Shown here piece after piece: positions 1 to 64,000 of a stretch of 64,000 nucleotides of DNA (positions are counted from its first letter, which is position 1; each line of letters begins with the position of its first letter). Location of the stretch: positions 69,752 to 133,751 of the forward strand of contig JBBQZW010000002.1 of the NCBI GenBank assembly GCA_038207395.1, written 5' to 3'. Both the position numbers and the translations under genes were made by a program. The notes below the pieces were generated by a model. The model ran no database searches. It saw only the letters and a program-made list of their open reading frames with translations, and was not told the origin of the DNA. The stretch comes from Minisyncoccia bacterium (lineage in GTDB: Bacteria; Patescibacteriota; Minisyncoccia; Phycocordibacterales; Phycocordibacteraceae).

Positions 1-52
1 TCACGCACAACTCAATCAAAATGAAACTATATCCATCTTAAATCTGTACCAT

Positions 53-517
53 ATGCGCGCATTTACTCTTATCGAAATCCTTGTTGTTATTGGAATGATT
101 GGCATTCTGGCTTCAACCGTTCTGGTGGCTATAAATCCGCTGCATCAGTTTGCTCAAGCCAGAAATACTCAGCGAGTGAGTAATGTACAAGCACTGCTTA
201 ATGCCGTTGGTAACCGAATTGCCGATAATAAAGGAATCTTTCCTGGGGGTTCCGTCTGTTCGCAGGAACTACCCGAAACAGCAACGGTAATAAGTACAAC
301 GAAGTTTAATATTCGCCCTTGCTTGGTGCCGCTATATATTTCTGAACTCCCTACTGATCCGAGTGTGGGTACAAATTCCTGTACAAACGACACGTGTGCC
401 GGTGGCGCGTATGACACAGGCTACACTATTGCTGTAAATGCCTCCCGTCGTATTACGGTATGTGCACCAGAAAGCGCCCATGATGGCATGGGCGCTTCGT
501 ACTGCTTGAGTCGCTAA
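53..517 (+). CDS. type IV pilin-like protein (prepilin-type N-terminal cleavage/methylation domain)
   Basis: N-terminus MRAFTLIEILVVIGMIGILAS matches the prepilin leader plus hydrophobic helix signature (FTLIE...). RBS-like purines upstream. Confidence 0.7.
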   Translation: MRAFTLIEILVVIGMIGILASTVLVAINPLHQFAQARNTQRVSNVQALLNAVGNRIADNKGIFPGGSVCSQELPETATVISTTKFNIRPCLVPLYISELPTDPSVGTNSCTNDTCAGGAYDTGYTIAVNASRRITVCAPESAHDGMGASYCLSR

Positions 518-540
518 CCTGAAACTAGAGACTTGGTACC

Positions 541-1197
541 CTAGATCTTTGTGAGCTCAAGTGAGTCAACAACACTATTCAATAATTCAGGAGATGATGT
601 CCCTATCACGAATGCGGTAAATGACTGGTAAATGAATATACCTGAGTATCGTTCAGTAACTCCTTCTTCGCGCGGCACCAAAGGAGTTGTCTCAAATACG
701 TAGATTGGCCCATACGATTCATTGGTGCTTTTACCCGTTTTCAAATCTTTACGTACGGCGGTCAAATCCATTTTGTGTCCAACAGCACCCTTTTTGCTTG
801 TATAGGCCGTTGTTGAAGCTAGGGTACACGTAATGCTAATGAGTGAGTTGTCGGATCCACAAAAAGCTTCTGTTTGCAGTTTTGCGAACAATTCAAACGT
901 TTTTGGGCGAGCCGATTCTGGATCGCTCTTATACTCATTAATATCAACAAAAGGGAGGAGTTCTCCGTTTACATAGTGCCCTATCGAAACCACTCCAGGA
1001 GCATATTCGTGGGTCGAAAAGGTGCGGGGGTAGTCGAAGGTGTATTGGTCGGTTATAAAGTGCGAATTCTCGGGAAGTGTCTTAAACGCAGAATATGCCC
1101 AGAAACCAAGTGCAATAAGGATAATAACCGCACCGACAGCAATAAAACGGTATTTTTTAAGAAATGACATACTTCTCATCTTCCCATGCTGGCCCAA
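541..1197 (-). CDS. hypothetical membrane-anchored protein
   Basis: Long ORF with an N-terminal transmembrane helix (FIAVGAVIILIALGFWAYSAF). No recognisable domain. Confidence 0.4.
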   Translation of the reverse strand: MGQHGKMRSMSFLKKYRFIAVGAVIILIALGFWAYSAFKTLPENSHFITDQYTFDYPRTFSTHEYAPGVVSIGHYVNGELLPFVDINEYKSDPESARPKTFELFAKLQTEAFCGSDNSLISITCTLASTTAYTSKKGAVGHKMDLTAVRKDLKTGKSTNESYGPIYVFETTPLVPREEGVTERYSGIFIYQSFTAFVIGTSSPELLNSVVDSLELTKI

Positions 1198-1223
1198 AGC
1201 TGCAAGTTTTCTGGTATACAGGA

Positions 1224-1652
1224 CTATCCCCTACCCTCAACGTATTTTTTTAGTTCCTCAAGTACCATGTTCCAGTTCTCACTCGAATGGTCGGCTTTCT
1301 CTTGTGTTTCAACTCCTTCTTGAAAGATTGTTACTTCAGTAAATCCCTCTTTTTCTGCCAATTCATATCTAAGTGTTTGATAATTCTCGGAAGAATCTGA
1401 AGTACCGCTCATACTACTCCAATACGTATACGAAAGTGACCTAGGTGCATCAAATGAAACAACGGTACCTTTATCTTCGTAGGTCTTTCCATCCCACTCA
1501 CCTCGAAAAAATATAGGAGTGTTTGGTTCCCACGTAGTAACGAGATCAGTACCGAAAAAATATTCTTTTACTTGTTCCGGCTTAGTAAGCGCATCCCATA
1601 CTTTTTCGCGTGGTGAATCTATATAAACAGATGCAGATGCTGAGTAGGTCAT
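1224..1652 (-). CDS. SRPBCC superfamily protein (Aha1/polyketide-cyclase-like)
   Basis: Motifs VYIDSPREKVWDALTKPEQVKEYF ... TEVTIFQEG are typical of AHSA1/SRPBCC ligand-binding domain proteins. Confidence 0.55.
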   Translation of the reverse strand: MTYSASASVYIDSPREKVWDALTKPEQVKEYFFGTDLVTTWEPNTPIFFRGEWDGKTYEDKGTVVSFDAPRSLSYTYWSSMSGTSDSSENYQTLRYELAEKEGFTEVTIFQEGVETQEKADHSSENWNMVLEELKKYVEGRG

Positions 1653-1729
1653 GGTGAAGTAATTATTCGTAGTTTCTTAAGTATACGTAACACCTCTATA
1701 AAGAATGGGTGAAGACGCTGGAATCTTTC

Positions 1730-2134
1730 TTATACAAAAAGGAGTATGTTGAAAATCGTCAAAGTTAGTATGGCCGTGATAGTCATTGCCATTCCAACAA
1801 CTCTCCATGGTCCGGTCTTCAAAAATCCGAAACCAATAGCGTGAGCAAACCTGCCAAGTATAAAAAGTACCGCCGTAATGAGTAGGATCGATTGATTCCC
1901 GCCTTGAATCTCATACAGGCCGAGTAGGATTAAGAAGATCGGCGTATATTCACTAAAATTAGAGTGCGCGCGGACCGCTCGTAGGAAGGTCTCGTTTTCA
2001 TTCATTCCTACCGAAGGTCCAATACCTTTTCGTCTCATGGTTATTACCCGTAACGTCAACCCGATAAAAAGTATTGCCAGTAATGAAGCTGAGAGGGTGG
2101 TGATTGGAAGTATCATGTATATATCGTACCTCAT
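1730..2134 (-). CDS. MAPEG family membrane protein
   Basis: About 130 aa with 3-4 TM helices. Conserved RAHxNFxEYxPIFL motif of the MAPEG/YecN family. The real start may be the internal Met at about 2116. Confidence 0.55.
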   Translation of the reverse strand: MRYDIYMILPITTLSASLLAILFIGLTLRVITMRRKGIGPSVGMNENETFLRAVRAHSNFSEYTPIFLILLGLYEIQGGNQSILLITAVLFILGRFAHAIGFGFLKTGPWRVVGMAMTITAILTLTIFNILLFV

Positions 2135-2174
2135 AAAAATACCGTTGGGAGAGCAGGACGATGTTGGACCCTTA

Positions 2175-2546
2175 CTAGATTTTATGTCGACACACCTGCA
2201 CTCCAGCTAATGTAGCGGCTTTATTTAAAGTTAAGATATATGGCTTCCAAGTCTCTTTATCTTGATAGTAAAATTCCATATCAGTAATACCAGCTTCCAG
2301 TATCTGTGATTTAACGAGTTGTATAAGCTCTTGAGTTTCATTTTCAAGGTAATAATCATAATCAGGAATAAAGTCATCTCCTGAGATAAGTCCATATTTT
2401 CCTGAAAGAATATAGAAAAGGGTATCGTTCTCTTTCGCTTTAGATTTTGTAATCTTTATGTGTTCACCTAGGTAGCGCTCGTGAGCTAGTAATAGCTCCG
2501 GGTCAGCGTCCTTATGCTTACTGCATATAGTAATGAATACTTTCAT
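2175..2546 (-). CDS. hypothetical protein (accessory islet)
   Basis: 123 aa ORF, divergent from the 2666 gene. No recognisable family. Confidence 0.4.
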   Translation of the reverse strand: MKVFITICSKHKDADPELLLAHERYLGEHIKITKSKAKENDTLFYILSGKYGLISGDDFIPDYDYYLENETQELIQLVKSQILEAGITDMEFYYQDKETWKPYILTLNKAATLAGVQVCRHKI

Positions 2547-2665
2547 GTTTAAATTTTACCAAATATTGCTGACAGACTGGACGCACCTCACGTTGGAACC
2601 TTTATCAAACATGTGATAGGTTTTGTCTAGACTACCGACAACTTGAACATATTAGGGAGATTGTT

Positions 2666-2950
2666 ATGCCCGACAACTCTTTGTCGCAAGAGCGTATTGA
2701 TTGGATTCTATCAGAAGTCAGGCGAATTGGATCAACGTACAGAAAACCAGATGGTAGCGATCCAAGTCAGTGGAATCACAAGGCACAGCGCAGGCGCTTT
2801 GGCGGTGCATTTCCAAGTGATCTTGGGGCCTCAAAACGAGATCAAACAATTACTCGCGATATGTATCAAATGGTTAAGCTTGGGTATCTTGATCGTGTAA
2901 CCACAACTTACTTACCTGGTTTTGTGATAGCCCAAAGAAAGCAACGTTGA
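2666..2950 (+). CDS. hypothetical small protein (accessory islet)
   Basis: 94 aa ORF followed by a clean rho-independent terminator. Confidence 0.4.
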   Translation: MPDNSLSQERIDWILSEVRRIGSTYRKPDGSDPSQWNHKAQRRRFGGAFPSDLGASKRDQTITRDMYQMVKLGYLDRVTTTYLPGFVIAQRKQR

Positions 2951-2954
2951 TTCT

Positions 2955-2998
2955 CGCCCAACAGGTCGCCTGACTCTGTTGGGCGATTCTGTTTTATT
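2955..2998 (+). terminator. rho-independent terminator
   Basis: CGCCCAACAG-(11 nt)-CTGTTGGGCG hairpin followed by ATTCTGTTTTATT. Confidence 0.65.
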
Positions 2999-3033
2999 GC
3001 TGGGGTATGGGACGATGTTAGAACTTTTTATAC

Positions 3034-3061
3034 TTGACAAGTATGTGCTATATAGTGTAAT
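3034..3061 (+). promoter_or_regulatory. candidate sigma70-like promoter for the 3101 gene
   Basis: TTGACA-16 bp-TGTAAT upstream of the GAGGAG RBS and the ATG at 3101. Confidence 0.3.
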
Positions 3062-3100
3062 GTTTACTTGGCTTTAACCTGAACATTGAGGAGTCCATCT

Positions 3101-3403
3101 ATGCCTGGCTCGCCCAGCAACAACGTGCTTTTCGCCGAGTGCGCCAATCCCGGCATGCCCGAACTTACCCTTCCAGGTCTGGTCGTGGTCGCCAGCGGCG
3201 TCATGATCGACGAGAAGCCCGACACCTACGATGCCGCTCGGGAATATCTGTTCCAGGACGACTGTCTAGTCGCGATGATCAACCGCGGTCGTTCGCCCAT
3301 CGGCGTTCTCGTCGAGAACAGCAACACTTTCGAAAGCGTGAGCCACGAAGGATTCGAGGCCATGTTCATCGTCGAACGTTTTCTCGCCGACCAGGCTCGC
3401 TAA
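3101..3403 (+). CDS. hypothetical protein, GC-rich (likely horizontally acquired)
   Basis: ATG at 3101 preceded by GAGGAG. The ORF is about 60% GC against a local background of about 45%. The overlapping Arg-rich frame is the usual high-GC off-frame artefact. Own promoter and terminator. Confidence 0.45.
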   Translation: MPGSPSNNVLFAECANPGMPELTLPGLVVVASGVMIDEKPDTYDAAREYLFQDDCLVAMINRGRSPIGVLVENSNTFESVSHEGFEAMFIVERFLADQAR

Positions 3404-3426
3404 CCGCCTTTCAACATTCCTATGGA

Positions 3427-3450
3427 AACCGTTGGGGGCGGTTTTCTTTT
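3427..3450 (+). terminator. rho-independent terminator
   Basis: AACCG-TTGGGGG-CGGTT hairpin followed by TTCTTTT. Confidence 0.6.
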
Positions 3451-3479
3451 GCATACTATAGTTAGCTGGCGTACTGGGA
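3450..3479 (+). repeat. direct repeat, copy 1 (TGCATACTATAGTTAGCTGGC plus diverged extension)
   Basis: A 21 bp perfect match, about 30 bp with 3 mismatches, to 3976-4005. Sits immediately 3' of a terminator. Confidence 0.6.
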
Positions 3480-3502
3480 CTATATTGGAACCATGCTTGC
3501 TA

Positions 3503-3530
3503 TTGACATTTCCATATAAATAGGTAATAT
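3503..3530 (+). promoter_or_regulatory. candidate promoter for the 3573 gene
   Basis: TTGACA-16 bp-TAATAT, 40 bp upstream of the GGAGA RBS. Confidence 0.35.
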
Positions 3531-3572
3531 AGTATGTGATACGATCTTTTCACCTAGATTTGGAGACGTTCA

Positions 3573-3938
3573 ATGAATAGCGAAATCCAGATGTGCGTGG
3601 AAGAGCTCAAAAAGGTTTATGGAGACGATGGTGTCACTTCTTTGGGGTGCCACCATACCAAGCACTTCTTTTGGAGGCTTGGCTGTGTCTGCAAGACTTT
3701 CGATGACTTCTTCTACGTCCTGACAAACGTTAAGAACAAGCATAGGAGCAATCGGCTCATGGTGTTTGTTCGCGGCGCGATTGCTCAGGCAGAAACACTC
3801 GAGCAAGTAAGAGCCATTTGGCCTTTCATGCCGACTTCCTGGAAAGAAGAGAAGCGCATTCTCCTTCGGAAAGGAGCAGACGCTTCGACTTCTCAAGAGG
3901 AGCTTTACACTCTCCTCTCAGACTTTGAAGTCATCTAA
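3573..3938 (+). CDS. hypothetical protein with Cys/His cluster (accessory islet)
   Basis: 121 aa with RBS GGAGA. N-terminal C..C/HH/C.C cluster (MCVEEL...GCHHTKH...GCVC). The antisense ORF 3570-3896 looks like low-complexity junk. Confidence 0.4.
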   Translation: MNSEIQMCVEELKKVYGDDGVTSLGCHHTKHFFWRLGCVCKTFDDFFYVLTNVKNKHRSNRLMVFVRGAIAQAETLEQVRAIWPFMPTSWKEEKRILLRKGADASTSQEELYTLLSDFEVI

Positions 3939-3945
3939 TTTGCAA

Positions 3946-3972
3946 CCCCAGGCAATTCGGCCTGGGGTTTTA
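3946..3972 (+). terminator. rho-independent terminator
   Basis: CCCCAGGC-AATTCG-GCCTGGGG hairpin followed by TTTT. Confidence 0.65.
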
Positions 3973-3975
3973 CAA

Positions 3976-4005
3976 TGCATACTATAGTTAGCTGGCAGAC
4001 TAGGA
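3976..4005 (+). repeat. direct repeat, copy 2
   Basis: Matches 3450-3479. Also placed right after a terminator, 36 bp upstream of yebC. Confidence 0.6.
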
Positions 4006-4041
4006 ATCGAAGCCTCATCTCGCGTTTGATATAGTGAGTCT

Positions 4042-4608
4042 ATGTCAGGACATAATAAATGGTCACAGATTCAGCGGCAAAAAGGAGTTACGGATGCGGC
4101 AAAAAGCCGGACATTCGCACGGTTCTCGCGACTTATTACTCTCGAATCAAAGAAATCCGCAGGAAATCTTACTTCACCCGCGCTTAGTACGGCAATAAGC
4201 CGTGCAAAGGCGGTAAATATGCCAAAGGATAGTATTGACCGGGCTGTTGCAAAAGGAATAAGTAAGGATGCGGGAGAACTTGATCAGGTTAATTATGAAT
4301 TCTATGGGCCAGCGGGTGTAGCCATAATCATTTCAGCGCTTACAGACAACCGAAACCGCACGACTCAGGAAATAAAACACCTCATTACAAAAAATGGATT
4401 TGAGCTTGGTACTCCAGGTAGTGCAGCGTGGGCATTCACTAAATTTGCTGATGGGAGTTTTTCTCCAAACGAACCACTGATGGAGGTCACAGGAACAGAC
4501 GAAGAAAAGCTTGGGCAATTACTTACACTTTTTGAAGAACAGGAAGACGTCCAAGACATTTGGACAAACGCTGCTGGATTTTCTTCAGTGCGTGAAGAAA
4601 GTAACTGA
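4042..4608 (+). CDS. yebC: YebC/PmpR family DNA-binding regulatory protein (short form)
   Basis: N-terminus MSGHNKWSQIQRQKG is the YebC signature. Followed by ruvC as in the conserved yebC-ruvC arrangement. Confidence 0.8.
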   Translation: MSGHNKWSQIQRQKGVTDAAKSRTFARFSRLITLESKKSAGNLTSPALSTAISRAKAVNMPKDSIDRAVAKGISKDAGELDQVNYEFYGPAGVAIIISALTDNRNRTTQEIKHLITKNGFELGTPGSAAWAFTKFADGSFSPNEPLMEVTGTDEEKLGQLLTLFEEQEDVQDIWTNAAGFSSVREESN

Positions 4609-4610
4609 GT

Positions 4611-5090
4611 ATGAGAGTACTAGGTATTGACCCTGGGTATGACCGCTTAGGACTTGCAGTTCTTGAAGGTGACCCAAGTCGCCCCACCCTTATATGGAGT
4701 GATTGTTTTTTACCTCCGAAAGGGTTGCGGGAAATGCGTTTGGCAGAAGTATATAGCGCAATTACTTCAGCAATTCTTCAGCACAAACCAGACAAACTAT
4801 CTTTGGAAACGCTCTTTTTCAGCACTAACAAAAAGACTGCTTTGGCAGTAGCGGAATCACGCGGTGCAATTCTTGCTGCCGCTGGAGCTCAGGGTATTTT
4901 CGTGTCTGAATACAGTCCCGCTCAGGTAAAACTAGCGGTTACGGGCTACGGTTCATCAGATAAGCATGCTATCGCACAGATGATTCCCCATCTCGTAACT
5001 CTTTCTGTTCGTAAACGTCTGGATGACGAGCTTGATGCTATTGCAGTAGCCATAGCAGGGCTCTCAGACAGGAATCAACCGATACGGTAA
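4611..5090 (+). CDS. ruvC: crossover junction endodeoxyribonuclease RuvC
   Basis: MRVLGIDPGYDRLGLAV... RuvC N-terminal catalytic motif. About 160 aa. Confidence 0.85.
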   Translation: MRVLGIDPGYDRLGLAVLEGDPSRPTLIWSDCFLPPKGLREMRLAEVYSAITSAILQHKPDKLSLETLFFSTNKKTALAVAESRGAILAAAGAQGIFVSEYSPAQVKLAVTGYGSSDKHAIAQMIPHLVTLSVRKRLDDELDAIAVAIAGLSDRNQPIR

Positions 5091-5195
5091 TCCACAGAAA
5101 ACTAGCTGGGTACTTGCAAAGAATTTGAATTTTGCTCAAATAGATAAGCTTCCCTGTAGCACTGTGGAAATTACAAATGGTAACCGAGAATCCGT

Positions 5196-5366
5196 ATGGA
5201 TATGCATGATGACGATGAACTAGAAGGAGGAGTGCTTCCATTAGGCGGAGGCTCTCTTCTTGACGACGAAGATCCTGAGGTTGGATTAGTGCCTGATGAT
5301 GAAGAAGATGAGGACCCTCTTTTAAATGGCTTCAGTGCTGTTGAAGAGGATGAGACTGGATTCTAA
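5196..5366 (+). CDS. small highly acidic peptide (56 aa), hypothetical
   Basis: Uninterrupted ORF MDMHDDDELEGGVLPLGGGSLLDDEDPEVGLVPDDEEDEDPLLNGFSAVEEDETGF. Below the ORF-track cutoff. Followed by a perfect palindrome. Confidence 0.25.
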   Translation: MDMHDDDELEGGVLPLGGGSLLDDEDPEVGLVPDDEEDEDPLLNGFSAVEEDETGF

Positions 5367-5384
5367 ATTCTCTTGAATGACGTA

Positions 5385-5416
5385 GCATAAACGACCCTTC
5401 AAAGGGTCGTTTATGC
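5385..5416. terminator. perfect 15 bp palindromic hairpin (terminator or regulatory site)
   Basis: GCATAAACGACCCTT-CA-AAGGGTCGTTTATGC. No U-tract on either side, so it may be a binding site rather than an intrinsic terminator. Confidence 0.4.
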
Positions 5417-5429
5417 TATCCTTCCTATA

Positions 5430-7616
5430 ATGTCGCGTAAGTCTCGAAAAAAAACAAAAGAGGGTTCTGAGTCTTTTTTTCATCGACTATTTCACGAGCC
5501 AAACATTTATTTACGCGCCACGTACGTGCTTTCAGGTCTCGTCTTTCTATTTATAGGCGCTAGTGTTTTGTGGGTTGCTTTTACTCCCATCCCCGCACTC
5601 AACTCATTTGATTCGCGAAAAGTGGCAGACTCTACAAAAATTTATGACCGCACCGGAACCACAATTCTTTTTGATCTAAACCACAATATGAAGCGGCAGA
5701 TTGTACCGCTCGACCAAATTTCTCCCAATCTTCAGCATGCAACGATCGTTATCGAAGATGCTCAGTTCTACAAGCATGGTGGTATAAGTTTTACCGGCAT
5801 CGCCCGTTCACTTATCACAGACATTGTACGCCTTTCCTATGCACAAGGTGGTTCTACCCTTACTCAACAGGTGGTAAAAAATACCATTCTCACCGGAAAA
5901 AAGAGTGTGACTCGAAAACTTCAGGAATGGATTCTTGCTATTCGTCTTGAGCAAAAATATTCAAAGACTCAGATTCTTGAGTTTTACTTTAACGTTACCC
6001 CTTATGGGGGAACTATTTATGGTGCGCAAGCGGCAAGTCGTTCGTTCTTCGCAAAGGATGCAAAAGATCTTGATATCGCAGAAGCAGCATATCTTGCAGC
6101 AATCCCTCAACTCCCCACGTATTACTCTCCGTATGGAAATAATCGTGCTCAGCTTGATGCACGTAAAAATATGGTTCTCGATCGAATGCTTCAGTATGAA
6201 TACATCACAAAAGATGAGTATGATGCTGCTCGAAAAGAAGTTGTCGTCTTCAGTCGTCAACAAACAAACTCAATCATCGCTCCGCATTTTGTCTTCTACC
6301 TCGAACAACAACTTGAAGCAAAATATGGTCCAGATGTTGCCACACAAGGTCTAACTGTTATTTCAACCATAGACGTTGATCTTCAAAAACAAGCTGACAC
6401 CTTAGTAAACAAGTACGCCATAGCAAACTCTAAGCGCTATAACGCAAGTAACGCTTCCCTTGTCGCTATTGATCCTAAGACTGGTCAGATTCTCTCTATG
6501 GTTGGGTCACGCGACTATTTCGATACTCAAATCGACGGTAACTACAACGCAGCCCTTGCACTTCGCCAACCAGGATCTTCTTTTAAGCCTTTTGTGTACG
6601 CAGCAGCACTTCAGAAAGGATATACTCCCGATACCGTAATCTTCGATCTTCCTACTCAGTTTTCTACAACATGTTCGGTGAGCGATAATCTTAACGGTAC
6701 CCCTCCTTGCTACTCTCCTGGAAACTTTGACAACAAGTTCCGTGGTCCAATGACCTTCACAACTGCATTAGCGCAGTCAATTAATGTTCCTGCAGTAAAG
6801 ACACTCTATCTTGCTGGTATCTCAAATGTGCTTACGCTGGCAAAAAATATGGGCCTTACCACACTTGGCCAACCAAAAGACTATGGTCTCTCTCTAGCAC
6901 TTGGAGCTGCTGAAGTTCGCCTCTTAGACATAACAAGTGCGTACACTGCGTTTGCAAACGAAGGTGTCCTAAACGCTCCGACAGGTATTTTAAAAGTAAC
7001 TGATGCAAATGGTACGGTTGTAGATGAGTATAAGAGCGCGTCTCGCCAAGTTATTGATCCTCAGATCGCTCGTGAAATATCAGCAATGCTCTCAAGTAAC
7101 GAGGCACGTTTCCCTGAATACCCAGCGAATAATCCATTCCACTTCCCTGGATATGATGTTGCTGCGAAGACCGGTACCACAAACGAATCTCGCGATGCGT
7201 GGACTATTGGCTACACTCCAACAATTGCTATTGGTGTCTGGGCTGGAAATAACGACAATACTCCGATGGTAAAGGAGATTGCTGGATATATTGTTGCTCC
7301 TATGTGGCATGAGGTAATGCAGTACGGAATCACTAAATACCCTCAAGCATTCTTTACGGCTCCTGACCCAACTCCTGACTCAGTCCCTGGTGCGTTACGA
7401 GGACTTTATAGCGACGGAGTTTCAGCTCATGACATTTTGTACTGGGTAAACAAAGATAATCCTCTTGGGGGAGGAAACTCTAGGGGTGATGGTCAATTCC
7501 CGTATTGGGAATACCCTATCAGTGCAGGGTATGGGCTAAACTCTTCTACAACACCCCCTACTGCTACAAGTACTGATCCAGCTATACCTACGCCAGAGCT
7601 GGTTCCAAACCCTTAG
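5430..7616 (+). CDS. class A penicillin-binding protein (PBP1A-type transglycosylase/transpeptidase)
   Basis: N-terminal TM helix. GT51-like region (EDAQFY.HGG, GGSTLTQQ). Transpeptidase motifs SSFKPF (SxxK) and KTGTT. Confidence 0.9.
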   Translation: MSRKSRKKTKEGSESFFHRLFHEPNIYLRATYVLSGLVFLFIGASVLWVAFTPIPALNSFDSRKVADSTKIYDRTGTTILFDLNHNMKRQIVPLDQISPNLQHATIVIEDAQFYKHGGISFTGIARSLITDIVRLSYAQGGSTLTQQVVKNTILTGKKSVTRKLQEWILAIRLEQKYSKTQILEFYFNVTPYGGTIYGAQAASRSFFAKDAKDLDIAEAAYLAAIPQLPTYYSPYGNNRAQLDARKNMVLDRMLQYEYITKDEYDAARKEVVVFSRQQTNSIIAPHFVFYLEQQLEAKYGPDVATQGLTVISTIDVDLQKQADTLVNKYAIANSKRYNASNASLVAIDPKTGQILSMVGSRDYFDTQIDGNYNAALALRQPGSSFKPFVYAAALQKGYTPDTVIFDLPTQFSTTCSVSDNLNGTPPCYSPGNFDNKFRGPMTFTTALAQSINVPAVKTLYLAGISNVLTLAKNMGLTTLGQPKDYGLSLALGAAEVRLLDITSAYTAFANEGVLNAPTGILKVTDANGTVVDEYKSASRQVIDPQIAREISAMLSSNEARFPEYPANNPFHFPGYDVAAKTGTTNESRDAWTIGYTPTIAIGVWAGNNDNTPMVKEIAGYIVAPMWHEVMQYGITKYPQAFFTAPDPTPDSVPGALRGLYSDGVSAHDILYWVNKDNPLGGGNSRGDGQFPYWEYPISAGYGLNSSTTPPTATSTDPAIPTPELVPNP

Positions 7617-7867
7617 CGAATTGTAGTGATTGAAATACCGTTCTTTGAACACTCGTCTATAAGACGGGTGTTGTGTATATGAAGCGCTGATTTTACTACG
7701 GGAGGAACAGTAACAGTAACAGTTCCATCTTTAAAGAGTATTTGGTTTGCACGAATAGGTACTGAAAGTGTTTTTGAAATAATACCTGCAATAATGTGCC
7801 TATCAGTAGATTCTTTAAGTCCCGGTATGGGGAGTCGAGCAATAAGATCTCTAATGCTCTTTTCCAT
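7613..7867 (-). CDS. DciA-like (DUF721) small protein
   Basis: Directly downstream of dnaN. KDGTVTVTVPPVVKSALHIHNTRLIDECSK resembles the DUF721/DciA motif (dG.L.v.v.s..wa.eL...). Confidence 0.45.
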   Translation of the reverse strand: MEKSIRDLIARLPIPGLKESTDRHIIAGIISKTLSVPIRANQILFKDGTVTVTVPPVVKSALHIHNTRLIDECSKNGISITTIR

Positions 7868-7873
7868 AGCGTA

Positions 7874-8974
7874 TTACTGATTCATTGGCATCACCAGGTA
7901 AAGAAGGGTTGTGTCCCCCACTCCCCGAATAACAAGAGGACGCCCAATACCTGCTGAAGAAATACTCACTTGTTCTGTAGTAATAAGTGGGAGTGGTGCT
8001 TGCATATAGCGATGATTGAAGGACAACTCCACTGATTCACCTGTAATAGACGCCGTAATTGATTCATTCGTTTCACCGATATCGGTGTTTCGTGCAGAAA
8101 AATCGAGTTTCTTTTCTTCCAAATTAAAACCTATACGTATCTTTTGGAAAGAATCAGAAAACACAGATGTACGTTTTAAAACTGCCTCAAAGTCCTTACG
8201 GAGAAGTAACGCTTCAGTGGTGAATGATTTTGGAATAATCTGCGCGTAATCAGGGTACGCAACAGCCACAAGACGCGTTGTTACAATACCGTCCTTCCAT
8301 GAGAAGGCGCATTGATGATCATCAATAAGAACTTCTACCTCTTCATCGGGGATTGTTTGAACAATATCAATAGCATTCTTTGCAGGAATAAGGATTGAAA
8401 ACGGAGGTACCGTACCAGCAATTGAAATACGCTTCTCAGCAAGCCGAAAAGAATCTGTTGCAACCGCTGTAATAATTCCTCCTTCCGCTGAGAGCATTAC
8501 ACTTCCAAGCTCAGGACGAACCGTTGAAGGTGAAGCGAAGTTGGCAACGGTAAGGATAAGTGATTTTAGAAGCGCTCCTGGAAGCTTAAATTTAGCTGTA
8601 GGAGCATCAGGAAACGGGAGTGTGGGGAAATCCTCGTAGGGAAGGGTTTTAAGCGTACTCTTGCCCCCAGGAGAGCTTATAACGACAATGTCTCCGGTGT
8701 GTTCGAGGGTGATTGTACCGGTGTTAGAAAAAGAGTTTGTTATTTCTCGAAGCGTTGAGGACGGTAGTGCAACCACTCCGGTTTCTTTAATAGTGCCATG
8801 TACTTTAAAATCAATTCCTGTCTCAAGATTGGTTGCACGTAACTTAATACCATCATCCCCTGCAACGATTGCAATACCTGCAAGTACGGGAAGTGTGGCT
8901 GATCTTCGCTCAGCAAAACGAGAAACACGCGTAACCGCTTCGCTGAATTCTTTTTTTTCTAAAACTATGATCAT
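7874..8974 (-). CDS. dnaN: DNA polymerase III beta sliding clamp
   Basis: 366 aa with a typical DnaN N-terminus (MIIVLEKKEFSEAV...LPVLAGIAIVAG) and three-domain length. Lies downstream of dnaA. Confidence 0.9.
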   Translation of the reverse strand: MIIVLEKKEFSEAVTRVSRFAERRSATLPVLAGIAIVAGDDGIKLRATNLETGIDFKVHGTIKETGVVALPSSTLREITNSFSNTGTITLEHTGDIVVISSPGGKSTLKTLPYEDFPTLPFPDAPTAKFKLPGALLKSLILTVANFASPSTVRPELGSVMLSAEGGIITAVATDSFRLAEKRISIAGTVPPFSILIPAKNAIDIVQTIPDEEVEVLIDDHQCAFSWKDGIVTTRLVAVAYPDYAQIIPKSFTTEALLLRKDFEAVLKRTSVFSDSFQKIRIGFNLEEKKLDFSARNTDIGETNESITASITGESVELSFNHRYMQAPLPLITTEQVSISSAGIGRPLVIRGVGDTTLLYLVMPMNQ

Positions 8975-9217
8975 ACTCTTATTATTAGGGGTGTTGATAC
9001 TGGGGAAAGAGCGATATCTCTAGTATATACGGTCAAATTAGGAAGTCCCAATATCTGAAAACATGAAGATTTCCTAAAGATAGCCTGTGGGTAAGATGAG
9101 GGGTTGAAATGGAGGTGGGGAAAACCGTACGGTTTTCCCCACCTTTTCCCAATCTTTATCCCTCCGCTACTCCCACCCTTTCCCCACACTATCCACAGAG
9201 TTATCCTCAACTACTCT
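8975..9217. promoter_or_regulatory. candidate oriC / DnaA-box cluster (dnaA-dnaN intergenic)
   Basis: DnaA-box-like 9-mers TGTGGGTAA (9086-9094), TTATCCCTC (9156-9164), cTATCCACA (9189-9197) and TTATCCTCA (9201-9209). Perfect palindrome GGGGAAAACCG-TA-CGGTTTTCCCC at 9117-9140. AT-rich stretch at 9024-9075. Confidence 0.4.
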
Positions 9218-10597
9218 TTAAACTAAGAGACCACGAATTTCCTGAATCTCTTTTGAAAGTTCCGGATCATCAACGACTTCACGTTTAACTTTTTCACATG
9301 AGTGAATTACGGTGGTGTGATCACGTCCTCCAAGCTTGTTCCCGATAGTTGGATACGAAACACTAAAGTCTTCCCGGAGAATATACATAATTACCTGGCG
9401 AGGGCGTACTACTTCCCTTCTTCGAGTCTTTTCGTAAATACTGTCTTCTTCAATACCGTAATACTCTGCAACTTTAGAAACAACATGCTTAACGGAGAAG
9501 TTTTTTGTTGGGCGTGATACCGAGCGAAGAAGTTGGCGCACTTCTGCAAGGTCAGGAGACATTCCTTTTACTTGGGTGTGGCACACAATGCTATTAAGCA
9601 CCCCTTCAAGTTCACGGATTGAACCCGCAACTGAAGTGGCAATATGTTCAGTGGCGTCGTCAGCAAGCGTAACTCCGTTACTTGCAAGTTTCTTACGTAC
9701 AATAGCAATCCGGGATTCTGTGTCTGGCTCAGTAATATCAACGGTCATACCGCTTGCAAGGCGCCCACGAAGACGGTCAGCAATGTCGGGAATTGATATA
9801 GGGGCTCGGTCAGAGGAGAAAAGAATCTGACGGTTGTTGTCGTACAAAGAATTAAAAAGATGGAAGAGTTCCTCCTGCATTTTCTCCTTCTTCGAAAGGA
9901 ATTGAATATCATCCATGATCAAAAGATCATACTGACGGTATTTTTCCTTAAAACGATTAGCTGTTCCTGATTGAAGTGAGTCAGTATAGTCCGTACCAAA
10001 TTTCTCTGATGTTAAGTAAAAGACTTTCCGGTTAGGATATTTCTTCTTATATTCGTTCCCTATCGCCTGAATAAGGTGTGTTTTTCCACGACCAGTATCA
10101 CCATATATAAAAAGAGGGTTATACGTGATTCCGGGGCGATTTAGAGCGGCCTGGGCTGCTGTGTAGGCGAGTTCATTAAAGGCACCGACTACAAATGAAT
10201 CAAAGGTATAGCGCGGATTAAGGTTATCGCTCTTATTTATATAAAAATCATCAAGCGGAAGCTCCGGCGCAGGTGCTGAAGCATGAGAACGCTTCACTTC
10301 GCGTGGCTTACGTGCAAGGTCTTTTACGATATGGTACTCAATATTCCGATATTCATATGAAACATCTCGCAATATCTTAAGAATAAGAGAATTAAACTTC
10401 TTTATGTACCAATCTTTAAAGAAAAGGCTTGGAACACCAATCATCACAATTCCGTCCTCAATGCGGGTTATAGAGCTTTCACGGAACCACGTATTGAAGT
10501 TTGCTGAAGAGATCGAAAGTTCAACCTGTGAAAGTACGTACTCCCACAACTCATGAGGATCTGAACGATTAACGGTTTGGGTGGCTGCAGTACTCAT
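9218..10597 (-). CDS. dnaA: chromosomal replication initiator DnaA
   Basis: AAA+ Walker A GDTGRGKTHL, Walker B LLIMDDIQF, C-terminal DnaA-box binding domain. 459 aa. Confidence 0.95.
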   Translation of the reverse strand: MSTAATQTVNRSDPHELWEYVLSQVELSISSANFNTWFRESSITRIEDGIVMIGVPSLFFKDWYIKKFNSLILKILRDVSYEYRNIEYHIVKDLARKPREVKRSHASAPAPELPLDDFYINKSDNLNPRYTFDSFVVGAFNELAYTAAQAALNRPGITYNPLFIYGDTGRGKTHLIQAIGNEYKKKYPNRKVFYLTSEKFGTDYTDSLQSGTANRFKEKYRQYDLLIMDDIQFLSKKEKMQEELFHLFNSLYDNNRQILFSSDRAPISIPDIADRLRGRLASGMTVDITEPDTESRIAIVRKKLASNGVTLADDATEHIATSVAGSIRELEGVLNSIVCHTQVKGMSPDLAEVRQLLRSVSRPTKNFSVKHVVSKVAEYYGIEEDSIYEKTRRREVVRPRQVIMYILREDFSVSYPTIGNKLGGRDHTTVIHSCEKVKREVVDDPELSKEIQEIRGLLV

Positions 10598-10780
10598 AAG
10601 AAGAAGGTGAACTAAAAATGAAATTCACGATGCGTTATGCGACTCATTTCATCAGTTCTTCCAGGTACGGTGTGCATCGTAGTCGTAGTATACGCGTGTA
10701 CGCGCGCGTGGGAAGAGGCATTACATTCTTCTGTATTTGTTGCGTGTTCTGCGTCAACCTGGTACTATCCTGTGGACAAC

Positions 10781-10933
10781 ATGCCTAAGCGAACCTACCA
10801 GCCAAAAAAGCGCAAACGCGCTCGAACACACGGATTTCTTGCCCGAACTGCCACTCCTGGCGGTCGTCGCGTGATACTTGCTCGTCGCCGTAAAGGACGC
10901 GCAAGCCTCACGGTCTCCAAAAAAGTCCGTTAA
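10781..10933 (+). CDS. rpmH: 50S ribosomal protein L34
   Basis: [40 protein letters not shown] is the L34 consensus. ATG at 10781; the track ORF is an upstream extension. One-mismatch DnaA box TGTGGACAA immediately upstream (10771-10779). Confidence 0.9.
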
Positions 10934-10965
10934 TTCAATTCCCTAGAGGGAATTAGTGAAATTAT

Positions 10966-11286
10966 ATGCTTCCGCGAACCCTCCGACTCCCCAGGCAGGG
11001 ATTTGAGAACACACGAGGACTCCGTCGTATGACGAGTCCTCATTTCTCTATATCATATGGGTATATTGAGGGATTTGGTGGCTCGGCTATTATTGTTCCC
11101 AAAAAGGCAGTAAAAGGAGCTGTGACACGGCACCTGCTTAAGCGTCGTGTACGTGCTCTTATTCAGCCCTGGAGCAGCTCAGAACAAGTACTTATTATTA
11201 CTGCTCGCTCAGGATCTGCAGACCTTACTCGAGTTGCGCTAAAAGACGAGCTTTCACAAGCACTTACCGCTATACTGTCCACATAA
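10966..11286 (+). CDS. rnpA: ribonuclease P protein component
   Basis: Position after rpmH. Basic about 106 aa protein with an IVPKKAVKGAVTRHLLKRRVR motif typical of RnpA. Confidence 0.8.
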   Translation: MLPRTLRLPRQGFENTRGLRRMTSPHFSISYGYIEGFGGSAIIVPKKAVKGAVTRHLLKRRVRALIQPWSSSEQVLIITARSGSADLTRVALKDELSQALTAILST

Positions 11287-11287
11287 C

Positions 11288-12031
11288 ATGATCCTTTCCT
11301 TCTTTCACACGTACCTATACGTACCAATCTATAACCTCCTCATTTTCTTTGTAGGAATCGTACCAAATGGAGATGTCGGTATTGCTGTTATCGTTGTAAC
11401 GATAGTGGTAAAAATTATCATTACTCCCTTTTCCATTAGCGCAGTCAAAACACAGCGTCGAATGAAGTTCCTTGAGCCCCAAATGAAGGTGATTAAGGAA
11501 AAATATAAGGATAATAAGGAAAAACAGGCACTCGAAACGCTTGCTCTTTATAAAAATAACGGCGTTAAACCGTTTTCAAGTATCTTCGCGAGCTTCCTTC
11601 AACTCCCGGTAATTATCTCTCTCTATCTTGTTTTTAGTCACGAACACCTGGTTGCACCAAACGTATCGATTATCTATAGCTTTATCTCGTTCCCTGCGCA
11701 TATTTCACCGCTCTTCCTTGGCCTTTTCTCAACAACAGGCCACACGATAATTCTTACGGGAATTGCAGTTATTGCTCAGTTCCTCCAGGCATACCTTACT
11801 ATCCCTGTTCCTGAAAAACCCGAGAACGGGGTTGCTACAGGTGCAGAAGAATTCTCACGCGCTCTTTCACTGCAGTCTCGCTTCATTCTCCCTGTTATTA
11901 TCGGTGTTGTTGCGTACGCCTCAGGCGCACTCGCTCTCTACTTTATTACCAGTAGTATCATTGGAATCATCCAAGAGTATTACGTGCGATACGAACTCCG
12001 TTACCTTGAAATGCCTAAAGCGGTTAGTTAA
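11288..12031 (+). CDS. yidC: membrane protein insertase YidC (short form)
   Basis: rpmH-rnpA-yidC synteny. Multi-TM 247 aa with the conserved YidC/Oxa1 helix-1 region and the KEKQ...LYK..GVNP-like motif (ALYKNNGVKPFSS). Confidence 0.8.
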   Translation: MILSFFHTYLYVPIYNLLIFFVGIVPNGDVGIAVIVVTIVVKIIITPFSISAVKTQRRMKFLEPQMKVIKEKYKDNKEKQALETLALYKNNGVKPFSSIFASFLQLPVIISLYLVFSHEHLVAPNVSIIYSFISFPAHISPLFLGLFSTTGHTIILTGIAVIAQFLQAYLTIPVPEKPENGVATGAEEFSRALSLQSRFILPVIIGVVAYASGALALYFITSSIIGIIQEYYVRYELRYLEMPKAVS

Positions 12032-13332
12032 AGGTCGTAACTAAAGAGTGCGCCTGAGTGCTTGTCTGAAAATACAAGAATATCTTCTGAAGGGTCGAGA
12101 GTAAGGTTTACCGCATCTACCTGTATCTTCCCTATTTGATTAGGGTCAAGGACAAGGGTTGCTACGCGTTGAGTTAGATCAATCTTCCAAATACGGTCAG
12201 TAAAAGTAATAGCCCCTTGGTACCAATCATCAGGAAGATTGCCTGAGAGGTTTGTAGGTACTGCGCAGTACACCGAAAGACCATCTGCAGTCCACACACA
12301 CTTCTCACTTAATGTTGATACTGGAAGTGCTGTACTTGCGCGAGTCGCGACATTTAATACGCGGAGCTGGTACACTCCCCCACTCGTGTAGCTATATATA
12401 AGTGACGACCCGTTCAAACTGGGAAGTACTGATAGTCCTCGGAACGCTCCAAGCACACGGCTAAAGTTTCCGGTGGTGCGATTGATTTGAAATGCATACC
12501 CGTCAATTTGAGATGACGGCTTGTTGTTTGCGAAAAGATCTCCCGTGCTTGGGTGCACCGTAATGGCTGACAGAAGCGAAGAGAATAATGTGCGGGAATT
12601 AGACCCGTCAGCACGTGAGAGTGTCCCTACCGACCCTGTACTGCCAGAGAAGAGGGTAAACAGCGTACTTGAACCAACAACGTCTACTTGTGCAAGATCA
12701 TTCTCAAGCAAATACCCGTCTCCCCCGTTTGCGTTAAGTGCGTAGGTGTTAACTGACTCTTTACCTGCACTGGTTGCTAAAAATTGAGCGTATGCGCGCG
12801 TTCCGTCAGGAGTCCACGAAGCTCGCTGGATTCCCGGAAGAGTCTTATTTGAAATACGAGTAAGGGTTCGCGCGTGTGCAATGTATGAGTATACGTTTCC
12901 GCTCGCGCGATCAATGAACCGGACCTCAACGTCAGGGGTAGTTGCGGGAGTAGATATTGGGGTGTTTGTTGATTTTTTAACGGTAGTTGTAGTGGTTGCG
13001 GTTGATGTGGCAGAAAGAGAAACCGTCTCAACGTTTGTGGTAATTGCTGCAGCGTCAGGATTTGGAAGTTGAATAGGAAGCGCTACAGAACCATGTGCAA
13101 CCGGTCCATCAGTAATTTTCACAAAGCGCGGTGCAAGGGTGGTACCGGCATTCTGTATGATGCCATCAGTCGGTAAATCAGTACTTGGTGCAGAAGCACC
13201 ACTTCCTGTATTTGCGAACGGATCCCCCACTGAAAGGTTTGCACTCTTAGGTGCAAAGAATAGGAAGTACACACCAATCAAAATCCCAATCAGAACTACT
13301 ATTCCTGCGATGATAATGAAGAGACGTTTCAT
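12028..13332 (-). CDS. membrane-anchored Thr-rich beta-rich protein (last gene of the T4SS-like cluster)
   Basis: N-terminal TM (FIIIAGIVVLIGILIGVYFLFF), poly-Thr linker, long beta-rich ectodomain. Only 10 nt from the next gene. Confidence 0.4.
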   Translation of the reverse strand: MKRLFIIIAGIVVLIGILIGVYFLFFAPKSANLSVGDPFANTGSGASAPSTDLPTDGIIQNAGTTLAPRFVKITDGPVAHGSVALPIQLPNPDAAAITTNVETVSLSATSTATTTTTVKKSTNTPISTPATTPDVEVRFIDRASGNVYSYIAHARTLTRISNKTLPGIQRASWTPDGTRAYAQFLATSAGKESVNTYALNANGGDGYLLENDLAQVDVVGSSTLFTLFSGSTGSVGTLSRADGSNSRTLFSSLLSAITVHPSTGDLFANNKPSSQIDGYAFQINRTTGNFSRVLGAFRGLSVLPSLNGSSLIYSYTSGGVYQLRVLNVATRASTALPVSTLSEKCVWTADGLSVYCAVPTNLSGNLPDDWYQGAITFTDRIWKIDLTQRVATLVLDPNQIGKIQVDAVNLTLDPSEDILVFSDKHSGALFSYDL

Positions 13333-13342
13333 AGAGATATCA

Positions 13343-14341
13343 CTACGAGTTTGGACATAGTGGAAGCTTAGAGAGTGTTGTGTAACTACTTGCTGGAAGA
13401 GGTTTTGCTAACGTTGCACTCGTTAATTTAGAATCGTCAGTATTGCAATTATTACCCAAAGCACGAAGACCAGGTTGTCTACTAAACGTGTTTGCCGCCG
13501 AAGTACAGGTGGATTTTGAAGTATAGTGAGCGGTATTTTCAATAGTACACTTTTCACCTGTATCATAATTAGTGTCTTGGTAATAGTAATCAACGGTAAA
13601 GTTCCCCTTATCAGTTGTAGGATCGGAGATTGGTTTTGATGGCGTCTGGTCATTTGCCGGATCATACCCACAACATGTGTTCTTGGTATCAGAAATTGCA
13701 CAGCAGGTATCTGAATAATGAGCCCAACCCTTACCTATCGCGCTACAAACCGACGCGGCATCTTTTCCTGAAGGAAGAGGAACAGTTTGTTTTTTAACTA
13801 TAGAACTACATACCTTAGCTTCGGAACTTGTCGAAGGACTACTTACATCGTAATTTGAATTCAACTTGGTTTGAAGCGCACTTACGTCGAGATTAAGTTT
13901 TAGGATATCAGGGTTAATGATGCCAAATACTATCGTTGGGGCCAAAATAAGCACCAAACCCAAAATTGCATTTTGAATACGAGATTTTGCCTTCTCATTT
14001 GAGGTGACGCTCCCTGAGCTTGTCATGATCTGCACACCGGCAACCATTATCATGATCACGGCCAATACCGCACCAGCACCAATCATTATTTTGTAGAGCT
14101 GATTAAGAAAGTTCGGAAGAGTACTTGCTGATACCGCATCCTTAATTCCAGGAAGAGCGGTGAGTGGTTCGAATTTTATTGGTTGAGCACTATCCGAAGC
14201 AGTCGCCGATACTCCTGGCGTGGCTGCAGTGGCTTTATTGTTATTTTGAGCAAAAGTGGTAAATGGAGTGCTGATCAGAAATAGAAAAGCAAAAACTACC
14301 GCTACCTTAGCTGTTAGTCGTAAAAGAGTGCTAGTTTTCAT
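13343..14341 (-). CDS. VirB2/TrbC-like pilin-type protein with Cys-rich C-terminal extension
   Basis: Signal peptide, then two hydrophobic helices (IMIGAGAVLAVIMIMVAGVQI / AILGLVLILAPTIVFGII) in the VirB2/TrbC arrangement. An extension of about 180 aa holds 11 Cys. Confidence 0.4.
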   Translation of the reverse strand: MKTSTLLRLTAKVAVVFAFLFLISTPFTTFAQNNNKATAATPGVSATASDSAQPIKFEPLTALPGIKDAVSASTLPNFLNQLYKIMIGAGAVLAVIMIMVAGVQIMTSSGSVTSNEKAKSRIQNAILGLVLILAPTIVFGIINPDILKLNLDVSALQTKLNSNYDVSSPSTSSEAKVCSSIVKKQTVPLPSGKDAASVCSAIGKGWAHYSDTCCAISDTKNTCCGYDPANDQTPSKPISDPTTDKGNFTVDYYYQDTNYDTGEKCTIENTAHYTSKSTCTSAANTFSRQPGLRALGNNCNTDDSKLTSATLAKPLPASSYTTLSKLPLCPNS

Positions 14342-14343
14342 AA

Positions 14344-15330
14344 TTAAAAGCCAAAGAGATTCGATACCGCCTTACCAAATGTTACGGACAGTGAACTGTT
14401 TGCAGATTGGCCAAGAGACCCAGACGAGCCCGATATATTCAGAATAGCAGTTCCTTGTCCGTTTCCTGCGGGACGAACGGTAATATCTTGCCCGGTCTGG
14501 CTTGGAGAACCATTTACCTCCCAGGTCAGAGATGGAATGCTGGTGAAGTAGTACGGAACTGCTCGATACGTAGCTTCTGCGCTTGTTAATGCGACTGCAC
14601 GGGTAAGAGCGGTATCATACCGAACCCCAAGTAATGGATCATTTTCGTATATACGAATTAGTGGGTCACGGGGAGCTATAAAGACTGAAGCTTGACCAAC
14701 AACGCTGCTGTCTTGGCTTGATACGGTGACTGACAGTGTCGTGTTGCGGTATCGAATAGGGGCGGTGGCAGTAAGTACTGATTTGCCAATACCTGAGGAA
14801 CTTTGAAGAATTTGCTCACCATTTTTCCACGTATATACAAGATTCTGCGAAGGAATCTGAACACCCTTTGACGTTCGCAGGTCAGGTACTGCAATAATGC
14901 GGAGACGTCCCTCGCTACCAATTAACGCAGCCCCCTCATAGAAAGGATGGCTCGTTGAGGTTGGCTCAAGAACGAGCGCGACATCAGCAGGATGAATACT
15001 AATGGATTTACTATACGTCTGGCCATTATTTACTGCAGTAACTTTTATGTTCGTAACCGTGCCAGGCCCACCAACGGCAATACTCGCACTTTCTGAACCA
15101 GTCCCCTTCTGTACAACTACACCATTTACTGAAAATGTAATGGTACTAGCTGACAGATCAATAAGCGTACTCTCTGGGGTAATGGTAACGATTTGATATG
15201 GACGGGGGTAATCAGGATCGATTGTGATAGTTAACGGATCGGTTGTTCCGATTTGAGCATGAGTTACATATACCGCACTCAAGCCAAAAAGAAGGAGGGA
15301 TGTAAAAAGTGTTTTACGAAGCACAGACAT
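14344..15330 (-). CDS. secreted beta-rich protein (T4SS-like cluster)
   Basis: Signal peptide MSVLRKTLFTSLLLFGLSAVYVTHAQ. Ser/Thr-rich, Ig-like composition. Confidence 0.4.
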   Translation of the reverse strand: MSVLRKTLFTSLLLFGLSAVYVTHAQIGTTDPLTITIDPDYPRPYQIVTITPESTLIDLSASTITFSVNGVVVQKGTGSESASIAVGGPGTVTNIKVTAVNNGQTYSKSISIHPADVALVLEPTSTSHPFYEGAALIGSEGRLRIIAVPDLRTSKGVQIPSQNLVYTWKNGEQILQSSSGIGKSVLTATAPIRYRNTTLSVTVSSQDSSVVGQASVFIAPRDPLIRIYENDPLLGVRYDTALTRAVALTSAEATYRAVPYYFTSIPSLTWEVNGSPSQTGQDITVRPAGNGQGTAILNISGSSGSLGQSANSSLSVTFGKAVSNLFGF

Positions 15331-15393
15331 GCCTACAGTATAGCGCCCCTCAGGATATCTTTAGCCACCACACGCCGTACATATGGGTATTAG

Positions 15394-15852
15394 TTATACT
15401 GCCTCCTGGAATTCTTCCCTTGAATTAGTATCGTTTGTCGCAGTGGGTGGTGGTATTTTTTGAGCACCAAAACGTATTCTGTTTGAAGTAGAGGAAGGAA
15501 TCGTCTTCTTTTTTGTTTCACCCATACGACTACCAACAATAACGCCAATAACGCCAGCAGTAATACCTGGAAGTCCATCTAAGAAAGGAACAAGCTCAAG
15601 TATGGTTGATCCAAATACTGAAAAGCTTTTTAAACCAGCTCCTTTCCCACTGAAATAATTAACCTTGCAAAGCGCAAACCAAACACCAAAAATACAGATT
15701 GAAAGGAATGCGATGAATATTGAGAGTGGCGCTGTAACTACCAGTAAGGTTAGAAGGAACTGGAAACCGTCCAAAAGAAGGGCCAGCCCGATCATAAAAG
15801 CGGCAGTGATATTTGAAATCTTGTGTGGAACAGTACCTGATGACTCTGCCAT
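15394..15852 (-). CDS. small polytopic membrane protein (T4SS-like cluster)
   Basis: 152 aa with 3-4 predicted TM helices. Confidence 0.4.
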   Translation of the reverse strand: MAESSGTVPHKISNITAAFMIGLALLLDGFQFLLTLLVVTAPLSIFIAFLSICIFGVWFALCKVNYFSGKGAGLKSFSVFGSTILELVPFLDGLPGITAGVIGVIVGSRMGETKKKTIPSSTSNRIRFGAQKIPPPTATNDTNSREEFQEAV

Positions 15853-15862
15853 ACCAGACTAG

Positions 15863-17686
15863 TTATGAATCCTTCTCCGTCTCAATTCGCTGTTTTTCTC
15901 GTTTTATTGCCAAAAGCTGTGAGGGGTCAGAGGTAATAATTTGATCTTCGGTATACGATGCAACAATTTTAATTGCCACATGCTTAAGACCTGCAAAGAA
16001 GAGTCCCTCGCCCACTCCTGATTCGAGGAGAAGAAATTTCTCCTCGTCGGTAAGGTTAAATGTTTCCTTGAGAACTTCGATAGTCGTTGGAGATTGCTTC
16101 AGAAGAAGTTGGATAGAAGAGTTGGTGAGAATGGGACGTCCGTATGGGCTGCGCAAGAAGTCTTCAACGTCTTGGGTGACGGTAGCGAGTCCGAGGAAAT
16201 ACTTACGACCACGCTTTGCAAGACCAAATAAGAACGATGCTGTGTCTTCAGACTTCATCATCCACCACGCCTCATCAATGATTAAGAGGCGCTTCTTAAG
16301 CTCTGCCCGAACGGCGTTCCAGATGAAGTGCGTAACAATGTACATTGCCACTGGTTTAAGCTCATCCTCCATGTCACGCACAGAAAACACAATGAATTGC
16401 TTGTTAATATCGACGTTAGTGGGACGATTAAGGAAACCTGACCAGGTACCACGAGTGTATTTCGTAAGACGTGTCACGAGTGACTGTGAGCCTTCCATAC
16501 CTGAAAGTACATTCTCAAAGTCAGAGAGAAGTGGAGGCTCCATACCATTAAAGTTTGAATCCCCCGTAATGTCTTTCAAGGCATATGTTTCAGAAATGGC
16601 ACGGTCAATGATTGCATCCTCTTCGGGAGTAAGACCACCAAGCATGATACGGAAGAGTCCGACCAGGTTAATAATGTTAGAGCGAAGAATGTCAGTGGGT
16701 TCCTCATCTTCTTTGACCATAGGAAGGTCAAAAGGATTGATATGGTGTTCGCTCGAAAGAGAGATGTTGAACATTCGACCGCCGGTCGCTTGTGCCAGGT
16801 ATTCGTATTCACGCTCTGGGTCGATAACAATAACGTCTGTGTCAAACATGAGTGAGCGTAGAATCTCAAGCTTAACGGCATATGACTTACCTGAACCAGA
16901 CTTTGCAAACACTACCGAGTTATAGTTTTCAAGCGAGAAACGGTCAAAAAGAATAAGTGATGCGTTATGACGATTAATCCCGTAGAGAATACCGCGGTCA
17001 CTTGAGAGGTCGAATGATACAAAAGGGAAAATACTTGATAATGGGGATGAATTGAGCTTGTTATGGACTTCAAGTTCGTCAGTGGCAATAGGAAGTGTAG
17101 AGCGGAAGCCTTGTGCTTGCTCGAAGAGTGCTGGTTTTGTATACACTAACTTCGAATCAAGAATTCCTCTGACATCACCCTCAATCTTGTCGAGTTCTTC
17201 CTTTGAGCTTGCGTAGAGCGTCATGTATAGACCAACGTCAAATAGACGTTCCTGCGCTTGCTGGAGATTATCACGAAGGGTTTCCAGATCCTGATATGCG
17301 GTGTCGAGCATAGGATCACGCACCAATCCTTTCGCTTCCCTGTCTGAAATCTGACTTTGCACTTCTGCCACCTTACGCTGAAAATTCTTTAACGCGTCCG
17401 CTGTATCTACGGGGTGAACAAAGATGGAAACATCAAATACCTTATCAAGGTTAATAATTGGGGTGAACCAACTGTCTGTGAGATAGCGGGGGTATGAAAT
17501 AGTGTAGAACGTACGGGAAACCTTCTCCCCGAGCTCTATTTCTTTTGACCCAACCTTAAGTGCCGCTGGCGCTATTGCATCAGCAAGCTCAAGCTTCCCT
17601 GCGGCATATATATCTTTAGGTAGTACGGGGGCAATCTTAGGCCCGTCATCGTTGTTCCCGCGGTTTAAAAAATCTAAAAGTGCCAT
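15863..17686 (-). CDS. VirB4/TrbE/CagE-family type IV secretion ATPase (ATPase portion)
   Basis: Walker A VVFAKSGSGKSY, Walker B RLLIIDEAWWMM, TVTQDVEDF motif. YTISYPRYL-type N-terminal region characteristic of VirB4/PrgJ/TcpF. Confidence 0.8.
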   Translation of the reverse strand: MALLDFLNRGNNDDGPKIAPVLPKDIYAAGKLELADAIAPAALKVGSKEIELGEKVSRTFYTISYPRYLTDSWFTPIINLDKVFDVSIFVHPVDTADALKNFQRKVAEVQSQISDREAKGLVRDPMLDTAYQDLETLRDNLQQAQERLFDVGLYMTLYASSKEELDKIEGDVRGILDSKLVYTKPALFEQAQGFRSTLPIATDELEVHNKLNSSPLSSIFPFVSFDLSSDRGILYGINRHNASLILFDRFSLENYNSVVFAKSGSGKSYAVKLEILRSLMFDTDVIVIDPEREYEYLAQATGGRMFNISLSSEHHINPFDLPMVKEDEEPTDILRSNIINLVGLFRIMLGGLTPEEDAIIDRAISETYALKDITGDSNFNGMEPPLLSDFENVLSGMEGSQSLVTRLTKYTRGTWSGFLNRPTNVDINKQFIVFSVRDMEDELKPVAMYIVTHFIWNAVRAELKKRLLIIDEAWWMMKSEDTASFLFGLAKRGRKYFLGLATVTQDVEDFLRSPYGRPILTNSSIQLLLKQSPTTIEVLKETFNLTDEEKFLLLESGVGEGLFFAGLKHVAIKIVASYTEDQIITSDPSQLLAIKREKQRIETEKDS

Positions 17687-17698
17687 ATAAAGTAGTAG

Positions 17699-18331
17699 CT
17701 ATTGCTGAGTATACGGTATAGGGTTCTCCATATCCCCCAAATTAAAAGATCGGTACAGAAGCTCGATAATCTCTTCTGTGCCTAGTGGTACGGCACGAAG
17801 ACCTGAAGAGGCTAACCCTCCTGCCACAAGAGCCATACGTTGCTCGAGCTGAATTCGTGTTTCTTCGAATGATTGATTATCTGCGGCAGTGTTTGCTGAG
17901 CGACTTTTTAAGAAAGATAATCCTCCAGCTGCCTGAGCAATAGAAACCGTTGTGTATGGAACCACCACATAGAAGGTTTTGGTCATAATATCCGCCCCCT
18001 CAATAAAGTTGCGAATGAAGGCAATGTATTCCCGAAGCTGGATGCGCATAAGCTCACTCGTTTGTTTGTCTAAACGCTCCTGGAGCAAATTCAAATACGG
18101 GCGGATATCTGTTTTACGTGAATGTACAACTATCTGTACTGAAAAGTCGAGTGTATTGAGAAAGTTTTGGAACCCGCCGATAATGGCACGTTGCTCGTCT
18201 TCAGACTTAAGTGCAAAGTTAAGAGAAGAACAAGCCATAATACCGCGGTACCCACCATTTTTAAGAATAATCACACCATTGCGAACTTCTTCAACAGGTA
18301 CAAAGTCTTGTGTTGGTTTTGAGCTTGCCAT
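17699..18331 (-). CDS. VirB4 N-terminal domain-like protein (separated from the ATPase ORF by one in-frame TAG)
   Basis: VPVEEVRNGVIILKNGGYRGIMACSSLNFALKSEDEQ...QIVVHSRK matches the VirB4/CagE N-terminal pattern. The stop at 17699-17701 is in frame with the ATG at 17686, only 4 sense codons further on. Confidence 0.5.
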   Translation of the reverse strand: MASSKPTQDFVPVEEVRNGVIILKNGGYRGIMACSSLNFALKSEDEQRAIIGGFQNFLNTLDFSVQIVVHSRKTDIRPYLNLLQERLDKQTSELMRIQLREYIAFIRNFIEGADIMTKTFYVVVPYTTVSIAQAAGGLSFLKSRSANTAADNQSFEETRIQLEQRMALVAGGLASSGLRAVPLGTEEIIELLYRSFNLGDMENPIPYTQQ

Positions 18332-18337
18332 AGAGAG

Positions 18338-18751
18338 TTATTTGGTAGAAATGTTTCGATCCTGAATATCAAGCGAAAGTGCTAAATCATGCAATTTGTT
18401 ACCTGAAAGCGTGAGTTTTTCGCGCACAGGCATCACGGCCTTTATTTGGATCGGTGCTGCATTCTCATCTTTCTTTTCTTTTCGCCACAGATATAACTGG
18501 CTGTTGGTGTAAAAAGAGAATCCCGCGCCTAAAATATCAACAAAGCTCTTATTATTTATCTTATAAAAAGAAAGTGCGATGGCCAATGACATTACCGGGA
18601 TGGCAAGTAGTGCTGCGAATAGGAATGGTAGATAGAGAAAGATAATAACGGAAAGCCCGATACCTCCGCCCATAAATACAAATTGTTTCCAGGTGAGCGG
18701 ACCAAAAATCTTATCTTCAACCTCAATAAACTGTGGTACTTGGTACTCCAT
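18338..18751 (-). CDS. PrgI/VirB3-like two-TM protein
   Basis: 137 aa with two adjacent TM helices after a short N-terminus (PLTWKQFVFMGGGIGLSVIIFLYLPFLFAALLAIPVMSLAIALSFY), as in PrgI/VirB3. Immediately upstream of the VirB4 homologue. Confidence 0.5.
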   Translation of the reverse strand: MEYQVPQFIEVEDKIFGPLTWKQFVFMGGGIGLSVIIFLYLPFLFAALLAIPVMSLAIALSFYKINNKSFVDILGAGFSFYTNSQLYLWRKEKKDENAAPIQIKAVMPVREKLTLSGNKLHDLALSLDIQDRNISTK

Positions 18752-18799
18752 TAGTTAGTAGTATACCGCACGGCTGAAACGAATATTAAAAACCTGTAT

Positions 18800-19345
18800 C
18801 TAATGGCCACCTCCACTAGGTTTCTTTTTTGGGGCGCCCCCTCCTCCTCCCCCACCTGCACCAAGTACTTTTTCCGAACCCGCCTTTAGTCCGCTGAACG
18901 AGAGTGCAATAGTTGCGACAAAAGCACCCAAGGCCAATTTCGCACCTCCCCACAGAAATGTACCGACCTTCTTAAAAAGGCCACCGAATTTTGTTTCTTT
19001 GCCAGAATGTATTGTGGTAGACCCAATTCCTGATGGAGGCTGACCTCCGCTACCCACTTCCGATGGAGTTGTAGTGGGGTTTGATACTGAATTTATAGTT
19101 TCTGTGGTCTGTTTTGGGGTAGATTCAGAACTTGCTGACTCCCTTGGCCCTATTGTCTCAGGAAAACTCTCATCTGAACCTAATGTATCTAAGTGTTCTT
19201 TAATTTCTGCAATCTTTTCCTCAGTGGAAATTACGTCATTAATAATCTCATTATCATTAACTGCCTCAATTTTTTGCACCTCACTCTCAGTCATTGGAGT
19301 AAGGTTTTCTGAAGCACTTGCATTAATTTTTCGTAAAGATTCCAT
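18800..19345 (-). CDS. hypothetical protein with acidic N-terminus, C-terminal TM and Gly-rich tail
   Basis: Part of the co-directional cluster. No recognisable family. Confidence 0.4.
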   Translation of the reverse strand: MESLRKINASASENLTPMTESEVQKIEAVNDNEIINDVISTEEKIAEIKEHLDTLGSDESFPETIGPRESASSESTPKQTTETINSVSNPTTTPSEVGSGGQPPSGIGSTTIHSGKETKFGGLFKKVGTFLWGGAKLALGAFVATIALSFSGLKAGSEKVLGAGGGGGGGAPKKKPSGGGH

Positions 19346-19356
19346 AGTACGCTTTC

Positions 19357-20160
19357 TTATATAGTATTCCGATACGGGTCAGTTTGGTATGGAGTATCAG
19401 CTTGCACGGGGCGCAACGGTCGTTCTTCTAGAGGTTTTGACTCGGTGATAATAGGTTTAATTTCTGGAGTTGAAAACACTGGATACTGAACTGGTGGTGG
19501 TGACGTAAATGGAACTGAAGAAGTCTGAAATGAGCGAGCAGGAGTTGTCTGCATAGGATGCTGTATTGCTGCCATATCACTACTCATTGTTCTAATGGCA
19601 GGAAATTCCATAGCTGGAGGGTTAGAAACAATCGATGGGATTTCTCGATTTATAAGATTGTAAGCGGGTGGCGGCACGGGGATAGGTTTAATTTCTTGTC
19701 GTGCTTCAACACTTAATACTGGTACCTGAGGCGCAGGCGGAACACTCGTTTGGGTGGGAGGTGCCTGTGGTGGTGTGGGAGCGATGTTAAAAGAAGGATC
19801 ATACTCAGCCTCAGGCTCATCCTCTTCAGGGGTATTCAACGTATCGGCTCCCTCTCGGATTCGCTTTTGTAGTGGTTGAAAGATCTCTTCATTAACTTTT
19901 TTAACAATACCCGTCGCATCATTTGCTCCGATCCCGAGATCAAGAAGGCCTTGATAAAATGTGGCCGGATCAACTAAGCCGAGTAACATAAATCCAAGGT
20001 CTTCAGCAATTTTACCGGTCACATCAACATGCAAGTTGTAGCTAGACTGAACGCTTTTTATCACTTGTATAGTTGCATCGCTTCCCATCGCCTCACGAAC
20101 AATGCGGGGTGCGGTTTTATAGGCTTGAATAAATTGATCCCTGTTCAACAATTGAGGCAT
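19357..20160 (-). CDS. proline-rich hypothetical protein
   Basis: 267 aa. Second half is Pro-rich (PTPPQAPPTQTSVPPAPQVP...). Confidence 0.4.
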   Translation of the reverse strand: MPQLLNRDQFIQAYKTAPRIVREAMGSDATIQVIKSVQSSYNLHVDVTGKIAEDLGFMLLGLVDPATFYQGLLDLGIGANDATGIVKKVNEEIFQPLQKRIREGADTLNTPEEDEPEAEYDPSFNIAPTPPQAPPTQTSVPPAPQVPVLSVEARQEIKPIPVPPPAYNLINREIPSIVSNPPAMEFPAIRTMSSDMAAIQHPMQTTPARSFQTSSVPFTSPPPVQYPVFSTPEIKPIITESKPLEERPLRPVQADTPYQTDPYRNTI

Positions 20161-20161
20161 G

Positions 20162-22459
20162 CTATGACCAGTATGCCATACCCGCAGGGCTTGTTAAATA
20201 ATCAACAGTAGTTTTGGTGCCATACTTTTCAATTTGAGCCTTAATTCTCTTTGCTGCTGAATCATCAATTTCATTACGCTCCTGTATTGCTGCAAGTATT
20301 TTTGGCGTTAGGACCCGAGCAGCTGCTTCTGATTCCAACACCTCTGATTTAAGTCGCGCTGCTTGTTTAGGGTTCAGTTTTGCTATCTTTGCTACAGCCG
20401 CAGCCACATCAGTTGGGCTTGTAGCTTCTGCAAACGCAGTATTTGTTAGTTCAACAGGATCAAACTGTCGTACTTTGCGGGCAACACCCGGGCTTAGTTT
20501 CCCACCCCTAAGAAGATCGTCTCGTTGTGCGTTAGTGAGAGAGCTTGTTATAAAATCATCAGTAAGGAGGGTTGAAGGACTATTTTCTAGGTCTTTAGCG
20601 GAGTATTTTTTAATACGATCCTTGATGGTTTTCTGTGCAACACCCTTCTCGGCTGGTGTTGTAGTCGTGCTTGTGATAATTGCTTGTTGGTCACGTATAT
20701 CCTTAAAGCGAGCTTCTTTAATTACTCCCTGCTGCTGTACGGTAAATGCTCCCCCATCTTTTACTAATGCAGCAAACTTCTCTGGAGACAGGTTCTGTAC
20801 AAGTGCATCAAGATCTTTCCCTGACTTCTTCATTAGATCTAGTTCTTCTAACTCCTTGGTGCTTAAACGCTCAAGAATTTCCGCGACACGGTTATCCTTT
20901 GAAGTGCTTTTAGGTAGCGATAACGCAGAATCAAGTTCTGACCTAAGATTTGCCTTGCGTCCAATCTCTCCAAACACCTTATCTCGAGCCTCTTTCTCAG
21001 CCTTCTTCTCCTTAAAGGATGCTCCGCTACCAAAACGAGCATTTTGACCCGCCTTAAGAGTTCCTGATATTGCCTTATCAATAGGGCTATTAGAGATAAA
21101 GTTACGTACTCCCTTAGGTGCCTTTCCGACCAAAGATTCATATTTCTTCTGTGCATATACGCTACCCTTGCCGATTGTCGACCTCCCTGCGAAACCACCC
21201 GCAGCACCATACGTACCTAAAACTATTTTTTTAGAAAAACCTATTGCTCCTGCGGCTCCTGCTGCTCCCAAACTTTTGGCAGCCACAAGCGAAGCAACTA
21301 AGAAGCCAATGACAATCGTAAAGATCATTATAGTTCCCATTGCTGAAGCATCAGGGCTCGTAATTGCACCAGCTAAACCAACAGCGGTTGTGCCCGAACC
21401 GCCCGTGATGAAACCATCAGTAATTTTTAAACTTATAAAAAGAAGAAGGAATAAAACGGGTGCAAAGAATGCTTGAGAAATAAGCTTGCTCCACCAGTCA
21501 TTTGCAAATCTGCGAAGTGGAGGAATTGCCATACCTGCAAATCCAATTGGAGCAGAAACCATAAGAAAACTTAAAACAACAACTCGAATAACTAACATAA
21601 TTGCAGCCGCAAACATAACGATGGCACCAATAGTTGAAAAAAGAGCCAAACCTATAAAGGTCACTGCCTCAACACCAAGGTTTCCGTTTACCTTAAAGAG
21701 TGACGCAAGACCGGTGGACTGCATTATGTGACCCGCTATACCGTAATCAACAATACACTTCGCGTCCTGTTCAGAAATCCCGACAGCACTAAATATACCT
21801 CCGCTAATATCTAAGCAAGGGTCAGTATTTGCTTGAGAATAAAATACAGAACTAAGTGCATTTGAAGTGTCTATAACAGCCTCTGCAGCAAACAAACTAA
21901 AGTTCATAAGAACAGCGAAGATAAGTAGCTGAGGTATTGCTTTTCGGGTAGGAAAACTATGGAGATCCAATATTGTTGCGAGACCCATAAAAATAAAACC
22001 AAACAAAAGAAGCATGTTTCCTATATCACGCATGATCCCCCATGCGAGCAAGAGACCAGGGGAATTACCGATTAAATTACCAAATTGAAAAACTGTTTTA
22101 ATTACTACCCAGTTCAAAAGTGCTCCGGCTACTCCCAATAAAAGATTTGCAAACGTTAATATAAATCCCGCAACAGTCTTTAAAAGACATGAACCTAACG
22201 TAAAGAAACTATCACAACTGTTAGTTGCGTTGCCCGCTGGGGGAGGTGTGCTATTGGAGGCTGGTTTCGCATTTGGATCAGCGCTTCCTAAATCAGCTTG
22301 TCCGGCTGAAGTACTTGCAACATTGGTCGGAGAAGAGGTGCTAACTTTTTGAGGTGCAGAAGATTGGGCACTAGCGCTCGAAGGTTGATACGCGAAAAAT
22401 AAAATGAGTAAGAAAATACCACCTACTACTGAAAGACTTCTGCGCGTAAATCTCGCCAT
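20162..22459 (-). CDS. VirB6/TrbL-like polytopic membrane protein with long charged C-terminal domain
   Basis: Signal peptide plus Ser/Pro-rich stretch, then at least 6 TM helices over about 300 aa, then a roughly 330 aa hydrophilic tail. This architecture is typical of VirB6/TrbL-type channel proteins. Confidence 0.45.
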   Translation of the reverse strand: MARFTRRSLSVVGGIFLLILFFAYQPSSASAQSSAPQKVSTSSPTNVASTSAGQADLGSADPNAKPASNSTPPPAGNATNSCDSFFTLGSCLLKTVAGFILTFANLLLGVAGALLNWVVIKTVFQFGNLIGNSPGLLLAWGIMRDIGNMLLLFGFIFMGLATILDLHSFPTRKAIPQLLIFAVLMNFSLFAAEAVIDTSNALSSVFYSQANTDPCLDISGGIFSAVGISEQDAKCIVDYGIAGHIMQSTGLASLFKVNGNLGVEAVTFIGLALFSTIGAIVMFAAAIMLVIRVVVLSFLMVSAPIGFAGMAIPPLRRFANDWWSKLISQAFFAPVLFLLLFISLKITDGFITGGSGTTAVGLAGAITSPDASAMGTIMIFTIVIGFLVASLVAAKSLGAAGAAGAIGFSKKIVLGTYGAAGGFAGRSTIGKGSVYAQKKYESLVGKAPKGVRNFISNSPIDKAISGTLKAGQNARFGSGASFKEKKAEKEARDKVFGEIGRKANLRSELDSALSLPKSTSKDNRVAEILERLSTKELEELDLMKKSGKDLDALVQNLSPEKFAALVKDGGAFTVQQQGVIKEARFKDIRDQQAIITSTTTTPAEKGVAQKTIKDRIKKYSAKDLENSPSTLLTDDFITSSLTNAQRDDLLRGGKLSPGVARKVRQFDPVELTNTAFAEATSPTDVAAAVAKIAKLNPKQAARLKSEVLESEAAARVLTPKILAAIQERNEIDDSAAKRIKAQIEKYGTKTTVDYLTSPAGMAYWS

Positions 22460-22462
22460 AGG

Positions 22463-23938
22463 TTATGTACCGTTTGAACTTGTAACACCACAATTTTTTG
22501 AAAGAGTTATCATCTTGTCATATAGATTTTTTGAACCCGATGTATCCTGACTCTGTATACCTGCCTCAGCTATCTCTGATGCATTAGGGATTTCTGGTGA
22601 TGAGAGATATGACTGGTAGTTAGCAAGTGCGGAGGTTATTACGGTGCCCTTAGAAACCGAGGTGCTTTGGGAAGCTCCCTCAACTTCACTTTTAATTGAT
22701 GCAATTTTTGTTAGCGCCGCATCCCCTTTTGCCACACCAGCTGTAGCTTGATCAATTACAGCAGAGACATCAGGTCGTACACCGCAGGTAGTTTGAGCAT
22801 TAGTTGCTGCGCTTAAAATTTTCTGCCAGTTATCACGGAAAGAAGATACGTTTGTCTCGTCATTTTTGATGTTTTGAATAACTCCACTAGCAAGACTTGA
22901 GTTAACCGCATCATACTGAGTTGGGCTCGTTGCTGCTTCCAAAGGAGAACGTCCTCCGCCAGCAGAAGGCTGTGATGCACCAAGAAGTCCTCCTGCTCCC
23001 AGAACTTGGTTTACTAACTGTCCCAGCAACGCTCCAACAATTTCGTTGATAGAGTCAGCAAGTTCAAGCTGGCGAATTCCCGAGCCAAGACTGTTCTCAA
23101 GCTGACTCTCAATAACTGAGCCAGGGGTTCGTACTGCGTTGAAGAGACATTTCTCTGTCTTAGACAGTGCTACAGAAGCATCACCACCAGAGGTAGACTT
23201 ATTACAACTACCTCTCCATGGAAGAAATCCCTTACCCCACCCAAGCTCAGCTTTGCGCTGCTGTGCTGCAGAATCAATCTGCGCAAAGAGCTGATTGCTT
23301 GCAAGCTGGTATGCGCCGAATGGATTATTCGCAGGATTCTGACTTGCTGATAGAAAGGCACTAATACCTCCTTGATTGAAGTCACCATTTAAGAATGCTT
23401 TAGGGTCCTTGCTTTGCTGATCTAGAGTGTAGTTCAGACCCCAACTACTAGTAGTACGATAATACTCTTCACGAAGCTTCTGGCTTATTTGATCTTGAAA
23501 AGGAGACTTTATATCAAATCCAGTTGCACTAACAACAGTATTATTTAGGTTATTAATAAAATCATCTGCTATAGCGTCTCCTAAGTATTGAAGATTACTC
23601 CTCAAATCACTTACAAAAGAAGGCGATCCGCTAAAGCCCGAATTAATCCAATTCACCGTACTTCGTGTCAGAGATTGGATAGTTAGTTTCGCAACAGTCC
23701 ATGCAAGACCGTTCAATGCGTTTAAAATAACGGTTTGAGTGACTGTACTTGCACCTGTTGCAACGACTCCCGCAACAACGGCAGGGTTAATTTCAAATGA
23801 GAGACCTCCAAACTGAGCGTGTGCTTTAGGTACTGAAACAATACTAAAAGGTGTGTATGACGCAGTAATTGCAATAACAAGACTGATTGCAACAGCTCTG
23901 ACTGAAATATTCTTTAGCCGGTTAGTTTTGTAGATCAT
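22463..23938 (-). CDS. secreted hypothetical protein (T4SS-like cluster)
   Basis: Signal-anchor at the N-terminus. 491 aa, Ser/Ala/Gln-rich. Confidence 0.4.
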   Translation of the reverse strand: MIYKTNRLKNISVRAVAISLVIAITASYTPFSIVSVPKAHAQFGGLSFEINPAVVAGVVATGASTVTQTVILNALNGLAWTVAKLTIQSLTRSTVNWINSGFSGSPSFVSDLRSNLQYLGDAIADDFINNLNNTVVSATGFDIKSPFQDQISQKLREEYYRTTSSWGLNYTLDQQSKDPKAFLNGDFNQGGISAFLSASQNPANNPFGAYQLASNQLFAQIDSAAQQRKAELGWGKGFLPWRGSCNKSTSGGDASVALSKTEKCLFNAVRTPGSVIESQLENSLGSGIRQLELADSINEIVGALLGQLVNQVLGAGGLLGASQPSAGGGRSPLEAATSPTQYDAVNSSLASGVIQNIKNDETNVSSFRDNWQKILSAATNAQTTCGVRPDVSAVIDQATAGVAKGDAALTKIASIKSEVEGASQSTSVSKGTVITSALANYQSYLSSPEIPNASEIAEAGIQSQDTSGSKNLYDKMITLSKNCGVTSSNGT

Positions 23939-24942
23939 TGTGTTTCAGCTGAGCGTGCAATACTCACAATCACTGACCCAGCAGTTCCGGCAGCAGGCTC
24001 CCCGCTTGAGAGGATGACTGTAGCGATATCTTTAAATCCTTTTACCACCAAAACACTAGATGGTTGGAAGTTAGACAACGCACCCATGAACGCCAAAGGA
24101 TCTTTTTCATAGGTTACCGCTGAAGCAGATGCTTTGTGTAGCTGATCAAATCCTCTAACAAGCTCAAGATGCTGATTCGCAAGTTGAGGAGGAATTCTAA
24201 GATCAAGAAGATCCTTAGTTATTGATGCATATGATTCTGAAAGCCTTTTAATCTTTGGGCGTGCTGACTCATCATTTTTCTCAATCAATGCTTCAAGAAG
24301 CGGGATAGGTTGATTCGCGTCAGCTGGAACATCGTTTGTTCGAAGTACTCCTTCAACTGAATCAGCATACGCAGTTATAGAAACACTTGGGTCTGTGTGT
24401 AGTGAAATGGTTGTGTAGGTTGAACCGTATAGAGCAGATGCTTTAACGGTGAACTCCCCTAAAAGCTTAAGAGCAAGTGCTTGCTGCTGCTCTGGAGTGA
24501 GAGGCTGACCCCTGCTCGCATCAAGATATTTCTGGAGAAACTCCTGAGAGAACTGTTCGGTAATACTTCCAGGAGCTGGATCAACCCCAGGAAGATCTGC
24601 GGCAGTAAGGGTGGTGGTTCCTTGTTCGCCGCTTGGGAGCTGTGAGGCTGCAGTTTGAGGGGTTAGTTTCCCTTCCTTTGCTGCCTGACCGTCAGGAATG
24701 CCGAATGAATTACTTATTGCTTTGTTTGGGTCAGTGCCATACAAAGCTTCCTGCCAATCAGGAAGACCGTCGCCATCAGTATCTTTTGCAGCGTACGCCT
24801 TAAGGAGTTCTTCAGTACTGCCAGCGTTTGCAAATTTCTGACTAAAGAATGAAGGTCCGGACAGTAAGTACGCACTACTTACCATGAGGAGTGCGAGTAA
24901 TGAAGCAGCACTAATGCGAAGTGTACGTTCGGGGATCTTCAT
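23935..24942 (-). CDS. secreted protein with thrombospondin-type-3-like Ca-binding motif (first gene of the cluster)
   Basis: Signal peptide. DTDGDGLPDWQEALYGTDP matches the DxDxDGxxDxxE TSP3/OmpA-type calcium-binding repeat. Confidence 0.4.
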   Translation of the reverse strand: MKIPERTLRISAASLLALLMVSSAYLLSGPSFFSQKFANAGSTEELLKAYAAKDTDGDGLPDWQEALYGTDPNKAISNSFGIPDGQAAKEGKLTPQTAASQLPSGEQGTTTLTAADLPGVDPAPGSITEQFSQEFLQKYLDASRGQPLTPEQQQALALKLLGEFTVKASALYGSTYTTISLHTDPSVSITAYADSVEGVLRTNDVPADANQPIPLLEALIEKNDESARPKIKRLSESYASITKDLLDLRIPPQLANQHLELVRGFDQLHKASASAVTYEKDPLAFMGALSNFQPSSVLVVKGFKDIATVILSSGEPAAGTAGSVIVSIARSAETQ

Positions 24943-25028
24943 AGAAGCTCCATATATAGTATCACCGTACGCCTGGTACTCGTCATGTCGGTATCGTATA
25001 GGTGTGTATTACCTCTACCCGTATATGT

Positions 25029-25811
25029 TTATAAAAGCGCTGACGCTAGTTTTTTCCACTGAGGGATAGTGACATCTTCAGACCGAGTATTTGGGGTGAG
25101 CCCAATCTCACTCATCGCAGCAATAATATCTGCGGATGATGCGCAAACCTCAAGGTTTTTGGCTAATCTCTTTCGTTTATGAGCAAATCCGGCTTTAAGG
25201 AGAGTAAAAAAGTATTCCTCAGCCATACGGGACGGAAATGATTCGCTAGAAATAGCGCGAATGGCAAGGACAGCAGAGTCCACGGAAGGCGCGGGGCGGA
25301 ACGCCCCGCGCGGCACGGTAAAGCAGTATTCTGGTGTTCCATATACTTTCACCGAAACTGAAAGAATACTCTCCTTCCCTTTATTGCGTGCAATACGCTC
25401 AGCAACTTCTTTTTGTACGAGCACGGTCATGCTTTTAGGTTTGTGCTCTGCACTAAGGAACTGGCGTATAATCTCACCGGTTATGTAGTATGGAATATTT
25501 GCGACCACATGGTATTCGCCCTCAATGCTTGTACTCTCCACATTCCGGATATCTTCGTGAAGAATATCTAACTTCCCTTCCCTAATTTCAGCTGCAAATG
25601 TTTCGCGAAGTTCAGGAGCAAGTGCATCATCTGCTTCAACCGCAATCACCTTCTTCGCGCTCTCAAGAAGTGCGCGCGTCAGCATGCCAGTACCCGGTCC
25701 AATCTCAAGTACTACGGCATCCTCCGGAAGTGCAGCAGCAAGCACAATACGCTCTGCAGTCTGCGGGTGCATTAAAAAGTTTTGTCCGAGGGATTTCTTT
25801 GCGAAAGGCAT
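25029..25811 (-). CDS. rsmA: 16S rRNA (adenine1518/1519-N6)-dimethyltransferase
   Basis: KSLGQNFL ... VLEIGPGTGMLT SAM-binding motif. 260 aa. Confidence 0.85.
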   Translation of the reverse strand: MPFAKKSLGQNFLMHPQTAERIVLAAALPEDAVVLEIGPGTGMLTRALLESAKKVIAVEADDALAPELRETFAAEIREGKLDILHEDIRNVESTSIEGEYHVVANIPYYITGEIIRQFLSAEHKPKSMTVLVQKEVAERIARNKGKESILSVSVKVYGTPEYCFTVPRGAFRPAPSVDSAVLAIRAISSESFPSRMAEEYFFTLLKAGFAHKRKRLAKNLEVCASSADIIAAMSEIGLTPNTRSEDVTIPQWKKLASALL

Positions 25812-25850
25812 AGCTACAGCCTACCGCACCTTTCTTTCTACCGATACGTG

Positions 25851-27854
25851 CTACGCCTCGATGATATTCTCTGCACCGTATTCATCCGCCTCATCATAAT
25901 TAACAAGTAGAGGATCAATATCACGTAAGAACGATGAGGGTTCAGACATGTAGTCGGTGCCATATATGCGGCGGATGCGTGCAAGTGTGAGAATGAGCCG
26001 CTTCTTTGCGCGCGTTACGGCAACATAGAAAAGTCGACGTTCTTCTTCCTCGTCACGATTCTCGTCAGTACCCATGCCCTCATGGGGGAACAATCCTTCT
26101 TCGAGACCGGTTACAAAGACCACATCGAACTCAAGACCTTTTGCTGCGTGAACCGTCATGAGAGTTACCCCTGTCTTCCCTTCTGAACGATCCATCTCAT
26201 CCTGATCACCAGCGAGAGCGGCATCTGCTAGGAATGCGCAAATTCCTTCAAGTCCTGGAACACTGTCATAGCGGCTTGCGAGCGCTCCTAGTTCGCGCAC
26301 ATTCTCTAAACGTTCCTGTCCTTCCTCCCCTTCTTTTAAAAGTGCTGATTCTAGGCCACTTTTCTCCACAACAAGTTTAACGAATGCTGAAGGAGGTGTT
26401 GTTTGCGCTAGTTCCGTAAGACCTTGAACAATCATTTCAAATGCATCAACTTTTACCGCATCCCCAGCACGAAGCTCATTTCGCTTCCCTGCTAGAATTT
26501 TTCCGAGGGTAACTTTCCCAATACCGCGTGAGGGTGATTGTACCGCGCGCATGCGGTCAGACTCACGTCCAGGATCAAGCGCTAATCGCACCCAAGAAAG
26601 AACATCCTTAACTTCTTTACGATCATAGAATCGCGTACCTAAAAGTTTGTAGGGAACACCAGAATGCAAAAAAGCTTCTTCAAGTGCTCGAGACTGTGCA
26701 TTTGTTCGGTAAAGCACGGCAACCTCTTCCGGCTTGGTTCCCCGGCCCATACAGCGCTTTGCTTCGCGTGCCACCCATGCTGCCTCCTGCTCCGCGTTAC
26801 CTGCTGGATGAATAGTTATACGGTCGCCCTGCACATTGTCCGTTACTGCATGTTTGTCTTTTCGATTACGGTTTTTCTCAATGATCATATTTGCAGCATC
26901 AACAATTGTTTTCGTTGAGCGATAGTTATGATCAAGCACAATGTGTTTTGCTGTTGGATACGTATCTTCAAACTTCAGTAAATTATCAATAGTTGCTCCT
27001 CTCCACGTATATATTGACTGATCGATGTCCCCCACCACAAAAATATTCTGACGGGAACCAGCTATGAGTTTCGCAAGCTCACCCTGAAGCTCATTGGTAT
27101 CTTGAAACTCATCAACATGGAGGTGAGAGAACCGCTCGCGTACACGTACACGCACGTCCTCGTGCTCGCGTAAAAGCTTTACCGGTAAGACGATAAGATC
27201 ATCGAAGTCGAGTGCTTTTTCTTTCTTGAGTTTATCTTCGTATCTGATCCATGCTTCAGCGACAATGCGTGATTTGAAACTTTCACGACTATGTTTGTCA
27301 CGAAACTCTTGCAAGCTAATTCCTTCTGATTTTGCTTTTGAGATACGGCCTAAAATACCAGCTGGAGGTACTTCTTTTGGGTCAATATCAAGTGCTTTGA
27401 GTGCCTCACGAATAGCACTCTTTGAATCATCTCGATCAAAGATCGTGAAATAGCGCGGTATACCCATAACACTTCCATATGTTTGAAGAAGTTCACGCCC
27501 TAAGCCGTGAAAAGTTGCCACAAACGGCAAGGGACTGTCAGGTAATCGATGAGTAAGGCGTTCACGCATTTCACGAGCCGCCTTATTCGTGAATGTAACG
27601 GCGAGAATGCTATCTGCAGGAACCCCTAGTCGTATTAAATGGTAAATGCGTGTCGTGAGGACGGAAGTTTTGCCTGAGCCAGCACCTGCAAGAACAGATA
27701 CGGGACCATCTACGGCAAGAACAGCTTCTTTTTGGCGAGGATTAAGATGTGAAATGTACTCAGGAGAAGAAGACATTACAAGACTATACCAAAATGCGTC
27801 ACTAAGTCGCGTGGTATAAGCATAATTACACTTAATTATTGCTAATTTGTACAT
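25851..27854 (-). CDS. UvrD/PcrA-family ATP-dependent DNA helicase
   Basis: LNPRQKEAV...AGAGSGKT Walker A, plus downstream helicase motifs (DEFQDTN, VGDxxQSIY). 667 aa. Confidence 0.85.
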   Translation of the reverse strand: MYKLAIIKCNYAYTTRLSDAFWYSLVMSSSPEYISHLNPRQKEAVLAVDGPVSVLAGAGSGKTSVLTTRIYHLIRLGVPADSILAVTFTNKAAREMRERLTHRLPDSPLPFVATFHGLGRELLQTYGSVMGIPRYFTIFDRDDSKSAIREALKALDIDPKEVPPAGILGRISKAKSEGISLQEFRDKHSRESFKSRIVAEAWIRYEDKLKKEKALDFDDLIVLPVKLLREHEDVRVRVRERFSHLHVDEFQDTNELQGELAKLIAGSRQNIFVVGDIDQSIYTWRGATIDNLLKFEDTYPTAKHIVLDHNYRSTKTIVDAANMIIEKNRNRKDKHAVTDNVQGDRITIHPAGNAEQEAAWVAREAKRCMGRGTKPEEVAVLYRTNAQSRALEEAFLHSGVPYKLLGTRFYDRKEVKDVLSWVRLALDPGRESDRMRAVQSPSRGIGKVTLGKILAGKRNELRAGDAVKVDAFEMIVQGLTELAQTTPPSAFVKLVVEKSGLESALLKEGEEGQERLENVRELGALASRYDSVPGLEGICAFLADAALAGDQDEMDRSEGKTGVTLMTVHAAKGLEFDVVFVTGLEEGLFPHEGMGTDENRDEEEERRLFYVAVTRAKKRLILTLARIRRIYGTDYMSEPSSFLRDIDPLLVNYDEADEYGAENIIEA

Positions 27855-28048
27855 AAGTATGCTTCATGCAATCTCCACATTTAGTACCCGTGTCAAGATT
27901 GACCTCATCCTCTCCCAAGCTATACTTTCCTAGTTGATTGATAGACCGTAACTCAAGAAAAGGCTTATGTAAGCCTTTTTTGTATTCTGAAGATTCGCTG
28001 AAGACCCATCACCCTCGTATTTCAAAGCACCCTCATTCCTCCGACGTC

Positions 28049-29224
28049 ATGCTTGCGAGCAAGCGAAGGAGCATATACTCAAGGAAGCTCACGTTTGTTG
28101 GTCTAACCGCCCTTACTGGATCCTTTTTTCTAGGAGTATTAACTCTTATTTCTCCTACATCAGTCCAGGCTACCTGGCCTTTTACCTCTGTACTAGCTGC
28201 AGATGGTGCTTCCCCCGTTCTCCATGATAGTTCTATGCGCCTTTTAGCTGCAGCGCTTAACACCGACCCTAATCCAGTAAAAGGGTACGATGGACTCACT
28301 CTCTCAGAAGGTTCCGCTCTTGTAGCTAATGGTGGTCCTGATGGCCAATTTCCCGATACGAGCAGTCTTTCCAACACAATCACCTCTTCCGGTGATAACA
28401 ATATTTCCGTATATACCGTGAAAGACGGCGACTCAATTTCAAGTATTGCCGCTGCCTTTGGTGTTTCTGTTAACACTATTCTTTGGGCGAACGATCTCAC
28501 TACCCGCAGCACTATTCGATCAGGAATGACACTCATTATTCTCCCCGTATCAGGGGTAACTCATACTGTTGGTAAAGGTGAAACACTCTCCTCTATTGCT
28601 GCACAATACCGCGCTTCGTCAGGTGAAATTGCTACATTTAATGGTCTTGATGCTGACGCAACCGTTGTTGTTGGATCAACGCTTATTATCCCCGGCGGTG
28701 AGGATACAAAAGCAGTATCTGTAAAATCAAATACCACTCAAGCGCCGTCAACAAAAACGGGCTCTAAGAATACTTCAAAAACTACTCCCACAAAAAAAGC
28801 TGCTACTACTGTTAAAGCAGACCTAAGCCCATCTTCAAGTAGTGGTAGTTACTTTAATAATCCAGTGCCTGGAGCGCTTCTGACCCAAGGTATTCATGGA
28901 AAGAATGGTGTTGACCTCGGTGCACCGTCGGGTACCCCAATTCATGCAGCAGCAGCAGGTACGGTAATTATTTCGAAGGGTGATGCGGGGTGGAATGGAG
29001 GATACGGGTCATATGTGGTTATAAGCCACTCAAATGGAACCCAGACGCTCTACTCACACATGCTCAAGGACTTGGTAAGTGTTGGTGATACCGTTTCTCA
29101 AGGAGAAGTCATCGGATACGTTGGAGAGACGGGTGAAGCAACAGGGAATCACCTCCACTTTGAGATTCGAGGCGCAAAGAATCCTTTTGGCTATAGCTGT
29201 ACGGTAATGTCTAAGTGCTACTAA
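28049..29224 (+). CDS. LysM-domain M23 family peptidase
   Basis: Signal-anchor. Two LysM-like repeats (DSISSIAAAFGVSVNTILWAN and ETLSSIAAQY). C-terminal M23 motifs (GNHLHFEIR, HxH). Start moved to the ATG at 28049. Confidence 0.8.
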   Translation: MLASKRRSIYSRKLTFVGLTALTGSFFLGVLTLISPTSVQATWPFTSVLAADGASPVLHDSSMRLLAAALNTDPNPVKGYDGLTLSEGSALVANGGPDGQFPDTSSLSNTITSSGDNNISVYTVKDGDSISSIAAAFGVSVNTILWANDLTTRSTIRSGMTLIILPVSGVTHTVGKGETLSSIAAQYRASSGEIATFNGLDADATVVVGSTLIIPGGEDTKAVSVKSNTTQAPSTKTGSKNTSKTTPTKKAATTVKADLSPSSSSGSYFNNPVPGALLTQGIHGKNGVDLGAPSGTPIHAAAAGTVIISKGDAGWNGGYGSYVVISHSNGTQTLYSHMLKDLVSVGDTVSQGEVIGYVGETGEATGNHLHFEIRGAKNPFGYSCTVMSKCY

Positions 29225-29235
29225 GAACTACATTA

Positions 29236-30762
29236 TTACTCAAACCCTAGGAGTCCTCGGGGACGATACTGAAGTGCCTCCAGAATATGCGCTGGTTCTA
29301 CATACTCCGCCTCCGCCAAGTCAGCTATTGTTCGTGCAACGCGTAAGGTGCGATGAAAACTTCTCGGAGAAAGAGATAGTTTTCGTGCGTAGGTAATAAG
29401 AACTTCTTTAGATTGTTTGAGAATTATTTTTTCAGTAAGCTCATGCGCTAGAAGATACGCGTTGGCAAATCCAAAGTCCCCTGCTCTCGTCTCACTTGCG
29501 CTTCGCGCTCGTTGTACTCGCTTGCGGACATCATCTGAAGATTCAGCTGACGGCATAGATGTAAGCAGTTCATGGGATATATGAGGAACTTCAACCCACA
29601 TATCGAGACGTTCCACTATGGGTCGTGAAATTTTTCGTGCCTGGCTACGTGCTTTTCGTACTATGTCCGCACCCGCACCCACAAGTGTCTCAGCAGGATT
29701 CATTGCTGCCACCAGCATGAAATCTGCGGGGAATGTTGTGGTACCTTTCGCACGCGAGATAGTGACGACTCTATCTTCAAGAGGTTGTCGTAAGACCTCA
29801 AGCGTACGCGAATCAAATTCAGGAAATTCATCCATGAAAAGAATTCCTTTGTGCGCGAGCGTTACTTCTCCTGGACGCGGATACCCTCCGCCCCCTAGTA
29901 TGGCTGTCGGTGAGACCGTATGGTGGGGTGCGCGAAATGGTGGATAGTAAAAAGCTCCTTCCAGAGGTAATTCACCTCCTGCTGAGTGAATAGCCGTAAC
30001 CTCCAGACGTTCTTCTTCAGAAAGTGGCGGTAAGAGTCCCGGTAGTGCACGCGCTAACATTGTCTTCCCTGTTCCTGGAGGGCCGTACAGTACAATGTTG
30101 TGTTTTCCTGAAGCAGCTATCTCGAGAGCTCTCTTTGCACCCTCCTGGCCTTTAATATGTTGCAAATCTACTGTCAGAGGAGGCGCACTCACCGAACTTC
30201 TCCTTTCTACGGGGGAAAGAAGTCTCTTTCTTAAGAGGTGGTCAGTAAGCTCACTAAAAGTCGATACGGAGTATACAGATATCCCGTTCACGAGGCTCGC
30301 CTCGTCTTCGTTTTTCTTCGGTACAAATATGTAATCAATTTCCTCCTTCAAGGCAGCGGTGATCTGAGAAAGTACTCCGCGAACAGGACGCACTGCGCCG
30401 TCTAGTCCAAGCTCACCAATAAATAAGATGGGTTTTTGAGATGCGGGAATTTCTCCAGCCGCCATAAGATACGAAACAGCGAGAGCAACATCATAGTGTG
30501 AACCTTCTTTTCGTAAGCTTGCAGGAGAAAGAGAAAGTACAATCCTTTTATTAGTTGCCTTTGGCGAAGGAAAACCAGAATTTCTTATTGCACTCGCGAT
30601 GCGGTCCCGCGCTTCATCAACTGCCTTGTCTGCAAGTCCCACTATCGAGAATGCATGTAGACCATGAGACAGATCAGCTTCAACACACACAAGCTCAGCC
30701 CCTGCCCCATACGGCTGTGCTGCATAGACACTCGCGTACCCACCTTTTCTTACGTATGGCAT
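29236..30762 (-). CDS. YifB/ComM family Mg-chelatase-like AAA+ ATPase
   Basis: N-terminal Lon-like/ChlI domain, Walker [10 protein letters not shown]-terminal Mg_chelatase_C. 508 aa. Confidence 0.85.
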
Positions 30763-30843
30763 CTACGTACTGTATGGCTCGCAGGTCTCTCTCAGCGCCT
30801 GATTTGTGGGGGAAAAGTGCTAAACCACTTTATAAAATATTTA

Positions 30844-30874
30844 TCCCACCACCTGACGGGTGGTGGGATAAATA
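30844..30874 (-). terminator. 13 bp-stem hairpin terminator
   Basis: TTATCCCACCACC-TGACG-GGTGGTGGGATAA followed by an AT-rich tail on the minus strand. Downstream of the 30899 gene. Confidence 0.5.
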
Positions 30875-30898
30875 TCTCCACATAAAAACAAAGTTTCT

Positions 30899-31555
30899 TT
30901 ATGTACTTACTGGTTCCTGAACGACTAGCGCCATTTCTTTTGTAAGTGTGCGGTACGCATGAATCACTGCAATAGTAGAAATCGGAATCGTAACAATAAG
31001 ACCAACTAGAAGTGCACACGCGCCGAGGATATTAATACCAAGAAGTGCGAGACCGAGTAAAAACAGATTCCAACGGTTGCCCTTTGTACGAAGTGCACTT
31101 TCGCGAAGTGCTGCAACGGGTGATAGTTCTTTTTCCAAAACTATGTACTGAGAGAAACCAAATACTATTCCTAGAATAATGCCGGGGACAATAAATAGTA
31201 TGAGACCAAGTATGGTTGCAGCTCCAGTAAGTATGGAAGCGCCGGCATATTTTAGAAATGGCTGAGGACGCCACAAGTCAGTTATTTTTGTGTTCTCAAC
31301 AGAATCATGACTTTTTAAGTAGAAGTTTGCCTTTCCCATGCTTACGAGGAAAGAAATACCACTACTAATAATGAACGTTACACCGGCAATAAGTATTCCC
31401 TCAATGCCATGAATATTTTTTGTAAGTGCACGTGGAATATCGCCAATCACACTAATAAACAAAATAACTGCTCCTGCACCAATAAATAACCAAGGTCGTG
31501 AAGTGAACGTTTTCCACCCCACTGAAAGACATTCTTTTACGGATAGTTCGTTCAT
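30899..31555 (-). CDS. polytopic membrane protein, hypothetical
   Basis: 218 aa with about 6 TM helices. Confidence 0.4.
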   Translation of the reverse strand: MNELSVKECLSVGWKTFTSRPWLFIGAGAVILFISVIGDIPRALTKNIHGIEGILIAGVTFIISSGISFLVSMGKANFYLKSHDSVENTKITDLWRPQPFLKYAGASILTGAATILGLILFIVPGIILGIVFGFSQYIVLEKELSPVAALRESALRTKGNRWNLFLLGLALLGINILGACALLVGLIVTIPISTIAVIHAYRTLTKEMALVVQEPVST

Positions 31556-31565
31556 AGTAATTCTA

Positions 31566-31919
31566 TTAGACTAGGTGTGCTTTGCATGTACGGGCCGTAG
31601 GATCAGCATCAAGACGTTCTGGTTCAATAGCTTCCCCACTTACTTCACACACGCCATAGGTGCCAGTATCAATTCGTCCTAGAGCTGCTAAGACGTCGTT
31701 ATAACGGAGTTCAAGGTCAGTTAATATCGCAGCGTTTTCACTAAAATGCTCCATCTGGTCGGCGCGGTCATTAGGATCTGATTCTTGTCCGGTTTCCTGA
31801 GGAACAGGTTCCCAATCATTAAGATTTGAAGGGTTTCTTCGGCCAACGGTTGCAAGCTCTTTCTCAAGCGTTTCCTTTTCTTCTAGTAAACGGGATGCGT
31901 AACTACTGGTATCGTTCAT
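31566..31919 (-). CDS. DksA/TraR family zinc-finger protein
   Basis: Coiled-coil N-terminus. C-terminal GTYGVCEVSGEAIEPERLDADPTARTCKAH matches the DksA/TraR C4-type finger, here partly degenerate. Confidence 0.6.
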   Translation of the reverse strand: MNDTSSYASRLLEEKETLEKELATVGRRNPSNLNDWEPVPQETGQESDPNDRADQMEHFSENAAILTDLELRYNDVLAALGRIDTGTYGVCEVSGEAIEPERLDADPTARTCKAHLV

Positions 31920-31959
31920 ATGCCTTAAACTTTACCACGTGTTTCGCTGCCCCGCTCTC

Positions 31960-33453
31960 CTAATTCCCCGGCAAACTTACACGCGAAAGAAGTTCTGAAA
32001 ATGCCGCTTCATCACGAGCGATTATGAGAATGTCTTTGCCACGGTACCCGTAGAGGAGGATACTTCGGCCAGAGTCATCACGAACTATGCGTACATTATG
32101 ATTTGCTACGACTGCATCAGTGAATACGGGGGATTGTGAGGTAATTGCTGACGATTGAGGAGAAGTTGATGCTGTGATCTGTGCAAGTGAAGGATAAGGA
32201 GGGTAAAGAATAGCTATGTCCTCCTGCATGGTTTGTTCCCACGCGAGCATTCCAGCAAAGGTACGCTCATAGGAATTTACTTTCAAAATAAAGAATGGAC
32301 GTGACTCACTTCCAGCACGAATAGTTCCGACTGTGCTGGTTTCATCTATATTGCGTAAAAGAATATCGGGTGCAGCCAATGTCAGAGCTTTTATGAGCAT
32401 GCCTCCCTGTTGAGGAATTCCGGTTGTGCTTGTTGCATTTGGTCCTGTTACATACGTAACTATCACGTTTCCTGCAACACTCCCCCCTTGAGCAACATTT
32501 GAAAGCGCAGCCATAAGTTCGCTACCGGTACCTTTTATTTCTACGCTCTCATCAAAGCGAATGAGTGAAGGTACCGTAACACCAAGTGGTTGAGACGAAG
32601 GTTTGCGAGTAACTACGTACGCTCCAGTTACAGCACCAATTCCAATAATTAGCATCGCAACACCTACAAGAAGGGGTGCGTACGAGCGTTTGATACGTGT
32701 GGAACGGATGAGTACCTGACTTTGGTCTGCATCACTTTGCGCAGCAAGTACTGAAAATGTTGAACTCTTTTGTTCGTCTATATGATCAGCAAAATCACTC
32801 GAGTACGTATGAATTGGTGACGGTATTCCCTGAAGTGCATCAGCGGGGGTGGGAGGAACAAACGCAGGAACCTCAATTGCGGGTGTCTGTGGAAGAGTTG
32901 GTTCGGGAGTTGTGGAGAAATCTGGTGCAGCTTCGCGTATTAGTGGTTCGGGAGCCACGGTCTGTGCACGAGTAATTTCTTCTTGCTGAGAGGCAAGTTT
33001 AGCTCGAAGACGTGCAAGAACCATTTCACGATCCTCCTCAGGTTCTTTGGGAGGCTCCGTAATTGTATTTTTTATCTCCGGATTTGGCGCCAATGAAAGT
33101 GAAGAAAATGCTGCTGTAGGTGCTGTAGATGATGGAGTGTCGCTGATTTGCCCTACAAAGATACCCTCAGAATCTGAAGCACTTAAGGTTACTTCTTCCT
33201 GAGCAAATTCTTTTGGTGAGACACTGTTTTCTGCAGTGTTTATTTGGGACGAATCAAATTCTTCAACAGTTACTCCTGCTTCAGTGGTGGTGCCAGAAAC
33301 TGCGGGGATAATCGTGGACGCTGGAGTTCCTACAATAGGAGTGTTTGTGACTTGAGCAACATCCTTTGCATACGTACGAATATATTTTGACGCATCAATC
33401 TGCGGCGTGTACTCAGAGAGTGCTTTTTGAGATAAGGGAGAAGCAGGATCCAT
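31960..33453 (-). CDS. hypothetical membrane-anchored protein
   Basis: 497 aa. Low-complexity N-terminal half, a TM at about residue 250, then a C-terminal ectodomain. Confidence 0.4.
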   Translation of the reverse strand: MDPASPLSQKALSEYTPQIDASKYIRTYAKDVAQVTNTPIVGTPASTIIPAVSGTTTEAGVTVEEFDSSQINTAENSVSPKEFAQEEVTLSASDSEGIFVGQISDTPSSTAPTAAFSSLSLAPNPEIKNTITEPPKEPEEDREMVLARLRAKLASQQEEITRAQTVAPEPLIREAAPDFSTTPEPTLPQTPAIEVPAFVPPTPADALQGIPSPIHTYSSDFADHIDEQKSSTFSVLAAQSDADQSQVLIRSTRIKRSYAPLLVGVAMLIIGIGAVTGAYVVTRKPSSQPLGVTVPSLIRFDESVEIKGTGSELMAALSNVAQGGSVAGNVIVTYVTGPNATSTTGIPQQGGMLIKALTLAAPDILLRNIDETSTVGTIRAGSESRPFFILKVNSYERTFAGMLAWEQTMQEDIAILYPPYPSLAQITASTSPQSSAITSQSPVFTDAVVANHNVRIVRDDSGRSILLYGYRGKDILIIARDEAAFSELLSRVSLPGN

Positions 33454-33465
33454 TCTTATCTATTG

Positions 33466-33499
33466 TACACAGAAGGCCCCGAAATCGGGGCCTTCTGTG
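33466..33499. terminator. 15 bp-stem hairpin (putative terminator)
   Basis: ACACAGAAGGCCCCG-AAAT-CGGGGCCTTCTGTGT. Confidence 0.5.
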
Positions 33500-33522
33500 T
33501 TAACTACTTAGAAGAGAGTATG

Positions 33523-34041
33523 TTACGCACCACGCTGACTGATCAAATATTTCTTTGGGTTCTCACACATATCAGTGAATGCGTGAGCGGCTTCCTTAAG
33601 TTTTGACGAAGATGATTTCCCGAAAGAAATAACTTCAACCTGACAGCCCATGTTCATATCTAAATATTCAATGAGTGGGACAAAGTCTCCATCCCCTGTT
33701 GCAAGTACGACGGTATCAAGTTTTGGTGCGAGTTTCACTGCATCAATAGCAAGACCAACGTCCCAGTCTGCTTTCTTCGCGCCATCTGAGAAAACTTGGA
33801 GACCTTTCACTTTTGTTTCTATACCAATTTTAGTAAGTGCATCAAAGAAGGCGGTCTCATCACCACTTTCAGTGGAAATAACGTAGGCGATAGCGCGCAC
33901 GAGCGTGCGGTCACCAAGTGCTTCTTCAAGAACTTTCGCAAAATTTACGCGAGTCTTATAAAGATGTTTCGCACTGTGATATAGATTTTGCGTGTCAATG
34001 AATACGCCGACACGTTGAGCTGGATGTTTAATAACTGCCAT
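33523..34041 (-). CDS. NYN (LabA-like) domain protein
   Basis: VGVFIDTQNLYHS ... VLATGDGDFVPLI are NYN/PIN-like catalytic motifs. Start taken as the internal Met (MAVIKHPAQRVGVFID). Confidence 0.6.
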   Translation of the reverse strand: MAVIKHPAQRVGVFIDTQNLYHSAKHLYKTRVNFAKVLEEALGDRTLVRAIAYVISTESGDETAFFDALTKIGIETKVKGLQVFSDGAKKADWDVGLAIDAVKLAPKLDTVVLATGDGDFVPLIEYLDMNMGCQVEVISFGKSSSSKLKEAAHAFTDMCENPKKYLISQRGA

Positions 34042-34129
34042 ATAAAAATAGACTAAAGTTTTATTAAAATAAGGAATGCACTGCCCTGCACTCCATACTA
34101 GCACTTACAAATACGTGTTGAATCAAATG

Positions 34130-34160
34130 TAAAACAAAAGGCGGCTTTTGCCGCCTTTTG
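34130..34160 (-). terminator. rho-independent terminator of rpsO
   Basis: On the minus strand: GGCGGC-AAAA-GCCGCC followed by TTTTGTTTT. Confidence 0.65.
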
Positions 34161-34427
34161 TTACTTCTTAAGGCCCAGTTTCTTCACGACTGCGCTGTAC
34201 TGACGCTTGTTGCTCTTTTCGAGGTAACGAAGGTGAGCGCGACGATCAGCAACCATCTGAAGAAGACCGCGACGTGAGTGAAAATCTTTCTGATTTTTCT
34301 TCAAGTGACGGGTAAGCTCTTCGATTTTACGGCTAAGAATAGCGATCTGAACCGAAGCTGAGCCGGTGTCTAGATCGTGCATCGCGGTGTTTTTAATTAC
34401 CGCTGTTTTAACTCGTTTTGTAAGCAT
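34161..34427 (-). CDS. rpsO: 30S ribosomal protein S15
   Basis: ...GSASVQIAILSRKIEELTRHLKKNQKDFHSRRGLLQMVADRRAHLRYL is the S15 consensus. 88 aa from the Met at 34427. Confidence 0.85.
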   Translation of the reverse strand: MLTKRVKTAVIKNTAMHDLDTGSASVQIAILSRKIEELTRHLKKNQKDFHSRRGLLQMVADRRAHLRYLEKSNKRQYSAVVKKLGLKK

Positions 34428-34534
34428 TGGCCTTAGATTACCACACCTTGCTAAATTGCGCAAGTGTTCCCTAGTTCGCAGGTCATCTCTACGAAAGCAA
34501 ATATTGTACGAAGTGAGGTGCTACACTATTTGTA

Positions 34535-35442
34535 TGAATGCTGAGCATATAAAGCGTGAATTCCTTGAATATACCGAAATTGAACGTGGTAGAGCCGTGA
34601 AAACCATCCAGAACTACGAACATTACCTCACGCGTTTCTTTACTCACATGAATATTGTCTCAGTGAGCGATATTACTGAGGAAAAAGTACGAGAATTCCG
34701 TCTATGGCTTAACCGCCAGCCAGGAACAGGGCCCGATACCCTTAAACGACGCACCCAGAACTACTATTTAATTGCTTTGCGCTCATTTCTTAAGTTTTTA
34801 CGTAAGCGCGGAATTGACGGGCTTTCACCTGAAAAAATTGAGCTAGCAAAAGTGCCAGAACGTCATCTTGATCTTATATCTTCAATAGAACTAGATCGTT
34901 TGCTTTCAGCGGCTGACGGAACAGGTGAGCGCGGACTTCGTGATCGCGCAATACTTGAACTCCTTTTTTCCACCGGCCTTCGCGTTTCTGAGCTTTGTTC
35001 CCTTGATACTGATCTCGATCTTTCACGCGACAGCTTTTCAATACGAGGAAAAGGTGAAAAGGTTCGCGTTGTTTTCTTCTCAGATGTCGCCAAAGATGCC
35101 GTACGTACGTACCTTAAGTCGCGCAAAGATATGGAACAAGCTCTTTTTGTGAGCGTACCGAGAAGTAGAAATACGAAAGCGTCCCCTTCCCGACTTACGC
35201 CCCGATCAATTGAACTACTTATAAAAACATATGCTGCAAAAGCGGGTATTACAAAAAAAGTTACTCCTCACGTTATGCGACACTCATTTGCGACTGACTT
35301 GTTAAATAATGGCGCAGATATTAGGTCTGTGCAGCAGCTATTGGGTCACGCCTCTATTACTACTACCCAAATTTATACTCACGTTACTGATGCGCACCTG
35401 GCCCAAGTACATAAACAATTTCATTCGCGCAAGAGATCGTAA
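34535..35442 (+). CDS. tyrosine recombinase XerC/XerD family
   Basis: C-terminal HVMRHSFATDLLNNGADIRSVQQLLGHASITTTQIYTHV (R..H..R..Y catalytic tetrad). N-terminal SAM-like domain. Start at the ATG at 34535. Confidence 0.8.
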
Positions 35443-35502
35443 TTCGCTTTAGTATTCCCAGTTTGGGTTGGAGTGTTTGATCTCGAGAGATAGAATAAGT
35501 AT

Positions 35503-36267
35503 ATGAAAATTGTTTCCTGGAATGTTAATGGGCTGCGAGCTGTTCATCGAAATGGATATTGGGAACCATTTCTACGAGCTGCAAAACCTGATATCTTCTG
35601 TTTCCAGGAAGTAAAAGCGGAGCCAGACCAATTACCTGAAGAAGTTCGTGAGCTGGGAGGATTCTCTTCCTTCTTTGCACCATCTAAGACTAAGAAGGGA
35701 TACAGTGGTGTAGCAATTTACTCGCGTATTGAACCTTTGTCCGTAATATACGGGATGAGCATTAAAGAGTTTGATGATGAAGGACGGCTTATTGGCGCAG
35801 AATATGACGATTTCTGGCTTTTGAATATTTACTTCCCTAATGGCGGACGTGGCCCTGAACGTCTTGATTTTAAACTTCGCTACTACAACGCTTTTTTAGC
35901 CTTTAGTCAGCAGCTCCGAGAGTCAAAACCTGTTATTTTTTGCGGGGACGTAAATACTGCTCACTTCCCTATTGACCTTGCGCGCCCAAAAGAAAATGAA
36001 AAGAATACAGGGTTTTTGCCTATTGAACGTAAGTGGATGGATGAACTAATAGAGTCAGGCTATGTGGATGCTTTTAGACAGTTTCATCCACAACAGAGTG
36101 AGATATATAGTTATTGGGATACTTTTACCCATGCTCGTGAGCGAAATGTGGGCTGGAGAATTGATTACTTTTTTGTAGTAAATGAATTTTTTAAGAATAT
36201 AAAGAAAACTGAGATACACACTGAAATATACGGATCTGACCATTGCCCAATTTCCATTACACTCTAA
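35503..36267 (+). CDS. xth: exodeoxyribonuclease III (AP endonuclease)
   Basis: MKIVSWNVNGLRA ... FCFQE ... GDVNTAH ... SDHCP are EEP-family motifs. Confidence 0.85.
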   Translation: MKIVSWNVNGLRAVHRNGYWEPFLRAAKPDIFCFQEVKAEPDQLPEEVRELGGFSSFFAPSKTKKGYSGVAIYSRIEPLSVIYGMSIKEFDDEGRLIGAEYDDFWLLNIYFPNGGRGPERLDFKLRYYNAFLAFSQQLRESKPVIFCGDVNTAHFPIDLARPKENEKNTGFLPIERKWMDELIESGYVDAFRQFHPQQSEIYSYWDTFTHARERNVGWRIDYFFVVNEFFKNIKKTEIHTEIYGSDHCPISITL

Positions 36268-36712
36268 AGGACATTTATCCCCATATATGTCCTTTACCTT
36301 GTCCTATATAAGAGTATGCTCATATATAGACCAGGGACATAAAGCTGCGAAGTAATATGTAGCCCGGGATAGATTGATCTTTTATTGCTCTTTGTTCAAA
36401 AGTAATCAGAAGCGATCACTATATGCGAATATCCTGCTTGCGCCATCGGGACGTATTCCCCGAATAATAAGAAAGTAAGGAAAGTTCGTTACACGTGAAA
36501 GCAAAAATATAAAGCGATATAAGGACTACTAAGCTCCTGAAGGCCATCCATACCTTGCCCAGCTCCCAACCTGGCCTTCAAAACAAAGTCCCACATTTGC
36601 TGTTCTTAAAGTGCCTAAGAGGCCGTGCAGAGCGATTTCAAAGATTGGAATCCCTCTTCACGGCCTCTTTTTGTATATATTTCACGTGAAACTAGTCTAT
36701 TTTAGACAGTTT

Positions 36713-38176
36713 CTAGCAAACGTGGTTTCTATCAAGTATTCTTTGTAACTCTTCCTCCTCCTTTTCTTCACGCTTCTTTTTTCCCGAGTCACCTAAATCT
36801 TTAAGCTCCTTGTCAGATAATGTAAGCAAATAGTTTGTTTTTTCGTCCAAGTATTCCTCATTATTTCGTGAAGACTCATCTAATACTTCTTCTAAAAGCG
36901 CGCTCAGAATCCAGCCAAGGCGTGGACCAGGTTCCACATGAAACTTATCCATAATTCTATTACCATCAGTTTTAAGCATTCCCACTGATATTGGATCGCG
37001 AAGAGCTTCTTCAACCATTGCTACGTACTTTCTAAAGCGAAAAGGTTGTTCTTTAGGCCGGCCTGTTCCAATACGGTCGCAAATACGTAAATTAAGCAGA
37101 TCCCATATATTCTCTTCCCCTACATTACGAATCATTCTACGAACAGCTGAAAGGGTAATTTGATCGGGATCAGAGAAGAACATATGCCATCTAACTAATT
37201 TCGTTACTTTTTCAATGGTTTCACGTGAAAACTTTAGTTCTTCAAGTGCCTTTTTTGTTACACGAGCACCAACAACTTCATGTCCGTGAAAGGTCCAATC
37301 ATTTTTTTCTGGTGACCACCGTCTAACCTCTGGCTTTGAGATGTCGTGAAATAGAGCAGAAAGGCGGGTATCAAAATCCCATCCTTTGTCAGCAGCGTGC
37401 TGCATTGAACGCATTAAGTGACCAAACACATCATAGCTATGGGCTTGGTTCTGTTCAATACCTATACCTTTCGTGAGGATAGGGGAAATGAATTCAAGAA
37501 GCCCTAATTGCTGACAGAGTAACAAGGCCATCATTGGCTGATTTGAGTTAAGTATACGTATAAATTCATCACGAATACGTTCCTTGGAGACGTGCTGCAA
37601 ATTAGACGCTCTTTTTTCTATTCCGGCAGCTGCCTCTGAATCAAGAGCAAAGCCTAGTTCTGCCACAAGTCGCACTGCCCTCATTAGGCGAAGTGCGTCC
37701 TCTTCAAATCTATCCTCAGCAACTCCAACGGTACGTAATACCTGCAACTCGATATCTTTTTGTCCTTTATAAGGATCTATTATTTGTCCTTTAGATTCAT
37801 TATAAGCAATAGCATTGATTGTAAAATCTCTACGCATTAAATCCTCCTCTAGGTTGTCCCCAAATGTTACTGCGTCAGGTCTGCGCTTATCGCTGTACTT
37901 GGTTTCAGTTCGATACGGGGTTACTTCAATAATCTTAAGAGTCTCATCATCTGTTTCACGTAGAACACCCACCGTTCCAAAGTCATTTGTATAGAATGAC
38001 TCAGGAAACACAGCTTGTATCTCTTCCGGAGTAGCGTTTGTAGTTATATCCCAGTCTTTGGGCTTTCTTCCAATAATCAGGTCTCGTACGCATCCACCAA
38101 CAAGATATGCTTCAAAGCCTGCTGAACGCAGTTTCTGAGAAACATCTTTAACTTCGTGAGGTACCTGGAATTCCAT
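36713..38176 (-). CDS. cca: CCA-adding tRNA nucleotidyltransferase with HD domain
   Basis: N-terminal GGCVRDLIIG...DWDITT pol-beta NTase motif. Central HD domain (HDISK). 487 aa. Confidence 0.8.
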   Translation of the reverse strand: MEFQVPHEVKDVSQKLRSAGFEAYLVGGCVRDLIIGRKPKDWDITTNATPEEIQAVFPESFYTNDFGTVGVLRETDDETLKIIEVTPYRTETKYSDKRRPDAVTFGDNLEEDLMRRDFTINAIAYNESKGQIIDPYKGQKDIELQVLRTVGVAEDRFEEDALRLMRAVRLVAELGFALDSEAAAGIEKRASNLQHVSKERIRDEFIRILNSNQPMMALLLCQQLGLLEFISPILTKGIGIEQNQAHSYDVFGHLMRSMQHAADKGWDFDTRLSALFHDISKPEVRRWSPEKNDWTFHGHEVVGARVTKKALEELKFSRETIEKVTKLVRWHMFFSDPDQITLSAVRRMIRNVGEENIWDLLNLRICDRIGTGRPKEQPFRFRKYVAMVEEALRDPISVGMLKTDGNRIMDKFHVEPGPRLGWILSALLEEVLDESSRNNEEYLDEKTNYLLTLSDKELKDLGDSGKKKREEKEEEELQRILDRNHVC

Positions 38177-38235
38177 TAGAAAAATAGTAGTACGGAGGTA
38201 GCCTTTCTCCTAGCCTGTAGTAAAGTAGTTTTATT

Positions 38236-38307
38236 GCTCCTGTGGTGAAATGGATATCACAACGGTCTTCGGAACCGTCGTTCCAGGTTCGAATCCTGGC
38301 GGGAGCA
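38236..38307 (+). tRNA. tRNA-Arg (anticodon TCG), CCA not encoded
   Basis: Manual fold: 7 bp acceptor GCTCCTG/CGGGAGC, D-arm GTGA/TCAC, anticodon stem ACGGT/ACCGT with loop CTTCGGA, T-arm CCAGG-TTCGAAT-CCTGG, discriminator A. Confidence 0.75.
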
Positions 38308-38399
38308 CACTTACAAAATGACCAGTAAGACTTTGGTTAGTTTATCGCCAATACGTACTGTATTGATGTGGGGGCAAGAGTGTGAGATTATATAGCCCA

Positions 38400-38473
38400 A
38401 GCGGATATGGTTTAGTGGTAAAATGCGTCCTTGCCAAGGACGAGTCGGGAGTTCGATTCTCCCTATCCGCACC
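38400..38473 (+). tRNA. tRNA-Gly (anticodon GCC), CCA encoded
   Basis: GCGGATA...anticodon loop TTGCCAA...GGGAGTTCGATTCTCCC...TATCCGC-A-CCA. The antisense ORF translating to GRIELPT is the usual T-arm artefact. Confidence 0.8.
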
Positions 38474-38479
38474 AATTGA

Positions 38480-38520
38480 ATACAAATGACGGCTCTCGCG
38501 CTGAGAGCCGTCATTTGTAT
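38480..38520 (+). terminator. 18 bp-stem hairpin terminator after tRNA-Gly
   Basis: ATACAAATGACGGCTCTC-GCGCT-GAGAGCCGTCATTTGTAT. Confidence 0.6.
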
Positions 38521-38642
38521 TACGGACGTGGTGGGGGACAGAATTGTGTATAACTGGGGATAAACCTGTTAGTAGTGGGGATAAAGGACAGTAACTTTTT
38601 CAGAAATAGTTTAGAAAGTTCTTAATATAACCTTATATATAC

Positions 38643-39053
38643 TTGTTATTGTTAAAGACGATGAATTTAGATAGTTATACACGTAAGGACATAGGTGATC
38701 TTGGAGAGCGCGTAGCTTGTGAATACCTTAGGCGGGCAGGTTTCACTATTAATAACCGTAATGTATCAGGAAAGATGGGAGAACTGGATATTGTCGCGGA
38801 AAAGGGGAATACTCTTCACTTTATTGAAGTGAAATCTTTAAAATGTAAATCTTTTCCAAATAAAGAACTTAATGAGGGATATCATCCAGCAAATAATCTT
38901 CATACGAAAAAAGTGCGAAAAGTAGTTCGTACTGCTGAATGGTTTGTTGCCTGTGCTAAATGGAAAGGGGTGTGGCAAGTAGATGCTGCGCTAGTATGGC
39001 TGCGTGATAGGGATGGGTTAGCTCGTGTAAGTTATTACCCACAGATTTTGTAG
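38643..39053 (+). CDS. yraN: YraN family (UPF0102) endonuclease
   Basis: GDLGERVACEYLRRAGFTI...GELDIVAEKGNTLHFIEVKS matches the YraN restriction-endonuclease-like fold signature. Confidence 0.7.
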   Translation: MLLLKTMNLDSYTRKDIGDLGERVACEYLRRAGFTINNRNVSGKMGELDIVAEKGNTLHFIEVKSLKCKSFPNKELNEGYHPANNLHTKKVRKVVRTAEWFVACAKWKGVWQVDAALVWLRDRDGLARVSYYPQIL

Positions 39054-39103
39054 GATAGACCGAATTTAAAAACCTGGTAGGATGAGCAAATCGAGCATCC
39101 AGT

Positions 39104-39174
39104 CGGGGCGTCGTATACCGGTAGTACGCATCCTTTGGGAGGATGATGACGGAGTTCAATTCTCCGCGCCCCGA
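39104..39174 (+). tRNA. tRNA-Pro (anticodon TGG), CCA not encoded
   Basis: Acceptor CGGGGCG/CGCCCCG, anticodon stem CATCC/GGATG with loop TTTGGGA, T-arm CGGAG-TTCAATT-CTCCG. Confidence 0.7.
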
Positions 39175-39192
39175 CTGGGTGTTTGATATCAA

Positions 39193-39263
39193 GCGGGATT
39201 AGTTTAATGGTAGAACTACAGTTTTCCAAACTGTTAGCAGGAGTTCGATTCTCCTATCCCGCA
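39193..39263 (+). tRNA. tRNA-Gly (anticodon TCC), CCA not encoded
   Basis: GCGGGAT...anticodon stem ACAGT/ACTGT with loop TTTCCAA...GGAGTTCGATTCTCC...ATCCCGC-A. Confidence 0.75.
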
Positions 39264-39339
39264 CACACATTAAGAATGCGAGCTAGAAATCTCTGCCAAT
39301 CAGATATGTGCGCGGTAAGGTGTTAGGATATAAGTATCT

Positions 39340-39573
39340 ATGAGTATGGAAGGAATGAAATTCCCGCAGTATCGAGGTCCTGAAAAAGAAAACGAGACTT
39401 CATCTATAATTGAACTCGAATCAATTCTTGCAGGGTTAAGACAAATGGGAGCTACCCCTACGAAAAATCCTATTAATGAGGATATGGTGGAGTTTCCTGA
39501 AGCTAATCGACTCGGTTCTGAAGATGAAAGAGCGTTACAGGAAGTAATTGCTCGTTTGCGATTGAATAAATAG
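39340..39573 (+). CDS. hypothetical small protein (77 aa)
   Basis: The opposite-strand alternative looks like low-complexity junk. Weak support overall. Confidence 0.25.
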   Translation: MSMEGMKFPQYRGPEKENETSSIIELESILAGLRQMGATPTKNPINEDMVEFPEANRLGSEDERALQEVIARLRLNK

Positions 39574-39690
39574 TTACTCAAGGCTTTAAAGAAGGTCATA
39601 ACCGGAGTCAGACCTTGTGTATGGGGCTATTTTAAGCTCCTCAGAGTGCTGTACGAACCTTAGTAAGTATTGCCACGAAAGGAGAAGACA

Positions 39691-40281
39691 CTAATGAATT
39701 TCTCGCTTTAACGAAGCAATTACTGATTCGGTGCGACGAATAGCTGTTTCAAGCTTATCCGCCTCACGTTTTTTATCTTCAAGTCGACGGTGCGCATGGT
39801 CTTCAAGATCTCTTGCTTCCCGTAGGGTTTGTTCGTGCTCACGTGTTTCCTGCTCCAATCTCCTCTCATGAGCTTTGAGAGTATCTTCAGCATCATGCTC
39901 CTTTCTCTTTGTTTCTTCGAGTTCACGCTCGAGAGTGCGTTCAGCTTCTTTTAGGAGATCGATATTTCGTTTAGAATCTCGGATTGCATTCTCCTCTTTA
40001 TTCTCAGCATCTGTAGTAGGGGAATTTCCATCCCGTTTTGCTGTACGAATGCGGCGCTCTAGTTCTGGTGTCTCAGCTTGAATAGCATGTAGTTCCAAAC
40101 TATCTCTACTTAAAGTCCGCTCCAAATCAGTAATTTTCCCCCTTACGGTCCGCTCGTGAAGTTCTTTCTCGGCTTTTTCGTGAAGTCGCTTACGTTCAAG
40201 GAATATTTCTTCATCGTGTTTACGATCTTCCTCGAGTCTTTTTGCGTCGTCGTGTAAAAATGGGCTTGGGGTACTCGCCAT
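39691..40281 (-). CDS. charged coiled-coil protein, hypothetical
   Basis: 196 aa dominated by E/R/K heptad-like repeats. Confidence 0.45.
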   Translation of the reverse strand: MASTPSPFLHDDAKRLEEDRKHDEEIFLERKRLHEKAEKELHERTVRGKITDLERTLSRDSLELHAIQAETPELERRIRTAKRDGNSPTTDAENKEENAIRDSKRNIDLLKEAERTLERELEETKRKEHDAEDTLKAHERRLEQETREHEQTLREARDLEDHAHRRLEDKKREADKLETAIRRTESVIASLKREIH

Positions 40282-40293
40282 AGTAGTTCGTCT

Positions 40294-40515
40294 CTAGCTA
40301 GTCGCTACGGGGAGCGATTCAAATGTTGTGTGAAAGTCCGCCATCCACCTATCATTTACTTCTTTCGGGTTATTTTTGATGTTCTCTGCAATTTCAGGAT
40401 GCTCTGTGCCAAGATGCACCCATGCCTGGTGAATCATGTCTTCCGATGTTTCAGATTTAAATTCAGTGGTGCATGTTGCTGGACCTCCAATAACTGAGCA
40501 GGAAAGGATTTTCAT
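40294..40515 (-). CDS. DUF1059-like small protein
   Basis: MKILSCSVIGGPATCTTEFKSETSEDMIHQAWVHLGTEHPE fits the DUF1059 pattern (M.f.C...C.f.....eee.....H...H). The start is the internal Met. The upstream ORF extension overlaps the HU terminator. Confidence 0.5.
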   Translation of the reverse strand: MKILSCSVIGGPATCTTEFKSETSEDMIHQAWVHLGTEHPEIAENIKNNPKEVNDRWMADFHTTFESLPVATS

Positions 40516-40582
40516 ATCAGTATTTGTTTGCTTTAGTATGTACACAGTATAGCTCGGGATAGTTATATGTATGAGATAGATA

Positions 40583-40615
40583 GCATAAAGGCCCCGCAAA
40601 GCGGGGCCTTTATGC
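40583..40615 (-). terminator. 15 bp-stem terminator of the HU gene
   Basis: GCATAAAGGCCCCGC-AAA-GCGGGGCCTTTATGC. Confidence 0.6.
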
Positions 40616-40631
40616 TATAAGAAATAGTTAA

Positions 40632-40904
40632 TTACTTAACTGAATCCTTGAGCGCCTTAGCTGCACGGAACTTCGGAGTTCGTGTTGCTGCAATCTGAAT
40701 AGTCTCTCCAGTGCGAGGGTTGCGGCCAGTACGAGCTGGACGAGCCTTTGCACTAAAGATTCCGAGACCTGCGATTGATACCTCGTCGCCAGCTTTAAGG
40801 CCATCAACGATGCATGAGATCATGGTCTCGACAGCGCGGTCTGCGTCAGCTTTAGTGCCGCCGAGGACGTCTTGCACTTTCGTTACGATATCTACTTTAT
40901 TCAT
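40632..40904 (-). CDS. HU family DNA-binding protein
   Basis: MNKVDIVTKVQDVLGGTKADADRAVETMISCIVDGLKAGDEVSIAGLGIFSAKARPARTGRNPRTGETIQI is the HU/IHF consensus, including the beta-arm GRNPRTGE. Confidence 0.85.
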   Translation of the reverse strand: MNKVDIVTKVQDVLGGTKADADRAVETMISCIVDGLKAGDEVSIAGLGIFSAKARPARTGRNPRTGETIQIAATRTPKFRAAKALKDSVK

Positions 40905-41079
40905 AGAGTAGTGAGATTGATTAGGGATAAATCCCCACGGGGAGGACTATGCTAAAAAGTATAGGAAATGCGCCATATTTTGCAATAGCTACATAATTGA
41001 AGAGGGGATAGCGAAAATTGATTGACATTCCCTCTAAACACATGCAATATTTTATTTAGAAAGAGCACAGGAGGAATCA

Positions 41080-41370
41080 ATGATTCATATTTTTGCTGAA
41101 ATAACCTCATTCTTATCGTTTCTGTCCGCATTATTGTTTTTTAAATGGCTGTGTTTACGTATTGGTCGAAAACCAAGCCATGGCGACAGTGCATTTTCTT
41201 TGTACTTTGCATTTACCATTATGTTTTTCGTGCTCGGCATCTTTCAAATAACGAGTCCTGATGAATTCTGGTCTTGGTATCTCAATGTCTTTTTGGCCAT
41301 GTTCTTTGCTTTGTTCTTTTTCGCAATTCTAGATATTAAGCGTTTGATTCGAAAAATGCAGAGTGCTTAA
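41080..41370 (+). CDS. small membrane protein, hypothetical
   Basis: 96 aa with three hydrophobic helices. TTGACA-like promoter upstream. Confidence 0.35.
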   Translation: MIHIFAEITSFLSFLSALLFFKWLCLRIGRKPSHGDSAFSLYFAFTIMFFVLGIFQITSPDEFWSWYLNVFLAMFFALFFFAILDIKRLIRKMQSA

Positions 41371-41427
41371 TAGTGAGAACACCCCTTTAATTTACGTTAG
41401 AGGGGTGTTTTACAACACTCTTTTCAC

Positions 41428-42936
41428 TTATCGCGCAAACTCAACAACTCGATTCTCGCGAATCACATTTACCTTAATTTCTCCGGGATATTTTAATTCT
41501 TCCTGGATACGAAGGGCAATTTTACGTGCAAGTGCGTGCGCTTCAAGGTCAGAAACTTTTCCAGGGTTAACAAATATGCGAATTTCACGTCCCGCAGATA
41601 TCGCGTATGCCTTTTCGACACCCGGGAAGCTCATCGCAACACGTTCAAGTTCTTCAAGACGCTCAAGGTAGCGTTCTACGGTATCGCGGCGAGCGCCAGG
41701 ACGTCCTGCGGACACAGCGTCAGCAATCTGTACAATGATTGATTCGGGCGTTTCATACTCATATTCTTCGTGGTGAGACTGCATTGCCTGTATGACACGG
41801 GTATCAACACCAAATTTTTCAAGAATACGACGACCGATTTCTACATGAGTTCCTGCAACTTCATGATCAACAGCCTTTCCGATGTCATGGAGAAGAGCTC
41901 CGGCACGCGCTATCTCAGGATTTGCACCTAGCTCTTCAGCAAGCATGCCTGCTATGTGTGCCATTTCAATAGAATGGGTAAGTACATTCTGTCCGTAGCT
42001 CGTACGGAAATGAAGACGGCCAAGGAGAGCAACAAGTTTCGGGTCTAAACCAACCACACCAGCTTCATACGAAGCTTCTTGACCCTTCTCTTTCATGAGG
42101 GTTTCTGCCTGACTTCGTACCTTTTGTACCGTTTCCTCAATTTTTGCAGGCTGGATACGTCCATCTTCAATAAGTGAATCAAGTGATATTTTTGCGATAT
42201 GGCGACGGAGCGGATCAAAAGAAGATAGCGTAATGGTGTTAGGGGATTCGTCGATAATTAGATCGACGCCGGTTGCGCGCTCAAACGCTTTTATATTACG
42301 TCCGTCTTTTCCAATGATTTTTCCTTTAATCTCTTCAGAAGGAATAGGAACAGAGAGTGCCATTATTTCCGCATTTACCGGATTTGAAAGACGATGAATA
42401 GTTGTGAGAAGAATTGAACGCGCTTTATCTTCAAGTTGCTTACGTCCGTTTGCCTCTAACTTCTGGATGCGAGCAAGAAGTGCAGATTCTTGAGCTCTCT
42501 CCACTTCGTCCATGAGACCCTTCTTTGCTTCAGCTTCTGAGAAATTTGCGATCCGAGCGAGTTCAGCTTGACGCTCCTTTAATACTGCCTCTGACTCGGT
42601 TCGAAGTTTAAGCGCAATATCTTCTCGAGCAGCCAGAGAAAGTTCTCGTTCATCAAGAAATTCTTCTCGCTTCAAAATACGAGCAGTCATACGTTCGAGA
42701 CGACTCTCTCGTTCACGAAGTGGAGCGGAGCGAGTAAGTTCAACTTCCTCAGCTTCGCGCTCTGCGTCTTTAACAATTCGACTCGCACGTTCACGCGCAT
42801 CCAAAAGTTTTTGTTTCACTTCAATTTCCAAAGAACCGCGCTGGCCGAGCGCGATAAGAAGGCGAAGGATATATCCAAGAGCAATGCCGCTAAGGCCCGA
42901 AAGGGCAAGGAGTATAAGAACGAGTTGAATAGACAT
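41428..42936 (-). CDS. rny: ribonuclease Y
   Basis: N-terminal TM, coiled-coil, KH domain (IIGKDGRNIKAFERATGVDLII), HD domain (LLHDIGK). 502 aa. Confidence 0.85.
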   Translation of the reverse strand: MSIQLVLILLALSGLSGIALGYILRLLIALGQRGSLEIEVKQKLLDARERASRIVKDAEREAEEVELTRSAPLRERESRLERMTARILKREEFLDERELSLAAREDIALKLRTESEAVLKERQAELARIANFSEAEAKKGLMDEVERAQESALLARIQKLEANGRKQLEDKARSILLTTIHRLSNPVNAEIMALSVPIPSEEIKGKIIGKDGRNIKAFERATGVDLIIDESPNTITLSSFDPLRRHIAKISLDSLIEDGRIQPAKIEETVQKVRSQAETLMKEKGQEASYEAGVVGLDPKLVALLGRLHFRTSYGQNVLTHSIEMAHIAGMLAEELGANPEIARAGALLHDIGKAVDHEVAGTHVEIGRRILEKFGVDTRVIQAMQSHHEEYEYETPESIIVQIADAVSAGRPGARRDTVERYLERLEELERVAMSFPGVEKAYAISAGREIRIFVNPGKVSDLEAHALARKIALRIQEELKYPGEIKVNVIRENRVVEFAR

Positions 42937-43053
42937 ATATAAGGTAGGGTCGATGACCTGCGCACCGTACCATATTTAGGAGCAGGGGTATAGTAAGCGC
43001 ATAAAAAAGGAGGAGCCGCGTAGCGGCTCCTCCTTTTTGACACAAATTACCTC

Positions 43054-43656
43054 CTACTTATATACCTGGTCGATAATTCCGTATTTCTTAGCCTCGTCTG
43101 CGGTTAGGAAGAAATCACGATCAACATCATGCTCAATTTTTGAAAGCGGTTGTCCTGACGTCTTTGCAAGAATTTTGTTTAGTCGATCACGCAGTGACAA
43201 AATACGCTTCGCACTAATCTCAATATCGCTCGCTTGGCCCTCTGCTCCACCATGTGGTTGGTGAATCATGATGTCTGCATTAGGAAGTGCAAATCGTTTT
43301 CCTTTAGCACCCGAAGCAAGAATGATTGAACCCATCGATGCTGCCATACCAACTGCCACAGTCGCCACATCTGGTTTTATGTGATTCATAGCATCAACGA
43401 TTGCGAGTCCAGAATGAACGTGCCCTCCGGGAGAGTTCACATAAAGGAATATGTCTTTCTTTGGATCTTCTGACTCAAGGAAGAGGAGTTGAGAAATAAT
43501 GAGGTTCGCAACTTCGTCATCAATCCCTCCACCAAGGAAGACAATTCTATCTTTGAGGAGGCGTGAATAAATATCGTAGCCGCGTTCACCGAACTGAGTC
43601 TTTTCTACAACCATAGGAACGAGGGTGTTTGCACGCGGAGGAAGTGATCTAGTCAT
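43054..43656 (-). CDS. clpP: ATP-dependent Clp protease proteolytic subunit
   Basis: [52 protein letters not shown]. Catalytic Ser (GMAASMG), His and Asp are present. Confidence 0.9.
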
Positions 43657-43730
43657 ATTAAAAGGTTAGAAGGTAATGATACCAAAATGGCGTATTGGTG
43701 GCGAACGGTAAGAATTACTAGTACCAACTC

Positions 43731-43886
43731 CTAGTTCTTAATTGTTGAGGTTGCGGTAGATTGTTCCACAGGCTGATACCGCTTGTTGAAGCTGTAGAAC
43801 GCACCGCTAACAATAATACTTAGAATGAGAGCGAGACCGATAAATAGGCCCCAAGGAGTCTTTGATTTCGGCTGGGTAGGTTCCAT
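43731..43886 (-). CDS. small single-TM protein (51 aa), hypothetical
   Basis: MEPTQPKSKTPWGLFIGLALILSIIVSGAFYSFNKRYQPVEQSTATSTIKN. Fills the clpP-ppa gap. Below the ORF-track cutoff. Confidence 0.25.
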   Translation of the reverse strand: MEPTQPKSKTPWGLFIGLALILSIIVSGAFYSFNKRYQPVEQSTATSTIKN

Positions 43887-44011
43887 ATAGTTCTTAGTAT
43901 ATCTGCCGGCCGGCTTTCGTGAAACTTAGTAGTGAGTAATCGAAATCTAAAAACTCCCCGGGGCTAAGTGCCTCGGAGAGTTTTTAGATGTTCTTTAGTT
44001 TTTCTTCAGAA

Positions 44012-44536
44012 CTATTTTATCTTCTCTTCAGAATACAGTTTCACAGCGCGTTCGAATGCTGCCTTTGCGGCTACGGAGTCTTCGAATTCTCCAACCTCCA
44101 CAACCTTATTCTGAAGCTGCTTGTACGTTGCAAAGAAATGTTTTATTTCTCTAAGCGTATGAGCATTTACGTCCTTAATGTCTTTTACGTCCTTGAAGCG
44201 AGGATCGCCTGCAGGAACGGCAATAACTTTTTCGTCAGCCTCACCTGCATCAATCATGTGCATAATTCCAACAGCGCGAGCCTCAACCAACACTCCAGGG
44301 AAGAGAGGTTCGGTTGTTAGGAGTACCACATCAAGTGCATCACCGTCATCCCACAATGTCTGTGGAACAAAACCATAGTCAAAAGGATATGCCTGTGCCG
44401 TATGGTTCACTCGGTCGAGTTTAATGATCCCTGTCTCTTTATCAATCTCATATTTATTCTTTACTCCGCGTGGAATTTCGATGATGACGTTCATCATCTC
44501 TGTGGAACCAGCGGGAACGTCGTGTAGAAGGTTCAT
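44012..44536 (-). CDS. ppa: inorganic pyrophosphatase
   Basis: EIPRGVKNKYEIDKETG...DGDALDVVLL family I PPase motifs. Confidence 0.85.
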   Translation of the reverse strand: MNLLHDVPAGSTEMMNVIIEIPRGVKNKYEIDKETGIIKLDRVNHTAQAYPFDYGFVPQTLWDDGDALDVVLLTTEPLFPGVLVEARAVGIMHMIDAGEADEKVIAVPAGDPRFKDVKDIKDVNAHTLREIKHFFATYKQLQNKVVEVGEFEDSVAAKAAFERAVKLYSEEKIK

Positions 44537-44562
44537 AGGGTAGAAGTTACTGTTTCACGCGC

Positions 44563-46008
44563 TTATGACTGATCAGCTTTGTCCGCAAGATTGTCGCGGT
44601 CATCACTATTTTCAGACGTCCCGTTATCACTAAGGTTAACCTCGTCTTCTACCGTAAGAGAGCCAGTATTCTCAGAAGCAATTTCTTCTGAGGTGATAAT
44701 CACTTCTGTTTCACTACCCTGAAGACCTGCCTCTAGAGAAGGAGCTTCTTCAGCTGCAATCTCCTGTGCTTCAAGATCTGCTTCAGCTGCAGTAACAGCT
44801 TCGTCTGAAGCTTTCGCATCGAAGGAGATTTCATCGTTCTCTGATCCTCCAACATTTGCTCCACCCGTTGACTCAATGTCGATGTTCCAGCCTGTGAGTT
44901 TTGCGGCAAGACGAACGTTCTGCCCTCCACGGCCGATGGCGAGTGACTGCTGGTCTTCGCTCACGGTTACTTTCGCGCGATGGTCTGCATCGTTAAGTTC
45001 AACCTCAATTACGGTTGCAGGGTTGAGCGCTTCTTTGATGTAATTAACCTGATCATCTGACCACTCAATAATGTCGATGCGCTCACCGCCGAGTTCACCC
45101 ATAACGGTGGACACACGCACGCCGCGCTGACCGACGAGTGCGCCAACAGGATCAACATGCGGATCGATAGAAGCGATCGCAATTTTTGTACGACTTCCTG
45201 CTTCACGCGCGAGCCCCTTCACCTCAAGTGAACCGCTTGCGAGCTCAGGTACCTCAGCTTCAAAAAGCTTGATGAGGAATTTTGGATGCGAACGTGAGAG
45301 ACGAAGATATACTCCACGGAATCCCTCGTCTACCGTATAAAGGAATGCACGAATACGTTCACCGGCGCGGAAGCGCTCTCCAGGAATTTGTTCTTCGTAC
45401 GGAATGATTCCTGTCGCGCGTCCAAGGTCGACGAAGATTGCTCCGCGTTCCATGCGCTGCACGATACCGGAAACGATTTCACCTTTCTTGTGTCCGAATT
45501 CTTCAAGAATCGAAAGCTTCTCTGCTTCGCGGATTTTCTGGATAACAACCTGCTTTGCCGTCTGTGCGGCAATACGTCCGAAATCATCTTGAGGTTCAAG
45601 AGGGAAGATAAGTTCTCCTCCAAGCGCAGCCGCACGCATGATACGTTTTGCGTCTTCAAGAAGAATATGTTTCTCTGCGTCGAAGCGAGGGAGCTCTCCC
45701 TCAGCGACTACTTCCTCAGCTTCGTTCTGGAAGTACGTTCGGGTTCGGTCTTGATCAACCTCTTCCGCAACTTCTTCTTCAGAAACGAAACGAACCATAG
45801 TGTCGTCCACAATGGTTTTTACTTGTTCAAAGGAAACACCACCAGAATTCATATCGAGTTTTGCTCGAACGACCTGGCCGCGCTTTCCGTATTCTTTTTT
45901 ATATGCCGTCGCCATCGCTGATTCGATAGCCTCCATCATCGTTTCACGAGTGATGCCTCGGTCTTCAAATTCTCCCAGAACTGAATGAATGGTTTTAAGG
46001 TCCAACAT
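44563..46008 (-). CDS. nusA: transcription termination/antitermination factor NusA (with long acidic C-terminal tail)
   Basis: NusA N-terminal domain, S1 and two KH domains (GQRGVRVSTVMGELGGERIDIIEWS). Start at the internal Met (MLDLKTIHS). Confidence 0.85.
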   Translation of the reverse strand: MLDLKTIHSVLGEFEDRGITRETMMEAIESAMATAYKKEYGKRGQVVRAKLDMNSGGVSFEQVKTIVDDTMVRFVSEEEVAEEVDQDRTRTYFQNEAEEVVAEGELPRFDAEKHILLEDAKRIMRAAALGGELIFPLEPQDDFGRIAAQTAKQVVIQKIREAEKLSILEEFGHKKGEIVSGIVQRMERGAIFVDLGRATGIIPYEEQIPGERFRAGERIRAFLYTVDEGFRGVYLRLSRSHPKFLIKLFEAEVPELASGSLEVKGLAREAGSRTKIAIASIDPHVDPVGALVGQRGVRVSTVMGELGGERIDIIEWSDDQVNYIKEALNPATVIEVELNDADHRAKVTVSEDQQSLAIGRGGQNVRLAAKLTGWNIDIESTGGANVGGSENDEISFDAKASDEAVTAAEADLEAQEIAAEEAPSLEAGLQGSETEVIITSEEIASENTGSLTVEDEVNLSDNGTSENSDDRDNLADKADQS

Positions 46009-46231
46009 AGGTTCAATATTTAGTTTTGTGCACGCAAATAATTTTTTTGTGTAAGCTGTCTCTCGCACATTTATATAAAATGCCCGCGGGTGCGGACATT
46101 TCAGACCTTAAAAACATACCATAAATAGGGAGGTGTGGTCAATAAGACCAGCACAGCAGAAGTACCATCTCTTTTTTGTTCCCCCTATTCACGCAGACGC
46201 TTTTGCAATGCTTCGGTATACTGTAAGAAGC

Positions 46232-47983
46232 ATGCAAGTCTCTGAAAGCGAACTCAAAAATTTCATCCTTGATTCCGGACTCGTGTCACGGAAGGATGTT
46301 GAAGCTGCCGACGAAGAAGCAAAGACGCGTAAGCAGTCTATAGGTGATGTATTGGTATCTGGAGGCATTCTCTCAAGTGATGCCCTTCGTCGCATCAAGG
46401 CGTACGTCCTTGGAATTCCATTCGTGAATGTGAAGGATATGAAGATCCCGTTCGAAATCCTTTCACTCATTCCAGAGCCGATAGCCCGTACCCACAGCAT
46501 TATTGCGTTTAAGAAATCAGACACTGAACTTGAAGTAGCGATGCTCGATACTGAAGACCTGCCGGCTATTGATTCAGTACGTAAGAAAACAGGACTAAAG
46601 ATTCTTCCACGACTTACGGATGATGAGTCAATAAAGCATGCACTCCTTTTGTATCAGAAATCTCTCAAGGAAGAGTTTGGTGATCTTATAACCACAGAAG
46701 CAGGGAAGCTTAAGGTGGTTTCTGAGAATCCTGATGGAGATGCTTCAGGTGAGGACCTTAAAAAGATGGCAGAAGATCTTCCCATTGTACGTATTGTGGA
46801 TACGCTTCTTCGTCACGCCATAATCCAAGGTGCTTCTGATATTCATATTGAGGCCCTTGAGCAGGAAGTACTTGTCCGTTACCGCATTGACGGTATTCTT
46901 CATGACGCCATGACGCTCCCTCGTGCTGCTTCGGCGGGCATCATTGCACGTATTAAGGTGTTGGCGAACCTTAAGCTCGACGAAAAGCGTTTGCCTCAGG
47001 ATGGTCGTTTCAAAATGGAAACAGATGGAGATAAGGTTTCATTTCGTGTCTCGCTCCTACCGACCTATTACGGAGAGAAGATCGTCATGCGTCTTCTTCG
47101 TGAAACAGGGGAGGGCTTCACACTCGACGTTCTTGGACTCCACGGCGCTCCACTCGAACGAATTCACCAAGCCATGCGTCAGACAACAGGAATCATTCTT
47201 ATTTCTGGTCCAACCGGTTCTGGTAAGACGACCACGCTCTATACTATTTTGGACATACTTAATACTCCTGATGTAAATATTTCAACAGTAGAAGATCCGA
47301 TCGAATACCAGATGAAGCGCGTAAATCAAACGCAGGTTAATCCTGTTATTGGATTTACGTTTGCGCAGGGTCTCCGTGCCCTTCTTCGTCAGGACCCAAA
47401 CATTATTATGGTTGGGGAGATTCGAGATGCGGAGACTGCCTCACTTGCTATTAACGCAGCCCTTACGGGTCACCTCGTACTCTCGACTATTCACACAAAC
47501 TCAGCTGCTGGAGCAATCCCTCGTCTTATGGATATGGGTGTTGAGCCATTTCTCCTCGTCTCAACGCTTCGTCTTGTGGTCGGTCAGCGTTTGGTTCGAA
47601 AACTCTGTGATGGAAAAGAACCCTATACGCTTGATAGTGTTGCGCGGGATAAGGTGGCAACCGATGAGAAATTTAAATGTGCGCTCGCAGCCCTTACCGA
47701 AGAAAAGCTTATAAAAGAGGGAACGACTCTTGATACGGTCCCATTTTACAAACCTATGCCCTCAGCAGAATGCGAAGACGGCTACCACAGCCGTATAGGA
47801 ATCCACGAAATTCTTACGGTTTCACCCGCTATACGTGATCTAATCCTTCACGGTGGAACCCCCGACGCTATCGAAGCACAAGGACGGAAAGAAGGAATGC
47901 TTACCATGCTCGAAGATGGCCTATATAAGAGTGCGCGTGGCATCACCAGTCTTGAAGAAGTACTACGCGCCGTATCTGAGTAG
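46232..47983 (+). CDS. pilB: type IV pilus assembly ATPase PilB/GspE family
   Basis: GSPII_E N-domain. Walker A LISGPTGSGKTTTL, Asp box, Walker B, His box. Tetracysteine-like C-terminal region. Start at the ATG at 46232 (RBS AAGAAG). Confidence 0.85.
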   Translation: MQVSESELKNFILDSGLVSRKDVEAADEEAKTRKQSIGDVLVSGGILSSDALRRIKAYVLGIPFVNVKDMKIPFEILSLIPEPIARTHSIIAFKKSDTELEVAMLDTEDLPAIDSVRKKTGLKILPRLTDDESIKHALLLYQKSLKEEFGDLITTEAGKLKVVSENPDGDASGEDLKKMAEDLPIVRIVDTLLRHAIIQGASDIHIEALEQEVLVRYRIDGILHDAMTLPRAASAGIIARIKVLANLKLDEKRLPQDGRFKMETDGDKVSFRVSLLPTYYGEKIVMRLLRETGEGFTLDVLGLHGAPLERIHQAMRQTTGIILISGPTGSGKTTTLYTILDILNTPDVNISTVEDPIEYQMKRVNQTQVNPVIGFTFAQGLRALLRQDPNIIMVGEIRDAETASLAINAALTGHLVLSTIHTNSAAGAIPRLMDMGVEPFLLVSTLRLVVGQRLVRKLCDGKEPYTLDSVARDKVATDEKFKCALAALTEEKLIKEGTTLDTVPFYKPMPSAECEDGYHSRIGIHEILTVSPAIRDLILHGGTPDAIEAQGRKEGMLTMLEDGLYKSARGITSLEEVLRAVSE

Positions 47984-48020
47984 CACGAGGAGAAGGTAAT
48001 CGCATGCTAAAATTTTCATA

Positions 48021-49235
48021 ATGAAATTTAGCGTCACGGTGCACACCACTGAAGGAGAAGACCAGACATCAGTAATGGAAGCGGAGAACCGTTTTGAAAT
48101 TTACTCTAAGGTAGAAAAGAGTGGGGGAGCCGTCACAAAACTAGAAGAAGTTGGCTCGTCTCTCGAACTACCAAAGTGGATGAATATCCGTTTTGGAAGT
48201 GGTATAAAGACCGAGACACGTATTACGTTTACAAAGAACCTCTCCGCAATGCTTGGGGCAGGGCTTACGCTTTCCCGGGCTCTTTCTGTTATTGAACGCC
48301 AAGCTACAAATAAATATTTCAAGGAAGTCATTCAGAAACTTCAAGAAAGCGTAAAAGCTGGTTCTGGATTCCACGAATCATTAGCGCTCTATCCTGCTAT
48401 TTTCTCACGTTTGTTTATCGCGATGACAAAAGCTGGAGAAGAATCAGGAAAACTTTCAGATACTCTTACCGTGGTGGCGCGTCAGATGGAGACATCGAGT
48501 AACTTAACGAAGAAAGTTAAAGGAGCGATGATCTACCCGGGAATTATTCTCTCAGCGATATTCATTATAGGTATCCTCATGCTTATGTTTGTGGTGCCAA
48601 CACTTTCAAGCACGTTCCGCTCTCTGGGTGTTGATCTTCCACTTACGACACGCATTATTGTTTCTTCTTCTGACTTTGTCTTACACAATTCTCTTATTGT
48701 TCTTGGAGGAGTGGGAATCTTTATAGCACTTGCGATAGCTGGTGTACGGAGTGAAAAGGGAAGTAAGGCGGTGCTCTTTGCGTCACTTCATATACCGGTT
48801 ATTGGGGAATTGGTTAAAGAAACGTTCAGTGCGCGCGCAGCGCGCACCTTATCTTCGCTTCTTTCTTCTGGAGTGGAAATGCTAACCGCCATAACCATTG
48901 CCGCTGAAGTAGTCGGGGAAAATGTTTTTGGAGGAGTTCTTAAAGAAGCTGAGGAGCTTGTCCGCAAGGGAGAGCCACTTTCTGCTGCCTTTGATTCACA
49001 TCACGAACTATTTCCAATTTTCGTATCGGAAATGATTTTAGTTGGAGAAGAAACGGGAAAGGTGGCAGACATGCTTGGTCAAGTCGCTGAATATTATGAA
49101 AAAGATGTTGATGAAAAGACTAAAGATCTCTCAACAATTATTGAACCAATCCTCATGCTCTTCATTGGAGTATTCGTTGGTGTGTTCGCACTCTCTATGA
49201 TTGCTCCTATTTACTCACTCTCAAGCAAGATTTAA
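48021..49235 (+). CDS. pilC: type IV pilus platform protein PilC/GspF family
   Basis: Two T2SS-F repeats, three TM segments, 404 aa, immediately after pilB. Confidence 0.8.
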   Translation: MKFSVTVHTTEGEDQTSVMEAENRFEIYSKVEKSGGAVTKLEEVGSSLELPKWMNIRFGSGIKTETRITFTKNLSAMLGAGLTLSRALSVIERQATNKYFKEVIQKLQESVKAGSGFHESLALYPAIFSRLFIAMTKAGEESGKLSDTLTVVARQMETSSNLTKKVKGAMIYPGIILSAIFIIGILMLMFVVPTLSSTFRSLGVDLPLTTRIIVSSSDFVLHNSLIVLGGVGIFIALAIAGVRSEKGSKAVLFASLHIPVIGELVKETFSARAARTLSSLLSSGVEMLTAITIAAEVVGENVFGGVLKEAEELVRKGEPLSAAFDSHHELFPIFVSEMILVGEETGKVADMLGQVAEYYEKDVDEKTKDLSTIIEPILMLFIGVFVGVFALSMIAPIYSLSSKI

Positions 49236-49254
49236 CAGGGTGTATACTGGCGTA

Positions 49255-50091
49255 ATGTACTACGTGGAACGTATGTGGTCCGGTGTTCTAAGTAATCTTG
49301 CTCGTACCAAACACCAACTGGCGCTTCATTCCCCTGATATTCTTCTCGCACTCGTAATTTTAATAGCGGGGTATATCTTTTATCGTGCGACTGCGTCAAT
49401 TTTTCGTAAACTCCTACTGCGAAGTCGCATACAGGACGCATTTGCAAGTCTTCTCATAAATAATGTCTATAAAATATTCGTTGCCGTTATTACGATTATC
49501 ACTGCAGCAGGTCAGCTTGGGTTAAACATAACCGCCCCCCTCGCCGGAATTGGAATCTTAGGTATTGCCGTTGGTTTTGCAGCTCAGGATTCACTCTCTA
49601 ATATTATTGCAGGTTTCCTCATTTTCTTTGATAAGCCGTTTCGTGTTCGGGACTATGTAACTATTGGAGATAACTATGGCCGCGTTGAGCTTATAACAAT
49701 GCGTAGCACGCGTATCCGAACGCAAGATAATAAATACGTAGTTATTCCAAACCAAAAAATTATTAATGAGGTACTTGTTGATCATTCAACGAATGGAGAT
49801 ACTCGTTTAATTGTTCCAGTAACCATTACGTACGAAGCATCATTAGAAACCGCACGTGAATCTATTCTTTCAAAATTTGCAGCAATAGACGGAATCCTTA
49901 AGAAACCAGCAGCAGACGTAGTGGTTGATAAGCTTGCAGACTCAGGAGTGAATCTCCAAGCGCGGTTCTGGATTGCGAATGCTGCTGATGAACGCAAATA
50001 TCATTTCATTGCAACTGAAGCAGTAAAAAATGCGCTACACGAAAGTAATGTAGCTATTGCGTATCCGCATATTCAGATTATTTCAAAGTAG
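49255..50091 (+). CDS. small-conductance mechanosensitive channel MscS family
   Basis: TM helices followed by the conserved beta-domain (NIIAGFLIFFDKPFRVRDYVTIGDNYGRVELITMRSTRIRTQDNKYVVIPN). Confidence 0.75.
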   Translation: MYYVERMWSGVLSNLARTKHQLALHSPDILLALVILIAGYIFYRATASIFRKLLLRSRIQDAFASLLINNVYKIFVAVITIITAAGQLGLNITAPLAGIGILGIAVGFAAQDSLSNIIAGFLIFFDKPFRVRDYVTIGDNYGRVELITMRSTRIRTQDNKYVVIPNQKIINEVLVDHSTNGDTRLIVPVTITYEASLETARESILSKFAAIDGILKKPAADVVVDKLADSGVNLQARFWIANAADERKYHFIATEAVKNALHESNVAIAYPHIQIISK

Positions 50092-50138
50092 CTTTCGTGT
50101 GTGCGGTATCATACGAAGGTATGCATACGAGCGCCCGA

Positions 50139-51833
50139 ATGCGAGGCATGTCCTTTATGGATGTCATTATTGGAACGGCGCTTATGCTTATTATTTTTAC
50201 CGCGCTTGTTGGTCTTCTCCGTACCTCGCTCCAAGTAGCTTCACTCGCAAAAACACGCTCAATTGCCACAACTATTGCAGAAAGTCAGATGGAATATATT
50301 CGTTCGCTTTCCTATGACCAAGTAGGAACAATTGGTGGAATTCCAGCCGGAACAATTCCACAAATTTCAACAACTACCCAAAATGGGATTTCATTTCCAG
50401 TACGTACGTTAATTGAATATGTTGATGATGCTGCCGACGGAGTAGGAGCTGCAGATACAAACGGTATATCCACTGACTACAAGCGTATTAAGGTGAGTGT
50501 CACGTATGTGGCAAACAAACGGACTCAGACTATAGATCTCAATTCAGTGTATTCGCCACTTGGTCTGGAGACTACGACCGGGGGAGGGACGCTAAAAGTG
50601 AGTGTGGTTAATGCAGTAGGCGCCGGCGTAGCCGGCGCCTCAGTCCACATAACAAACTCAAGCATAAGTCCGACCGTTGACCTTACAACTTTTTCAAACG
50701 CACTCGGAATTGTTTTTCTTCCTGGCGCTCCAACATCAACGCAATACCAGATCGAAGTATCAAAAACAGCGTATTCAAACGCGCAAACCTATGCGCGAGA
50801 TGCGACTAATCAAAACCCAACGCCTGGGTACCTGACGGTAGTCCGTAATCAAACAACAACAGGTACGTTTGCGATTGATCTTCTGTCTACCCTTGCGGTC
50901 AAAACGTTTTATCCTATCGCATCATCAACGTACGCTGACACCTTCTCATCAAGTTCTGGGGTAACGTCGACAACCAATACTGCAGTCATAAGTGGTGGTG
51001 TTCAACTCACAAACGATATAAATGGATATGCTCTATCAGGAAACGTGAAGAGTAGTACTCAAACGCCGACGTATTTAGCTGGATGGGGTATGGCAATCGC
51101 CACGACAACGCTCCCTGCAGGAACATCTATTCGTTTCCATATCACTACAGGTTCAGGTGTACTGCTTCCCGACACCGCTCTTCCAGGGAATGCCTCTGGA
51201 TTTACCGGTAGTGTCTGGCTTGGTTCACTTTCTACTAGCACATACCCTGCATTAGCACTGTCTGCTGATCTTACGACGACCTCAACCAGCTCAACACCCA
51301 TACTTCAAGACTGGTCATTGTCGTATGCGCGAGGACCAATTCCATTCCCGAATGTATCGTTTAGCCTTACCGGTGTTAAAACCATTGGCTCAACGGGAGC
51401 CGGTGCGCCTCTGTATAAGACAAATGTGTCTAGTACTACGGGTGCGTCAGGAGTAAGCACTCTTTCACTTGAATGGGATGCTTATACGCTTGTGCTCCCT
51501 GCGTATGACGTAATCTCAGCCTGCAATGCACCGCCATACTCACTCTCTCCTGGTACGTCTTCAAATACGTCACTCATACTTGCTACGAGTACGTCACATA
51601 TGGCACTTGTTTCAGTTCGTGATGTAAATGGCGCAGTAGCCGGAGCTTCTGTGACCATATCTCGTTCTGGATTTTCCAAGACGGTGATAACTGATTCTTG
51701 TGGCAGTGCGTACTTTGGAGGACTTACCAGCTCTACGTACGACGTTAGTTCATCAAAGACCGGCTATACTACCTTTAATGCGACAAGTATTCCAATCTCC
51801 GGACATGTCTTCTACTCTGTATCGATGGAATAG
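50139..51833 (+). CDS. large prepilin-like (pseudopilin/minor pilin) protein
   Basis: Start MRGMSFMDVIIGTALMLIIFTALVGLL is a prepilin-type leader plus helix, with Asp at +5. 564 aa, Thr/Ser-rich beta-rich body. Confidence 0.5.
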   Translation: MRGMSFMDVIIGTALMLIIFTALVGLLRTSLQVASLAKTRSIATTIAESQMEYIRSLSYDQVGTIGGIPAGTIPQISTTTQNGISFPVRTLIEYVDDAADGVGAADTNGISTDYKRIKVSVTYVANKRTQTIDLNSVYSPLGLETTTGGGTLKVSVVNAVGAGVAGASVHITNSSISPTVDLTTFSNALGIVFLPGAPTSTQYQIEVSKTAYSNAQTYARDATNQNPTPGYLTVVRNQTTTGTFAIDLLSTLAVKTFYPIASSTYADTFSSSSGVTSTTNTAVISGGVQLTNDINGYALSGNVKSSTQTPTYLAGWGMAIATTTLPAGTSIRFHITTGSGVLLPDTALPGNASGFTGSVWLGSLSTSTYPALALSADLTTTSTSSTPILQDWSLSYARGPIPFPNVSFSLTGVKTIGSTGAGAPLYKTNVSSTTGASGVSTLSLEWDAYTLVLPAYDVISACNAPPYSLSPGTSSNTSLILATSTSHMALVSVRDVNGAVAGASVTISRSGFSKTVITDSCGSAYFGGLTSSTYDVSSSKTGYTTFNATSIPISGHVFYSVSME

Positions 51834-52422
51834 TGTATCTCGAGGAATGACCCTCGTTGAGCTTCTTGTAACCATATCAATCCTTACCGTAGTGAATATT
51901 GCACTCATGACGTTGATACAGTCTTTCTATAAAAATAATAATTATTTAATAGAGGAAACTTCAGCGCTTGCTAGCGCACGCAAAGGAGTTAATGATGCAA
52001 TAGTTTCCTTGCGTGAAGCTTCGTATGGGGATGATGGTTCATACCCTATTGCTTCAGCAGCCACGTCAACCGTAACCCTATACGCGGATATTGACTCTGA
52101 TGAAACGGTGGAGCGCGTAAAATACATACTTACCAATGGAACGCTGTACCGGACACTTACGAACTCTAGTGGTAGTCCTGCAGCCTACCCAGCAGTGTCA
52201 CAGTCAACGACTACAGTCGCTACAAACGTTCGTAATACTAATGCGACTCCGCTTTTTACGTACTATGACGATACTGGTACCCAGCTCTCAACCACGTCAA
52301 CAAACGTTGCCTCAATATCTTCTGTGCGAGTCCAGGTGTTAGTTGACCTTAATCCAAACCGCGCGCCGAACGTGTTTACACTATCCCAGTCAGCAACGTT
52401 ACGTAATCTACAACGACAATAG
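51805..52422 (+). CDS. prepilin-type N-terminal cleavage/methylation domain protein
   Basis: ...SRG|MTLVELLVTISILTVV is a classic G|xxxxE prepilin site. Overlaps the end of the previous gene by 29 nt in another frame. Confidence 0.55.
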   Translation: MSSTLYRWNSVSRGMTLVELLVTISILTVVNIALMTLIQSFYKNNNYLIEETSALASARKGVNDAIVSLREASYGDDGSYPIASAATSTVTLYADIDSDETVERVKYILTNGTLYRTLTNSSGSPAAYPAVSQSTTTVATNVRNTNATPLFTYYDDTGTQLSTTSTNVASISSVRVQVLVDLNPNRAPNVFTLSQSATLRNLQRQ

Positions 52423-52423
52423 T

Positions 52424-53836
52424 ATGAGACGGAAACAGCCACGCGGATTTCTTATGCTTCTCGCTATCGTGTTTGGTGCAGTATTTCTTACGATACTCGG
52501 AGCGCTTTCCAGTTTTTCTATAACGCAAAATCATTTTCAGTCATCTACAACAGGGAAATCAAAGGCACTCTCACTCGCGGAGGCAGGACTTGAATACTAC
52601 CGCTGGTTCTTGGCACATAACCCGACCGATCTTCAGAACGGTACTGGTCAGCCAGGTCCGTATGTTATTACGCAAAACGATCCTGAAGGAGGGAGTATTG
52701 GTACCTACTCGCTTGCTATCACGGGAAACCAATCATGCGGACAGATTACCTCTATCGATATTACCTCAACGGGAAGACCTTCTGACGGTTCGAATACCTC
52801 CCGCACCATAAAGGCTCGATACGCTCAACCTACGGTTGCGCAGTACTCATACATTATTAATGACAGTGTATGGGCAGGAAGTGATCGTGTTATTAACGGC
52901 CCTTATCACTCAAATGGCGGTGTACGCATGGATGGAACAGCAAATTCACGCGTCACAAGTTCACTTTCTTCTTGGTTGTGTACAAGCAGTTTCGGATGTT
53001 CACCGGATCAAACAAAGAATGGTGTCTTTGGGGCTAGTACTAACAGTACACTCTGGAGTTATCCCGTGCCGCAGGTGGATTTCTCAGGAATTTCCGCAGA
53101 CTTTGGCACCCTTAAAACTAAGGCGCAGTCACTAGGTTTATACTATGCGCGCTATAGCTCTGGAAACGCCGGTACAACAAATTACGCACGAGGGTACCAC
53201 CTCATCTTTAATGCAGACGGAACCGTCACGGTAAAGAGGGTGTCGAATACTGCATCGCTATCCGTTCAGCCAATTAATCCTGCAGACTCTACCACTGATC
53301 GTACGGTTATAACGAATGAAACTACCTTAGGCACATACGCGGTCCCTTCGACCTGCGGTCTTATATATGTGGAAGATAACGTATGGGTTGAGGGAGTTAT
53401 TACCAAAAAAGTAACCTTGGTAGCGGCGAACGTGGTTAATGCTGGAGTCGCGCCTTCAGCGATGCTTCCCAACAATATTACCTATAGTGGAACTTCGGCA
53501 GGACTTACTCTTATTGCAGAAAATGATGTTCTGGTAACTGGTGCCTCACCGAACACCATGACCCTAAACGGTATCTTTATCGCACAGGACGGAGCTTTTG
53601 GACGTAATTATTATGGATGCCCAAGTAGTTATGAACCACGTACTACGCTCACTATTCAAGGCACTACCGTTTCAAATAAACGTACCGGTACTAAATGGAT
53701 AAACGGCTGTTCGAGTGGGGATGCGGGGTACCAAACCCGAAATGACGCATATGATCGTACGCTTGCAACAGATCCTCCGCCGTTCACTCCAAATATTTCA
53801 ACAGACTATCAGTTTGTTGACTGGCATGAGCAGTAG
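52424..53836 (+). CDS. PilX-N-like large minor-pilin/tip-associated protein
   Basis: MRRKQPRGFLMLLAIVFGAVFLTILGALS resembles the PilX N-terminal domain. 470 aa secreted body. Confidence 0.45.
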   Translation: MRRKQPRGFLMLLAIVFGAVFLTILGALSSFSITQNHFQSSTTGKSKALSLAEAGLEYYRWFLAHNPTDLQNGTGQPGPYVITQNDPEGGSIGTYSLAITGNQSCGQITSIDITSTGRPSDGSNTSRTIKARYAQPTVAQYSYIINDSVWAGSDRVINGPYHSNGGVRMDGTANSRVTSSLSSWLCTSSFGCSPDQTKNGVFGASTNSTLWSYPVPQVDFSGISADFGTLKTKAQSLGLYYARYSSGNAGTTNYARGYHLIFNADGTVTVKRVSNTASLSVQPINPADSTTDRTVITNETTLGTYAVPSTCGLIYVEDNVWVEGVITKKVTLVAANVVNAGVAPSAMLPNNITYSGTSAGLTLIAENDVLVTGASPNTMTLNGIFIAQDGAFGRNYYGCPSSYEPRTTLTIQGTTVSNKRTGTKWINGCSSGDAGYQTRNDAYDRTLATDPPPFTPNISTDYQFVDWHEQ

Positions 53837-53893
53837 AATGTAGAGGTGTCTCAGATCTGAGCTTTCATAGGTCGACATGATACGATTAGCTCA

Positions 53894-54634
53894 ATGCTTA
53901 TCGTTGCTAACTGGAAGGCCTATGTTGAGTCAGTATCTAAGGCAAAAGCGCTTGTCGTTTCCGCAAAGAAACTTGGAATTAAAAAAGGAGTGGAGATAAT
54001 TATTGCTCCACCTGCGCCGTACCTAGGGCTGTTGGTACAAAAGCGAAGCACTATAGCTTTTGCGTCACAGGATATTTCTGACTCTACGGGAGGTGCTTCC
54101 ACTGGTGAAATAACTGCGGCGTTACTTCATGATTTAGGAGTTTCATACACTATCATTGGCCATTCCGAACGTCGTGCAATGGGAGAACAAGACGCTCGCA
54201 TTTCATCTAAGGTCCAGCGCGCGCTTGCGCAAGGACTTATTCCCATTGTGTGCATAGGAGAGCATGAACGTGATAGCGAAGCTACATACCTTCAATTTCT
54301 TCGAGCTCAGGTTTCGAGCATCTTCTCTCCACTTGAACTACAAGAACGCAGGCGAGTCATTCTTGCGTATGAACCACTATGGGCGATAGGTAAGAGCGCT
54401 GCAGAATCCATAACCCCTCATGACCTGCATGAAATGGTTCTGTATATCCGCAAAGTAGTTAGTGATTTTCTTCCTGGAGCAGCGGCAGATAAGATTCCTG
54501 TGCTGTATGGCGGTTCCGTAGAGCCGGCTAATATTCGTTTACTCGCTAGCGGAAGCCAGGTAGATGGATTTCTCGTGGGACATGCAAGCGTTGAAGTTGC
54601 AACTTTTTCTGCACTCGTAAAAGCTATTTCGTAA
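53894..54634 (+). CDS. tpiA: triosephosphate isomerase
   Basis: LIVANWKAY...IIGHSERR...YEPLWAIG(K)S TIM motifs. Confidence 0.85.
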   Translation: MLIVANWKAYVESVSKAKALVVSAKKLGIKKGVEIIIAPPAPYLGLLVQKRSTIAFASQDISDSTGGASTGEITAALLHDLGVSYTIIGHSERRAMGEQDARISSKVQRALAQGLIPIVCIGEHERDSEATYLQFLRAQVSSIFSPLELQERRRVILAYEPLWAIGKSAAESITPHDLHEMVLYIRKVVSDFLPGAAADKIPVLYGGSVEPANIRLLASGSQVDGFLVGHASVEVATFSALVKAIS

Positions 54635-55347
54635 TGATCAAGATTGTATTTTTTGCGATCATCGCCACGATCTTCCTTGGATTTATGTACTATGGTGCTC
54701 GTTTTATGAGCGCGATGCAGCGATCAAAAGTTCTTATACAAAAGGCTATGCCATACACGCTTGATTCAGGGGCAGGTTTTTCCATGCTGGTACTTGGCGA
54801 TAGTACCGCTGCAGGTATAGGTGCGGATAAACCAGAAGATACGGTGCCCGGGAGAATAGCGGATGAACTTAATGCTACACACGTAGAGAATTATGCTGTT
54901 TCTGGAGCGGTAGTTGATGACCTGGTACTGCAGATTACTGAAGCGCGCCAGACTTCATATGATTTTATTTTAGTGCAGATAGGAGGGAATGACATTACTC
55001 GTCTTCATCCTGCAGTACAAACGGCACAAACACTTACTTTCATTCTTAAAACGTTACCTCCAGCAAAGCAGGTGCTCGTTGTTTCAGCCGGTGATGTGGG
55101 TGCTGCAACTATTATCCCTCCCTTTTTTCGACCAATCTTTACCAAATTAAACTTGGCGTATCATGCTGAATTTGCAAAAGATTTAGGTGCAGAAGGTATT
55201 ACGTATGTGAATCTACATGAAGCGCCTGACAATGAGCTTTTTACAACGCACCCTGAGATATACCTTGCTGTAGATGGATTCCATCCTTCGGGGGCAGGGT
55301 ATGGACTTTGGTTTAATGCCATTAAGCCGCACCTTATCGTTCAGTAA
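54634..55347 (+). CDS. SGNH/GDSL family hydrolase
   Basis: N-terminal TM. LVLGDSTAAGIGA GDS(L) block. Downstream DGFHPS block carries the catalytic His. Confidence 0.6.
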   Translation: MIKIVFFAIIATIFLGFMYYGARFMSAMQRSKVLIQKAMPYTLDSGAGFSMLVLGDSTAAGIGADKPEDTVPGRIADELNATHVENYAVSGAVVDDLVLQITEARQTSYDFILVQIGGNDITRLHPAVQTAQTLTFILKTLPPAKQVLVVSAGDVGAATIIPPFFRPIFTKLNLAYHAEFAKDLGAEGITYVNLHEAPDNELFTTHPEIYLAVDGFHPSGAGYGLWFNAIKPHLIVQ

Positions 55348-55353
55348 GGTTAC

Positions 55354-55560
55354 TTAGAGCAAGCCACTATTTCCGATCTGGGCATAGGTATTTAAGAATG
55401 AAGGAATCGCAAGAGCGAGTCCAATAAGGGGAAGGATAAAAAGAGCAAGGGTGATAACACCAGTCCATAAGAAATACTTTCGAAGTTTTTCAACTGACGA
55501 ATACATCTTATCTACTTTTTCTTCAAGCACGGCGAGTCGTTGGGTGAGTTCTGGTTCCAT
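55354..55560 (-). CDS. small membrane protein, hypothetical
   Basis: 68 aa with a coiled N-terminus and one TM helix. Confidence 0.3.
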   Translation of the reverse strand: MEPELTQRLAVLEEKVDKMYSSVEKLRKYFLWTGVITLALFILPLIGLALAIPSFLNTYAQIGNSGLL

Positions 55561-55574
55561 GCAGATAGTATAGC

Positions 55575-56732
55575 GTGCGGTATCATAGTGAGATGAGGAA
55601 CGTTACGGAAATCCCACGATTAGAAAACATACCGGTACTCGTGCGTACGGCACTAAACGTGCCTGTTGAGAATGGGAAGGTTGTAAATACCTTTCGCCTT
55701 CGTTCAGCATTACCAACCATTGAATTTCTACGGAAGAAAGGAGCGCGCGTGATACTTGTTGGTCATTTTGGTGACAAAGGAACAGAAACACTCGAGCCGG
55801 TATATGCCGCAATGAAGGATTTGGTACCAGGAATAGTATGGTGCCCGGTAACTGTTGGCCCCGAAGCACGTGCCGCAGTACGAGCACTGCCTCCAGGCGG
55901 AGTGATAATGCTTGAGAATGTACGTCGAGATAAAGGGGAAACAGGAAATAGTCCTGAGTTTGCCGCAAAGCTTGCTGAGCTTGCCGACATCTTTGTCGAG
56001 GACTCATTTGATGTGTGTCACCGAGAACATGCTTCTGTTGTTGGTGTACCAGCATTACTTGCGCCATATGCAGGTCTTCAAGTTATGAAAGAAGTGGATG
56101 AACTGACCAAAGCACTTTCACCAAAAAGTCCCTCAATTGCCATAATTGGAGGTGCGAAATTTACAACCAAAGAACCCGTACTAGCAAAGCTTCTTGAGAA
56201 ATATGATCGTGTATTTGTCGGAGGAGCGCTCGCGAATGATTTTATGGTCGCGTCAGGCCATTCGGTTGGAAAATCACTTGTATCAAGTGGGGTTGATGAA
56301 CTTGCAATACGTTCATTACTCAAAAACCCAAAACTCATGTTGCCGCTCGATGAGATAGCGGCGCCTGAAGGCGCCGCTCGTGCAGAGGGAAACGTCTTTG
56401 CGCTCGATCGTGTGCCTAAAACTGCAGCAGTCTATGACGATGGTCCAAAAACATCCGAAGCACTAGCTACATTTATTTCTGGTGCGCATACCGTTTTGTG
56501 GAATGGTCCTCTTGGTTTATATGAAAAAGGTTTTACCGATGGTACGGAATTACTAGCACAAGCTATAGGTGCGTCTAGTGCGTACTCAATACTAGGCGGG
56601 GGAGACACGGTTGCTGCTGTTGAAAATCTGGGTCTCAGCCATCGTTTTTCTTTTATTTCAACCGGAGGAGGAGCAATGCTTGATTTCCTCGCTAAAGGAA
56701 CCCTTCCAGGACTCCGCGCGCTAGAGCGCTAG
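55575..56732 (+). CDS. pgk: phosphoglycerate kinase
   Basis: VLVRTALNVP N-domain and FISTGGGAMLDFLAKG C-domain signatures. Confidence 0.85.
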   Translation: MRYHSEMRNVTEIPRLENIPVLVRTALNVPVENGKVVNTFRLRSALPTIEFLRKKGARVILVGHFGDKGTETLEPVYAAMKDLVPGIVWCPVTVGPEARAAVRALPPGGVIMLENVRRDKGETGNSPEFAAKLAELADIFVEDSFDVCHREHASVVGVPALLAPYAGLQVMKEVDELTKALSPKSPSIAIIGGAKFTTKEPVLAKLLEKYDRVFVGGALANDFMVASGHSVGKSLVSSGVDELAIRSLLKNPKLMLPLDEIAAPEGAARAEGNVFALDRVPKTAAVYDDGPKTSEALATFISGAHTVLWNGPLGLYEKGFTDGTELLAQAIGASSAYSILGGGDTVAAVENLGLSHRFSFISTGGGAMLDFLAKGTLPGLRALER

Positions 56733-57151
56733 GTCAAACGTGCGCGAATTTCTTTTGCTATTTTCTGAGCCTCTTCCTGGTTATATTCCTGGTGGGGCCA
56801 GAATTCGAATTCACTTCGGTTATGACGGGGAATGATGTGCATATGTAAGTGATAGATAACCTGACCTGCTTCAGGCTCGTGGTTAGAGTTTATGTGGACC
56901 CCTTTAGCTCCCACCGCATCACGTACGGCAGGTGCTATTTTGCGTACCGTTTCCATAACTGCAGCAAGTGTCTGTGGGTCTACGGTAAAAATATTCCGTG
57001 TTGGTCTCTTTGGAATAACTAACGTGTGTCCGGGGGTTGTTGGAGCGGTATCCAAAAAAGCGACGGTATATTCGTCCTCGTATACGATTTCACTCGGTAC
57101 GTCGCCCCGAGCAATCCGGGCAAAGATGCCCTGTTCTCCTTCGATTTCCAT
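56729..57151 (-). CDS. HIT family hydrolase
   Basis: GHTLVIPKRP...HLHMHIIPR histidine triad. Confidence 0.7.
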   Translation of the reverse strand: MEIEGEQGIFARIARGDVPSEIVYEDEYTVAFLDTAPTTPGHTLVIPKRPTRNIFTVDPQTLAAVMETVRKIAPAVRDAVGAKGVHINSNHEPEAGQVIYHLHMHIIPRHNRSEFEFWPHQEYNQEEAQKIAKEIRARLT

Positions 57152-57193
57152 AGCACAAGTATAGCGCACCGTATTTTGATATACTGCTTAGTA

Positions 57194-58924
57194 ATGTTCT
57201 CTCTCCATGATCCGATAGACAAAGATGTTCGCGAAGCGCTTAAAGAACACGACGACTACACTGCTGCACTTTTATCACGCCGGGGTGTTACCACTGCGAA
57301 GGACGCAGATGCATTTCTGTCGCCTTCATATGATGATCACATCGGAGATCCTCTTTTGATTCTTAATATGGAAAAAGCGGCGCGCCGTGTGGCGAAGGCT
57401 ATTGATTCTCAGGAACGTATTACGGTATGGAGTGATTATGACTGTGACGGTATTCCTGGTGGGGTTGTACTGCACGATTTTTTAAAGAAAGCTAAGGCGA
57501 ATTTTACAAATTATATTCCCCATCGTCACCTTGAAGGGTACGGTTTGAATAAAGATGGTATTACAAAACTCGCTAAGGAAGGAACAACACTCCTTATTAC
57601 GGTAGATTCTGGAATTACTGATGTAGATGAGGTTGCATACGCAAACTCTCTTGGTATGGAAGTAATTGTTACCGATCACCATCTTCCGCAGGAAGTTTTA
57701 CCCCCAGCGTTTGCGGTTATTGATCCGAAGCAGGAAGGTGAGACATACCCGTACCGTGATTTTTGTGGGGGAGGGCTTGCGTGGAAACTTTCATGTGCCG
57801 TGCTTGCTGTAGGGTTTACGGGGCGCGAACTCATTACGCCAGGGTGGGAGAAGTGGTTGCTTGATATGGCAGGACTTTCAACGATTGCGGACATGGTGCC
57901 GCTCACCGGAGAAAATAGAGTCATTGCGAAATATGGCCTACTTGTAATGCGGAAATCGCGTCGAATTGGTTTACAAAAATTGTGTACCGTTGCGCGTGTT
58001 ACCCAGCGCTTCATTACCGAAGAAGATGTTGGTTTTATGATTGCACCGCGTGTGAATGCGGCGAGTCGTATGGGAAATCCGATGGATGCTTTTGAATTGT
58101 TTACGACTGAAGACGAGATACGTGCAGATGAATTAGCGAAGGAATTGGAAAAGATAAATAGGTCACGCCGCGCCTCCGGCGCGGCAGTTACCCGAGCCGC
58201 TCACGAACGCCTGGAAGAGCGAAAACTCACCGGCGAACTTCCTGCTGTCATCGCCATGGGAGACCCTGACTGGCGTCCTGGACTTTTAGGACTTGTTGCA
58301 AATTCACTCGCCGAAGAATACGGAAGGCCGGTATTTTTATGGGGGCGTGAAGGAGGAACGACTGCAAAAGGATCGTGTAGAGCGGGCGGAGGTATTTCAG
58401 TAGTGGCACTCATGCAGGCAGCATCAGGCGTGTTTGAAGATTTTGGTGGCCATACGGCATCAGGCGGGTTTACCGTAAAAGATGATCAGATATTTACGTT
58501 CGAGGAGCGATTGTGTGAGGCGCTTACAACACTTCCTCCTGACGACCGTGGAGAAAAAGTGCGGTATGCAGATCGAGAGATAGTCCAGAGTGCTATCTTA
58601 AAACAGGAATTGGCTCGTACGGAAAAGTTTGCACCGTTCGGTATGGAAAATCCAAAACCGGCATTTTTATTGCGTGATATCAAAATACATAAAATGTCCT
58701 GGTTTGGAAAAGGAGAAGAGCATCTCCGCCTTGCTCTCGTAAAAGATGATGGTTTTCAAGAAACGCCGCTTGAGGCTATAGCGTTCTTCGCACGTCGTGA
58801 TCTCGGTACTGCACTTCAAACTCTTCCGAACCGTACCCACATAACTATGCTTGGTCATCTGGAACGCGACACTTTTACGAAGGGTCAGCCGGTGAGACTC
58901 CGTATCATTGCGATTGCGCCATAA
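57194..58924 (+). CDS. recJ: single-stranded-DNA-specific exonuclease RecJ
   Basis: DHH motifs (DYDCDGI, ITVDSG, VTDHH) and DHHA1 domain. Confidence 0.8.
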   Translation: MFSLHDPIDKDVREALKEHDDYTAALLSRRGVTTAKDADAFLSPSYDDHIGDPLLILNMEKAARRVAKAIDSQERITVWSDYDCDGIPGGVVLHDFLKKAKANFTNYIPHRHLEGYGLNKDGITKLAKEGTTLLITVDSGITDVDEVAYANSLGMEVIVTDHHLPQEVLPPAFAVIDPKQEGETYPYRDFCGGGLAWKLSCAVLAVGFTGRELITPGWEKWLLDMAGLSTIADMVPLTGENRVIAKYGLLVMRKSRRIGLQKLCTVARVTQRFITEEDVGFMIAPRVNAASRMGNPMDAFELFTTEDEIRADELAKELEKINRSRRASGAAVTRAAHERLEERKLTGELPAVIAMGDPDWRPGLLGLVANSLAEEYGRPVFLWGREGGTTAKGSCRAGGGISVVALMQAASGVFEDFGGHTASGGFTVKDDQIFTFEERLCEALTTLPPDDRGEKVRYADREIVQSAILKQELARTEKFAPFGMENPKPAFLLRDIKIHKMSWFGKGEEHLRLALVKDDGFQETPLEAIAFFARRDLGTALQTLPNRTHITMLGHLERDTFTKGQPVRLRIIAIAP

Positions 58925-58980
58925 CCAGTTTCGTAAGAATATACATCTACTTTTTTGCTTCGAACCGCTATACTGGGTGA

Positions 58981-59403
58981 ATGCAATTTACGCTCTATGC
59001 TGACGGCGGTTCGCGCGGTAATCCTGGACCAGCCGGTTCTGGCTCAGTTGTTTTTGATTCGTCAGGGAAACGGGTTGTTGAAGTGGCTGACTATATTGGT
59101 ATTACCACCAACAATGTTGCTGAATATGAAGCTGTTTTACGGGGTCTTACGAAATTAAAGGAAACGTACCCCGAAGGGTATTTTAATGATGTTGAGTTAC
59201 TTGTTCGCTTAGACAGTAAACTCATCGTTGAGCAAATGAAAGGTGCCTATAAGGTGAAACACCCCAATCTTATCCCACGATACTTACAGGTGAAGAATAT
59301 TATTGCACGCTCCTTTCCGCATGTTTCGTTCGAACACGTGCGACGGGAGTTCAATAAGGACGCTGATGCGCTAGCAAATAAGGCGATGGACAAAGGAGTA
59401 TAA
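58981..59403 (+). CDS. RNase H-like (RNase HI/RVT_3-type) protein
   Basis: YADGGSRGNPGPAGSGSV...NNVAEYEAVLRGL...DADALAN carries the RNase H catalytic D/E/D pattern. Confidence 0.7.
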   Translation: MQFTLYADGGSRGNPGPAGSGSVVFDSSGKRVVEVADYIGITTNNVAEYEAVLRGLTKLKETYPEGYFNDVELLVRLDSKLIVEQMKGAYKVKHPNLIPRYLQVKNIIARSFPHVSFEHVRREFNKDADALANKAMDKGV

Positions 59404-59470
59404 GAAACTCAGTATTACCTGAAAAGTTTTTGAAGAATATTTGATTAGGTGGTGTGTACAGTAGAGACCG

Positions 59471-61066
59471 ATGCGAAGCATCGGTCTCTACGTATTTGTG
59501 TCTTCATACTCCGCGATGATCGCGGCAATACTTCTAGTACACTCTTATGTTCTCCTTGTAGGGTACTGCACGTCTATTGTGGTGCTTGGTGTTCTCATTG
59601 CTCCGCGAACACAAATACGTATTCGCGGAATACTACTCCTGCTATGTTTTGGAATGGTAGTTGCCGGTACTCGAATGCTGTTTGTTGAGGATCAGATCCC
59701 TACGCCATTCAGCGATGAATTTAATATTCCTGGTTCGCTCGTGGGTACCGTAATCACTCTTCCTGATCTACGTGAAACAAGTACGCGCCTTACAGTGCAC
59801 CTTAAGCGTGGTGAAGATATAACAAACATTATTGCCTCTGTGCCTTTGTACCCCAAAATAAATGTTGGAGACTCTATAAAAATACAGGGAACTTTAAAAA
59901 AGCCAGAACCATTTGAAACAGACGGAGGGCGCACGTTTCAGTACGATGCCTTTTTGCGTAAGGATGGAATCTTTGGCGTCATACAGCCGGCGTTTGCAGA
60001 AGTGATTGGGCATAGTAATCATCCCTGGTTACGTTTTCTGCGCATACTTCAATCAATAAAAGATACGCTTATGAAGTTACTTGCGACTGCACTACCGGAA
60101 CCTGAGAGCTCTCTTGCCGCAGGACTTATTGTAGGAGGGAAGCAAGGTCTTGGAGAGAGATTAATTACTGATTTTACAAAGGCCGGCATGCTTCAGATTA
60201 TTGTACTCTCTGGGTATAACGTGATGATTGTCGCCACTATTCTGATGCGGCTACTCAGTTCATTTCCTAAGAACATATCTTTCATGGTAGGTATCACGAG
60301 CATTCTTTGTTTTGTCCTTATTGCAGGAGCTGGTTCGTCAGCGTTACGCGCAGGTCTTATGGCTTTCTTTTCTATCACGGCCAGTACGTTCGGGAAACGA
60401 TATGACGTTCTCCGCGTTCTCTTCGTTTCATTATTTCTTCTTGGTCTTTGGAATCCACTTATGCTGATATATGATCCTGGCTTTCAATTTTCCTTCATTG
60501 CAACGCTTGGACTTATTCTCCTTGTACCCATACTTACTCCCTGTCTTCTCTTTTTACGAAACACGACTCTTATTGAACTCACTGCCACTACGCTCGCAGC
60601 GGAGATCATGCTGCTACCGTTACTTCTTTGGCAGACAGGAAATCTTTCTCTCGTTTCCGTATTTGCGAACGTGGTGGCGATGCCTGCAGTACCTGCTGCG
60701 ATGGGTTTTAGCGTACTTGCGGGAATGCTTGCATTTCCGTTTGAACATATTGCACCTGGACTTTCTGTTATTGCAGGGCTCCCCGCATACATACCACTCA
60801 CCTACATTATAAAAGTAGCGACGCTGTCAGCGTCGCTACCGTTCGCACAGATCACCATTCCTGCTTTTTCGTTCTGGGTAGTGGTAGTTTCGTATTCTGT
60901 AATCGGTGTGCTGATATATCGTTTCTCTACACTGCCTCATCGAGGAAACGACTTTCTACAACCTGCCAGTTTAGGTTTTCAAGAAATGCCTCTACGTACG
61001 TCTTCTTGTCCGCTGGCTTGTAGTCAACCATGTAGGCATGTTCCCAAAGATCCACCGCAAGCATAA
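59471..61066 (+). CDS. comEC: ComEC/Rec2 competence protein, DUF4131 plus Competence transmembrane part
   Basis: Multi-TM. DFTKAGMLQIIVLSGYNVMIV core competence-domain motif. The last about 45 codons overlap sodA antisense and are probably not ComEC proper. Confidence 0.7.
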   Translation: MRSIGLYVFVSSYSAMIAAILLVHSYVLLVGYCTSIVVLGVLIAPRTQIRIRGILLLLCFGMVVAGTRMLFVEDQIPTPFSDEFNIPGSLVGTVITLPDLRETSTRLTVHLKRGEDITNIIASVPLYPKINVGDSIKIQGTLKKPEPFETDGGRTFQYDAFLRKDGIFGVIQPAFAEVIGHSNHPWLRFLRILQSIKDTLMKLLATALPEPESSLAAGLIVGGKQGLGERLITDFTKAGMLQIIVLSGYNVMIVATILMRLLSSFPKNISFMVGITSILCFVLIAGAGSSALRAGLMAFFSITASTFGKRYDVLRVLFVSLFLLGLWNPLMLIYDPGFQFSFIATLGLILLVPILTPCLLFLRNTTLIELTATTLAAEIMLLPLLLWQTGNLSLVSVFANVVAMPAVPAAMGFSVLAGMLAFPFEHIAPGLSVIAGLPAYIPLTYIIKVATLSASLPFAQITIPAFSFWVVVVSYSVIGVLIYRFSTLPHRGNDFLQPASLGFQEMPLRTSSCPLACSQPCRHVPKDPPQA

Positions 61067-61523
61067 TGGGAAGTCCTGAAAGTTGTCCGAGTTCATGGTC
61101 ATTTACCCATGCCGTATGAAGGGTGCGTCCTTTTGGATCAAAATACACAATGACCCAGCCGATACCACGCGTGCCTGCAACTTCCTTAACATGAGCAATA
61201 AAAGCACCCCAACTTCCATACTTTTCAGTTGCGGCATCAGCAAACGGTGCGTTCGTGTCAGCTCCTTGAGCACCATTTTCAAGCTGCTCAAAATAATATT
61301 CATGCATACGCATCCCATCAAATTCAAATCCAAACCGACGACGCAGTTCGTTCATGGTGTACATACTTTCTTCGGTACCTACGGTACGCAATTTTTCGAT
61401 TTGATCCATGATCACATTCGTATGCTTTACATATCCCTCATAAAGCTTAAGATGCACATCAATTTGATCTTTAGAAAGACCTTTCAATTCGGGGAGGTTA
61501 AATGTTCGTGCAGTGTACGTCAT
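60927..61523 (-). CDS. sodA: Fe/Mn superoxide dismutase
   Basis: N-terminal helical hairpin. C-terminal DLWEHAYMVDY metal-ligand motif. 198 aa. Confidence 0.85.
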   Translation of the reverse strand: MTYTARTFNLPELKGLSKDQIDVHLKLYEGYVKHTNVIMDQIEKLRTVGTEESMYTMNELRRRFGFEFDGMRMHEYYFEQLENGAQGADTNAPFADAATEKYGSWGAFIAHVKEVAGTRGIGWVIVYFDPKGRTLHTAWVNDHELGQLSGLPIMLAVDLWEHAYMVDYKPADKKTYVEAFLENLNWQVVESRFLDEAV

Positions 61524-61573
61524 ACAAAAATGGGTAAGGGGTATGTACTAAGTATAACGGAGGGAGTGATGAT

Positions 61574-62449
61574 ATGCTCGTGAATAGTATGAAGCGCTAT
61601 TTCACCATTCCGTATATAGCTGTTTTGATACTTATCGGACTAAATGGCTATGTGTGGTTTTCGTACAGTCATAAAGAAACTCCTTATCTACGCGTATCAG
61701 TACTAGATATCGGCCAAGGAGACTCTATTCTCGTACAAGGTCCGACAGGCGTGCAAATGCTGGTGGACGGAGGGCCTGATCGCTCCGTTCTCCGGGAACT
61801 CCCCAAAGAAATGGGGCTTTTTGATCGTTCTCTTGATTTAATAGTTGAAACCCATCCAGACAAAGATCATATTGCCGGACTCACTGATGTCTTTAGCCGC
61901 TACTCAGTTTCGTATTTTCTTCGCCCTGATCTACTAGGTACCACTGCAACTGCAAAAGGTCTTGATCAGGCCGTGAGTGTCGAACCAAACATACACACGT
62001 TCATAGCACACAGAGGAATGCGCATTCATCTTGGTGGGGGAGCATATGCAGATGTTCTATATCCTGACAGAGACGTTTCACGGCTCCCAACGAACGATGC
62101 TTCGGTTGTAATGCGGATTGTGTATGGCACCACCTCTTTTATGCTTACCGGCGACGCACCTTCAGTTGTTGAGGATCATTTACTATCAGTCGACGCTGTC
62201 GATGGTGAACTTCCCACAACAGTTCTTAAGGCAGGTCATCATGGTTCGAAGTATTCGACAAGCGAGGCGTGGCTTACAGCACTGCACCCACAGTACGTTG
62301 CCATTTCTGCAGGAGCGAATAACCGGTACGGTCACCCAAACCCTGATGCTGTTGGTCGTATTAAAAATGAAAGCGCAAAAATCCTAAGTACGATAGACCA
62401 AGGCACTATTCGTTTTGTAAGTGATGGGAAGGGTGTGACGGTTAAATAA
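61574..62449 (+). CDS. ComEC-type metallo-beta-lactamase domain protein (separate ORF)
   Basis: Signal-anchor, then VSVLDIGQGDSILVQ...HPDKDHIAGL...TGDA...AGHHGS MBL motifs, as in the ComEC C-terminal domain. Confidence 0.7.
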   Translation: MLVNSMKRYFTIPYIAVLILIGLNGYVWFSYSHKETPYLRVSVLDIGQGDSILVQGPTGVQMLVDGGPDRSVLRELPKEMGLFDRSLDLIVETHPDKDHIAGLTDVFSRYSVSYFLRPDLLGTTATAKGLDQAVSVEPNIHTFIAHRGMRIHLGGGAYADVLYPDRDVSRLPTNDASVVMRIVYGTTSFMLTGDAPSVVEDHLLSVDAVDGELPTTVLKAGHHGSKYSTSEAWLTALHPQYVAISAGANNRYGHPNPDAVGRIKNESAKILSTIDQGTIRFVSDGKGVTVK

Positions 62450-62497
62450 AAACTCTTGCACACCTTTCGGTGCGCAAGAGCAAGATAATCCAATCAC

Positions 62498-62848
62498 TTA
62501 TTCTTGAAAGAGTCGCCGGAAGAAAGAAAAGCGTCTTTGTTTTTTAGACATAATTCGGCTAAGGACTGACACAATAAATACGGTTCGTTTCCGATCTTCG
62601 TGCCAGGCTTTAAGTAATATGTAGGCTGCCCGTGCTGATGCTTCATCAAGAACAATAGTTGCTACTCGTTTTGTTCCTTCTCGTGTTATCAAATTCTCAC
62701 GAATAAGACACCCTTGTTCGACGTGATCTCGTATAATCGGTCTGCGAAACGACATCGCAACCAGATCACCCTGATGTTCTTGTAGTTGTGCTGAGCGTCC
62801 TTCACCCATTCTTACGATACTGGTTGGAATTTTCACCCATTCACTCAT
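62498..62848 (-). CDS. hypothetical protein
   Basis: 116 aa, basic C-terminus. No recognisable domain. Confidence 0.35.
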   Translation of the reverse strand: MSEWVKIPTSIVRMGEGRSAQLQEHQGDLVAMSFRRPIIRDHVEQGCLIRENLITREGTKRVATIVLDEASARAAYILLKAWHEDRKRTVFIVSVLSRIMSKKQRRFSFFRRLFQE

Positions 62849-62957
62849 TACTGGTTCCTTTGTAGCTGATTACTCCGAGCAGAACCGTATCATGTTCACA
62901 GAAATACTCCAACCCGATCAACCTATTACTAATGACTTGTAGTGTAAGCTCATATAT

Positions 62958-63332
62958 ATGAAACTTGTTTTAAAAGAAACGACAGGAACGCCGCCGACCT
63001 TCCATTTTGAATTACATGATGAAGACCAGGTGGTGGGAAGACTTCAGTTACGACAAACACCGAGTAAGGAGAATTCCTATCCAGAGGGCTATGAAAGTCA
63101 TTTCTACTATGAGATAGAGTCTGAATATGCGGAAGAGGTGCACGGTACGGAAATTATTCGCCTTGGATTACGGGAAGCTAAAAATATTGGCCTCAGGAGA
63201 GTGACGCTTACGTGCTCTGATGAAAAGAAAGCCTCGCAAAAAAGTATTCAAGCAAATGGAGCGCAGTTTATTTCCTCAAAGCTTTCTAGTGACGGGGAAC
63301 TCATTCATAAATATACGGTTGATTTCAGTTAG
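62958..63332 (+). CDS. GNAT-like acetyltransferase fold protein (tentative)
   Basis: LGLREAKNIGLRRVTLTCSDEKKASQKSIQANGAQF resembles the GNAT C-terminal beta-alpha-beta region. Confidence 0.35.
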   Translation: MKLVLKETTGTPPTFHFELHDEDQVVGRLQLRQTPSKENSYPEGYESHFYYEIESEYAEEVHGTEIIRLGLREAKNIGLRRVTLTCSDEKKASQKSIQANGAQFISSKLSSDGELIHKYTVDFS

Positions 63333-63355
63333 CACGATTACTATTGGAGTAAAAG

Positions 63356-63388
63356 AAAAGCCCCGGCGTGAGCCGGGGCTTTTCTTTT
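63356..63388. terminator. bidirectional rho-independent terminator
   Basis: AAAAG-GCCCCGGC-GTGA-GCCGGGGC-TTTTCTTTT. Confidence 0.65.
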
Positions 63389-63393
63389 ACTCA

Positions 63394-63636
63394 CTAAATG
63401 AGTCCTGCTTTCGTAAGTGTTTTAAGTGCACCGTTTTTCTTGATGTGGCGCATACCCTCAGTTGAGATAATAATCTTCACTGATTCTCCGGTCTCAGGAA
63501 TAAAGACCGTCTTCTTATGAAGATTTGCCTTACGGCGAACTTTACCCGTTGGGTTGAACTGAGTAGCACGGGTACGGTTAGAATACCGTCCGCCTATTTG
63601 GGTTGATTTGCCAGTTATTGCGCATTCGCGTGCCAT
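63394..63636 (-). CDS. rpmB: 50S ribosomal protein L28
   Basis: MARECAITGKSTQIGGRYSNRTRATQFNPTGKVRRKANLHKK... is the L28 consensus. Confidence 0.85.
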   Translation of the reverse strand: MARECAITGKSTQIGGRYSNRTRATQFNPTGKVRRKANLHKKTVFIPETGESVKIIISTEGMRHIKKNGALKTLTKAGLI

Positions 63637-63678
63637 AGTCGCCCCATGGTACCATTTGCTAAAAGTATTGCAACCACT

Positions 63679-64000
63679 ATGTCTCTCACGATCTTCACCG
63701 TCATTGTCCTAATTTATTCGGTCGTAATCCACGAAGTGGCGCACGGGTATGCCGCCTACGCACTTGGAGATCCAACCGCTAAGCTCGCAAAACGCCTTAC
63801 CTTAAACCCGTTACGGCACGTAGATTTGTTTGGAACCATTATTATTCCTGCCATGCTGGTGCTCTCACACGCCCCATTTCTGTTTGGGTATGCGAAACCA
63901 GTTCCATACAATCCATATAACCTTAAGAATCAGCGCTGGGGTGAATCGATTGTCGCAGTTGCTGGAGTTGCAACGAATCTTTTGCTCGCCGTAATTTTTG
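63679..64000 (+). CDS. site-2 protease (M50) family zinc metalloprotease, 5' partial (runs off the window)
   Basis: TM1 carries HEVAHG (HExxH). Then LNPLRHVDLFGTIIIP as in RseP/SpoIVFB-like M50 proteases. Confidence 0.7.
   Translation, partial: MSLTIFTVIVLIYSVVIHEVAHGYAAYALGDPTAKLAKRLTLNPLRHVDLFGTIIIPAMLVLSHAPFLFGYAKPVPYNPYNLKNQRWGESIVAVAGVATNLLLAVIF

Follow-up and report, generated by a model that had tools for sequence, protein, structure and literature searches.

A decaying tandem row of single-gene cassettes ending in a tRNA-Gln remnant in a CPR genome, and its probable origin through a tRNA-targeting large serine recombinase

The segment between positions 2144 and 4015 of the window (the whole 64,000-nucleotide stretch of DNA that was analysed) is best read as a tandem array in decay, made up of four, possibly five, integrative cassettes of one gene each, that ends in a remnant of a tRNA-Gln gene and that arose by a tRNA-targeting large serine recombinase (LSR) mechanism, a reading to which we give a probability of about two in three. 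The left boundary of every cassette is an att-type unit of about 35 nt (Table 1), and units of the same kind separate hundreds of cassettes in related CPR bacteria, apparently by way of a previously undescribed gene-capture system run by LSRs. The anatomy of the arrays, their anchoring at tRNA genes, the covariation of unit and tRNA, a shift of exactly 5 bp between the two, and LSR genes that end in units or tRNAs carry the argument.

Table 1. Features of the cassette array and its right flank, with positions in the window.
Feature	Position	Strand	Sequence or basis
Possible extra unit, strongly degenerate	1707..1729	+	GGGTGAAGACGCTGGAATCTTTC; by eye, weak
Unit A, long form, degenerate	2144..2177	+	GTTGGGAGAGCAGGACGATGTTGGACC; nhmmer E=0.0017, 18 bits
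Cassette 1 gene, 123 aa, DUF6884	2175..2546	-	Pfam PF21818, 32.1 bits (cut-off 30)
Unit B, Gln-type left half	2566..2603	+	TTGCTGACAGACTGGACGCACCTCACGTTGGAACCTTT; nhmmer weak, E=0.68 (right part)
Cassette 2 gene, 94 aa, conserved family	2666..2950	+	ORF; 13 homologues, 64-100% identity
Cassette 2 terminator hairpin	2964-2988	+	terminator scan
Unit C, long form	2997..3029	+	TTGCTGGGGTATGGGACGATGTTAGAACTTTTT; nhmmer E=1.7e-5
Cassette 3: promoter, conserved 5' UTR, 100-aa gene	3034..3403	+	ORF 3101-3403
Cassette 3 terminator hairpin	3424-3446	+	terminator scan
Repeat copy 1 and unit D	3450..3495	+	nhmmer E=4.4e-4
Cassette 4: promoter, 121-aa gene, terminator	3503..3975	+	ORF 3573-3938
Repeat copy 2 and unit E	3976..4015	+	tRNA-Gln 3'-end match
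yebC -10 box	4030-4035	+	TATAGT, 6 nt 5' of ATG
yebC	4042-4608	+	conserved flank
ruvC	4611-5090	+	conserved flank

The initial annotation of this region had described one repeat of about 30 bp lying 3' of the terminators of both the 3101 and the 3573 genes, and the strings it quoted are found at 3450-3479 and 3976-4005. In the 64 kb there are exactly two copies of the 20-mer GCATACTATAGTTAGCTGGC (3451-3470 and 3977-3996), with none expected from 100 shuffles, and the likeness around it reaches 40 nt at 83% identity. Both copies exist, but the count of two is too low: the 30-bp repeat corresponds to the left side of units D and E, the last two in a set of five units of about 35 nt (ttGCTGGcNGTcTGGGACGATGTTGGAACcTTT), all on the plus strand and 425-530 bp apart between the MAPEG gene and yebC, with one small gene in each interval. 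A search for further copies of the 20-mer and of the units found none elsewhere in the 64 kb beyond this interval. Repeat copy 1 consists of a left extension, TGCATACTATAGTTA (3450-3464), followed by unit D in its long form, GCTGGCGTACTGGGACTATATTGGAACC, and copy 2 of a left extension (3976-3990) followed by unit E in its short form, GCTGGCAGACTAGGAATCGAAGCCT.

The units of the window are degenerate, scoring 18-24 bits as against 35-42 bits in the related arrays L008 and L009. Unit A is a 16-mer match with two mismatches; unit B carries an additional insertion ahead of TTGGAACC, and where L008, L009 and L011 have their 94-aa cassettes a canonical unit stands at this position; unit C is the left boundary of homology among the 100-aa cassettes. 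The candidate unit to the left of unit A, which nhmmer does not detect, stops right at the stop codon of the MAPEG gene (1730-2134, minus strand), the geometry seen in other opposite-strand cassettes, whose stop codons are 0-9 nt away from the unit; MAPEG is possibly a fifth cassette if this unit is real. We also considered a minus-strand ATG within the repeat as a gene start and rejected it, as the resulting ORFs are unconserved (62, 20 and 7 aa in three copies), and inspection of the repeat by eye ruled out dyad symmetry, likeness to dif, a sigma54 box, a CRISPR repeat and a tRNA 5' half.

Read as its reverse complement, unit E gives the last 25 or so nucleotides of a tRNA-Gln gene. Of 25 positions compared with the 3' end of the tRNA-Gln of locus L012, 22 are identical, and the match scores 18 against a null distribution with a mean of 5.7 (sd 1.2, maximum 13). 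Unit E would be the terminal attB/attR-type site of the array. Orthologous sites lie ahead of yebC in L003 and L105, which share the layout of the conserved flank from 4030 to 5090. The initial annotation had proposed comparing the locus among relatives, and these do carry other, different cassettes at the same yebC-proximal site. The 64-kb window contains no LSR gene that we could find and no tRNA-Gln gene, only the 25-nt remnant, and the local array therefore cannot be tied to an enzyme. An Rfam search of the window returned tRNAs alone at the gathering threshold, and nothing at E<=10 for 3940-4060. We infer that this copy of the array is no longer active.

The four small ORFs predicted for the region (123, 94, 100 and 121 aa) are all present, the first on the minus strand and the other three on the plus strand, and two of these four cassette genes, those of 100 and 121 aa, are absent from public gene calls. 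The stop codon of the cassette 1 gene abuts unit A, and a homologue in L055 (cluster 76) is likewise unit-bounded. The statement that none of the four proteins has a recognisable domain needs amending for this 123-aa protein, which passes the DUF6884 cut-off. The AF2 model of the 94-aa protein (pLDDT 79.6) is winged-helix-like, and a PDB fold search with it gave nothing under E=0.3, the winged-helix matches being weak (E>0.3). The 121-aa protein is predicted to adopt an all-alpha repeat fold, its model having no PDB match under E=0.3; the Cys/His cluster that had been pointed out in it is unconserved in homologues, and we do not regard it as a zinc-binding motif. Nor did we find evidence for a defence or toxin-immunity role of any of the four genes.

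Sigma70-like promoters had been proposed for the 3101 and 3573 genes, and we locate them at 3034-3039 (TTGACA) and at 3503-3530 (TTGACA-16-TAATAT, 10/12), respectively. The proposal that each plus-strand gene ends in its own hairpin terminator is borne out by a terminator scan for cassettes 2 and 3, while the third terminator, CCCCAGGCAATTCGGCCTGGGGTTTT at 3946-3971, is matched solely through the terminator parts of sRNA models. The GC-rich character of the 3101 gene in a setting of about 45% GC is also confirmed, with a GC content of 59% and a peak of 0.61 at 3101-3300 against 0.447 for the whole window. GC at codon positions 1, 2 and 3 is 0.64, 0.40 and about 0.75 in the 100-aa gene and 0.51, 0.36 and 0.59 in the 121-aa gene, with 0.57, 0.43 and 0.36 in host genes; these values confirm the reading frames of both genes and show that their codon usage is foreign. 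Recent horizontal acquisition of the GC-rich gene, which its composition had suggested, is supported by its distribution: homologues P0001 (79%) and P0002 (65%) are located in other arrays, and each of the three genomes that have the 100-aa cassette places it in a different neighbourhood, with DNA homology that spans unit to terminator. The 94-aa cassette is found in at least five arrays and its neighbours differ among them.

A scan of metagenome contigs with a 20-nt pattern of 19 fixed bases and one Y matched at least 120 contigs, and the loci listed from it hold at least 317 units. At least 73 loci have two or more units, and in 71 of the 73 listed all units share one orientation, two being mixed. 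Among the loci listed, the median spacing of units is 558 bp (IQR 428-735 bp), and exactly one ORF lies in 136 of 173 intervals. Site-specific insertion or cassette exchange, one of the possibilities raised in the initial annotation, is supported, as an att-type unit bounds every cassette here and in related arrays by the hundred. The cargo is hyperdiverse, with 1078 ORFs falling into 899 clusters among the loci listed, and includes GNAT, NUDIX and PhnB-like proteins, zeta toxin and DUFs. The exact 20-mer GCATACTATAGTTAGCTGGC has only two matches in species-representative genomes and none in viral or metagenome contigs. The sole viral match to the unit (L132) lies inside an ORF, its contig having long ORFs that overlap between the two strands, a high-GC-like pattern, and we set it aside as probably due to chance. 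An all-against-all megablast of the loci revealed no near-identical arrays one cassette apart, only an unrelated 336-bp indel, and no insertion or excision event was caught directly among the loci compared. Literature searches on the unit sequence, on integrons or cassettes in CPR bacteria and on tRNA-targeting serine recombinases in Patescibacteria returned nothing relevant.

The cassette ORFs run opposite to the unit in 111 cases and in the same direction in 52 among the loci listed. These numbers bear on the idea that the unit has a regulatory function at the DNA or RNA level and none in recombination, for example as a binding site for a transcription factor ahead of cassette promoters or as an RNA processing signal, for which it can be said that the -35 box begins 9-11 nt downstream of the unit end in same-orientation cassettes. 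However, the two thirds of cassette genes on the opposite strand have their stop codon beside the unit, at 0-9 nt; the orientation of the unit is constant whatever the direction of the gene; its left half varies with the neighbouring tRNA; the arrays terminate at tRNA 3' ends; and Rfam offers no match to the units (in L008 and L009, nothing at E<=1). The orientation statistics rule out a promoter or UP-element, the shared regulator-binding site that had been suggested for the repeat is not supported, for the same reason, and we consider a regulatory role of any kind to be hardly credible.

Among the loci listed, the rows run up to a tRNA gene and stop at its 3' end. Of the 38 tRNAs found there, 21 are tRNA-Gln, each of them encoded on the opposite strand to the right of the units, typically at a distance of one cassette. 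The unit itself has two parts: a block of 7-15 nt that reproduces the target tRNA's discriminator and acceptor 3' strand, and a constant arm, GGGA-CGATG-TTGGAACC, which bears the T-loop motif TT(C/G)GAACC. Over hundreds of units the constant arm retains 1.7-1.9 bits per position and the flanks are unconserved; there is no conservation to the left of ttGCTGG, and the left flanks of tRNA-Gln 3' ends are unconserved too. Where other tRNAs are present the left half matches them instead, namely tRNA-Lys (L033), tRNA-Leu (L064) and tRNA-Ser (L075, L077 and L019). For each of the four types (Gln, Lys, Leu and Ser), GAACC occupies index 24-28 of the unit and index 19-23 of the tRNA, so that the T-loop-like motif sits exactly 5 bp further out in the unit than in the tRNA. 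Two observations fit less simply: L077 and L019 have a Ser-type unit on the 5' side of tRNA-Ser, a misfit to the simple geometry, and units within one array (for example L008) diverge from the resident tRNA-Gln in the acceptor block. We note also that the string ATGTT is, by eye, the only likeness of the unit to a XerD arm.

Six LSR genes were identified in the loci, each encoding Resolvase, Recombinase and Zn_ribbon domains, and all six end inside a unit or a tRNA 3' end; two more are present in L134 and L135. In the L033 and L134 elements a unit forms the left end and the LSR gene reads into tRNA-Lys or tRNA-Gln at the right end. The partner protein of these autonomous elements is a rolling-circle-type Rep. 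Viral contigs gave no hit in a single-protein LSR search; relatives came up in an alignment-based search. In the attachment sites of LSRs, the motif of the zinc-ribbon domain (ZD) sits 5 bp further inward in attB than in attP (PMC3783163). The same 5-bp shift separates the unit, as the attP-type partner, from the tRNA, as the attB-type partner. Canonical LSR sites have two recognisable half-sites, and the unit lacks the two imperfectly symmetric half-sites around a central dinucleotide. An LSR is probably the enzyme that acts on the units.

A second class of enzyme has to be considered, in that a tyrosine recombinase, either IntI-like or the host XerC/D homologue at 34366-35442, could act on the units as attC-like or dif-like sites. 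Such a system would accommodate the one gene per cassette, the single orientation of the sites and the integron-like cargo, and an Xer-like recombinase is indeed encoded in the window. Yet duplexes between the unit and its flanks (150 nt) are predicted at -21.1 and -21.3 kcal/mol against -21.9 kcal/mol for the control, and since this complementarity is no greater than that of the control, an attC hairpin is rejected. The consensus of the units shows neither dyad symmetry nor dif-like arms, and the cassettes have their own promoters and terminators. With the window's Xer-like protein as seed, jackhmmer detected no tyrosine recombinase across some 0.7 Mb of array loci, nor does Phage_integrase figure among the 25 commonest Pfam families of the flanking ORFs, each represented by at least three of 134. 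We therefore regard a tyrosine recombinase as very improbable.

Under the LSR mechanism that we favor, a tRNA-targeting LSR would recombine the unit with the 3' end of the tRNA gene. The incoming element would restore a tRNA-like end, leaving the tRNA-proximal site usable, repeated insertions would generate a row of same-oriented units, and pairing of any unit with the tRNA site could release a circle again bearing a unit. To our knowledge, canonical LSRs do not recombine attL or attR sites without a directionality factor, and serial insertion thus assumes that a tRNA end, once restored, continues to act as attB. It also tells against the mechanism that an LSR is present in only 6 of about 128 loci. 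That the small LSR-free cassettes are moved in trans and are not leftovers is close to an even call, leaning slightly the other way.

The alternative is that the units are scars, full-size LSR-Rep elements having integrated repeatedly at the tRNA and each having decayed to one gene and a left att site, so that the small cassettes were never self-mobile. Full-size elements of 5-7 kb do occupy array slots with the same type of site (L033, L054, L068 and L134), the units of the window are degenerate compared with those of L008 and L009, and the right ends of the small cassettes are without a conserved arm. Independent decay to exactly one gene, many times over, is unparsimonious, however; the spacing is tight and single-ORF intervals predominate; the same cassettes recur in different arrays with their limits at unit and terminator; and the constant arm has been retained while its flanks are unconserved. 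We consider decay into scars unlikely.

CPR bacteria have minimal genomes, and the routes by which they acquire genes are little known. A broader proposal, which we offer tentatively, is that CPR bacteria of the Paceibacteria type possess an integron-like capture system run by an LSR in place of a tyrosine recombinase, in which the zinc ribbon would read the universal T loop of tRNAs, the acceptor-copying block would set the tRNA, and single-gene cassettes with no more than the 35-bp attP-like unit would be captured serially at tRNA 3' ends, excised as circles and exchanged among genomes. If this is true, the cassette rows would be a main accessory gene pool of these tiny genomes and would account for the location of much of the strain-specific, unannotated gene content of CPR bacteria, for which the 35-nt unit provides a simple sequence handle in metagenomes. 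A widespread system of this kind would be a second, independently evolved integron-like solution. For recombinase biology it would provide a serine integrase family that reads the tRNA T loop through the 5-bp attP/attB rule, and because the choice of target is seemingly set by the tRNA-copying block, a testable case of integrase retargeting that is relevant to genome-engineering tools.

The arrays resemble several known systems in part. As in integrons, rows of single-gene cassettes have same-oriented recombination sites between them, the cargo is hyperdiverse and mostly of unknown function, including toxins, acetyltransferases and VOC-type proteins, and cassettes are common to several genomes in differing order. 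Unlike integrons, the arrays show no IntI and no attC hairpin, their sites are conserved in sequence where those of integrons are conserved in structure, their cassettes face either way with promoters and terminators of their own, and the row is anchored at a tRNA gene and not at an attI with a Pc promoter. Xer/dif modules (IMEX, pdif) differ in their 28-bp dif-like site with two 11-bp dyad arms, which the unit does not have. Islands targeted to tRNA genes share the direct repeats of a tRNA 3' end at their borders, the intact tRNA at one end and the occurrence of several in a row, and tRNA-derived repeats with an intact tRNA-Gln at the border are found at 21 related loci among those listed; those islands usually depend on tyrosine integrases, whereas the family here is that of the serine recombinases, and here the island is a single gene and the repeat, with its 5-bp spacer, is more than a straight copy of the tRNA end.

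Phage large serine integrases are similar in their Resolvase, Recombinase and zinc-ribbon domains and in having the att site at the end of the int gene, and the A118/LI integrase of Listeria provides the closest parallel to the 5-bp shift, in that a shared distal ZD-type motif lies exactly 5 bp nearer the centre in the chromosomal site (PMC3783163). In contrast to these integrases, only one half-site is recognisably conserved here, the partner in the chromosome is the 3' end of a tRNA, with the universal T loop as the motif that is read, the acceptor-copying block differs from one target tRNA to another, and the sites form long tandem rows. Tandem accretion is familiar from the SCCmec, psi-SCC and composite SCC elements of staphylococci, which are mobilised by the Ccr large serine recombinases with attB in the 3' end of rlmH/orfX; there, each insertion regenerates a usable site, and elements that lack a recombinase depend on one supplied in trans. 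The likeness is an analogy of architecture only: elements with or without an LSR stand in tandem where a conserved gene has its 3' end, with integration-site repeats between them. SCC itself is defined by Ccr and rlmH homology, which is not to be expected here. The present arrays differ in targeting a tRNA gene, in most cases that of tRNA-Gln, in having cassettes of about 0.3-0.7 kb with a single gene, up to 12 or more per row, in their CPR/Paceibacteria hosts, in a site that mimics the tRNA T loop, and in the partner of the LSR, a rolling-circle-type Rep where SCC elements have CcrA/B pairs. We judge the system to combine SCC-like accretion with an integron-like architecture.

The 30-bp direct repeat at 3450-3479 and 3976-4005, as well as the ORFs, terminators, promoters and GC anomaly that the initial annotation placed around it, are all present where that annotation put them. 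The 20-mer GCATACTATAGTTAGCTGGC has two occurrences in the 64 kb (3451 and 3977), where chance would predict none, and the two copies of the repeat are 83% identical over a 40-nt alignment. The same repeat finder recovered a second, GGACGATGTTGGAC-like family at 2156, 3010 and 3477, and reading of the junctions shows that both families are parts of a single longer unit, ttGCTGGcNGTcTGGGACGATGTTGGAACcTTT, which is found at five places (see table) and nowhere in the rest of the 64-kb window. The 30-bp repeat joins 15 nt of left extension, TGCATACTATAGTTA, to the left portion of unit D in one copy and of unit E in the other; this extension, (C)ATACTAWAGTTA, accompanies about seven of 270 units, in unrelated genomes, and every time follows a terminator T-run. 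We note also an exact copy of GCATACTATAGTTAGCTGGC at 4155-4174 of a Ca. Wolfebacteria contig (L002; JAKEFG010000014), without the unit's right arm and at the start of a membrane-protein ORF on the minus strand; aaCATGCTTGCT, 19 nt downstream of the 20-mer, is common to this contig and the first window copy.

Units of the window array, ends of large serine recombinase (LSR) genes in other loci, and yebC start boxes; coordinates are those of the window or of the locus named
Feature	Locus	Position	Strand	Remark
Unit A	window	2144-2177	+	
Unit B	window	2566-2603	+	extra insertion
Unit C	window	2997-3029	+	
Unit D	window	3465-3495	+	
Unit E	window	3991-4015	+	short form
yebC start box	window	4030-4044		
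yebC start box	L003	5285-5305		
yebC start box	L105	4808-4825		
LSR gene	L051			ends in long-form unit
LSR gene	L054			ends in short form
LSR gene	L086			ends in short form
LSR gene	L068			ends in tRNA-Gln-like fragment beside tRNA-Gln
LSR gene	L033			ends in tRNA-Lys
LSR gene	L077			ends in tRNA-Ser

Each window interval holds one gene, in the order DUF6884, 94-aa, 100-aa and 121-aa; the DUF6884 gene lies on the minus strand with its stop abutting unit A, and the other three each have their own promoter and terminator. The four products had been described as lacking recognisable domains, which is incorrect for the 123-aa protein, the DUF6884 member. The 94-aa family is well conserved and is predicted to form a winged-helix-like domain (pLDDT 79.6) with weak PDB matches; the 121-aa protein is modeled as seven helices in a TPR-like repeat (pLDDT 86.9) with no specific match. 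Homologues of the latter comprise one that is 64% identical, one identical 59-residue fragment and seven distant ones, and the residues of its Cys/His cluster, to which the initial annotation had drawn attention, are not conserved among them.

The GC peak lies at 3101-3300 (0.61, against 0.447 for the window), and the suggestion, made from base composition, that the 100-aa gene is foreign agrees with its codon usage: GC at the three codon positions is 0.64/0.40/0.75 in this gene and 0.51/0.36/0.59 in the 121-aa gene, compared with 0.57/0.43/0.36 in host genes. These values show the proposed frames to be genuinely coding, with foreign codon usage. In an identical public contig of 2.9 kb (L001) these two genes are miscalled as antisense or truncated ORFs (401-589, 705-878 and 894-1073, corresponding to window positions 3266-3454, 3570-3743 and 3759-3938), and the 121-aa protein is absent from an index of 5.8 billion proteins; cassettes of foreign composition are evidently under-annotated. 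The 100-aa protein has only two homologues (79% and 65% identity), on contigs with different neighbours; across the three loci DNA homology extends from the unit to the terminator T-run, and the gene has a GC content of 0.54-0.59 in hosts of 0.44-0.45.

Homologues of the 94-aa protein are encoded in longer rows, with 12 units in 5.6 kb (L008) and 12 in 6.5 kb (L009). When metagenome contigs were scanned with GGGACGATGTTGGAACYTTT, at least 120 matched. Among the matches listed, the fetched loci contain 317 units at a median spacing of 558 bp, with mixed orientation in only two of the 73 loci that have two or more; a single ORF (median 139 aa) occupies 136 of the 173 intervals, 111 ORFs run opposite to the unit and 52 with it, and 1078 ORFs fall into 899 clusters. 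The gap between the unit and the stop of an opposite-strand ORF is 0-9 nt. The cargo that can be recognised includes zeta toxin, RhuM/Fic, Bro-N, GIY-YIG, PhnB-like, NUDIX and GNAT proteins, and the literature searched contained no description of the unit sequence or of arrays of this kind. Unit orientation is independent of gene orientation, and a promoter element is therefore excluded. An attC-type hairpin was also rejected, as the unit pairs with its 150-nt flanks at the same energy as with random stretches of the locus; the unit has no dyad symmetry, no conservation beyond 35 nt, and no matching Rfam family. The array of L051 (3903-9911) alternates between two subtypes of unit, GCTGGCGCTATGGGACGATGTTGGAAC and GCTGCGGGTCGTAGACGATATTAGAAC, the latter of which matches the site inside the LSR gene of that locus. 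Separately, a 336-bp insertion (L021 3631-3966; L037 8260-8277) distinguishes two contigs that are 98.6% identical; flanked by AAACTCGAAC-type direct repeats and unrelated to the units, it may be a small mobile insertion.

An Rfam search places a tRNA-Gln gene just past the last unit of L008, on the opposite strand and with its 3' end towards the array. Among the matches listed, tRNA-Gln accounts for 21 of the 38 tRNA genes over all loci, and all 21 are arranged in this way, the distance to the last unit usually being one cassette. In the unit's orientation the tRNA-Gln 3' end reads GCTGGGAGACTAGGGATCGAACC, for comparison with GCTGGCAGTCTGGGA-CGATG-TTGGAACC in the unit. Short-form units, among them unit E of the window, the one that follows the L004 cassette and one in L068, are plain tRNA-Gln 3' fragments; unit E and the tRNA-Gln of L012 agree in 22 of 25 positions (score 18, against a null mean of 5.7 and maximum of 13). 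There is covariation with the neighbour: beside a Lys, Leu or Ser tRNA the unit opens instead with a 7-10 nt copy of the acceptor strand of that tRNA, and the arm GGGACGATGTTGGAAC is constant whichever of these adjoins. About half of the units (154 of 295 among the matches listed) start with the Gln-type GCTG, and 19 with the Ser-type GCGG. Whatever the tRNA type, the distance between the shared block and the T-loop-like motif is greater in the unit than in the tRNA, by exactly 5 bp. Two units of Ser type are found on the wrong side of the tRNA concerned, and units within a single array differ from the resident tRNA in the acceptor block.

In unit B, TTGGAACC lies 10 bp further out than in the tRNA, as opposed to the usual 5 bp, reflecting either decay or a distinct spacing variant. 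A tRNA-Gln(UUG) adjoining an LSR element in L068 (8-81) and L016 (1834-1907) has the T loop ATCGTAC in place of TTCGAAT, resembling the unit's ACGAT, and may be a hybrid from recombination. L109 has a 36-nt 3' fragment of tRNA-Gln about 70 nt past the 3' end (1344) of the intact gene at 1273-1344, and L012 an anticodon-arm fragment left of its intact tRNA-Gln (7773-7844); such partial duplicates suggest further integration events, possibly of other element types.

The sole recombinase family in the array loci is an LSR about 500 aa long that combines Resolvase, Recombinase and zinc-ribbon domains, its gene often preceded by a rolling-circle-type Rep gene. LSR genes are fused to the sites, with all six gene ends inside a unit or tRNA 3' end. 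The complete example, L033, has a left-end unit with a Lys-type block, 5 kb of genes, Rep, and an LSR reading into tRNA-Lys; the pattern recurs at tRNA-Gln in a 5-kb 'viral' contig found by LSR alignment (L134). A jackhmmer search found no tyrosine recombinase in about 0.7 Mb of array loci, and the families that recur in 134 flanking ORFs include none either. The window itself encodes an Xer-like tyrosine recombinase, probably the housekeeping Xer (34366-35442, plus strand; Phage_integrase and SAM-like N-terminal domains), about 30 kb from the array and adjoining an NYN-domain gene (33523-34104, minus strand). In serine-integrase attB half-sites the zinc-ribbon-domain motif is 5 bp closer to the centre than in attP (Rutherford et al., PMC3783163), so that by the 5-bp shift the unit has an attP-type arm and the tRNA an attB-type arm.

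We propose that the unit would serve tRNA-targeting LSR elements as their attP-type (and attL-type) site, with the tRNA 3' end as its attB-type partner. The inserted DNA would bring a tRNA-like end, so that the tRNA stays intact and is still a target; each new insertion would leave one unit and push older cassettes away from the tRNA. We infer that the LSR is the catalyst, that small LSR-less cassettes are moved in trans, and that the restored site is used again without a directionality factor. No conservation was found in the left half-site, and comparison of near-identical arrays caught no insertion event between them. The main rival explanation, in which the small cassettes are what decay has left of full-size elements, is less likely in view of the one-gene regularity of the intervals, the recurrence of the same cassettes with limits from unit to terminator, and the strong conservation of the arm.

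The window units score 18-24 bits, compared with 35-42 bits for those of L008 and L009; the terminal site amounts to no more than 25 nt of tRNA, with the yebC promoter (TATAGT, 6 nt, ATG) now after it, and neither a tRNA-Gln gene nor an LSR gene lies within the 64-kb window. Relatives compared at the yebC-proximal site hold other cassettes: in L003 ruvB is followed by a few further genes, four cassettes of other kinds, the left extension together with a short-form site, and finally yebC, and in L105 the order is ruvB, a unit, a single cassette, a degenerate site, yebC. The window array thus represents an old hotspot of insertion where cassettes have turned over, and it is probably no longer active in this genome. 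In all three genomes the yebC ATG is preceded, at exactly 6 nt, by a TATAGT or TATACT box and there is no Shine-Dalgarno sequence; judged from this spacing, yebC appears to be leaderless.

Among known systems, the unit arrays have neither the IntI nor the attC that define integrons, and they lack the defining features of Xer/dif modules. The two-half-site symmetry of LSR elements is absent as well, and the LSR domains and the 5-bp half-site shift are present only in related loci. By analogy, SCC-type accretion by serine recombinases and the phage serine integrases would be closest in mechanism, and integrons are closest in architecture. We tentatively suggest, with a probability of roughly 0.4, that CPR bacteria have in these arrays a counterpart of the integron that is based on a serine recombinase.

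Follow-up and report, generated by a model that had tools for sequence, protein, structure and literature searches.

What kind of machine is encoded by a compact run of twelve genes close to the chromosomal origin of a Minisyncoccia bacterium, and does this locus belong to a conjugative element or to the cell itself? The locus occupies positions 12028-24942 of the window (the whole 64-kb stretch of DNA that was analysed), where twelve co-directional minus-strand ORFs, g1-g12, fill the interval exactly, just as the original prediction of twelve tightly packed genes beside ksgA had it. From g1 to g12 the ORFs are 335, 491, 765, 267, 181, 137, 210, 607, 152, 328, 332, and 434 aa long and the spacings between them are -4, 3, 1, 11, 48, 6, 12, 10, 63, 2, and 10 nt; just one pair of genes overlaps, by 4 nt, and the gaps measure 1-63 nt, where several such overlaps and gaps of 2-60 nt had been described. 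The end of ksgA (25029-25811) lies 86 nt upstream of g1, and the g12 side is flanked by rpmH-rnpA-yidC (10637-12031), dnaA (9218-10597), and dnaN (7874-8974). The locus was compared with 80 genome loci, all from Patescibacteria MAGs. Homologues of 11 of the 12 ORFs, the exception being g5, are found in syntenic loci of other species, which marks them as genuine genes rather than ORFs that arose by chance. Five proteins were assigned to a family (g3, g6, g7, g8, and g11), leaving seven without one rather than the eight counted previously, because g7 is now recognized as a detached domain of VirB4.

The motor of the system is g8 (15863..17686, minus strand, 607 aa), a VirB4-family ATPase that lacks the first ~180 residues of a full-length monoderm VirB4. 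The best model for g8 is the CD1110-family VirB4 of Bacillota in NCBIfam (E=3e-114; 382.9 bits with a cut-off of 325; model positions 183-733 of 752), which ranks above the TraC-F and VirB4_CagE models, and the Pfam families P-loop_TraG (E=6.9e-26), AAA_10, and DUF87 are matched above the gathering score. The search against the PDB returned a homologue of solved structure, VirB4 4AG5 (E=7e-44), as well as TrwK (E=1e-7). The Walker A motif AKSGSGKS spans residues 261-268 and the Walker B motif LLIIDEAW starts at residue 467, so the VirB4-type ATPase with both motifs that had been proposed is borne out by the NCBIfam cut-off, the structural homologue, and the motifs themselves. The identity of g8 across Paceibacteria is 73-95%, and among its best 120 homologues (85-95% identity) those that are named are Parcubacteria, Paceibacterota, or Patescibacteria proteins.

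VirB4 is encoded here as two polypeptides, with g7 as the N-terminal domain and g8 as the rest of the protein including the ATPase core. g7 (17699..18331, minus strand) is a soluble, TrsD/TraD-like protein of 210 aa that matches VirB4_plasma (positions 101-234, E=6.9e-9) and the CD1110-family VirB4 (positions 2-166, E=1.4e-7) in NCBIfam; its match to TrsD (E=3.4e-4, 20.5 bits) is below the curated cut-off of 200 bits. On the Clostridium botulinum plasmid pCDC3875, g7 aligns with 8431-8955 and g8 with 9001-10635, both within one VirB4 ORF (8365-10758) of 797 aa that is split in two in the window. A separate g7 homologue (E=3.6e-27) stands directly upstream of a short VirB4 of 621 aa on a Pontibacillus plasmid, as in the window, and pGO1-type systems have a separate TrsD that resembles the VirB4 N-terminus (PMC12102498), like g7. 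The gene was found in 79 of the 80 loci. It is preceded by g6 (18338..18751, minus strand), a small membrane protein of 137 aa that belongs to the PrgI/VirB3 family (Pfam PrgI, E=2.6e-10, 41.1 bits, gathering score 27). g6 is present in 75 of the 80 loci and invariably sits two genes upstream of VirB4; the predicted family is therefore correct, but the predicted position immediately upstream of VirB4 is not, as g7 lies in between.

The putative channel protein, g3 (20162..22459, minus strand, 765 aa), is a polytopic membrane protein of the "extended VirB6" type with about 6-8 TM segments at aa 85-394 in a TM scan, followed by a hydrophilic C-terminal half of ~330 aa. Its assignment as VirB6/TrbL-like is drawn from the sequences of its orthologues rather than from the window protein itself: TrbL is matched by 7 of 25 orthologues (with E down to 1.9e-7) and TrbL_4 by one of the 25 (E=9e-7), whereas g3 of the window scores below threshold against Pfam TrbL (E=0.29), so this part of the original prediction is supported by way of the orthologues and not for the window protein on its own. 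g3 was found in 47-49 loci. The pilin is g11 (13343..14341, minus strand, 332 aa), a VirB2-like protein located three genes downstream of g8 that consists of a signal peptide, a two-helix hairpin (aa 73-141), and a 190-aa C-terminal extension with 10 Cys. It matches Pfam T4SS_pilin (PF18895) above the gathering score (E=1.6e-10, 41.3 bits, gathering score 26.6), in line with the two-helix pilin-type protein that was expected, as well as TrbC (E=0.006) and the NCBIfam Mbov_0395 pilin-like family (E=2.3e-6). HMM similarity is thus direct for g8, g6, and g11, and indirect, through orthologues, for g3. Conservation among g11 orthologues is confined to the hairpin; their extensions range in length from 12 to 445 aa, often with an even number of Cys. 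Polymerising VirB2 pilins do not typically bear an extension of ~190 aa.

These components identify the locus, with a probability of roughly 85%, as a vertically inherited, origin-proximal chromosomal T4SS of Paceibacteria (Parcubacteria/CPR) that probably belongs to the Patescibacteria clade of monoderm MPF-FATA systems. A study by Quinonero-Coronel et al. in 2025 described the component set of this clade as VirB4, TrsD, PrgI, VirB6, and a VirB2-like protein, with the relaxase lacking, and also reported the dnaA/dnaN/ksgA/rnpA/rpmH neighbourhood of the T4SS in Paceibacteria (PMC12102498). Wang et al. determined in 2023 that Southlakia, a member of the Saccharibacteria, requires the T4SS, pilins included, for its epibiotic growth (PMC10633639). 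In the published systems (PMC12102498; Southlakia epibionticum SEML1_0006-0019, PMC10633639) VirB4, TrsD, PrgI/VirB3, VirB6 (here the VirB6-like g3), and the PF18895 pilin are encoded together on the chromosome without a relaxase and without a nearby coupling protein, as they are here. The differences are that arrays of 2-11 pilin genes occur in the clade, mainly in Saccharimonadia and Microgenomatia, whereas g11 is the sole pilin copy in the window, and that the pilin here ends in a long Cys-rich extension at its C-terminus. Although genuine and of biological importance, the locus is a typical copy of a system described in 2023-2025, and its novelty is accordingly low. It is no unexplored oddity: the composition, the missing relaxase, and the position (PMC12102498) as well as the essentiality in Saccharibacteria (PMC10633639) are in the literature.

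A Pfam scan of about 50 ORFs across the window detected no VirD4, relaxase, or VirB11 domain, in agreement with the earlier reading, and the P-loop ORFs of at least 150 aa in the window are PilB, VirB4, DnaA, ComM, and UvrD only. Because the relaxase, the coupling protein, and VirB11 are absent from these 64 kb, the machine is most probably not a conjugation apparatus. Elsewhere, homologues of VirB4, PrgI, VirB6, and TrsD typically belong to Gram-positive conjugative plasmids and ICEs, and a tyrosine recombinase gene is present at 34366-35442, which could be taken to mean that the locus belongs to, or is left over from, an integrated conjugative element with its relaxase and coupling protein outside the cluster. 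We consider this very improbable. The recombinase gene is about 9.4 kb from the locus, behind housekeeping genes; the 12 kb and 39 kb that border the locus in the window contain neither a relaxase nor a T4CP; and the flanks of the locus are themselves housekeeping genes (dnaN, dnaA, rpmH, rnpA, yidC, ksgA, and uvrD). At 0.443, the GC content of the locus is indistinguishable from the 0.449 of its surroundings in the window. Nor did direct repeats or att sites at its borders, strain-level differences in its presence, or a cognate relaxase with an oriT come to light.

The conservation of the locus also argues against a mobile origin. The order ksgA-g1..g12-yidC-rnpA-dnaA-dnaN recurs without insertions in 80 Paceibacteria species representatives. 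For g8, g2, and g10, the most similar proteins all come from Parcubacteria/Paceibacterota. VirB4 is more strongly constrained than DnaA, with identities to one of these loci (L001) of 92% for VirB4 and 84, 80, and 79% for DnaA, DnaN, and UvrD, respectively. Together with the family searches, the 4AG5 homology, and the absent relaxase, coupling protein, and VirB11, this synteny upholds the view of a minimal, monoderm-type, non-conjugative T4SS-like machine. The twelve genes are not an indivisible unit, as the g1-g5 block, which includes VirB6, is apart from g6-g12 in 12 of 55 related loci.

Plasmid-borne MPF-FATA systems of Bacillota are related to this chromosomal T4SS. Their VirB4 proteins are 33-35% identical to g8, which passes the CD1110 equivalog cut-off, and the order VirB6 ... 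PrgI ... VirB4 on pCDC3875 is the same as here, with g3 as the VirB6-like protein. The plasmids (pCDC3875 and the Trs/Tra systems of pGO1/pSK41) additionally encode VirD4, a relaxase (of the MOBP type in pCDC3875), and a hydrolase of the SLT/CHAP kind, all of which are absent here, and they are without Ig-like, propeller-like, and TSP3 partners and mostly without a pilin. Among VirB4 proteins from outside the CPR in the plasmid collection, the one nearest to g8 (34% identity, 97% coverage) is encoded by the Pontibacillus sp. ALD_SL1 plasmid, an 898-kb replicon (NZ_CP062975, 351.8-361.4 kb) that is typed as non-mobilizable by PLSDB and, like the window, has a relaxase-less VirB4 locus. This locus includes an Mbov_0395-type pilin-like gene, and a 779-aa hypothetical protein and a small protein stand where VirB6 and VirB3 do. 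It differs in that the pilin gene is upstream of VirB4 rather than downstream, an M23 endopeptidase gene directly follows VirB4, no homologues of g1, g2, g10, and g12 were found by tblastn, and the context is flagellar/chemotaxis genes instead of oriC. With the Gram-negative VirB/D4 systems (MPF-T; R388 Trw and Agrobacterium VirB) the VirB4 core, to which the TrwK match corresponds, is held in common, as are the roles of VirB3, VirB6, and VirB2 and the concept of a pilus assembled on a VirB6 platform. The outer-membrane core of VirB7/9/10 and VirB5, VirB8, VirB11, and VirD4 are not recognizable here, where the envelope is monoderm.

The other seven proteins (g1, g2, g4, g5, g9, g10, and g12) are co-conserved here and are not described in the published work on the Patescibacteria-clade T4SS; it is by synteny alone that they may be counted as parts of the machine. 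g1 (23935..24942, minus strand, 335 aa) has an N-terminal hydrophobic anchor or signal, with one TM-like segment at aa 10-28, and a single Ca-binding TSP3 repeat at aa 54-75 (Pfam TSP3_bac, E=9e-8, 32.2 bits, gathering score 25); the TSP3 region alone was matched in a PDB profile search (7c7r, E=7.9e-5), and the family HMM matches 41 related loci. g2 (22463..23938, minus strand, 491 aa) has an N-terminal TM helix and a conserved WINSGFxGSPAFV motif. Its model is all-alpha with a confident C-terminal three-helix bundle and no specific structural match, the Foldseek match to a TrwJ/VirB5 stalk chain being non-significant (E=1.5). In the model of g10 (14344..15330, minus strand, 328 aa), three Ig/FN3-like beta-sandwich domains stand in tandem behind an N-terminal helix (signal or anchor), and g10 is probably a surface stalk or adhesin-type protein. 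No match to VirB8/PrgL/TraM was obtained for any of the 12 proteins in Pfam, NCBIfam, or PDB-profile searches, and the models of g2 and g10, checked for VirB8, are without an NTF2-like fold.

g12 (12028..13332, minus strand, 434 aa) is anchored by an N-terminal TM segment, from which a linker rich in Thr and Ser leads to a conserved extracytoplasmic domain of ~300 aa; two Cys in this domain are invariant. No Pfam match was found in 25 orthologues. Similarity to TolB (E=0.03-0.045) and a weak internal repeat offset by ~46 aa (E=0.006) suggest that this domain is possibly a TolB-like beta-propeller. The family is large, with 2954 representatives at 50% identity (E<=1e-3), and g12 was found in 65 of the 80 loci. 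g4 (19357..20160, minus strand, 267 aa; 15% Pro) has a conserved N-terminal domain of ~105 aa, a Pro-rich linker, and a C-terminal DPYR(E) motif (conserved D261-P262-Y263-R264-E265); it has neither a signal peptide nor a TM segment, and family searches gave no match, while its family HMM matches 50 loci. Family searches with g9 (15394..15852, minus strand, 152 aa; three TM segments by TM scan) also gave no match, and its family HMM matches 56 loci in the same place after VirB4. g5 (18800..19345, minus strand, 181 aa), the fastest-evolving gene in the locus, encodes a protein that is acidic in its N-terminal part, has one TM near aa 130-155, and ends in a run of Gly; it has no family match and no sequence homologue among the 80 loci. 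Gly-rich one-TM ORFs occupy its position in other loci.

By analogy with solved Gram-negative T4SSs and with the Saccharibacteria literature, VirB3, the VirB4 N-domain, and VirB4 would form a membrane-docked ATPase complex. The ATPase complex would pull the Sec-exported g11 pilin from the membrane and polymerise it on the VirB6 platform, giving a pilus-like tube that crosses the thin monoderm wall. g10 (Ig-like), g12 (anchored, beta-rich), g2 (helical), and g1 (Ca-binding TSP3) may build or decorate the wall-spanning, host-contact part. A pilus conduit has been proposed in a review (PMC12857230), and tubular structures at the parasite-host interface have been observed whose authors suggest that they are possible T4SS pili (preprint 10.64898/2026.06.21.733656). 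The machine would most likely mediate contact-dependent exchange with the host cell, either uptake or protein export.

A more specific version of this explanation is that the machine imports host DNA, RNA, or other macromolecules, like archaeal Ced or Helicobacter ComB, and feeds a bacterium that is unable to make nucleotides. The absence of a relaxase and a coupling protein speaks for import, and the VirB3-TrsD-VirB4-pilin module directly adjoins PGK-RecJ-RNaseH-ComEC in 12 of 55 related species. Import has been proposed, with a linkage to comF/recG/radA noted in the class ABY1 (PMC12102498), and VirB4 has been linked with the parasitic use of host RNA (preprint 10.64898/2026.06.21.733656). 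g8 also has a weak local match to CedB (E=1.5e-8) in the P-loop region only, but this covers ~70 residues of the common ATPase core and scores 33.8 bits against a cut-off of 700. ComEC is 35 kb from the locus in the window, a nucleic-acid-binding component is not recognizable in the locus, and deletion of comEC in Southlakia cost the cells their competence but left them viable, with the T4SS still essential (PMC10633639, PMC12857230). Import is regarded as a tentative reading only.

Export of proteins or effectors, or contact-dependent toxin delivery at the host, with some of the unassigned secreted proteins as substrates, appears somewhat less probable still. Effector T4SSs without a coupling protein are known (Ptl and Brucella VirB, cited in PMC12102498 and PMC12857230), and protein export is one option suggested by Wang et al. 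(PMC10633639). The extracytoplasmic proteins of the locus evolve fast, being 20-50% identical where VirB4 is 75-92% identical, as is typical of host-interaction proteins. However, g1, g2, g10, g11, and g12 have N-terminal signal or anchor sequences and would exit via Sec and not via the T4SS, and no toxin or enzyme domain was recognized by Pfam and NCBIfam in any of the 12 proteins. The stable gene positions across 80 species also suit structural parts over exchangeable effectors.

No cell-wall hydrolase (VirB1-like) was found among g1-g12, whereas in Southlakia a peptidase or lysozyme is encoded in the locus. A divergent gene 3 kb upstream (27938-29224, plus strand) encodes a LysM-Peptidase_M23 peptidoglycan hydrolase (Pfam Peptidase_M23, E=6e-30; LysM, E=6e-24), which is a candidate VirB1 analogue. 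M23 and LysM domains have been reported in patescibacterial VirB1-like proteins (PMC12102498), and the gene is syntenic in four loci, those whose flank extends that far.

[quoted passage not shown] The original prediction had interpreted it as a minimal Gram-positive-type T4SS-like machine, and this interpretation is supported, the system being one that is already in the literature. Quinonero-Coronel et al. (2025, PMC12102498) determined that VirB4 is present in 2417 of 3035 Patescibacteria genomes, that the majority of patescibacterial VirB4 proteins group in one clade within the monoderm MPF-FATA class, and that genes for TrsD, PrgI/VirB3, VirB6 and a VirB2-like protein (PF18895) are found near virB4. 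These systems almost never include a relaxase and seldom have a coupling protein next to them, and in the Paceibacteria the T4SS adjoins dnaA, dnaN, rnpA, ksgA and rpmH (PMC12102498), which is exactly the position that the locus occupies in the window. A Tn-seq study by Wang et al. (2023, PMC10633639) determined that the saccharibacterium Southlakia requires its T4SS, pilins included, for epibiotic growth and that this system is without recognisable coupling and relaxase proteins. Tubular structures have also been described at a parasite-host interface, and the authors of that work suggest that these may be T4SS pili (2026 preprint 10.64898/2026.06.21.733656). The components identified in the locus are a split VirB4 motor, its VirB3 partner, a VirB6-like platform and a Sec-exported VirB2-like pilin, together with five further extracytoplasmic or anchored proteins; DNA-processing parts are absent from the locus.

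The twelve co-directional ORFs that had been predicted on the minus strand were confirmed at exactly 12028-24942 (g1-g12, numbered from the ksgA side toward yidC), with g1 starting 86 nt downstream of ksgA. The genes are tightly packed as described, with spacings of -4 to 63 nt, but only one 4-nt overlap was found instead of several and the proposed gap range of 2-60 nt did not hold. One side is flanked by the housekeeping genes dnaN, dnaA and rpmH-rnpA-yidC and the other by ksgA, a UvrD/PcrA helicase gene, a LysM-M23 peptidase gene and comM. The remainder of the window carries ordinary chromosomal genes (NusA, ClpP, RNase Y, PGK, TIM, RecJ, ComEC, PilB/PilC, four tRNAs and a XerC-like recombinase), and its GC content of 0.449 is matched by the 0.443 of the locus. 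The reading of the cluster as part of an integrated conjugative element is rejected because its position is fixed across 80 species, its composition is native, and both a relaxase and a coupling protein are absent from the window. The LysM-LysM-Peptidase_M23 cell-wall hydrolase is encoded on the plus strand at 27938-29224, divergent from and 3 kb upstream of g1, and its gene is syntenic in four related loci, which are all those with a long enough flank; it is possible that this hydrolase stands in for the missing VirB1. Promoter-like and terminator-like sites are rarer in the sequence than in shuffled sequence, so operon boundaries are not assignable from them.

The VirB4 ATPase is encoded by g8 (15863-17686, minus strand, 607 aa). 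The Pfam model CagE_TrbE_VirB, which had been proposed as a check, gave no match at E<=1, but other VirB4 models identified the protein. It matches P-loop_TraG, AAA_10 and DUF87 in Pfam, and scores 382.9 bits against a curated cut-off of 325 on the NCBIfam model "VirB4-like conjugal transfer ATPase, CD1110 family", covering model positions 183-733. Further matches are to a VirB4 domain of known structure from Thermoanaerobacter (4AG5, E=7e-44) and to R388 TrwK (E=1e-7), and both the Walker A and Walker B motifs are intact. Between the PrgI gene and the VirB4 gene lies g7 (210 aa), a component overlooked in the original prediction, which is the detached N-terminal domain of VirB4. It aligns to positions 2-166 of the CD1110 VirB4 model (E=1.4e-7), to positions 101-234 of a mycoplasma VirB4 model (E=6.9e-9) and to a TrsD/TraD model (E=3.4e-4); a search of its profile against the PDB gave no match. 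On the C. botulinum plasmid pCDC3875, a single 797-aa VirB4 ORF takes g7 (8431-8955) and g8 (9001-10635) back to back. An assembly error does not account for the split, since 78-79 of the 80 related loci likewise have g7 as an ORF of its own. A profile-profile comparison of the g7 family with the first 250 aa of the g8 family detected no homology (hhalign probability 0.4%), so g7 is not paralogous to that part of g8 and instead corresponds to the VirB4 segment missing from g8.

The PrgI/VirB3 protein is g6 (137 aa), with a Pfam match over the gathering score. The polytopic g3 (765 aa) by itself does no better than E=0.29 against TrbL; of 25 orthologues, seven hit TrbL (best E=1.9e-7) and one hits TrbL_4, and these matches place the g3 family as VirB6-like with a long hydrophilic C-terminal half. 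The pilin is g11 (13343-14341, minus strand, 332 aa), which matches the CPR-type T4SS_pilin family PF18895 over the gathering score and, more weakly, TrbC/VirB2 and the Mbov_0395 pilin-like family. Its two-helix hairpin is followed by a C-terminal extension of ~190 aa (aa 150-332) with 10 Cys, and in g11 orthologues this extension ranges from 12 to 445 aa with a Cys number that is often even. To our knowledge, canonical VirB2/TrbC pilins are without such a C-terminal domain.

The best VirB4 homologues are 85-95% identical, and the named ones are Parcubacteria/Paceibacterota proteins. A species-level scan with one genome each gave 80 loci with VirB4 identities of 73-92%, throughout which the order ksgA-g1-g2-g3-(g4)-(g5)-g6-g7-g8-(g9)-g10-g11-g12-yidC-rnpA-dnaA-dnaN recurs. 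Sequence-detectable orthologues, many misses being contig ends, were found among the 80 loci for g7 and g10 (79 each), g6 (75), g11 (62-66), g12 (65), g9 (56), g4 (50), g3 (47-49), g2 (43) and g1 (41). VirB4 is the most conserved gene in the whole origin-proximal block, above DnaA, DnaN, UvrD and KsgA from the same loci; its identity is 92% versus 84% for DnaA (9218-10597) against the related locus L001, and 76% versus 54% against L045. For the membrane and surface partners, identity is no more than 20-50%. In the set of 55 loci whose upstream flank extends for 8 kb or more, g1-g5 lie directly upstream of g6 in 41, and neither g1-g5 nor a PGK-ComEC block lies there in two. In the other 12 (within L015-L033), PGK-RecJ-RNaseH-ComEC abuts g6-g12 and g1-g5, including VirB6, are missing at that position, so the twelve-gene cluster is made up of two modules that can be separated. 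The T4SS core of some lineages adjoins DNA-uptake and DNA-processing genes; in the window the PGK-to-ComEC block lies at 55575-62449.

Seven of the proteins have no family assignment (g1, g2, g4, g5, g9, g10 and g12). A single TSP3 Ca-binding repeat is present in g1, and its profile matches are confined to this motif. The model of g2 (pLDDT 69.9) consists of helices throughout, the C-terminal three-helix bundle being predicted with confidence, and a structural search with it returned no specific neighbour. In g12, whose family is large (2954 representatives at 50% identity), an anchor at the N-terminus precedes a conserved domain of ~300 aa; a Pfam search with 25 orthologues gave no hit, two PDB profile searches matched TolB at E=0.03-0.045, and there is a weak internal repeat of ~46 aa, from which a TolB-like propeller is our guess. 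The Pro-rich g4 (19357-20160, minus strand) is without a signal peptide or TM segment, and its family has a nearly invariant terminal DPYR(E) motif and a conserved N-terminal domain of ~100 aa that belongs to no known family. One TM segment and a Gly tail are found in g5, and three TM segments in g9. Searches of Pfam and NCBIfam gave no family match for g4, g5 or g9, and nothing was found for the g4 and g9 families in Pfam or the PDB.

We propose that a membrane-docked VirB3/TrsD/VirB4 complex would power the extraction of pilin and its polymerisation on VirB6, and that the wall-spanning, host-contacting part may be built or decorated by g10, g12, g2 and g1. Such a machine would serve contact-dependent exchange with the host, either macromolecule import or protein export, rather than conjugation. 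It is a tentative idea, to which we give somewhat less than even odds, that the seven family-less proteins co-inherited with the VirB3-TrsD-VirB4-pilin core are structural parts of an undescribed Paceibacteria-specific extracellular apparatus that substitutes for the missing VirB8, VirB5 and adhesin functions and sets host specificity. Chief among its parts could be g10 with its three Ig domains, g12 with its membrane anchor and possible propeller, g2 with its helical fold, and the Cys-rich pilin extension. A VirB2-type filament decorated with domains, or a stalk that spans the wall, are examples of the form it could take. We know of no equivalent of these four parts in published T4SSs.

The T4SS of the Patescibacteria is among the few machines essential to the epibiotic lifestyle, as tested in one cultured member, and is conserved throughout a large, mostly uncultured phylum. 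The locus in the window is not a new kind of system. It is a clean and complete Paceibacteria example, since VirB4 exceeds DnaA in conservation, the ATPase is encoded as a TrsD-like part and a core part, and a fixed set of fast-evolving surface proteins accompanies the core. What is new is the conserved unannotated accessory proteins, the long and variable Cys-rich pilin extension, and the modular ComEC/RecJ link in some relatives. The three-Ig, anchored beta-rich and helical proteins and the extended pilin are the main accessory proteins to take up in structural and genetic studies when Paceibacteria can be handled in co-culture with their hosts.

The same split into a TrsD-like ORF and a short VirB4 is found in a Bacillota locus, on a replicon of Pontibacillus sp. 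ALD_SL1 (NZ_CP062975, 351.8-361.4 kb). A pilin-like gene and an M23 peptidase belong to this locus too, and the places of VirB3 and VirB6 are taken by a small protein and a 779-aa protein. Neither a relaxase nor VirD4 is annotated near the locus and the replicon is typed non-mobilizable, as are 55 of the 96 plasmid records with g7 homologues. These observations suggest that MPF-FATA-like loci with a pilin and without a relaxase may also occur outside CPR.

Near-consensus DnaA boxes form two clusters of three, at 9086-9209 in the dnaA-dnaN spacer and at 38545-38584 near tRNA genes; over the whole window their number (19 versus 15.2 expected) is not above chance. Two 497-aa ORFs, at 31960-33453 (minus strand) and 52343-53836 (plus strand), have no Pfam match at E<=1e-5. 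The region at 46133-53836 carries the type IV pilus genes PilB (T2SSE) and PilC (T2SSF), then an MscS-type channel gene (49201-50091) and, after it, three large and mostly unannotated proteins, one of which has a CarboxypepD_reg domain. ComEC is encoded further along at 59471-61066, and with PilB/PilC and ComEC the window thus codes for a second surface-filament system and a DNA-uptake channel.

What the first reader, a model, noticed from the sequence alone, without database searches (positions are those of the whole stretch)
13343..14341. Pilin-like (VirB2/TrbC-type) protein fused to a cysteine-rich C-terminal module
VirB2/TrbC pilins are normally about 100-130 aa. This protein carries a signal peptide plus the characteristic hydrophobic helix pair. 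It then continues for about 180 residues with 11 cysteines, several as CC or C-x-C pairs (TCCAIS, TCCGYD), and Tyr/Asp/Thr-rich segments. It could be a pilin with a built-in adhesin or tip domain, or a different secreted two-TM protein altogether.
Basis: inference. Interest (0 to 1): 0.5.

Follow-up and report, generated by a model that had tools for sequence, protein, structure and literature searches.

The report
Secretion-system pilin with variable cysteine-rich head
This gene from an ultrasmall, probably symbiotic bacterium encodes a pilin of a known type IV secretion system that also carries a 180-residue, fast-evolving, probably disulfide-bonded outer domain of unknown fold, which may be how the cell recognises surfaces or hosts.

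Summary
Window 13343-14341 (minus strand) encodes a 332-aa protein with a Sec signal peptide, a variable spacer, a two-helix hydrophobic hairpin and a 182-aa C-terminal region with 10 cysteines (not 11).

The hairpin matches Pfam PF18895 T4SS_pilin above its threshold. The gene lies inside a Patescibacteria (Parcubacteria/Paceibacteria-type) type IV secretion operon (PrgI, TrsD-like, VirB4) next to yidC-rnpA-dnaA-dnaN.

In 79 related pilins the C-terminal extension has a median of 176 aa and is 5.5% Cys. The Cys count is even in 77 of 79.

In relatives whose VirB4 is 90-95% identical, the pilin core is 56-81% identical. The extension is only 21-32% identical or cannot be aligned. Orthologues in the same slot (135 and 158 aa) lack it altogether.

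Best reading: a VirB2-like pilin whose outward-facing C-terminus carries an accessory, hypervariable, disulfide-bonded surface domain, probably for recognition or adhesion. Whether a pilus forms and whether the domain stays attached were not tested. This is a new variant of a known kind.

The parts
13343..14341 (-). Whole gene: 332-aa T4SS pilin with a C-terminal cysteine-rich ectodomain (stop codon 13343-13345).
   Evidence: ORF and translation. Exact match P0001 in NCBI. PF18895 above threshold.
14249..14341 (-). Residues 1-31: Sec-type signal peptide, with predicted cleavage after TFA (A31).
   Evidence: Hydrophobic stretch 5-31. A31 is invariant or nearly invariant in the alignments. In short orthologues the conserved FVPL motif follows the equivalent alanine directly. 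The cleavage site itself is inferred.
14174..14248 (-). Residues 32-56: variable, low-complexity N-terminal spacer, predicted disordered and extracellular.
   Evidence: pLDDT below 50 over 27-57. Mean pairwise identity is 23% over residues 1-56. This stretch does not align at DNA level with the closest relative.
13892..14173 (-). Residues 57-150: conserved pilin core. It comprises the F-x-P-L-T-x-L-P-G-I motif, TM1 (about 82-108), the basic loop SNEKAKSR, TM2 (about 121-147) and the INPDIL motif.
   Evidence: PF18895 at 1.6e-10 over residues 73-141. AF2 helices 75-107 and 112-142. Mean pairwise identity is 66%. This is the only part of the gene that aligns with L005 at DNA level, 14130-13881 at 74%.
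13829..13891 (-). Residues 151-171: Ser/Thr-rich flexible linker.
   Evidence: pLDDT below 50 over 156-168. Identity is 23%.
13646..13828 (-). Residues 172-232: module A, a small alpha/beta domain with 6 Cys (C178, C199, CC213-214, CC223-224).
   Evidence: pLDDT 95-97. The module occurs without module B in 9 sequences. C213 and C223 are lost together in the 8-Cys variants.
13610..13645 (-). Residues 233-244: Pro/Thr/Asp-rich loop between the modules.
   Evidence: pLDDT dips to about 55-61 here. Its length varies in the alignments.
13346..13609 (-). Residues 245-332: module B, a beta-hairpin plus helix plus strand domain with 4 Cys (C265, C279, C299, C329). It ends in the motif LP-x-C.
   Evidence: pLDDT about 90-95. 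The four Cys are invariant in A3. The module occurs without module A in 8 sequences.
14344..15330 (-). Upstream partner gene, 328 aa, secreted and beta-rich, in no known family. It precedes the pilin in nearly every relative.
   Evidence: Homologue found in 79 of 81 loci directly upstream of the pilin. It is 50-75% identical in relatives. No significant Pfam, NCBIfam or PDB hit.
12028..13332 (-). Downstream partner gene, 434 aa, with an N-terminal membrane anchor, in no known family. It follows the pilin in nearly every relative.
   Evidence: Homologue found in 76 of 81 loci directly downstream. It is 48-75% identical in relatives whose locus holds the gene. No Pfam, NCBIfam or PDB hit.
15394..15852 (-). 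152-aa multi-pass membrane protein between virB4 and the 328-aa gene. It evolves fast.
   Evidence: Detected in 24 of 81 loci at E below 1e-5. It is 27-55% identical where VirB4 is 84-95%.
15863..17686 (-). VirB4-type T4SS ATPase, C-terminal P-loop part, 607 aa.
   Evidence: NCBIfam conju_CD1110 at 3e-114, above cut-off. Pfam P-loop_TraG at 6.9e-26.
17699..18331 (-). TrsD/TraC-like protein equivalent to the N-terminal part of VirB4, 210 aa.
   Evidence: NCBIfam VirB4_plasma, CD1110 and TrsD hits below cut-off. The orthologue in L001 carries PF26593 TraC-like.
18338..18751 (-). PrgI family (VirB3-like) membrane protein, 137 aa.
   Evidence: Pfam PF12666 PrgI at 2.6e-10, above cut-off.
18800..24942 (-). 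Upstream part of the same co-directional gene block: 181-aa, 267-aa, 765-aa polytopic (candidate VirB6/PrgH-like, not verified), 491-aa and 335-aa (TSP3 repeat) genes.
   Evidence: ORFs and translations. Same order and sizes in L001. The only Pfam hit in this block is TSP3_bac, on the 335-aa protein; the 181-, 267- and 765-aa proteins gave none, and the 491-aa protein gave none.

Best explanation
The gene encodes the single VirB2-like pilin (Pfam T4SS_pilin family) of a chromosomal, conjugation-derived type IV secretion system in a Parcubacteria/Paceibacteria-type Patescibacterium.

Proposed mechanism, with each step marked as shown or inferred:
1. Inferred from sequence: the Sec signal peptide is cleaved after A31. 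The two hydrophobic helices insert as a hairpin, with the basic loop (K116, K118, R120) in the cytoplasm and both termini outside.
2. Shown statistically, chemistry inferred: the 182-residue C-terminal region folds outside the cell into two small modules held by about five disulfides, three in module A and two in module B. One pair is probably C213-C223.
3. Inferred by homology with VirB2/TraA pilins: the VirB4-VirB3-VirB6-type machinery pulls the hairpins out of the membrane. It stacks them into a pilus or a short surface conduit. The C-terminus then points outward, so each subunit displays one roughly 20-kDa head on a flexible Ser/Thr linker.
4. Shown: the head is accessory and hypervariable. 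It is absent from orthologues in the same slot. Its modules are shuffled. It is replaced in close relatives whose machinery is 90-95% identical.
5. Inferred: the head is therefore the surface-recognition or adhesion part, a host or substrate specificity determinant. It plays the role that arrays of variable small pilins are proposed to play in Saccharimonadia.
For: Pilin identity:
- PF18895 scores 41.3 bits against a cut-off of 26.6.
- All 35 homologues hit PF18895, and 25 of 35 also hit TrbC/VirB2 at E<=0.01.
- AF2 predicts a hairpin, 75-107 and 112-142.
- Among the weak Foldseek hits to the helical part are the A. pernix conjugation pilus (TM 0.64) and the A. tumefaciens T-pilus (TM 0.59).

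Context:
- PrgI, a TrsD-like protein and VirB4 (3e-114) lie in the same operon.
- The order prgI-trsD-virB4-152aa-328aa-pilin-434aa is kept in 68-79 of 81 loci.
- The operon is next to yidC-rnpA-dnaA-dnaN, as published for Patescibacteria T4SS (PMC12102498).

Outside location and disulfides:
- The loop charge fits a cytoplasmic loop with both termini outside.
- Among 79 distinct pilins the extension has a median of 176 aa and is 5.5% Cys. Neighbouring T4SS proteins are 0.4% Cys.
- The Cys count is even in 77 of 79, and both exceptions contain masked bases. The binomial chance of that parity is about 5e-21 (my arithmetic).
- Module A alone carries 6 Cys and module B alone carries 4.
- C213 and C223 are lost together.
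- AF2 models the domain with high confidence, pLDDT 90-97.

Accessory and hypervariable:
- Mean pairwise identity is 66% in the core, against 26% in module A and 22% in module B.
- Relatives with VirB4 at 90-95% have a C-terminal region that is 21-32% identical or cannot be aligned.
- DNA colinearity with L005 breaks exactly over 13880-13334.
- Short orthologues of 135 and 158 aa occupy the same slot.
- One short form (P0048) has a long-form nearest neighbour at 81% core identity.

The C-terminus faces outward in known pili. Residues 111-116 of the pED208 F-pilin were chosen as surface-exposed on the basis of the pilus structure (PMC10790687).
Against: - No pilus has been seen for any Patescibacteria T4SS. 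Reviews speak only of a 'potential to elaborate conjugative pili' (PMC12857230).
- Membership of TrbC/VirB2 proper is below the Pfam threshold.
- The fold matches to solved pilins are not significant, E above 1. A two-helix hairpin is a simple shape.
- I could not inspect model coordinates, so the disulfide geometry is unverified.
- No Dsb- or VKOR-type oxidoreductase was found among the annotated genes of the window.
- Whether a 20-kDa head on every subunit is sterically compatible with VirB2-type helical packing was not modelled.
- The strongly conserved INPDIL-KLNL boundary could instead be a processing site.
Confidence: 0.55

Rival explanations
1. Membrane-anchored surface protein with no pilus. 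The VirB2-like hairpin stays in the cytoplasmic membrane as a channel or stator component of the T4SS, as VirB2 is needed even in Gram-negative systems that make no pili. It simply anchors the disulfide-rich ectodomain in the wall zone, where that domain contacts peptidoglycan, an S-layer or the partner cell.
For: - Gram-positive-type T4SSs normally lack pili (PMC12102498, PMC12857230).
- No pilus has been observed in this group.
- The flexible 20-residue linker fits a tethered ectodomain.
- The topology argument is identical.
- The conserved secreted and anchored neighbours of 328 and 434 aa could form a wall-spanning complex with it.
Against: - The core is highly conserved, at 66% identity. 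It includes extracellular motifs at both ends of the hairpin (FxPLTxLPGI and INPDIL). This suggests protein-protein packing beyond a simple anchor.
- Family-level homology is to polymerising pilins.
- The ectodomain is dispensable in orthologues. It is therefore not a structural part of the channel.
Confidence: 0.25
2. Pro-domain or released factor. The C-terminal region is cut off at the conserved INPDIL/KLNL boundary during maturation, as the C-terminus of RP4 TrbC is trimmed. This would leave a canonical small pilin. The cysteine-rich piece would be either a chaperone-like pro-domain or a secreted, diffusible protein.
For: - The boundary motif just after TM2 is invariant or nearly so: P144, I146, L147, L156.
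- Short orthologues end 10-30 residues after it. A core-only product is therefore functional.
- P-type pilins undergo C-terminal processing (established knowledge of TrbC/TraF).
Against: - No TraF- or S26-like or other protease is encoded in the operon.
- A pro-domain would not be expected to be modular, hypervariable and repeatedly exchanged.
- Some homologues also carry Cys-bearing insertions at the N-terminus of the core. This fits surface display at both termini better than processing.
Confidence: 0.12
3. Polymorphic toxin-like cargo. A conserved N-terminal delivery part is fused to a variable C-terminal toxin or effector, which is handed to the partner cell by the T4SS.
For: A conserved N-terminus with a hypervariable, cassette-like C-terminus is the hallmark architecture of polymorphic toxins.
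Against: - The downstream gene is conserved (48-75% identity in relatives whose locus holds it) and is not a variable immunity gene.
- The domains are small, rich in paired cysteines and lack any catalytic-domain match. Disulfide-dependent folds are poorly suited to action in a reducing cytoplasm.
- Orthologues without the domain exist, with no change to the neighbouring genes.
Confidence: 0.04

Closest known systems
Patescibacteria T4SS VirB2-like pilins (Pfam PF18895 T4SS_pilin), for example the essential pilin array in the T4SS locus of Ca. Southlakia epibionticum ML1 (PMC10633639; PMC12102498)
   Same: Same Pfam family, scored above threshold. Same kind of operon: monoderm, conjugation-derived T4SS with VirB4, TrsD and PrgI, no relaxase or coupling protein nearby, and located next to dnaA. 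Same signal-peptide-plus-hairpin core.
   Different: The published descriptions treat these pilins as small proteins, often in arrays of 2-11 divergent paralogues. Here there is one pilin gene, and it carries a 182-aa modular cysteine-rich ectodomain. The variability lies in the fused head rather than in paralogue number. I found no description of this fusion in the searchable literature.
TrbC/VirB2/TraA conjugative pilins (Pfam PF04956; T-pilus 8exh; F-type pili)
   Same: Signal peptide, two hydrophobic helices joined by a short basic loop, both termini outside, and encoded with VirB3/VirB4. The Pfam match is below threshold but in the correct register.
   Different: It is about three times longer. 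It scores below the family threshold. It has a C-terminal globular domain, so head-to-tail cyclisation as in VirB2/TrbC is implausible. The organism is a monoderm.
Archaeal Ced-type conjugation-like pili (A. pernix pilin, 8dfu)
   Same: A VirB2-like hairpin pilin working in an envelope without an outer membrane. It gave the best TM-score normalised by target length (0.64) among the listed Foldseek PDB matches to the full-length model.
   Different: The match is not significant (E 3.7). Those pilins are about 80 residues and have no fused domain.
Type IV pilins (T4P major pilins)
   Same: By analogy only: a hydrophobic helical assembly element buried in the filament core, plus a surface-exposed, variable globular head stabilised by disulfide.
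   Different: Unrelated family. There is no class III (prepilin peptidase) signal, and the assembly element is one N-terminal helix rather than a hairpin. The genome has separate T4P genes (PilB and PilC at 46133-49235).
Bartonella Trw T4SS with multiple variant VirB2/VirB5 copies
   Same: A T4SS lacking a coupling protein, in which pilus-component variability is proposed to serve binding to different host surfaces (PMC12857230).
   Different: In Trw the variation comes from tandem gene amplification. Here it comes from exchange of fused C-terminal modules on a single pilin gene.

Membership tests
Pfam PF18895 T4SS_pilin (Patescibacteria-type VirB2-like pilin) | Match to the family HMM above the curated gathering score | tested here: met
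   41.3 bits against a cut-off of 26.6, E 1.6e-10, residues 73-141 covering profile positions 3-70 of 71. All 35 homologues also match.
Pfam PF18895 T4SS_pilin (Patescibacteria-type VirB2-like pilin) | Signal peptide followed by two hydrophobic helices joined by a short polar or basic loop | tested here: met
   Hydropathy segments 5-31, 82-108 and 121-147, with the loop SNEKAKSR. AF2 helices 75-107 and 112-142.
Pfam PF18895 T4SS_pilin (Patescibacteria-type VirB2-like pilin) | Encoded in a T4SS cluster near virB4 | tested here: met
   VirB4 lies 1.5 kb upstream in the same operon. This linkage is conserved in 68 of 81 loci.
Pfam PF18895 T4SS_pilin (Patescibacteria-type VirB2-like pilin) | Small size (about 100-175 aa), with little beyond the hairpin | tested here: not met
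   This protein is 332 aa with a 182-aa extension. Short family members of 100-175 aa are listed and shown. This is the respect in which it is a variant.
Pfam PF18895 T4SS_pilin (Patescibacteria-type VirB2-like pilin) | Polymerises into a T4SS pilus | not testable with these tools
   No multimer modelling or imaging was available. This has not been shown for any member of the family (PMC12857230).
Pfam PF04956 TrbC/VirB2 conjugative pilin | Match to the family HMM above the gathering score | tested here: not met
   17.2 bits against a cut-off of 27.9, E 0.006. 25 of 35 homologues reach E<=0.01, best 2e-5. A profile search of PDB sequences finds no pilin.
Pfam PF04956 TrbC/VirB2 conjugative pilin | VirB2-like helical hairpin fold | tested here: inconclusive
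   A hairpin is predicted. Foldseek hits to 8dfu (TM 0.64) and 8exh (TM 0.59) have E 3.7-5.0, which is not significant.
Pfam PF04956 TrbC/VirB2 conjugative pilin | Maturation by C-terminal trimming and/or head-to-tail cyclisation (P-type and T-pilins) | not testable with these tools
   No TraF- or S26-like peptidase was found in the operon by Pfam or NCBIfam. The variable extensions at both termini argue against cyclisation, which is an inference.
Type IV pilin (T4P) | Class III signal peptide (G|F/M-xxx-E) cleaved by a prepilin peptidase, and a single N-terminal assembly helix | tested here: not met
   The sequence has a Sec-type signal ending TFA|Q and two helices. No T4P pilin family appears in the Pfam or NCBIfam results.
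Polymorphic toxin with a C-terminal variable toxin domain | A variable immunity gene immediately downstream, and a recognisable toxin domain | tested here: not met
   The downstream 434-aa gene is conserved, at 48-75% identity in relatives whose locus holds it, and is present in 76 of 81 loci. There is no toxin domain by Pfam, NCBIfam or fold search.

The most novel reading that the evidence does not exclude
Paceibacteria-type Patescibacteria build a conjugation-type (VirB2-like) filament or conduit in which every subunit carries a roughly 20-kDa, disulfide-knotted head of a previously unseen fold. Heads are swapped as cassettes between close relatives. This makes the pilin itself the host-range determinant of the episymbiont. 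It would be a convergent counterpart of type IV pilin heads or phage receptor-binding proteins, and an alternative to the pilin-paralogue arrays of Saccharimonadia.
Probability: 0.3. Interest if true: 0.75.

Novelty: new variant of a known kind. Interest (0 to 1): 0.52.

Why it matters
The T4SS of Patescibacteria is essential for epibiotic growth in the one strain where it has been tested (PMC10633639). What it transports is unknown, and so is how it recognises a partner.

A pilin with an accessory, rapidly exchanged, extracellular head is a concrete candidate for the recognition element. It sits in the most conserved slot of the operon, right at the replication origin.

It gives testable handles:
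- the head can be expressed alone;
- its disulfide map is predicted in part (C213-C223);
- its variation can be correlated with host taxa in metagenomes.

For T4SS structural biology, a VirB2-type pilin carrying a globular domain has not, to my knowledge, been described. It constrains how such subunits can pack.

It may also help explain a published observation. PF18895 proteins dominate freshwater-specific clusters of predicted structures (preprint 10.1101/2025.04.23.650224). One conserved core attached to many unrelated heads could produce that pattern.

Tried and rejected
- The plus-strand reading of the interval has no ORF.
- Foldseek against afdb50 was unavailable. AlphaFold-database analogues of the head could therefore not be sought.
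- A profile search of PDB sequences with the family alignment gave only chance hits.
I treat this as a lead, not evidence.
- The exhaustive HMMER search with the head gave 18 representatives. P0040 (731 aa, 11 repeats, 1 Cys) is a low-complexity artefact. P0046 (174 aa, starts with L) and P0036 are fragments. No complete protein has the head without the pilin.
- Exact-sequence look-ups of the window protein gave no contig record and no name or accession. The organism is placed only by its relatives, which are Parcubacteria, Paceibacterota and Kaiserbacteria MAGs.
- A local pilin HMM found no second pilin gene in the 64-kb window.
- No Dsb, VKOR or thioredoxin-like gene was found among the annotated genes of the window.
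- PDB sequence searches of the two conserved flanking proteins found nothing.
- The promoter and terminator scan was at or below the shuffled expectation.
- The polymorphic-toxin and type IV pilin readings were rejected on tested features (see the membership test).
- The short/long nearest-neighbour analysis is contaminated by truncated database fragments. Only the two short forms verified in genomic context, P0048 and P0078, are used as evidence.
Full report
**1. The observation**

Window 13343-14341 holds an ORF on the minus strand, ATG to TAG, 332 aa. The plus-strand frame is full of stops.

The protein has these features:
- A hydrophobic N-terminus (residues 5-31) ending in TFA|Q.
- Two strongly hydrophobic stretches, about 82-108 and 121-147, separated by the basic loop SNEKAKSR.
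- A Ser/Thr/Asp/Tyr-rich C-terminal region of 182 residues.

That region holds 10 cysteines: 178, 199, 213, 214, 223, 224, 265, 279, 299 and 329. The quoted TCCAIS and TCCGYD motifs are correct.

The gene starts 2 nt after the stop of the upstream gene and ends 10 nt before the start of the downstream gene. The identical protein exists in NCBI on a 195-kb contig.

**2. What the N-terminal half is**

- Residues 73-141 match Pfam PF18895 (T4SS_pilin) at 41.3 bits, above the cut-off of 26.6.
- PF04956 (TrbC/VirB2) matches in the right register but below threshold, E 0.006.
- NCBIfam gives a sub-threshold match to the Mbov_0395 pilin-like conjugal transfer family.
- All 35 homologues from the first search hit PF18895, and 25 of 35 also hit TrbC at E<=0.01.
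- AlphaFold2 on a 35-sequence alignment predicts helices 75-107 and 112-142 joined by a four-residue turn.

Foldseek against the PDB finds nothing significant. The weak helical hits include the A. pernix conjugation pilus (8dfu, TM 0.64) and the A. tumefaciens T-pilus (8exh, TM 0.59). A two-helix hairpin is too simple for this to count as proof. I therefore rate the fold test inconclusive and rest the pilin call on the family HMM plus the genomic context.

**3. Context**

The gene is the second-to-last of a co-directional block of 12 genes. In order of transcription on the minus strand:
- a 335-aa TSP3-repeat protein;
- a 491-aa protein;
- a 765-aa polytopic membrane protein (candidate VirB6-like, not verified);
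- 267-aa and 181-aa proteins;
- PrgI/VirB3 (PF12666);
- a TrsD-like N-terminal VirB4 piece;
- the VirB4 ATPase (NCBIfam CD1110 family, 3e-114);
- a 152-aa membrane protein;
- a 328-aa secreted protein;
- the pilin;
- a 434-aa anchored protein.

Directly beyond lie yidC, rnpA, dnaA and dnaN.

A related genome (L001, GCA_964404565.1) has the same 12 genes in the same order next to the same origin genes. In 81 related loci, the order prgI-trsD-virB4-(152aa)-328aa-pilin-434aa is found in 68-79 loci. Most of the shortfall probably reflects contigs that end inside the locus, though L082 shows that the virB4 block can also be absent.

This is the Patescibacteria T4SS described by Quinonero-Coronel et al. 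2025 (PMC12102498). It is monoderm, MPF-FATA-like, has VirB2-like pilins near virB4, usually lacks a relaxase, and often sits near dnaA. In the one experimental study, on Ca. Southlakia epibionticum, the T4SS and its pilin array are essential for epibiotic growth (PMC10633639; reviewed in PMC12857230).

The loci come from MAGs labelled Parcubacteria, Paceibacterota, Kaiserbacteria and Patescibacteria. A local HMM finds no second pilin gene in the 64-kb window.

**4. What the C-terminal half is**

It has no Pfam or NCBIfam match.

An exhaustive HMMER scan of 1.84 billion representative proteins with residues 151-332 gave only 18 hits at E<=0.001:
- The complete proteins among them are all pilin fusions.
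- One hit, P0040, is a low-complexity artefact.
- Two hits, P0036 and P0046, are fragments.

AlphaFold2 models the region confidently: pLDDT 90-97 in the full-length model, and a mean of 83 for the domain alone. It forms two small alpha/beta modules after a disordered Ser/Thr linker (151-171):
- Module A: residues 172-232, 6 Cys.
- Module B: residues 245-332, 4 Cys.

**5. Family-wide pattern**

From the 81 loci I extracted 79 distinct pilins:
- The extension after the hairpin has a median of 176 aa. It is at least 100 aa in 72 of 79.
- Cysteine makes up 5.5% of these extensions. The figure is 0.4% in the neighbouring T4SS proteins and 0.9% in long ORFs of the same loci.
- The Cys count is even in 77 of 79: 4, 6, 8, 10, 12, 14 or 16. 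Both exceptions contain masked bases. Under random parity this has a probability of about 5e-21 (my arithmetic).

Modules occur separately. HMMs of A and B find 33 sequences with A+B, 9 with A only and 8 with B only. A further 77 pilins match neither module HMM; most of those drawn from the loci carry other Cys-rich extensions, as one search shows for the locus set. A-only forms carry 6 Cys and B-only forms carry 4.

In the 8-Cys variants (P0003, P0006, P0008), C213 and C223 are missing together. This points to a C213-C223 bond.

Modules A and B never occur outside pilin ORFs in the window or the loci. Some homologues also carry 4-11 Cys in an insertion between the signal peptide and the core.

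Caveat: the locus sample was drawn with patterns and a full-length query derived from long forms. It therefore over-represents them.

**6. The head is accessory and hypervariable**

- Mean pairwise identity in alignment A1 is 66% for the core (57-150). It is 26% for module A, 22% for module B, and 23% for both the N-terminal region and the linker.
- Relatives whose VirB4 is 90-95% identical have a 328-aa protein at 65-75% and a pilin core at 56-81%; the 434-aa protein is 63-75% in those whose locus holds it. Their C-terminal region is only 21-32% identical, or cannot be aligned at E above 0.01.
- At DNA level the closest relative, L005, aligns over virB4, the 328-aa gene, the pilin core (14130-13881) and the 434-aa gene from its first base (13333). 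It does not align over 13880-13334, over the signal-peptide and spacer region, or over the 152-aa gene. That relative's pilin (P0017) has a different module set.
- A profile search with the core alone recovers many short PF18895 pilins of 100-175 aa. Two of them, P0048 (135 aa) and P0078 (158 aa), occupy the orthologous slot: a 331/348-aa gene, the pilin, a 414/425-aa gene, then yidC and dnaA. They end 10-30 residues after the INPxIL motif.
- P0048's nearest core relative is a long form, at 81% identity.

The head has therefore been gained, lost and exchanged repeatedly on a conserved pilin.

**7. Mechanism**

*Shown.* Family membership, operon context, the two-helix core, the confidently folded modular Cys-rich C-terminal region, even Cys parity, and hypervariability together with dispensability.

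*Inferred from sequence.*
- Sec export and cleavage after A31.
- Hairpin insertion with the K/R loop inside and both termini outside.
- Oxidative folding of the head outside the cell.

*Inferred by homology.*
- Extraction and polymerisation of the hairpins by the VirB4/VirB3/VirB6-type machinery.
- An outward-pointing C-terminus, as in F-type pili. In the pED208 F-pilin, residues 111-116 were chosen for labelling as surface-exposed on the basis of the pilus structure (PMC10790687).

*Rough estimate from remembered F-pilus geometry, not computed with a tool.* About 2.5-3 A of axial rise per subunit and an outer radius of about 43 A give roughly 700 A2 per subunit at the surface, and about 1000 A2 at a radius of about 63 A. 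That is about the footprint of a 20-kDa domain. One head per subunit looks tight but feasible on a 20-residue linker.

*Functional inference.* The head is a recognition or adhesion element. It is extracellular, dispensable for the core function, and the fastest-evolving part of a highly conserved operon.

**8. Rivals**

1. The hairpin never polymerises and merely anchors a surface ectodomain (confidence 0.25). This is hard to separate from the main reading without imaging.
2. The head is cleaved at the conserved INPDIL/KLNL boundary and acts as a pro-domain or a released factor (0.12). No protease is encoded in the operon, and the modular hypervariability fits poorly.
3. A polymorphic-toxin-like cargo (0.04). 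The downstream gene is conserved rather than immunity-like, and no toxin domain was found.

**9. Comparison and novelty**

The protein is a member of PF18895. It works like a VirB2/TrbC pilin but fails that family's own threshold.

It differs from every described member I could find. The literature searches and reading of PMC12102498, PMC10633639 and PMC12857230 turned up no mention of fused or cysteine-rich domains on these pilins. Here the pilin carries a large, modular, disulfide-type head of unmatched fold. The diversity sits in that head, not in paralogue arrays.

The nearest analogies are functional:
- type IV pilin heads, from an unrelated family;
- the variant VirB2/VirB5 copies of Bartonella Trw.

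I rate it a new variant of a known kind, with moderate interest. It is ordinary within its own clade, but it appears undescribed and gives a concrete candidate for partner recognition by an essential yet functionally obscure secretion system.

Noticed in passing
window 7874-12031 and 12028-24942: The whole 12-gene T4SS block abuts yidC-rnpA (plus strand) and dnaA-dnaN, so it lies at the replication origin. The same layout is found in L001 and L083. This matches the published remark that Patescibacteria T4SS genes often lie near dnaA (PMC12102498).
   Followed up: partly
window 14344-15330 and 12028-13332: The two genes flanking the pilin are a 328-aa secreted, beta-rich protein and a 434-aa N-terminally anchored protein. 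They are present in 79 and 76 of 81 related loci and are 48-75% identical in relatives whose locus holds them. Neither has a Pfam, NCBIfam or PDB-sequence match. They look like dedicated pilin partners of unknown function.
   Followed up: partly
window 15394-15852: A 152-aa multi-pass membrane protein lies between virB4 and the 328-aa gene. It evolves almost as fast as the pilin head: 27-55% identity where VirB4 is 84-95%. It cannot be aligned at DNA level with L005.
   Followed up: partly
window 15863-18331: VirB4 is encoded as two genes: a 210-aa TrsD/TraC-like N-terminal piece and a 607-aa P-loop ATPase. The relatives show the same split.
   Followed up: no
L083 2475-6293: In a related genome the VirB4 gene is 1272 aa and carries an intein with a LAGLIDADG homing endonuclease (precomputed Pfam Intein_splicing and LAGLIDADG_3).
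   Followed up: no
L082 6566-9686: In this genome the small-protein, 331-aa, pilin and 414-aa genes sit next to yidC and dnaA, but without prgI-trsD-virB4 upstream. Instead the upstream genes are PGK, recJ, RNase H, comEC, sodA and a lactamase_B-fold gene. In the window those genes lie about 40 kb away, at 55-62 kb. This suggests a rearrangement or deletion separating the pilin trio from the ATPase.
   Followed up: no
L005, L006, L028, L029, L034, L043, L046, L048, L052 (pilin ORFs): Some homologues carry an additional Cys-bearing insertion (4-11 Cys) between the signal peptide and the conserved FxPL motif. Both outward-facing termini of the hairpin can therefore be decorated.
   Followed up: partly
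window 18800-19345: A 181-aa operon protein has one hydrophobic segment and a C-terminal tail of GAGGGGGGGAPKKKPSGGGH. It has no family match.
   Followed up: no
window 46133-49235: Type IV pilus genes pilB (T2SSE, 2e-121) and pilC (T2SSF) are present. The organism therefore has a separate T4P system besides the T4SS.
   Followed up: no
window 59471-62449: ComEC appears split. The Competence/DUF4131 part is at 59471-61066 and a Lactamase_B-fold part at 61574-62449. An Fe/Mn superoxide dismutase gene on the opposite strand (60927-61523) overlaps the 3' end of the first part. The same arrangement is seen in L082.
   Followed up: no
window 34366-35442 and 38236-39264: A XerC/D-type tyrosine recombinase gene and a cluster of four tRNA genes: Arg-TCG, Gly-GCC, Pro-TGG and Gly-TCC.
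   Followed up: no
literature (10.1101/2025.04.23.650224): A preprint on predicted-structure clusters reports that freshwater-specific clusters are dominated by PF18895. The many unrelated heads attached to one pilin core seen here could be one reason.
   Followed up: no
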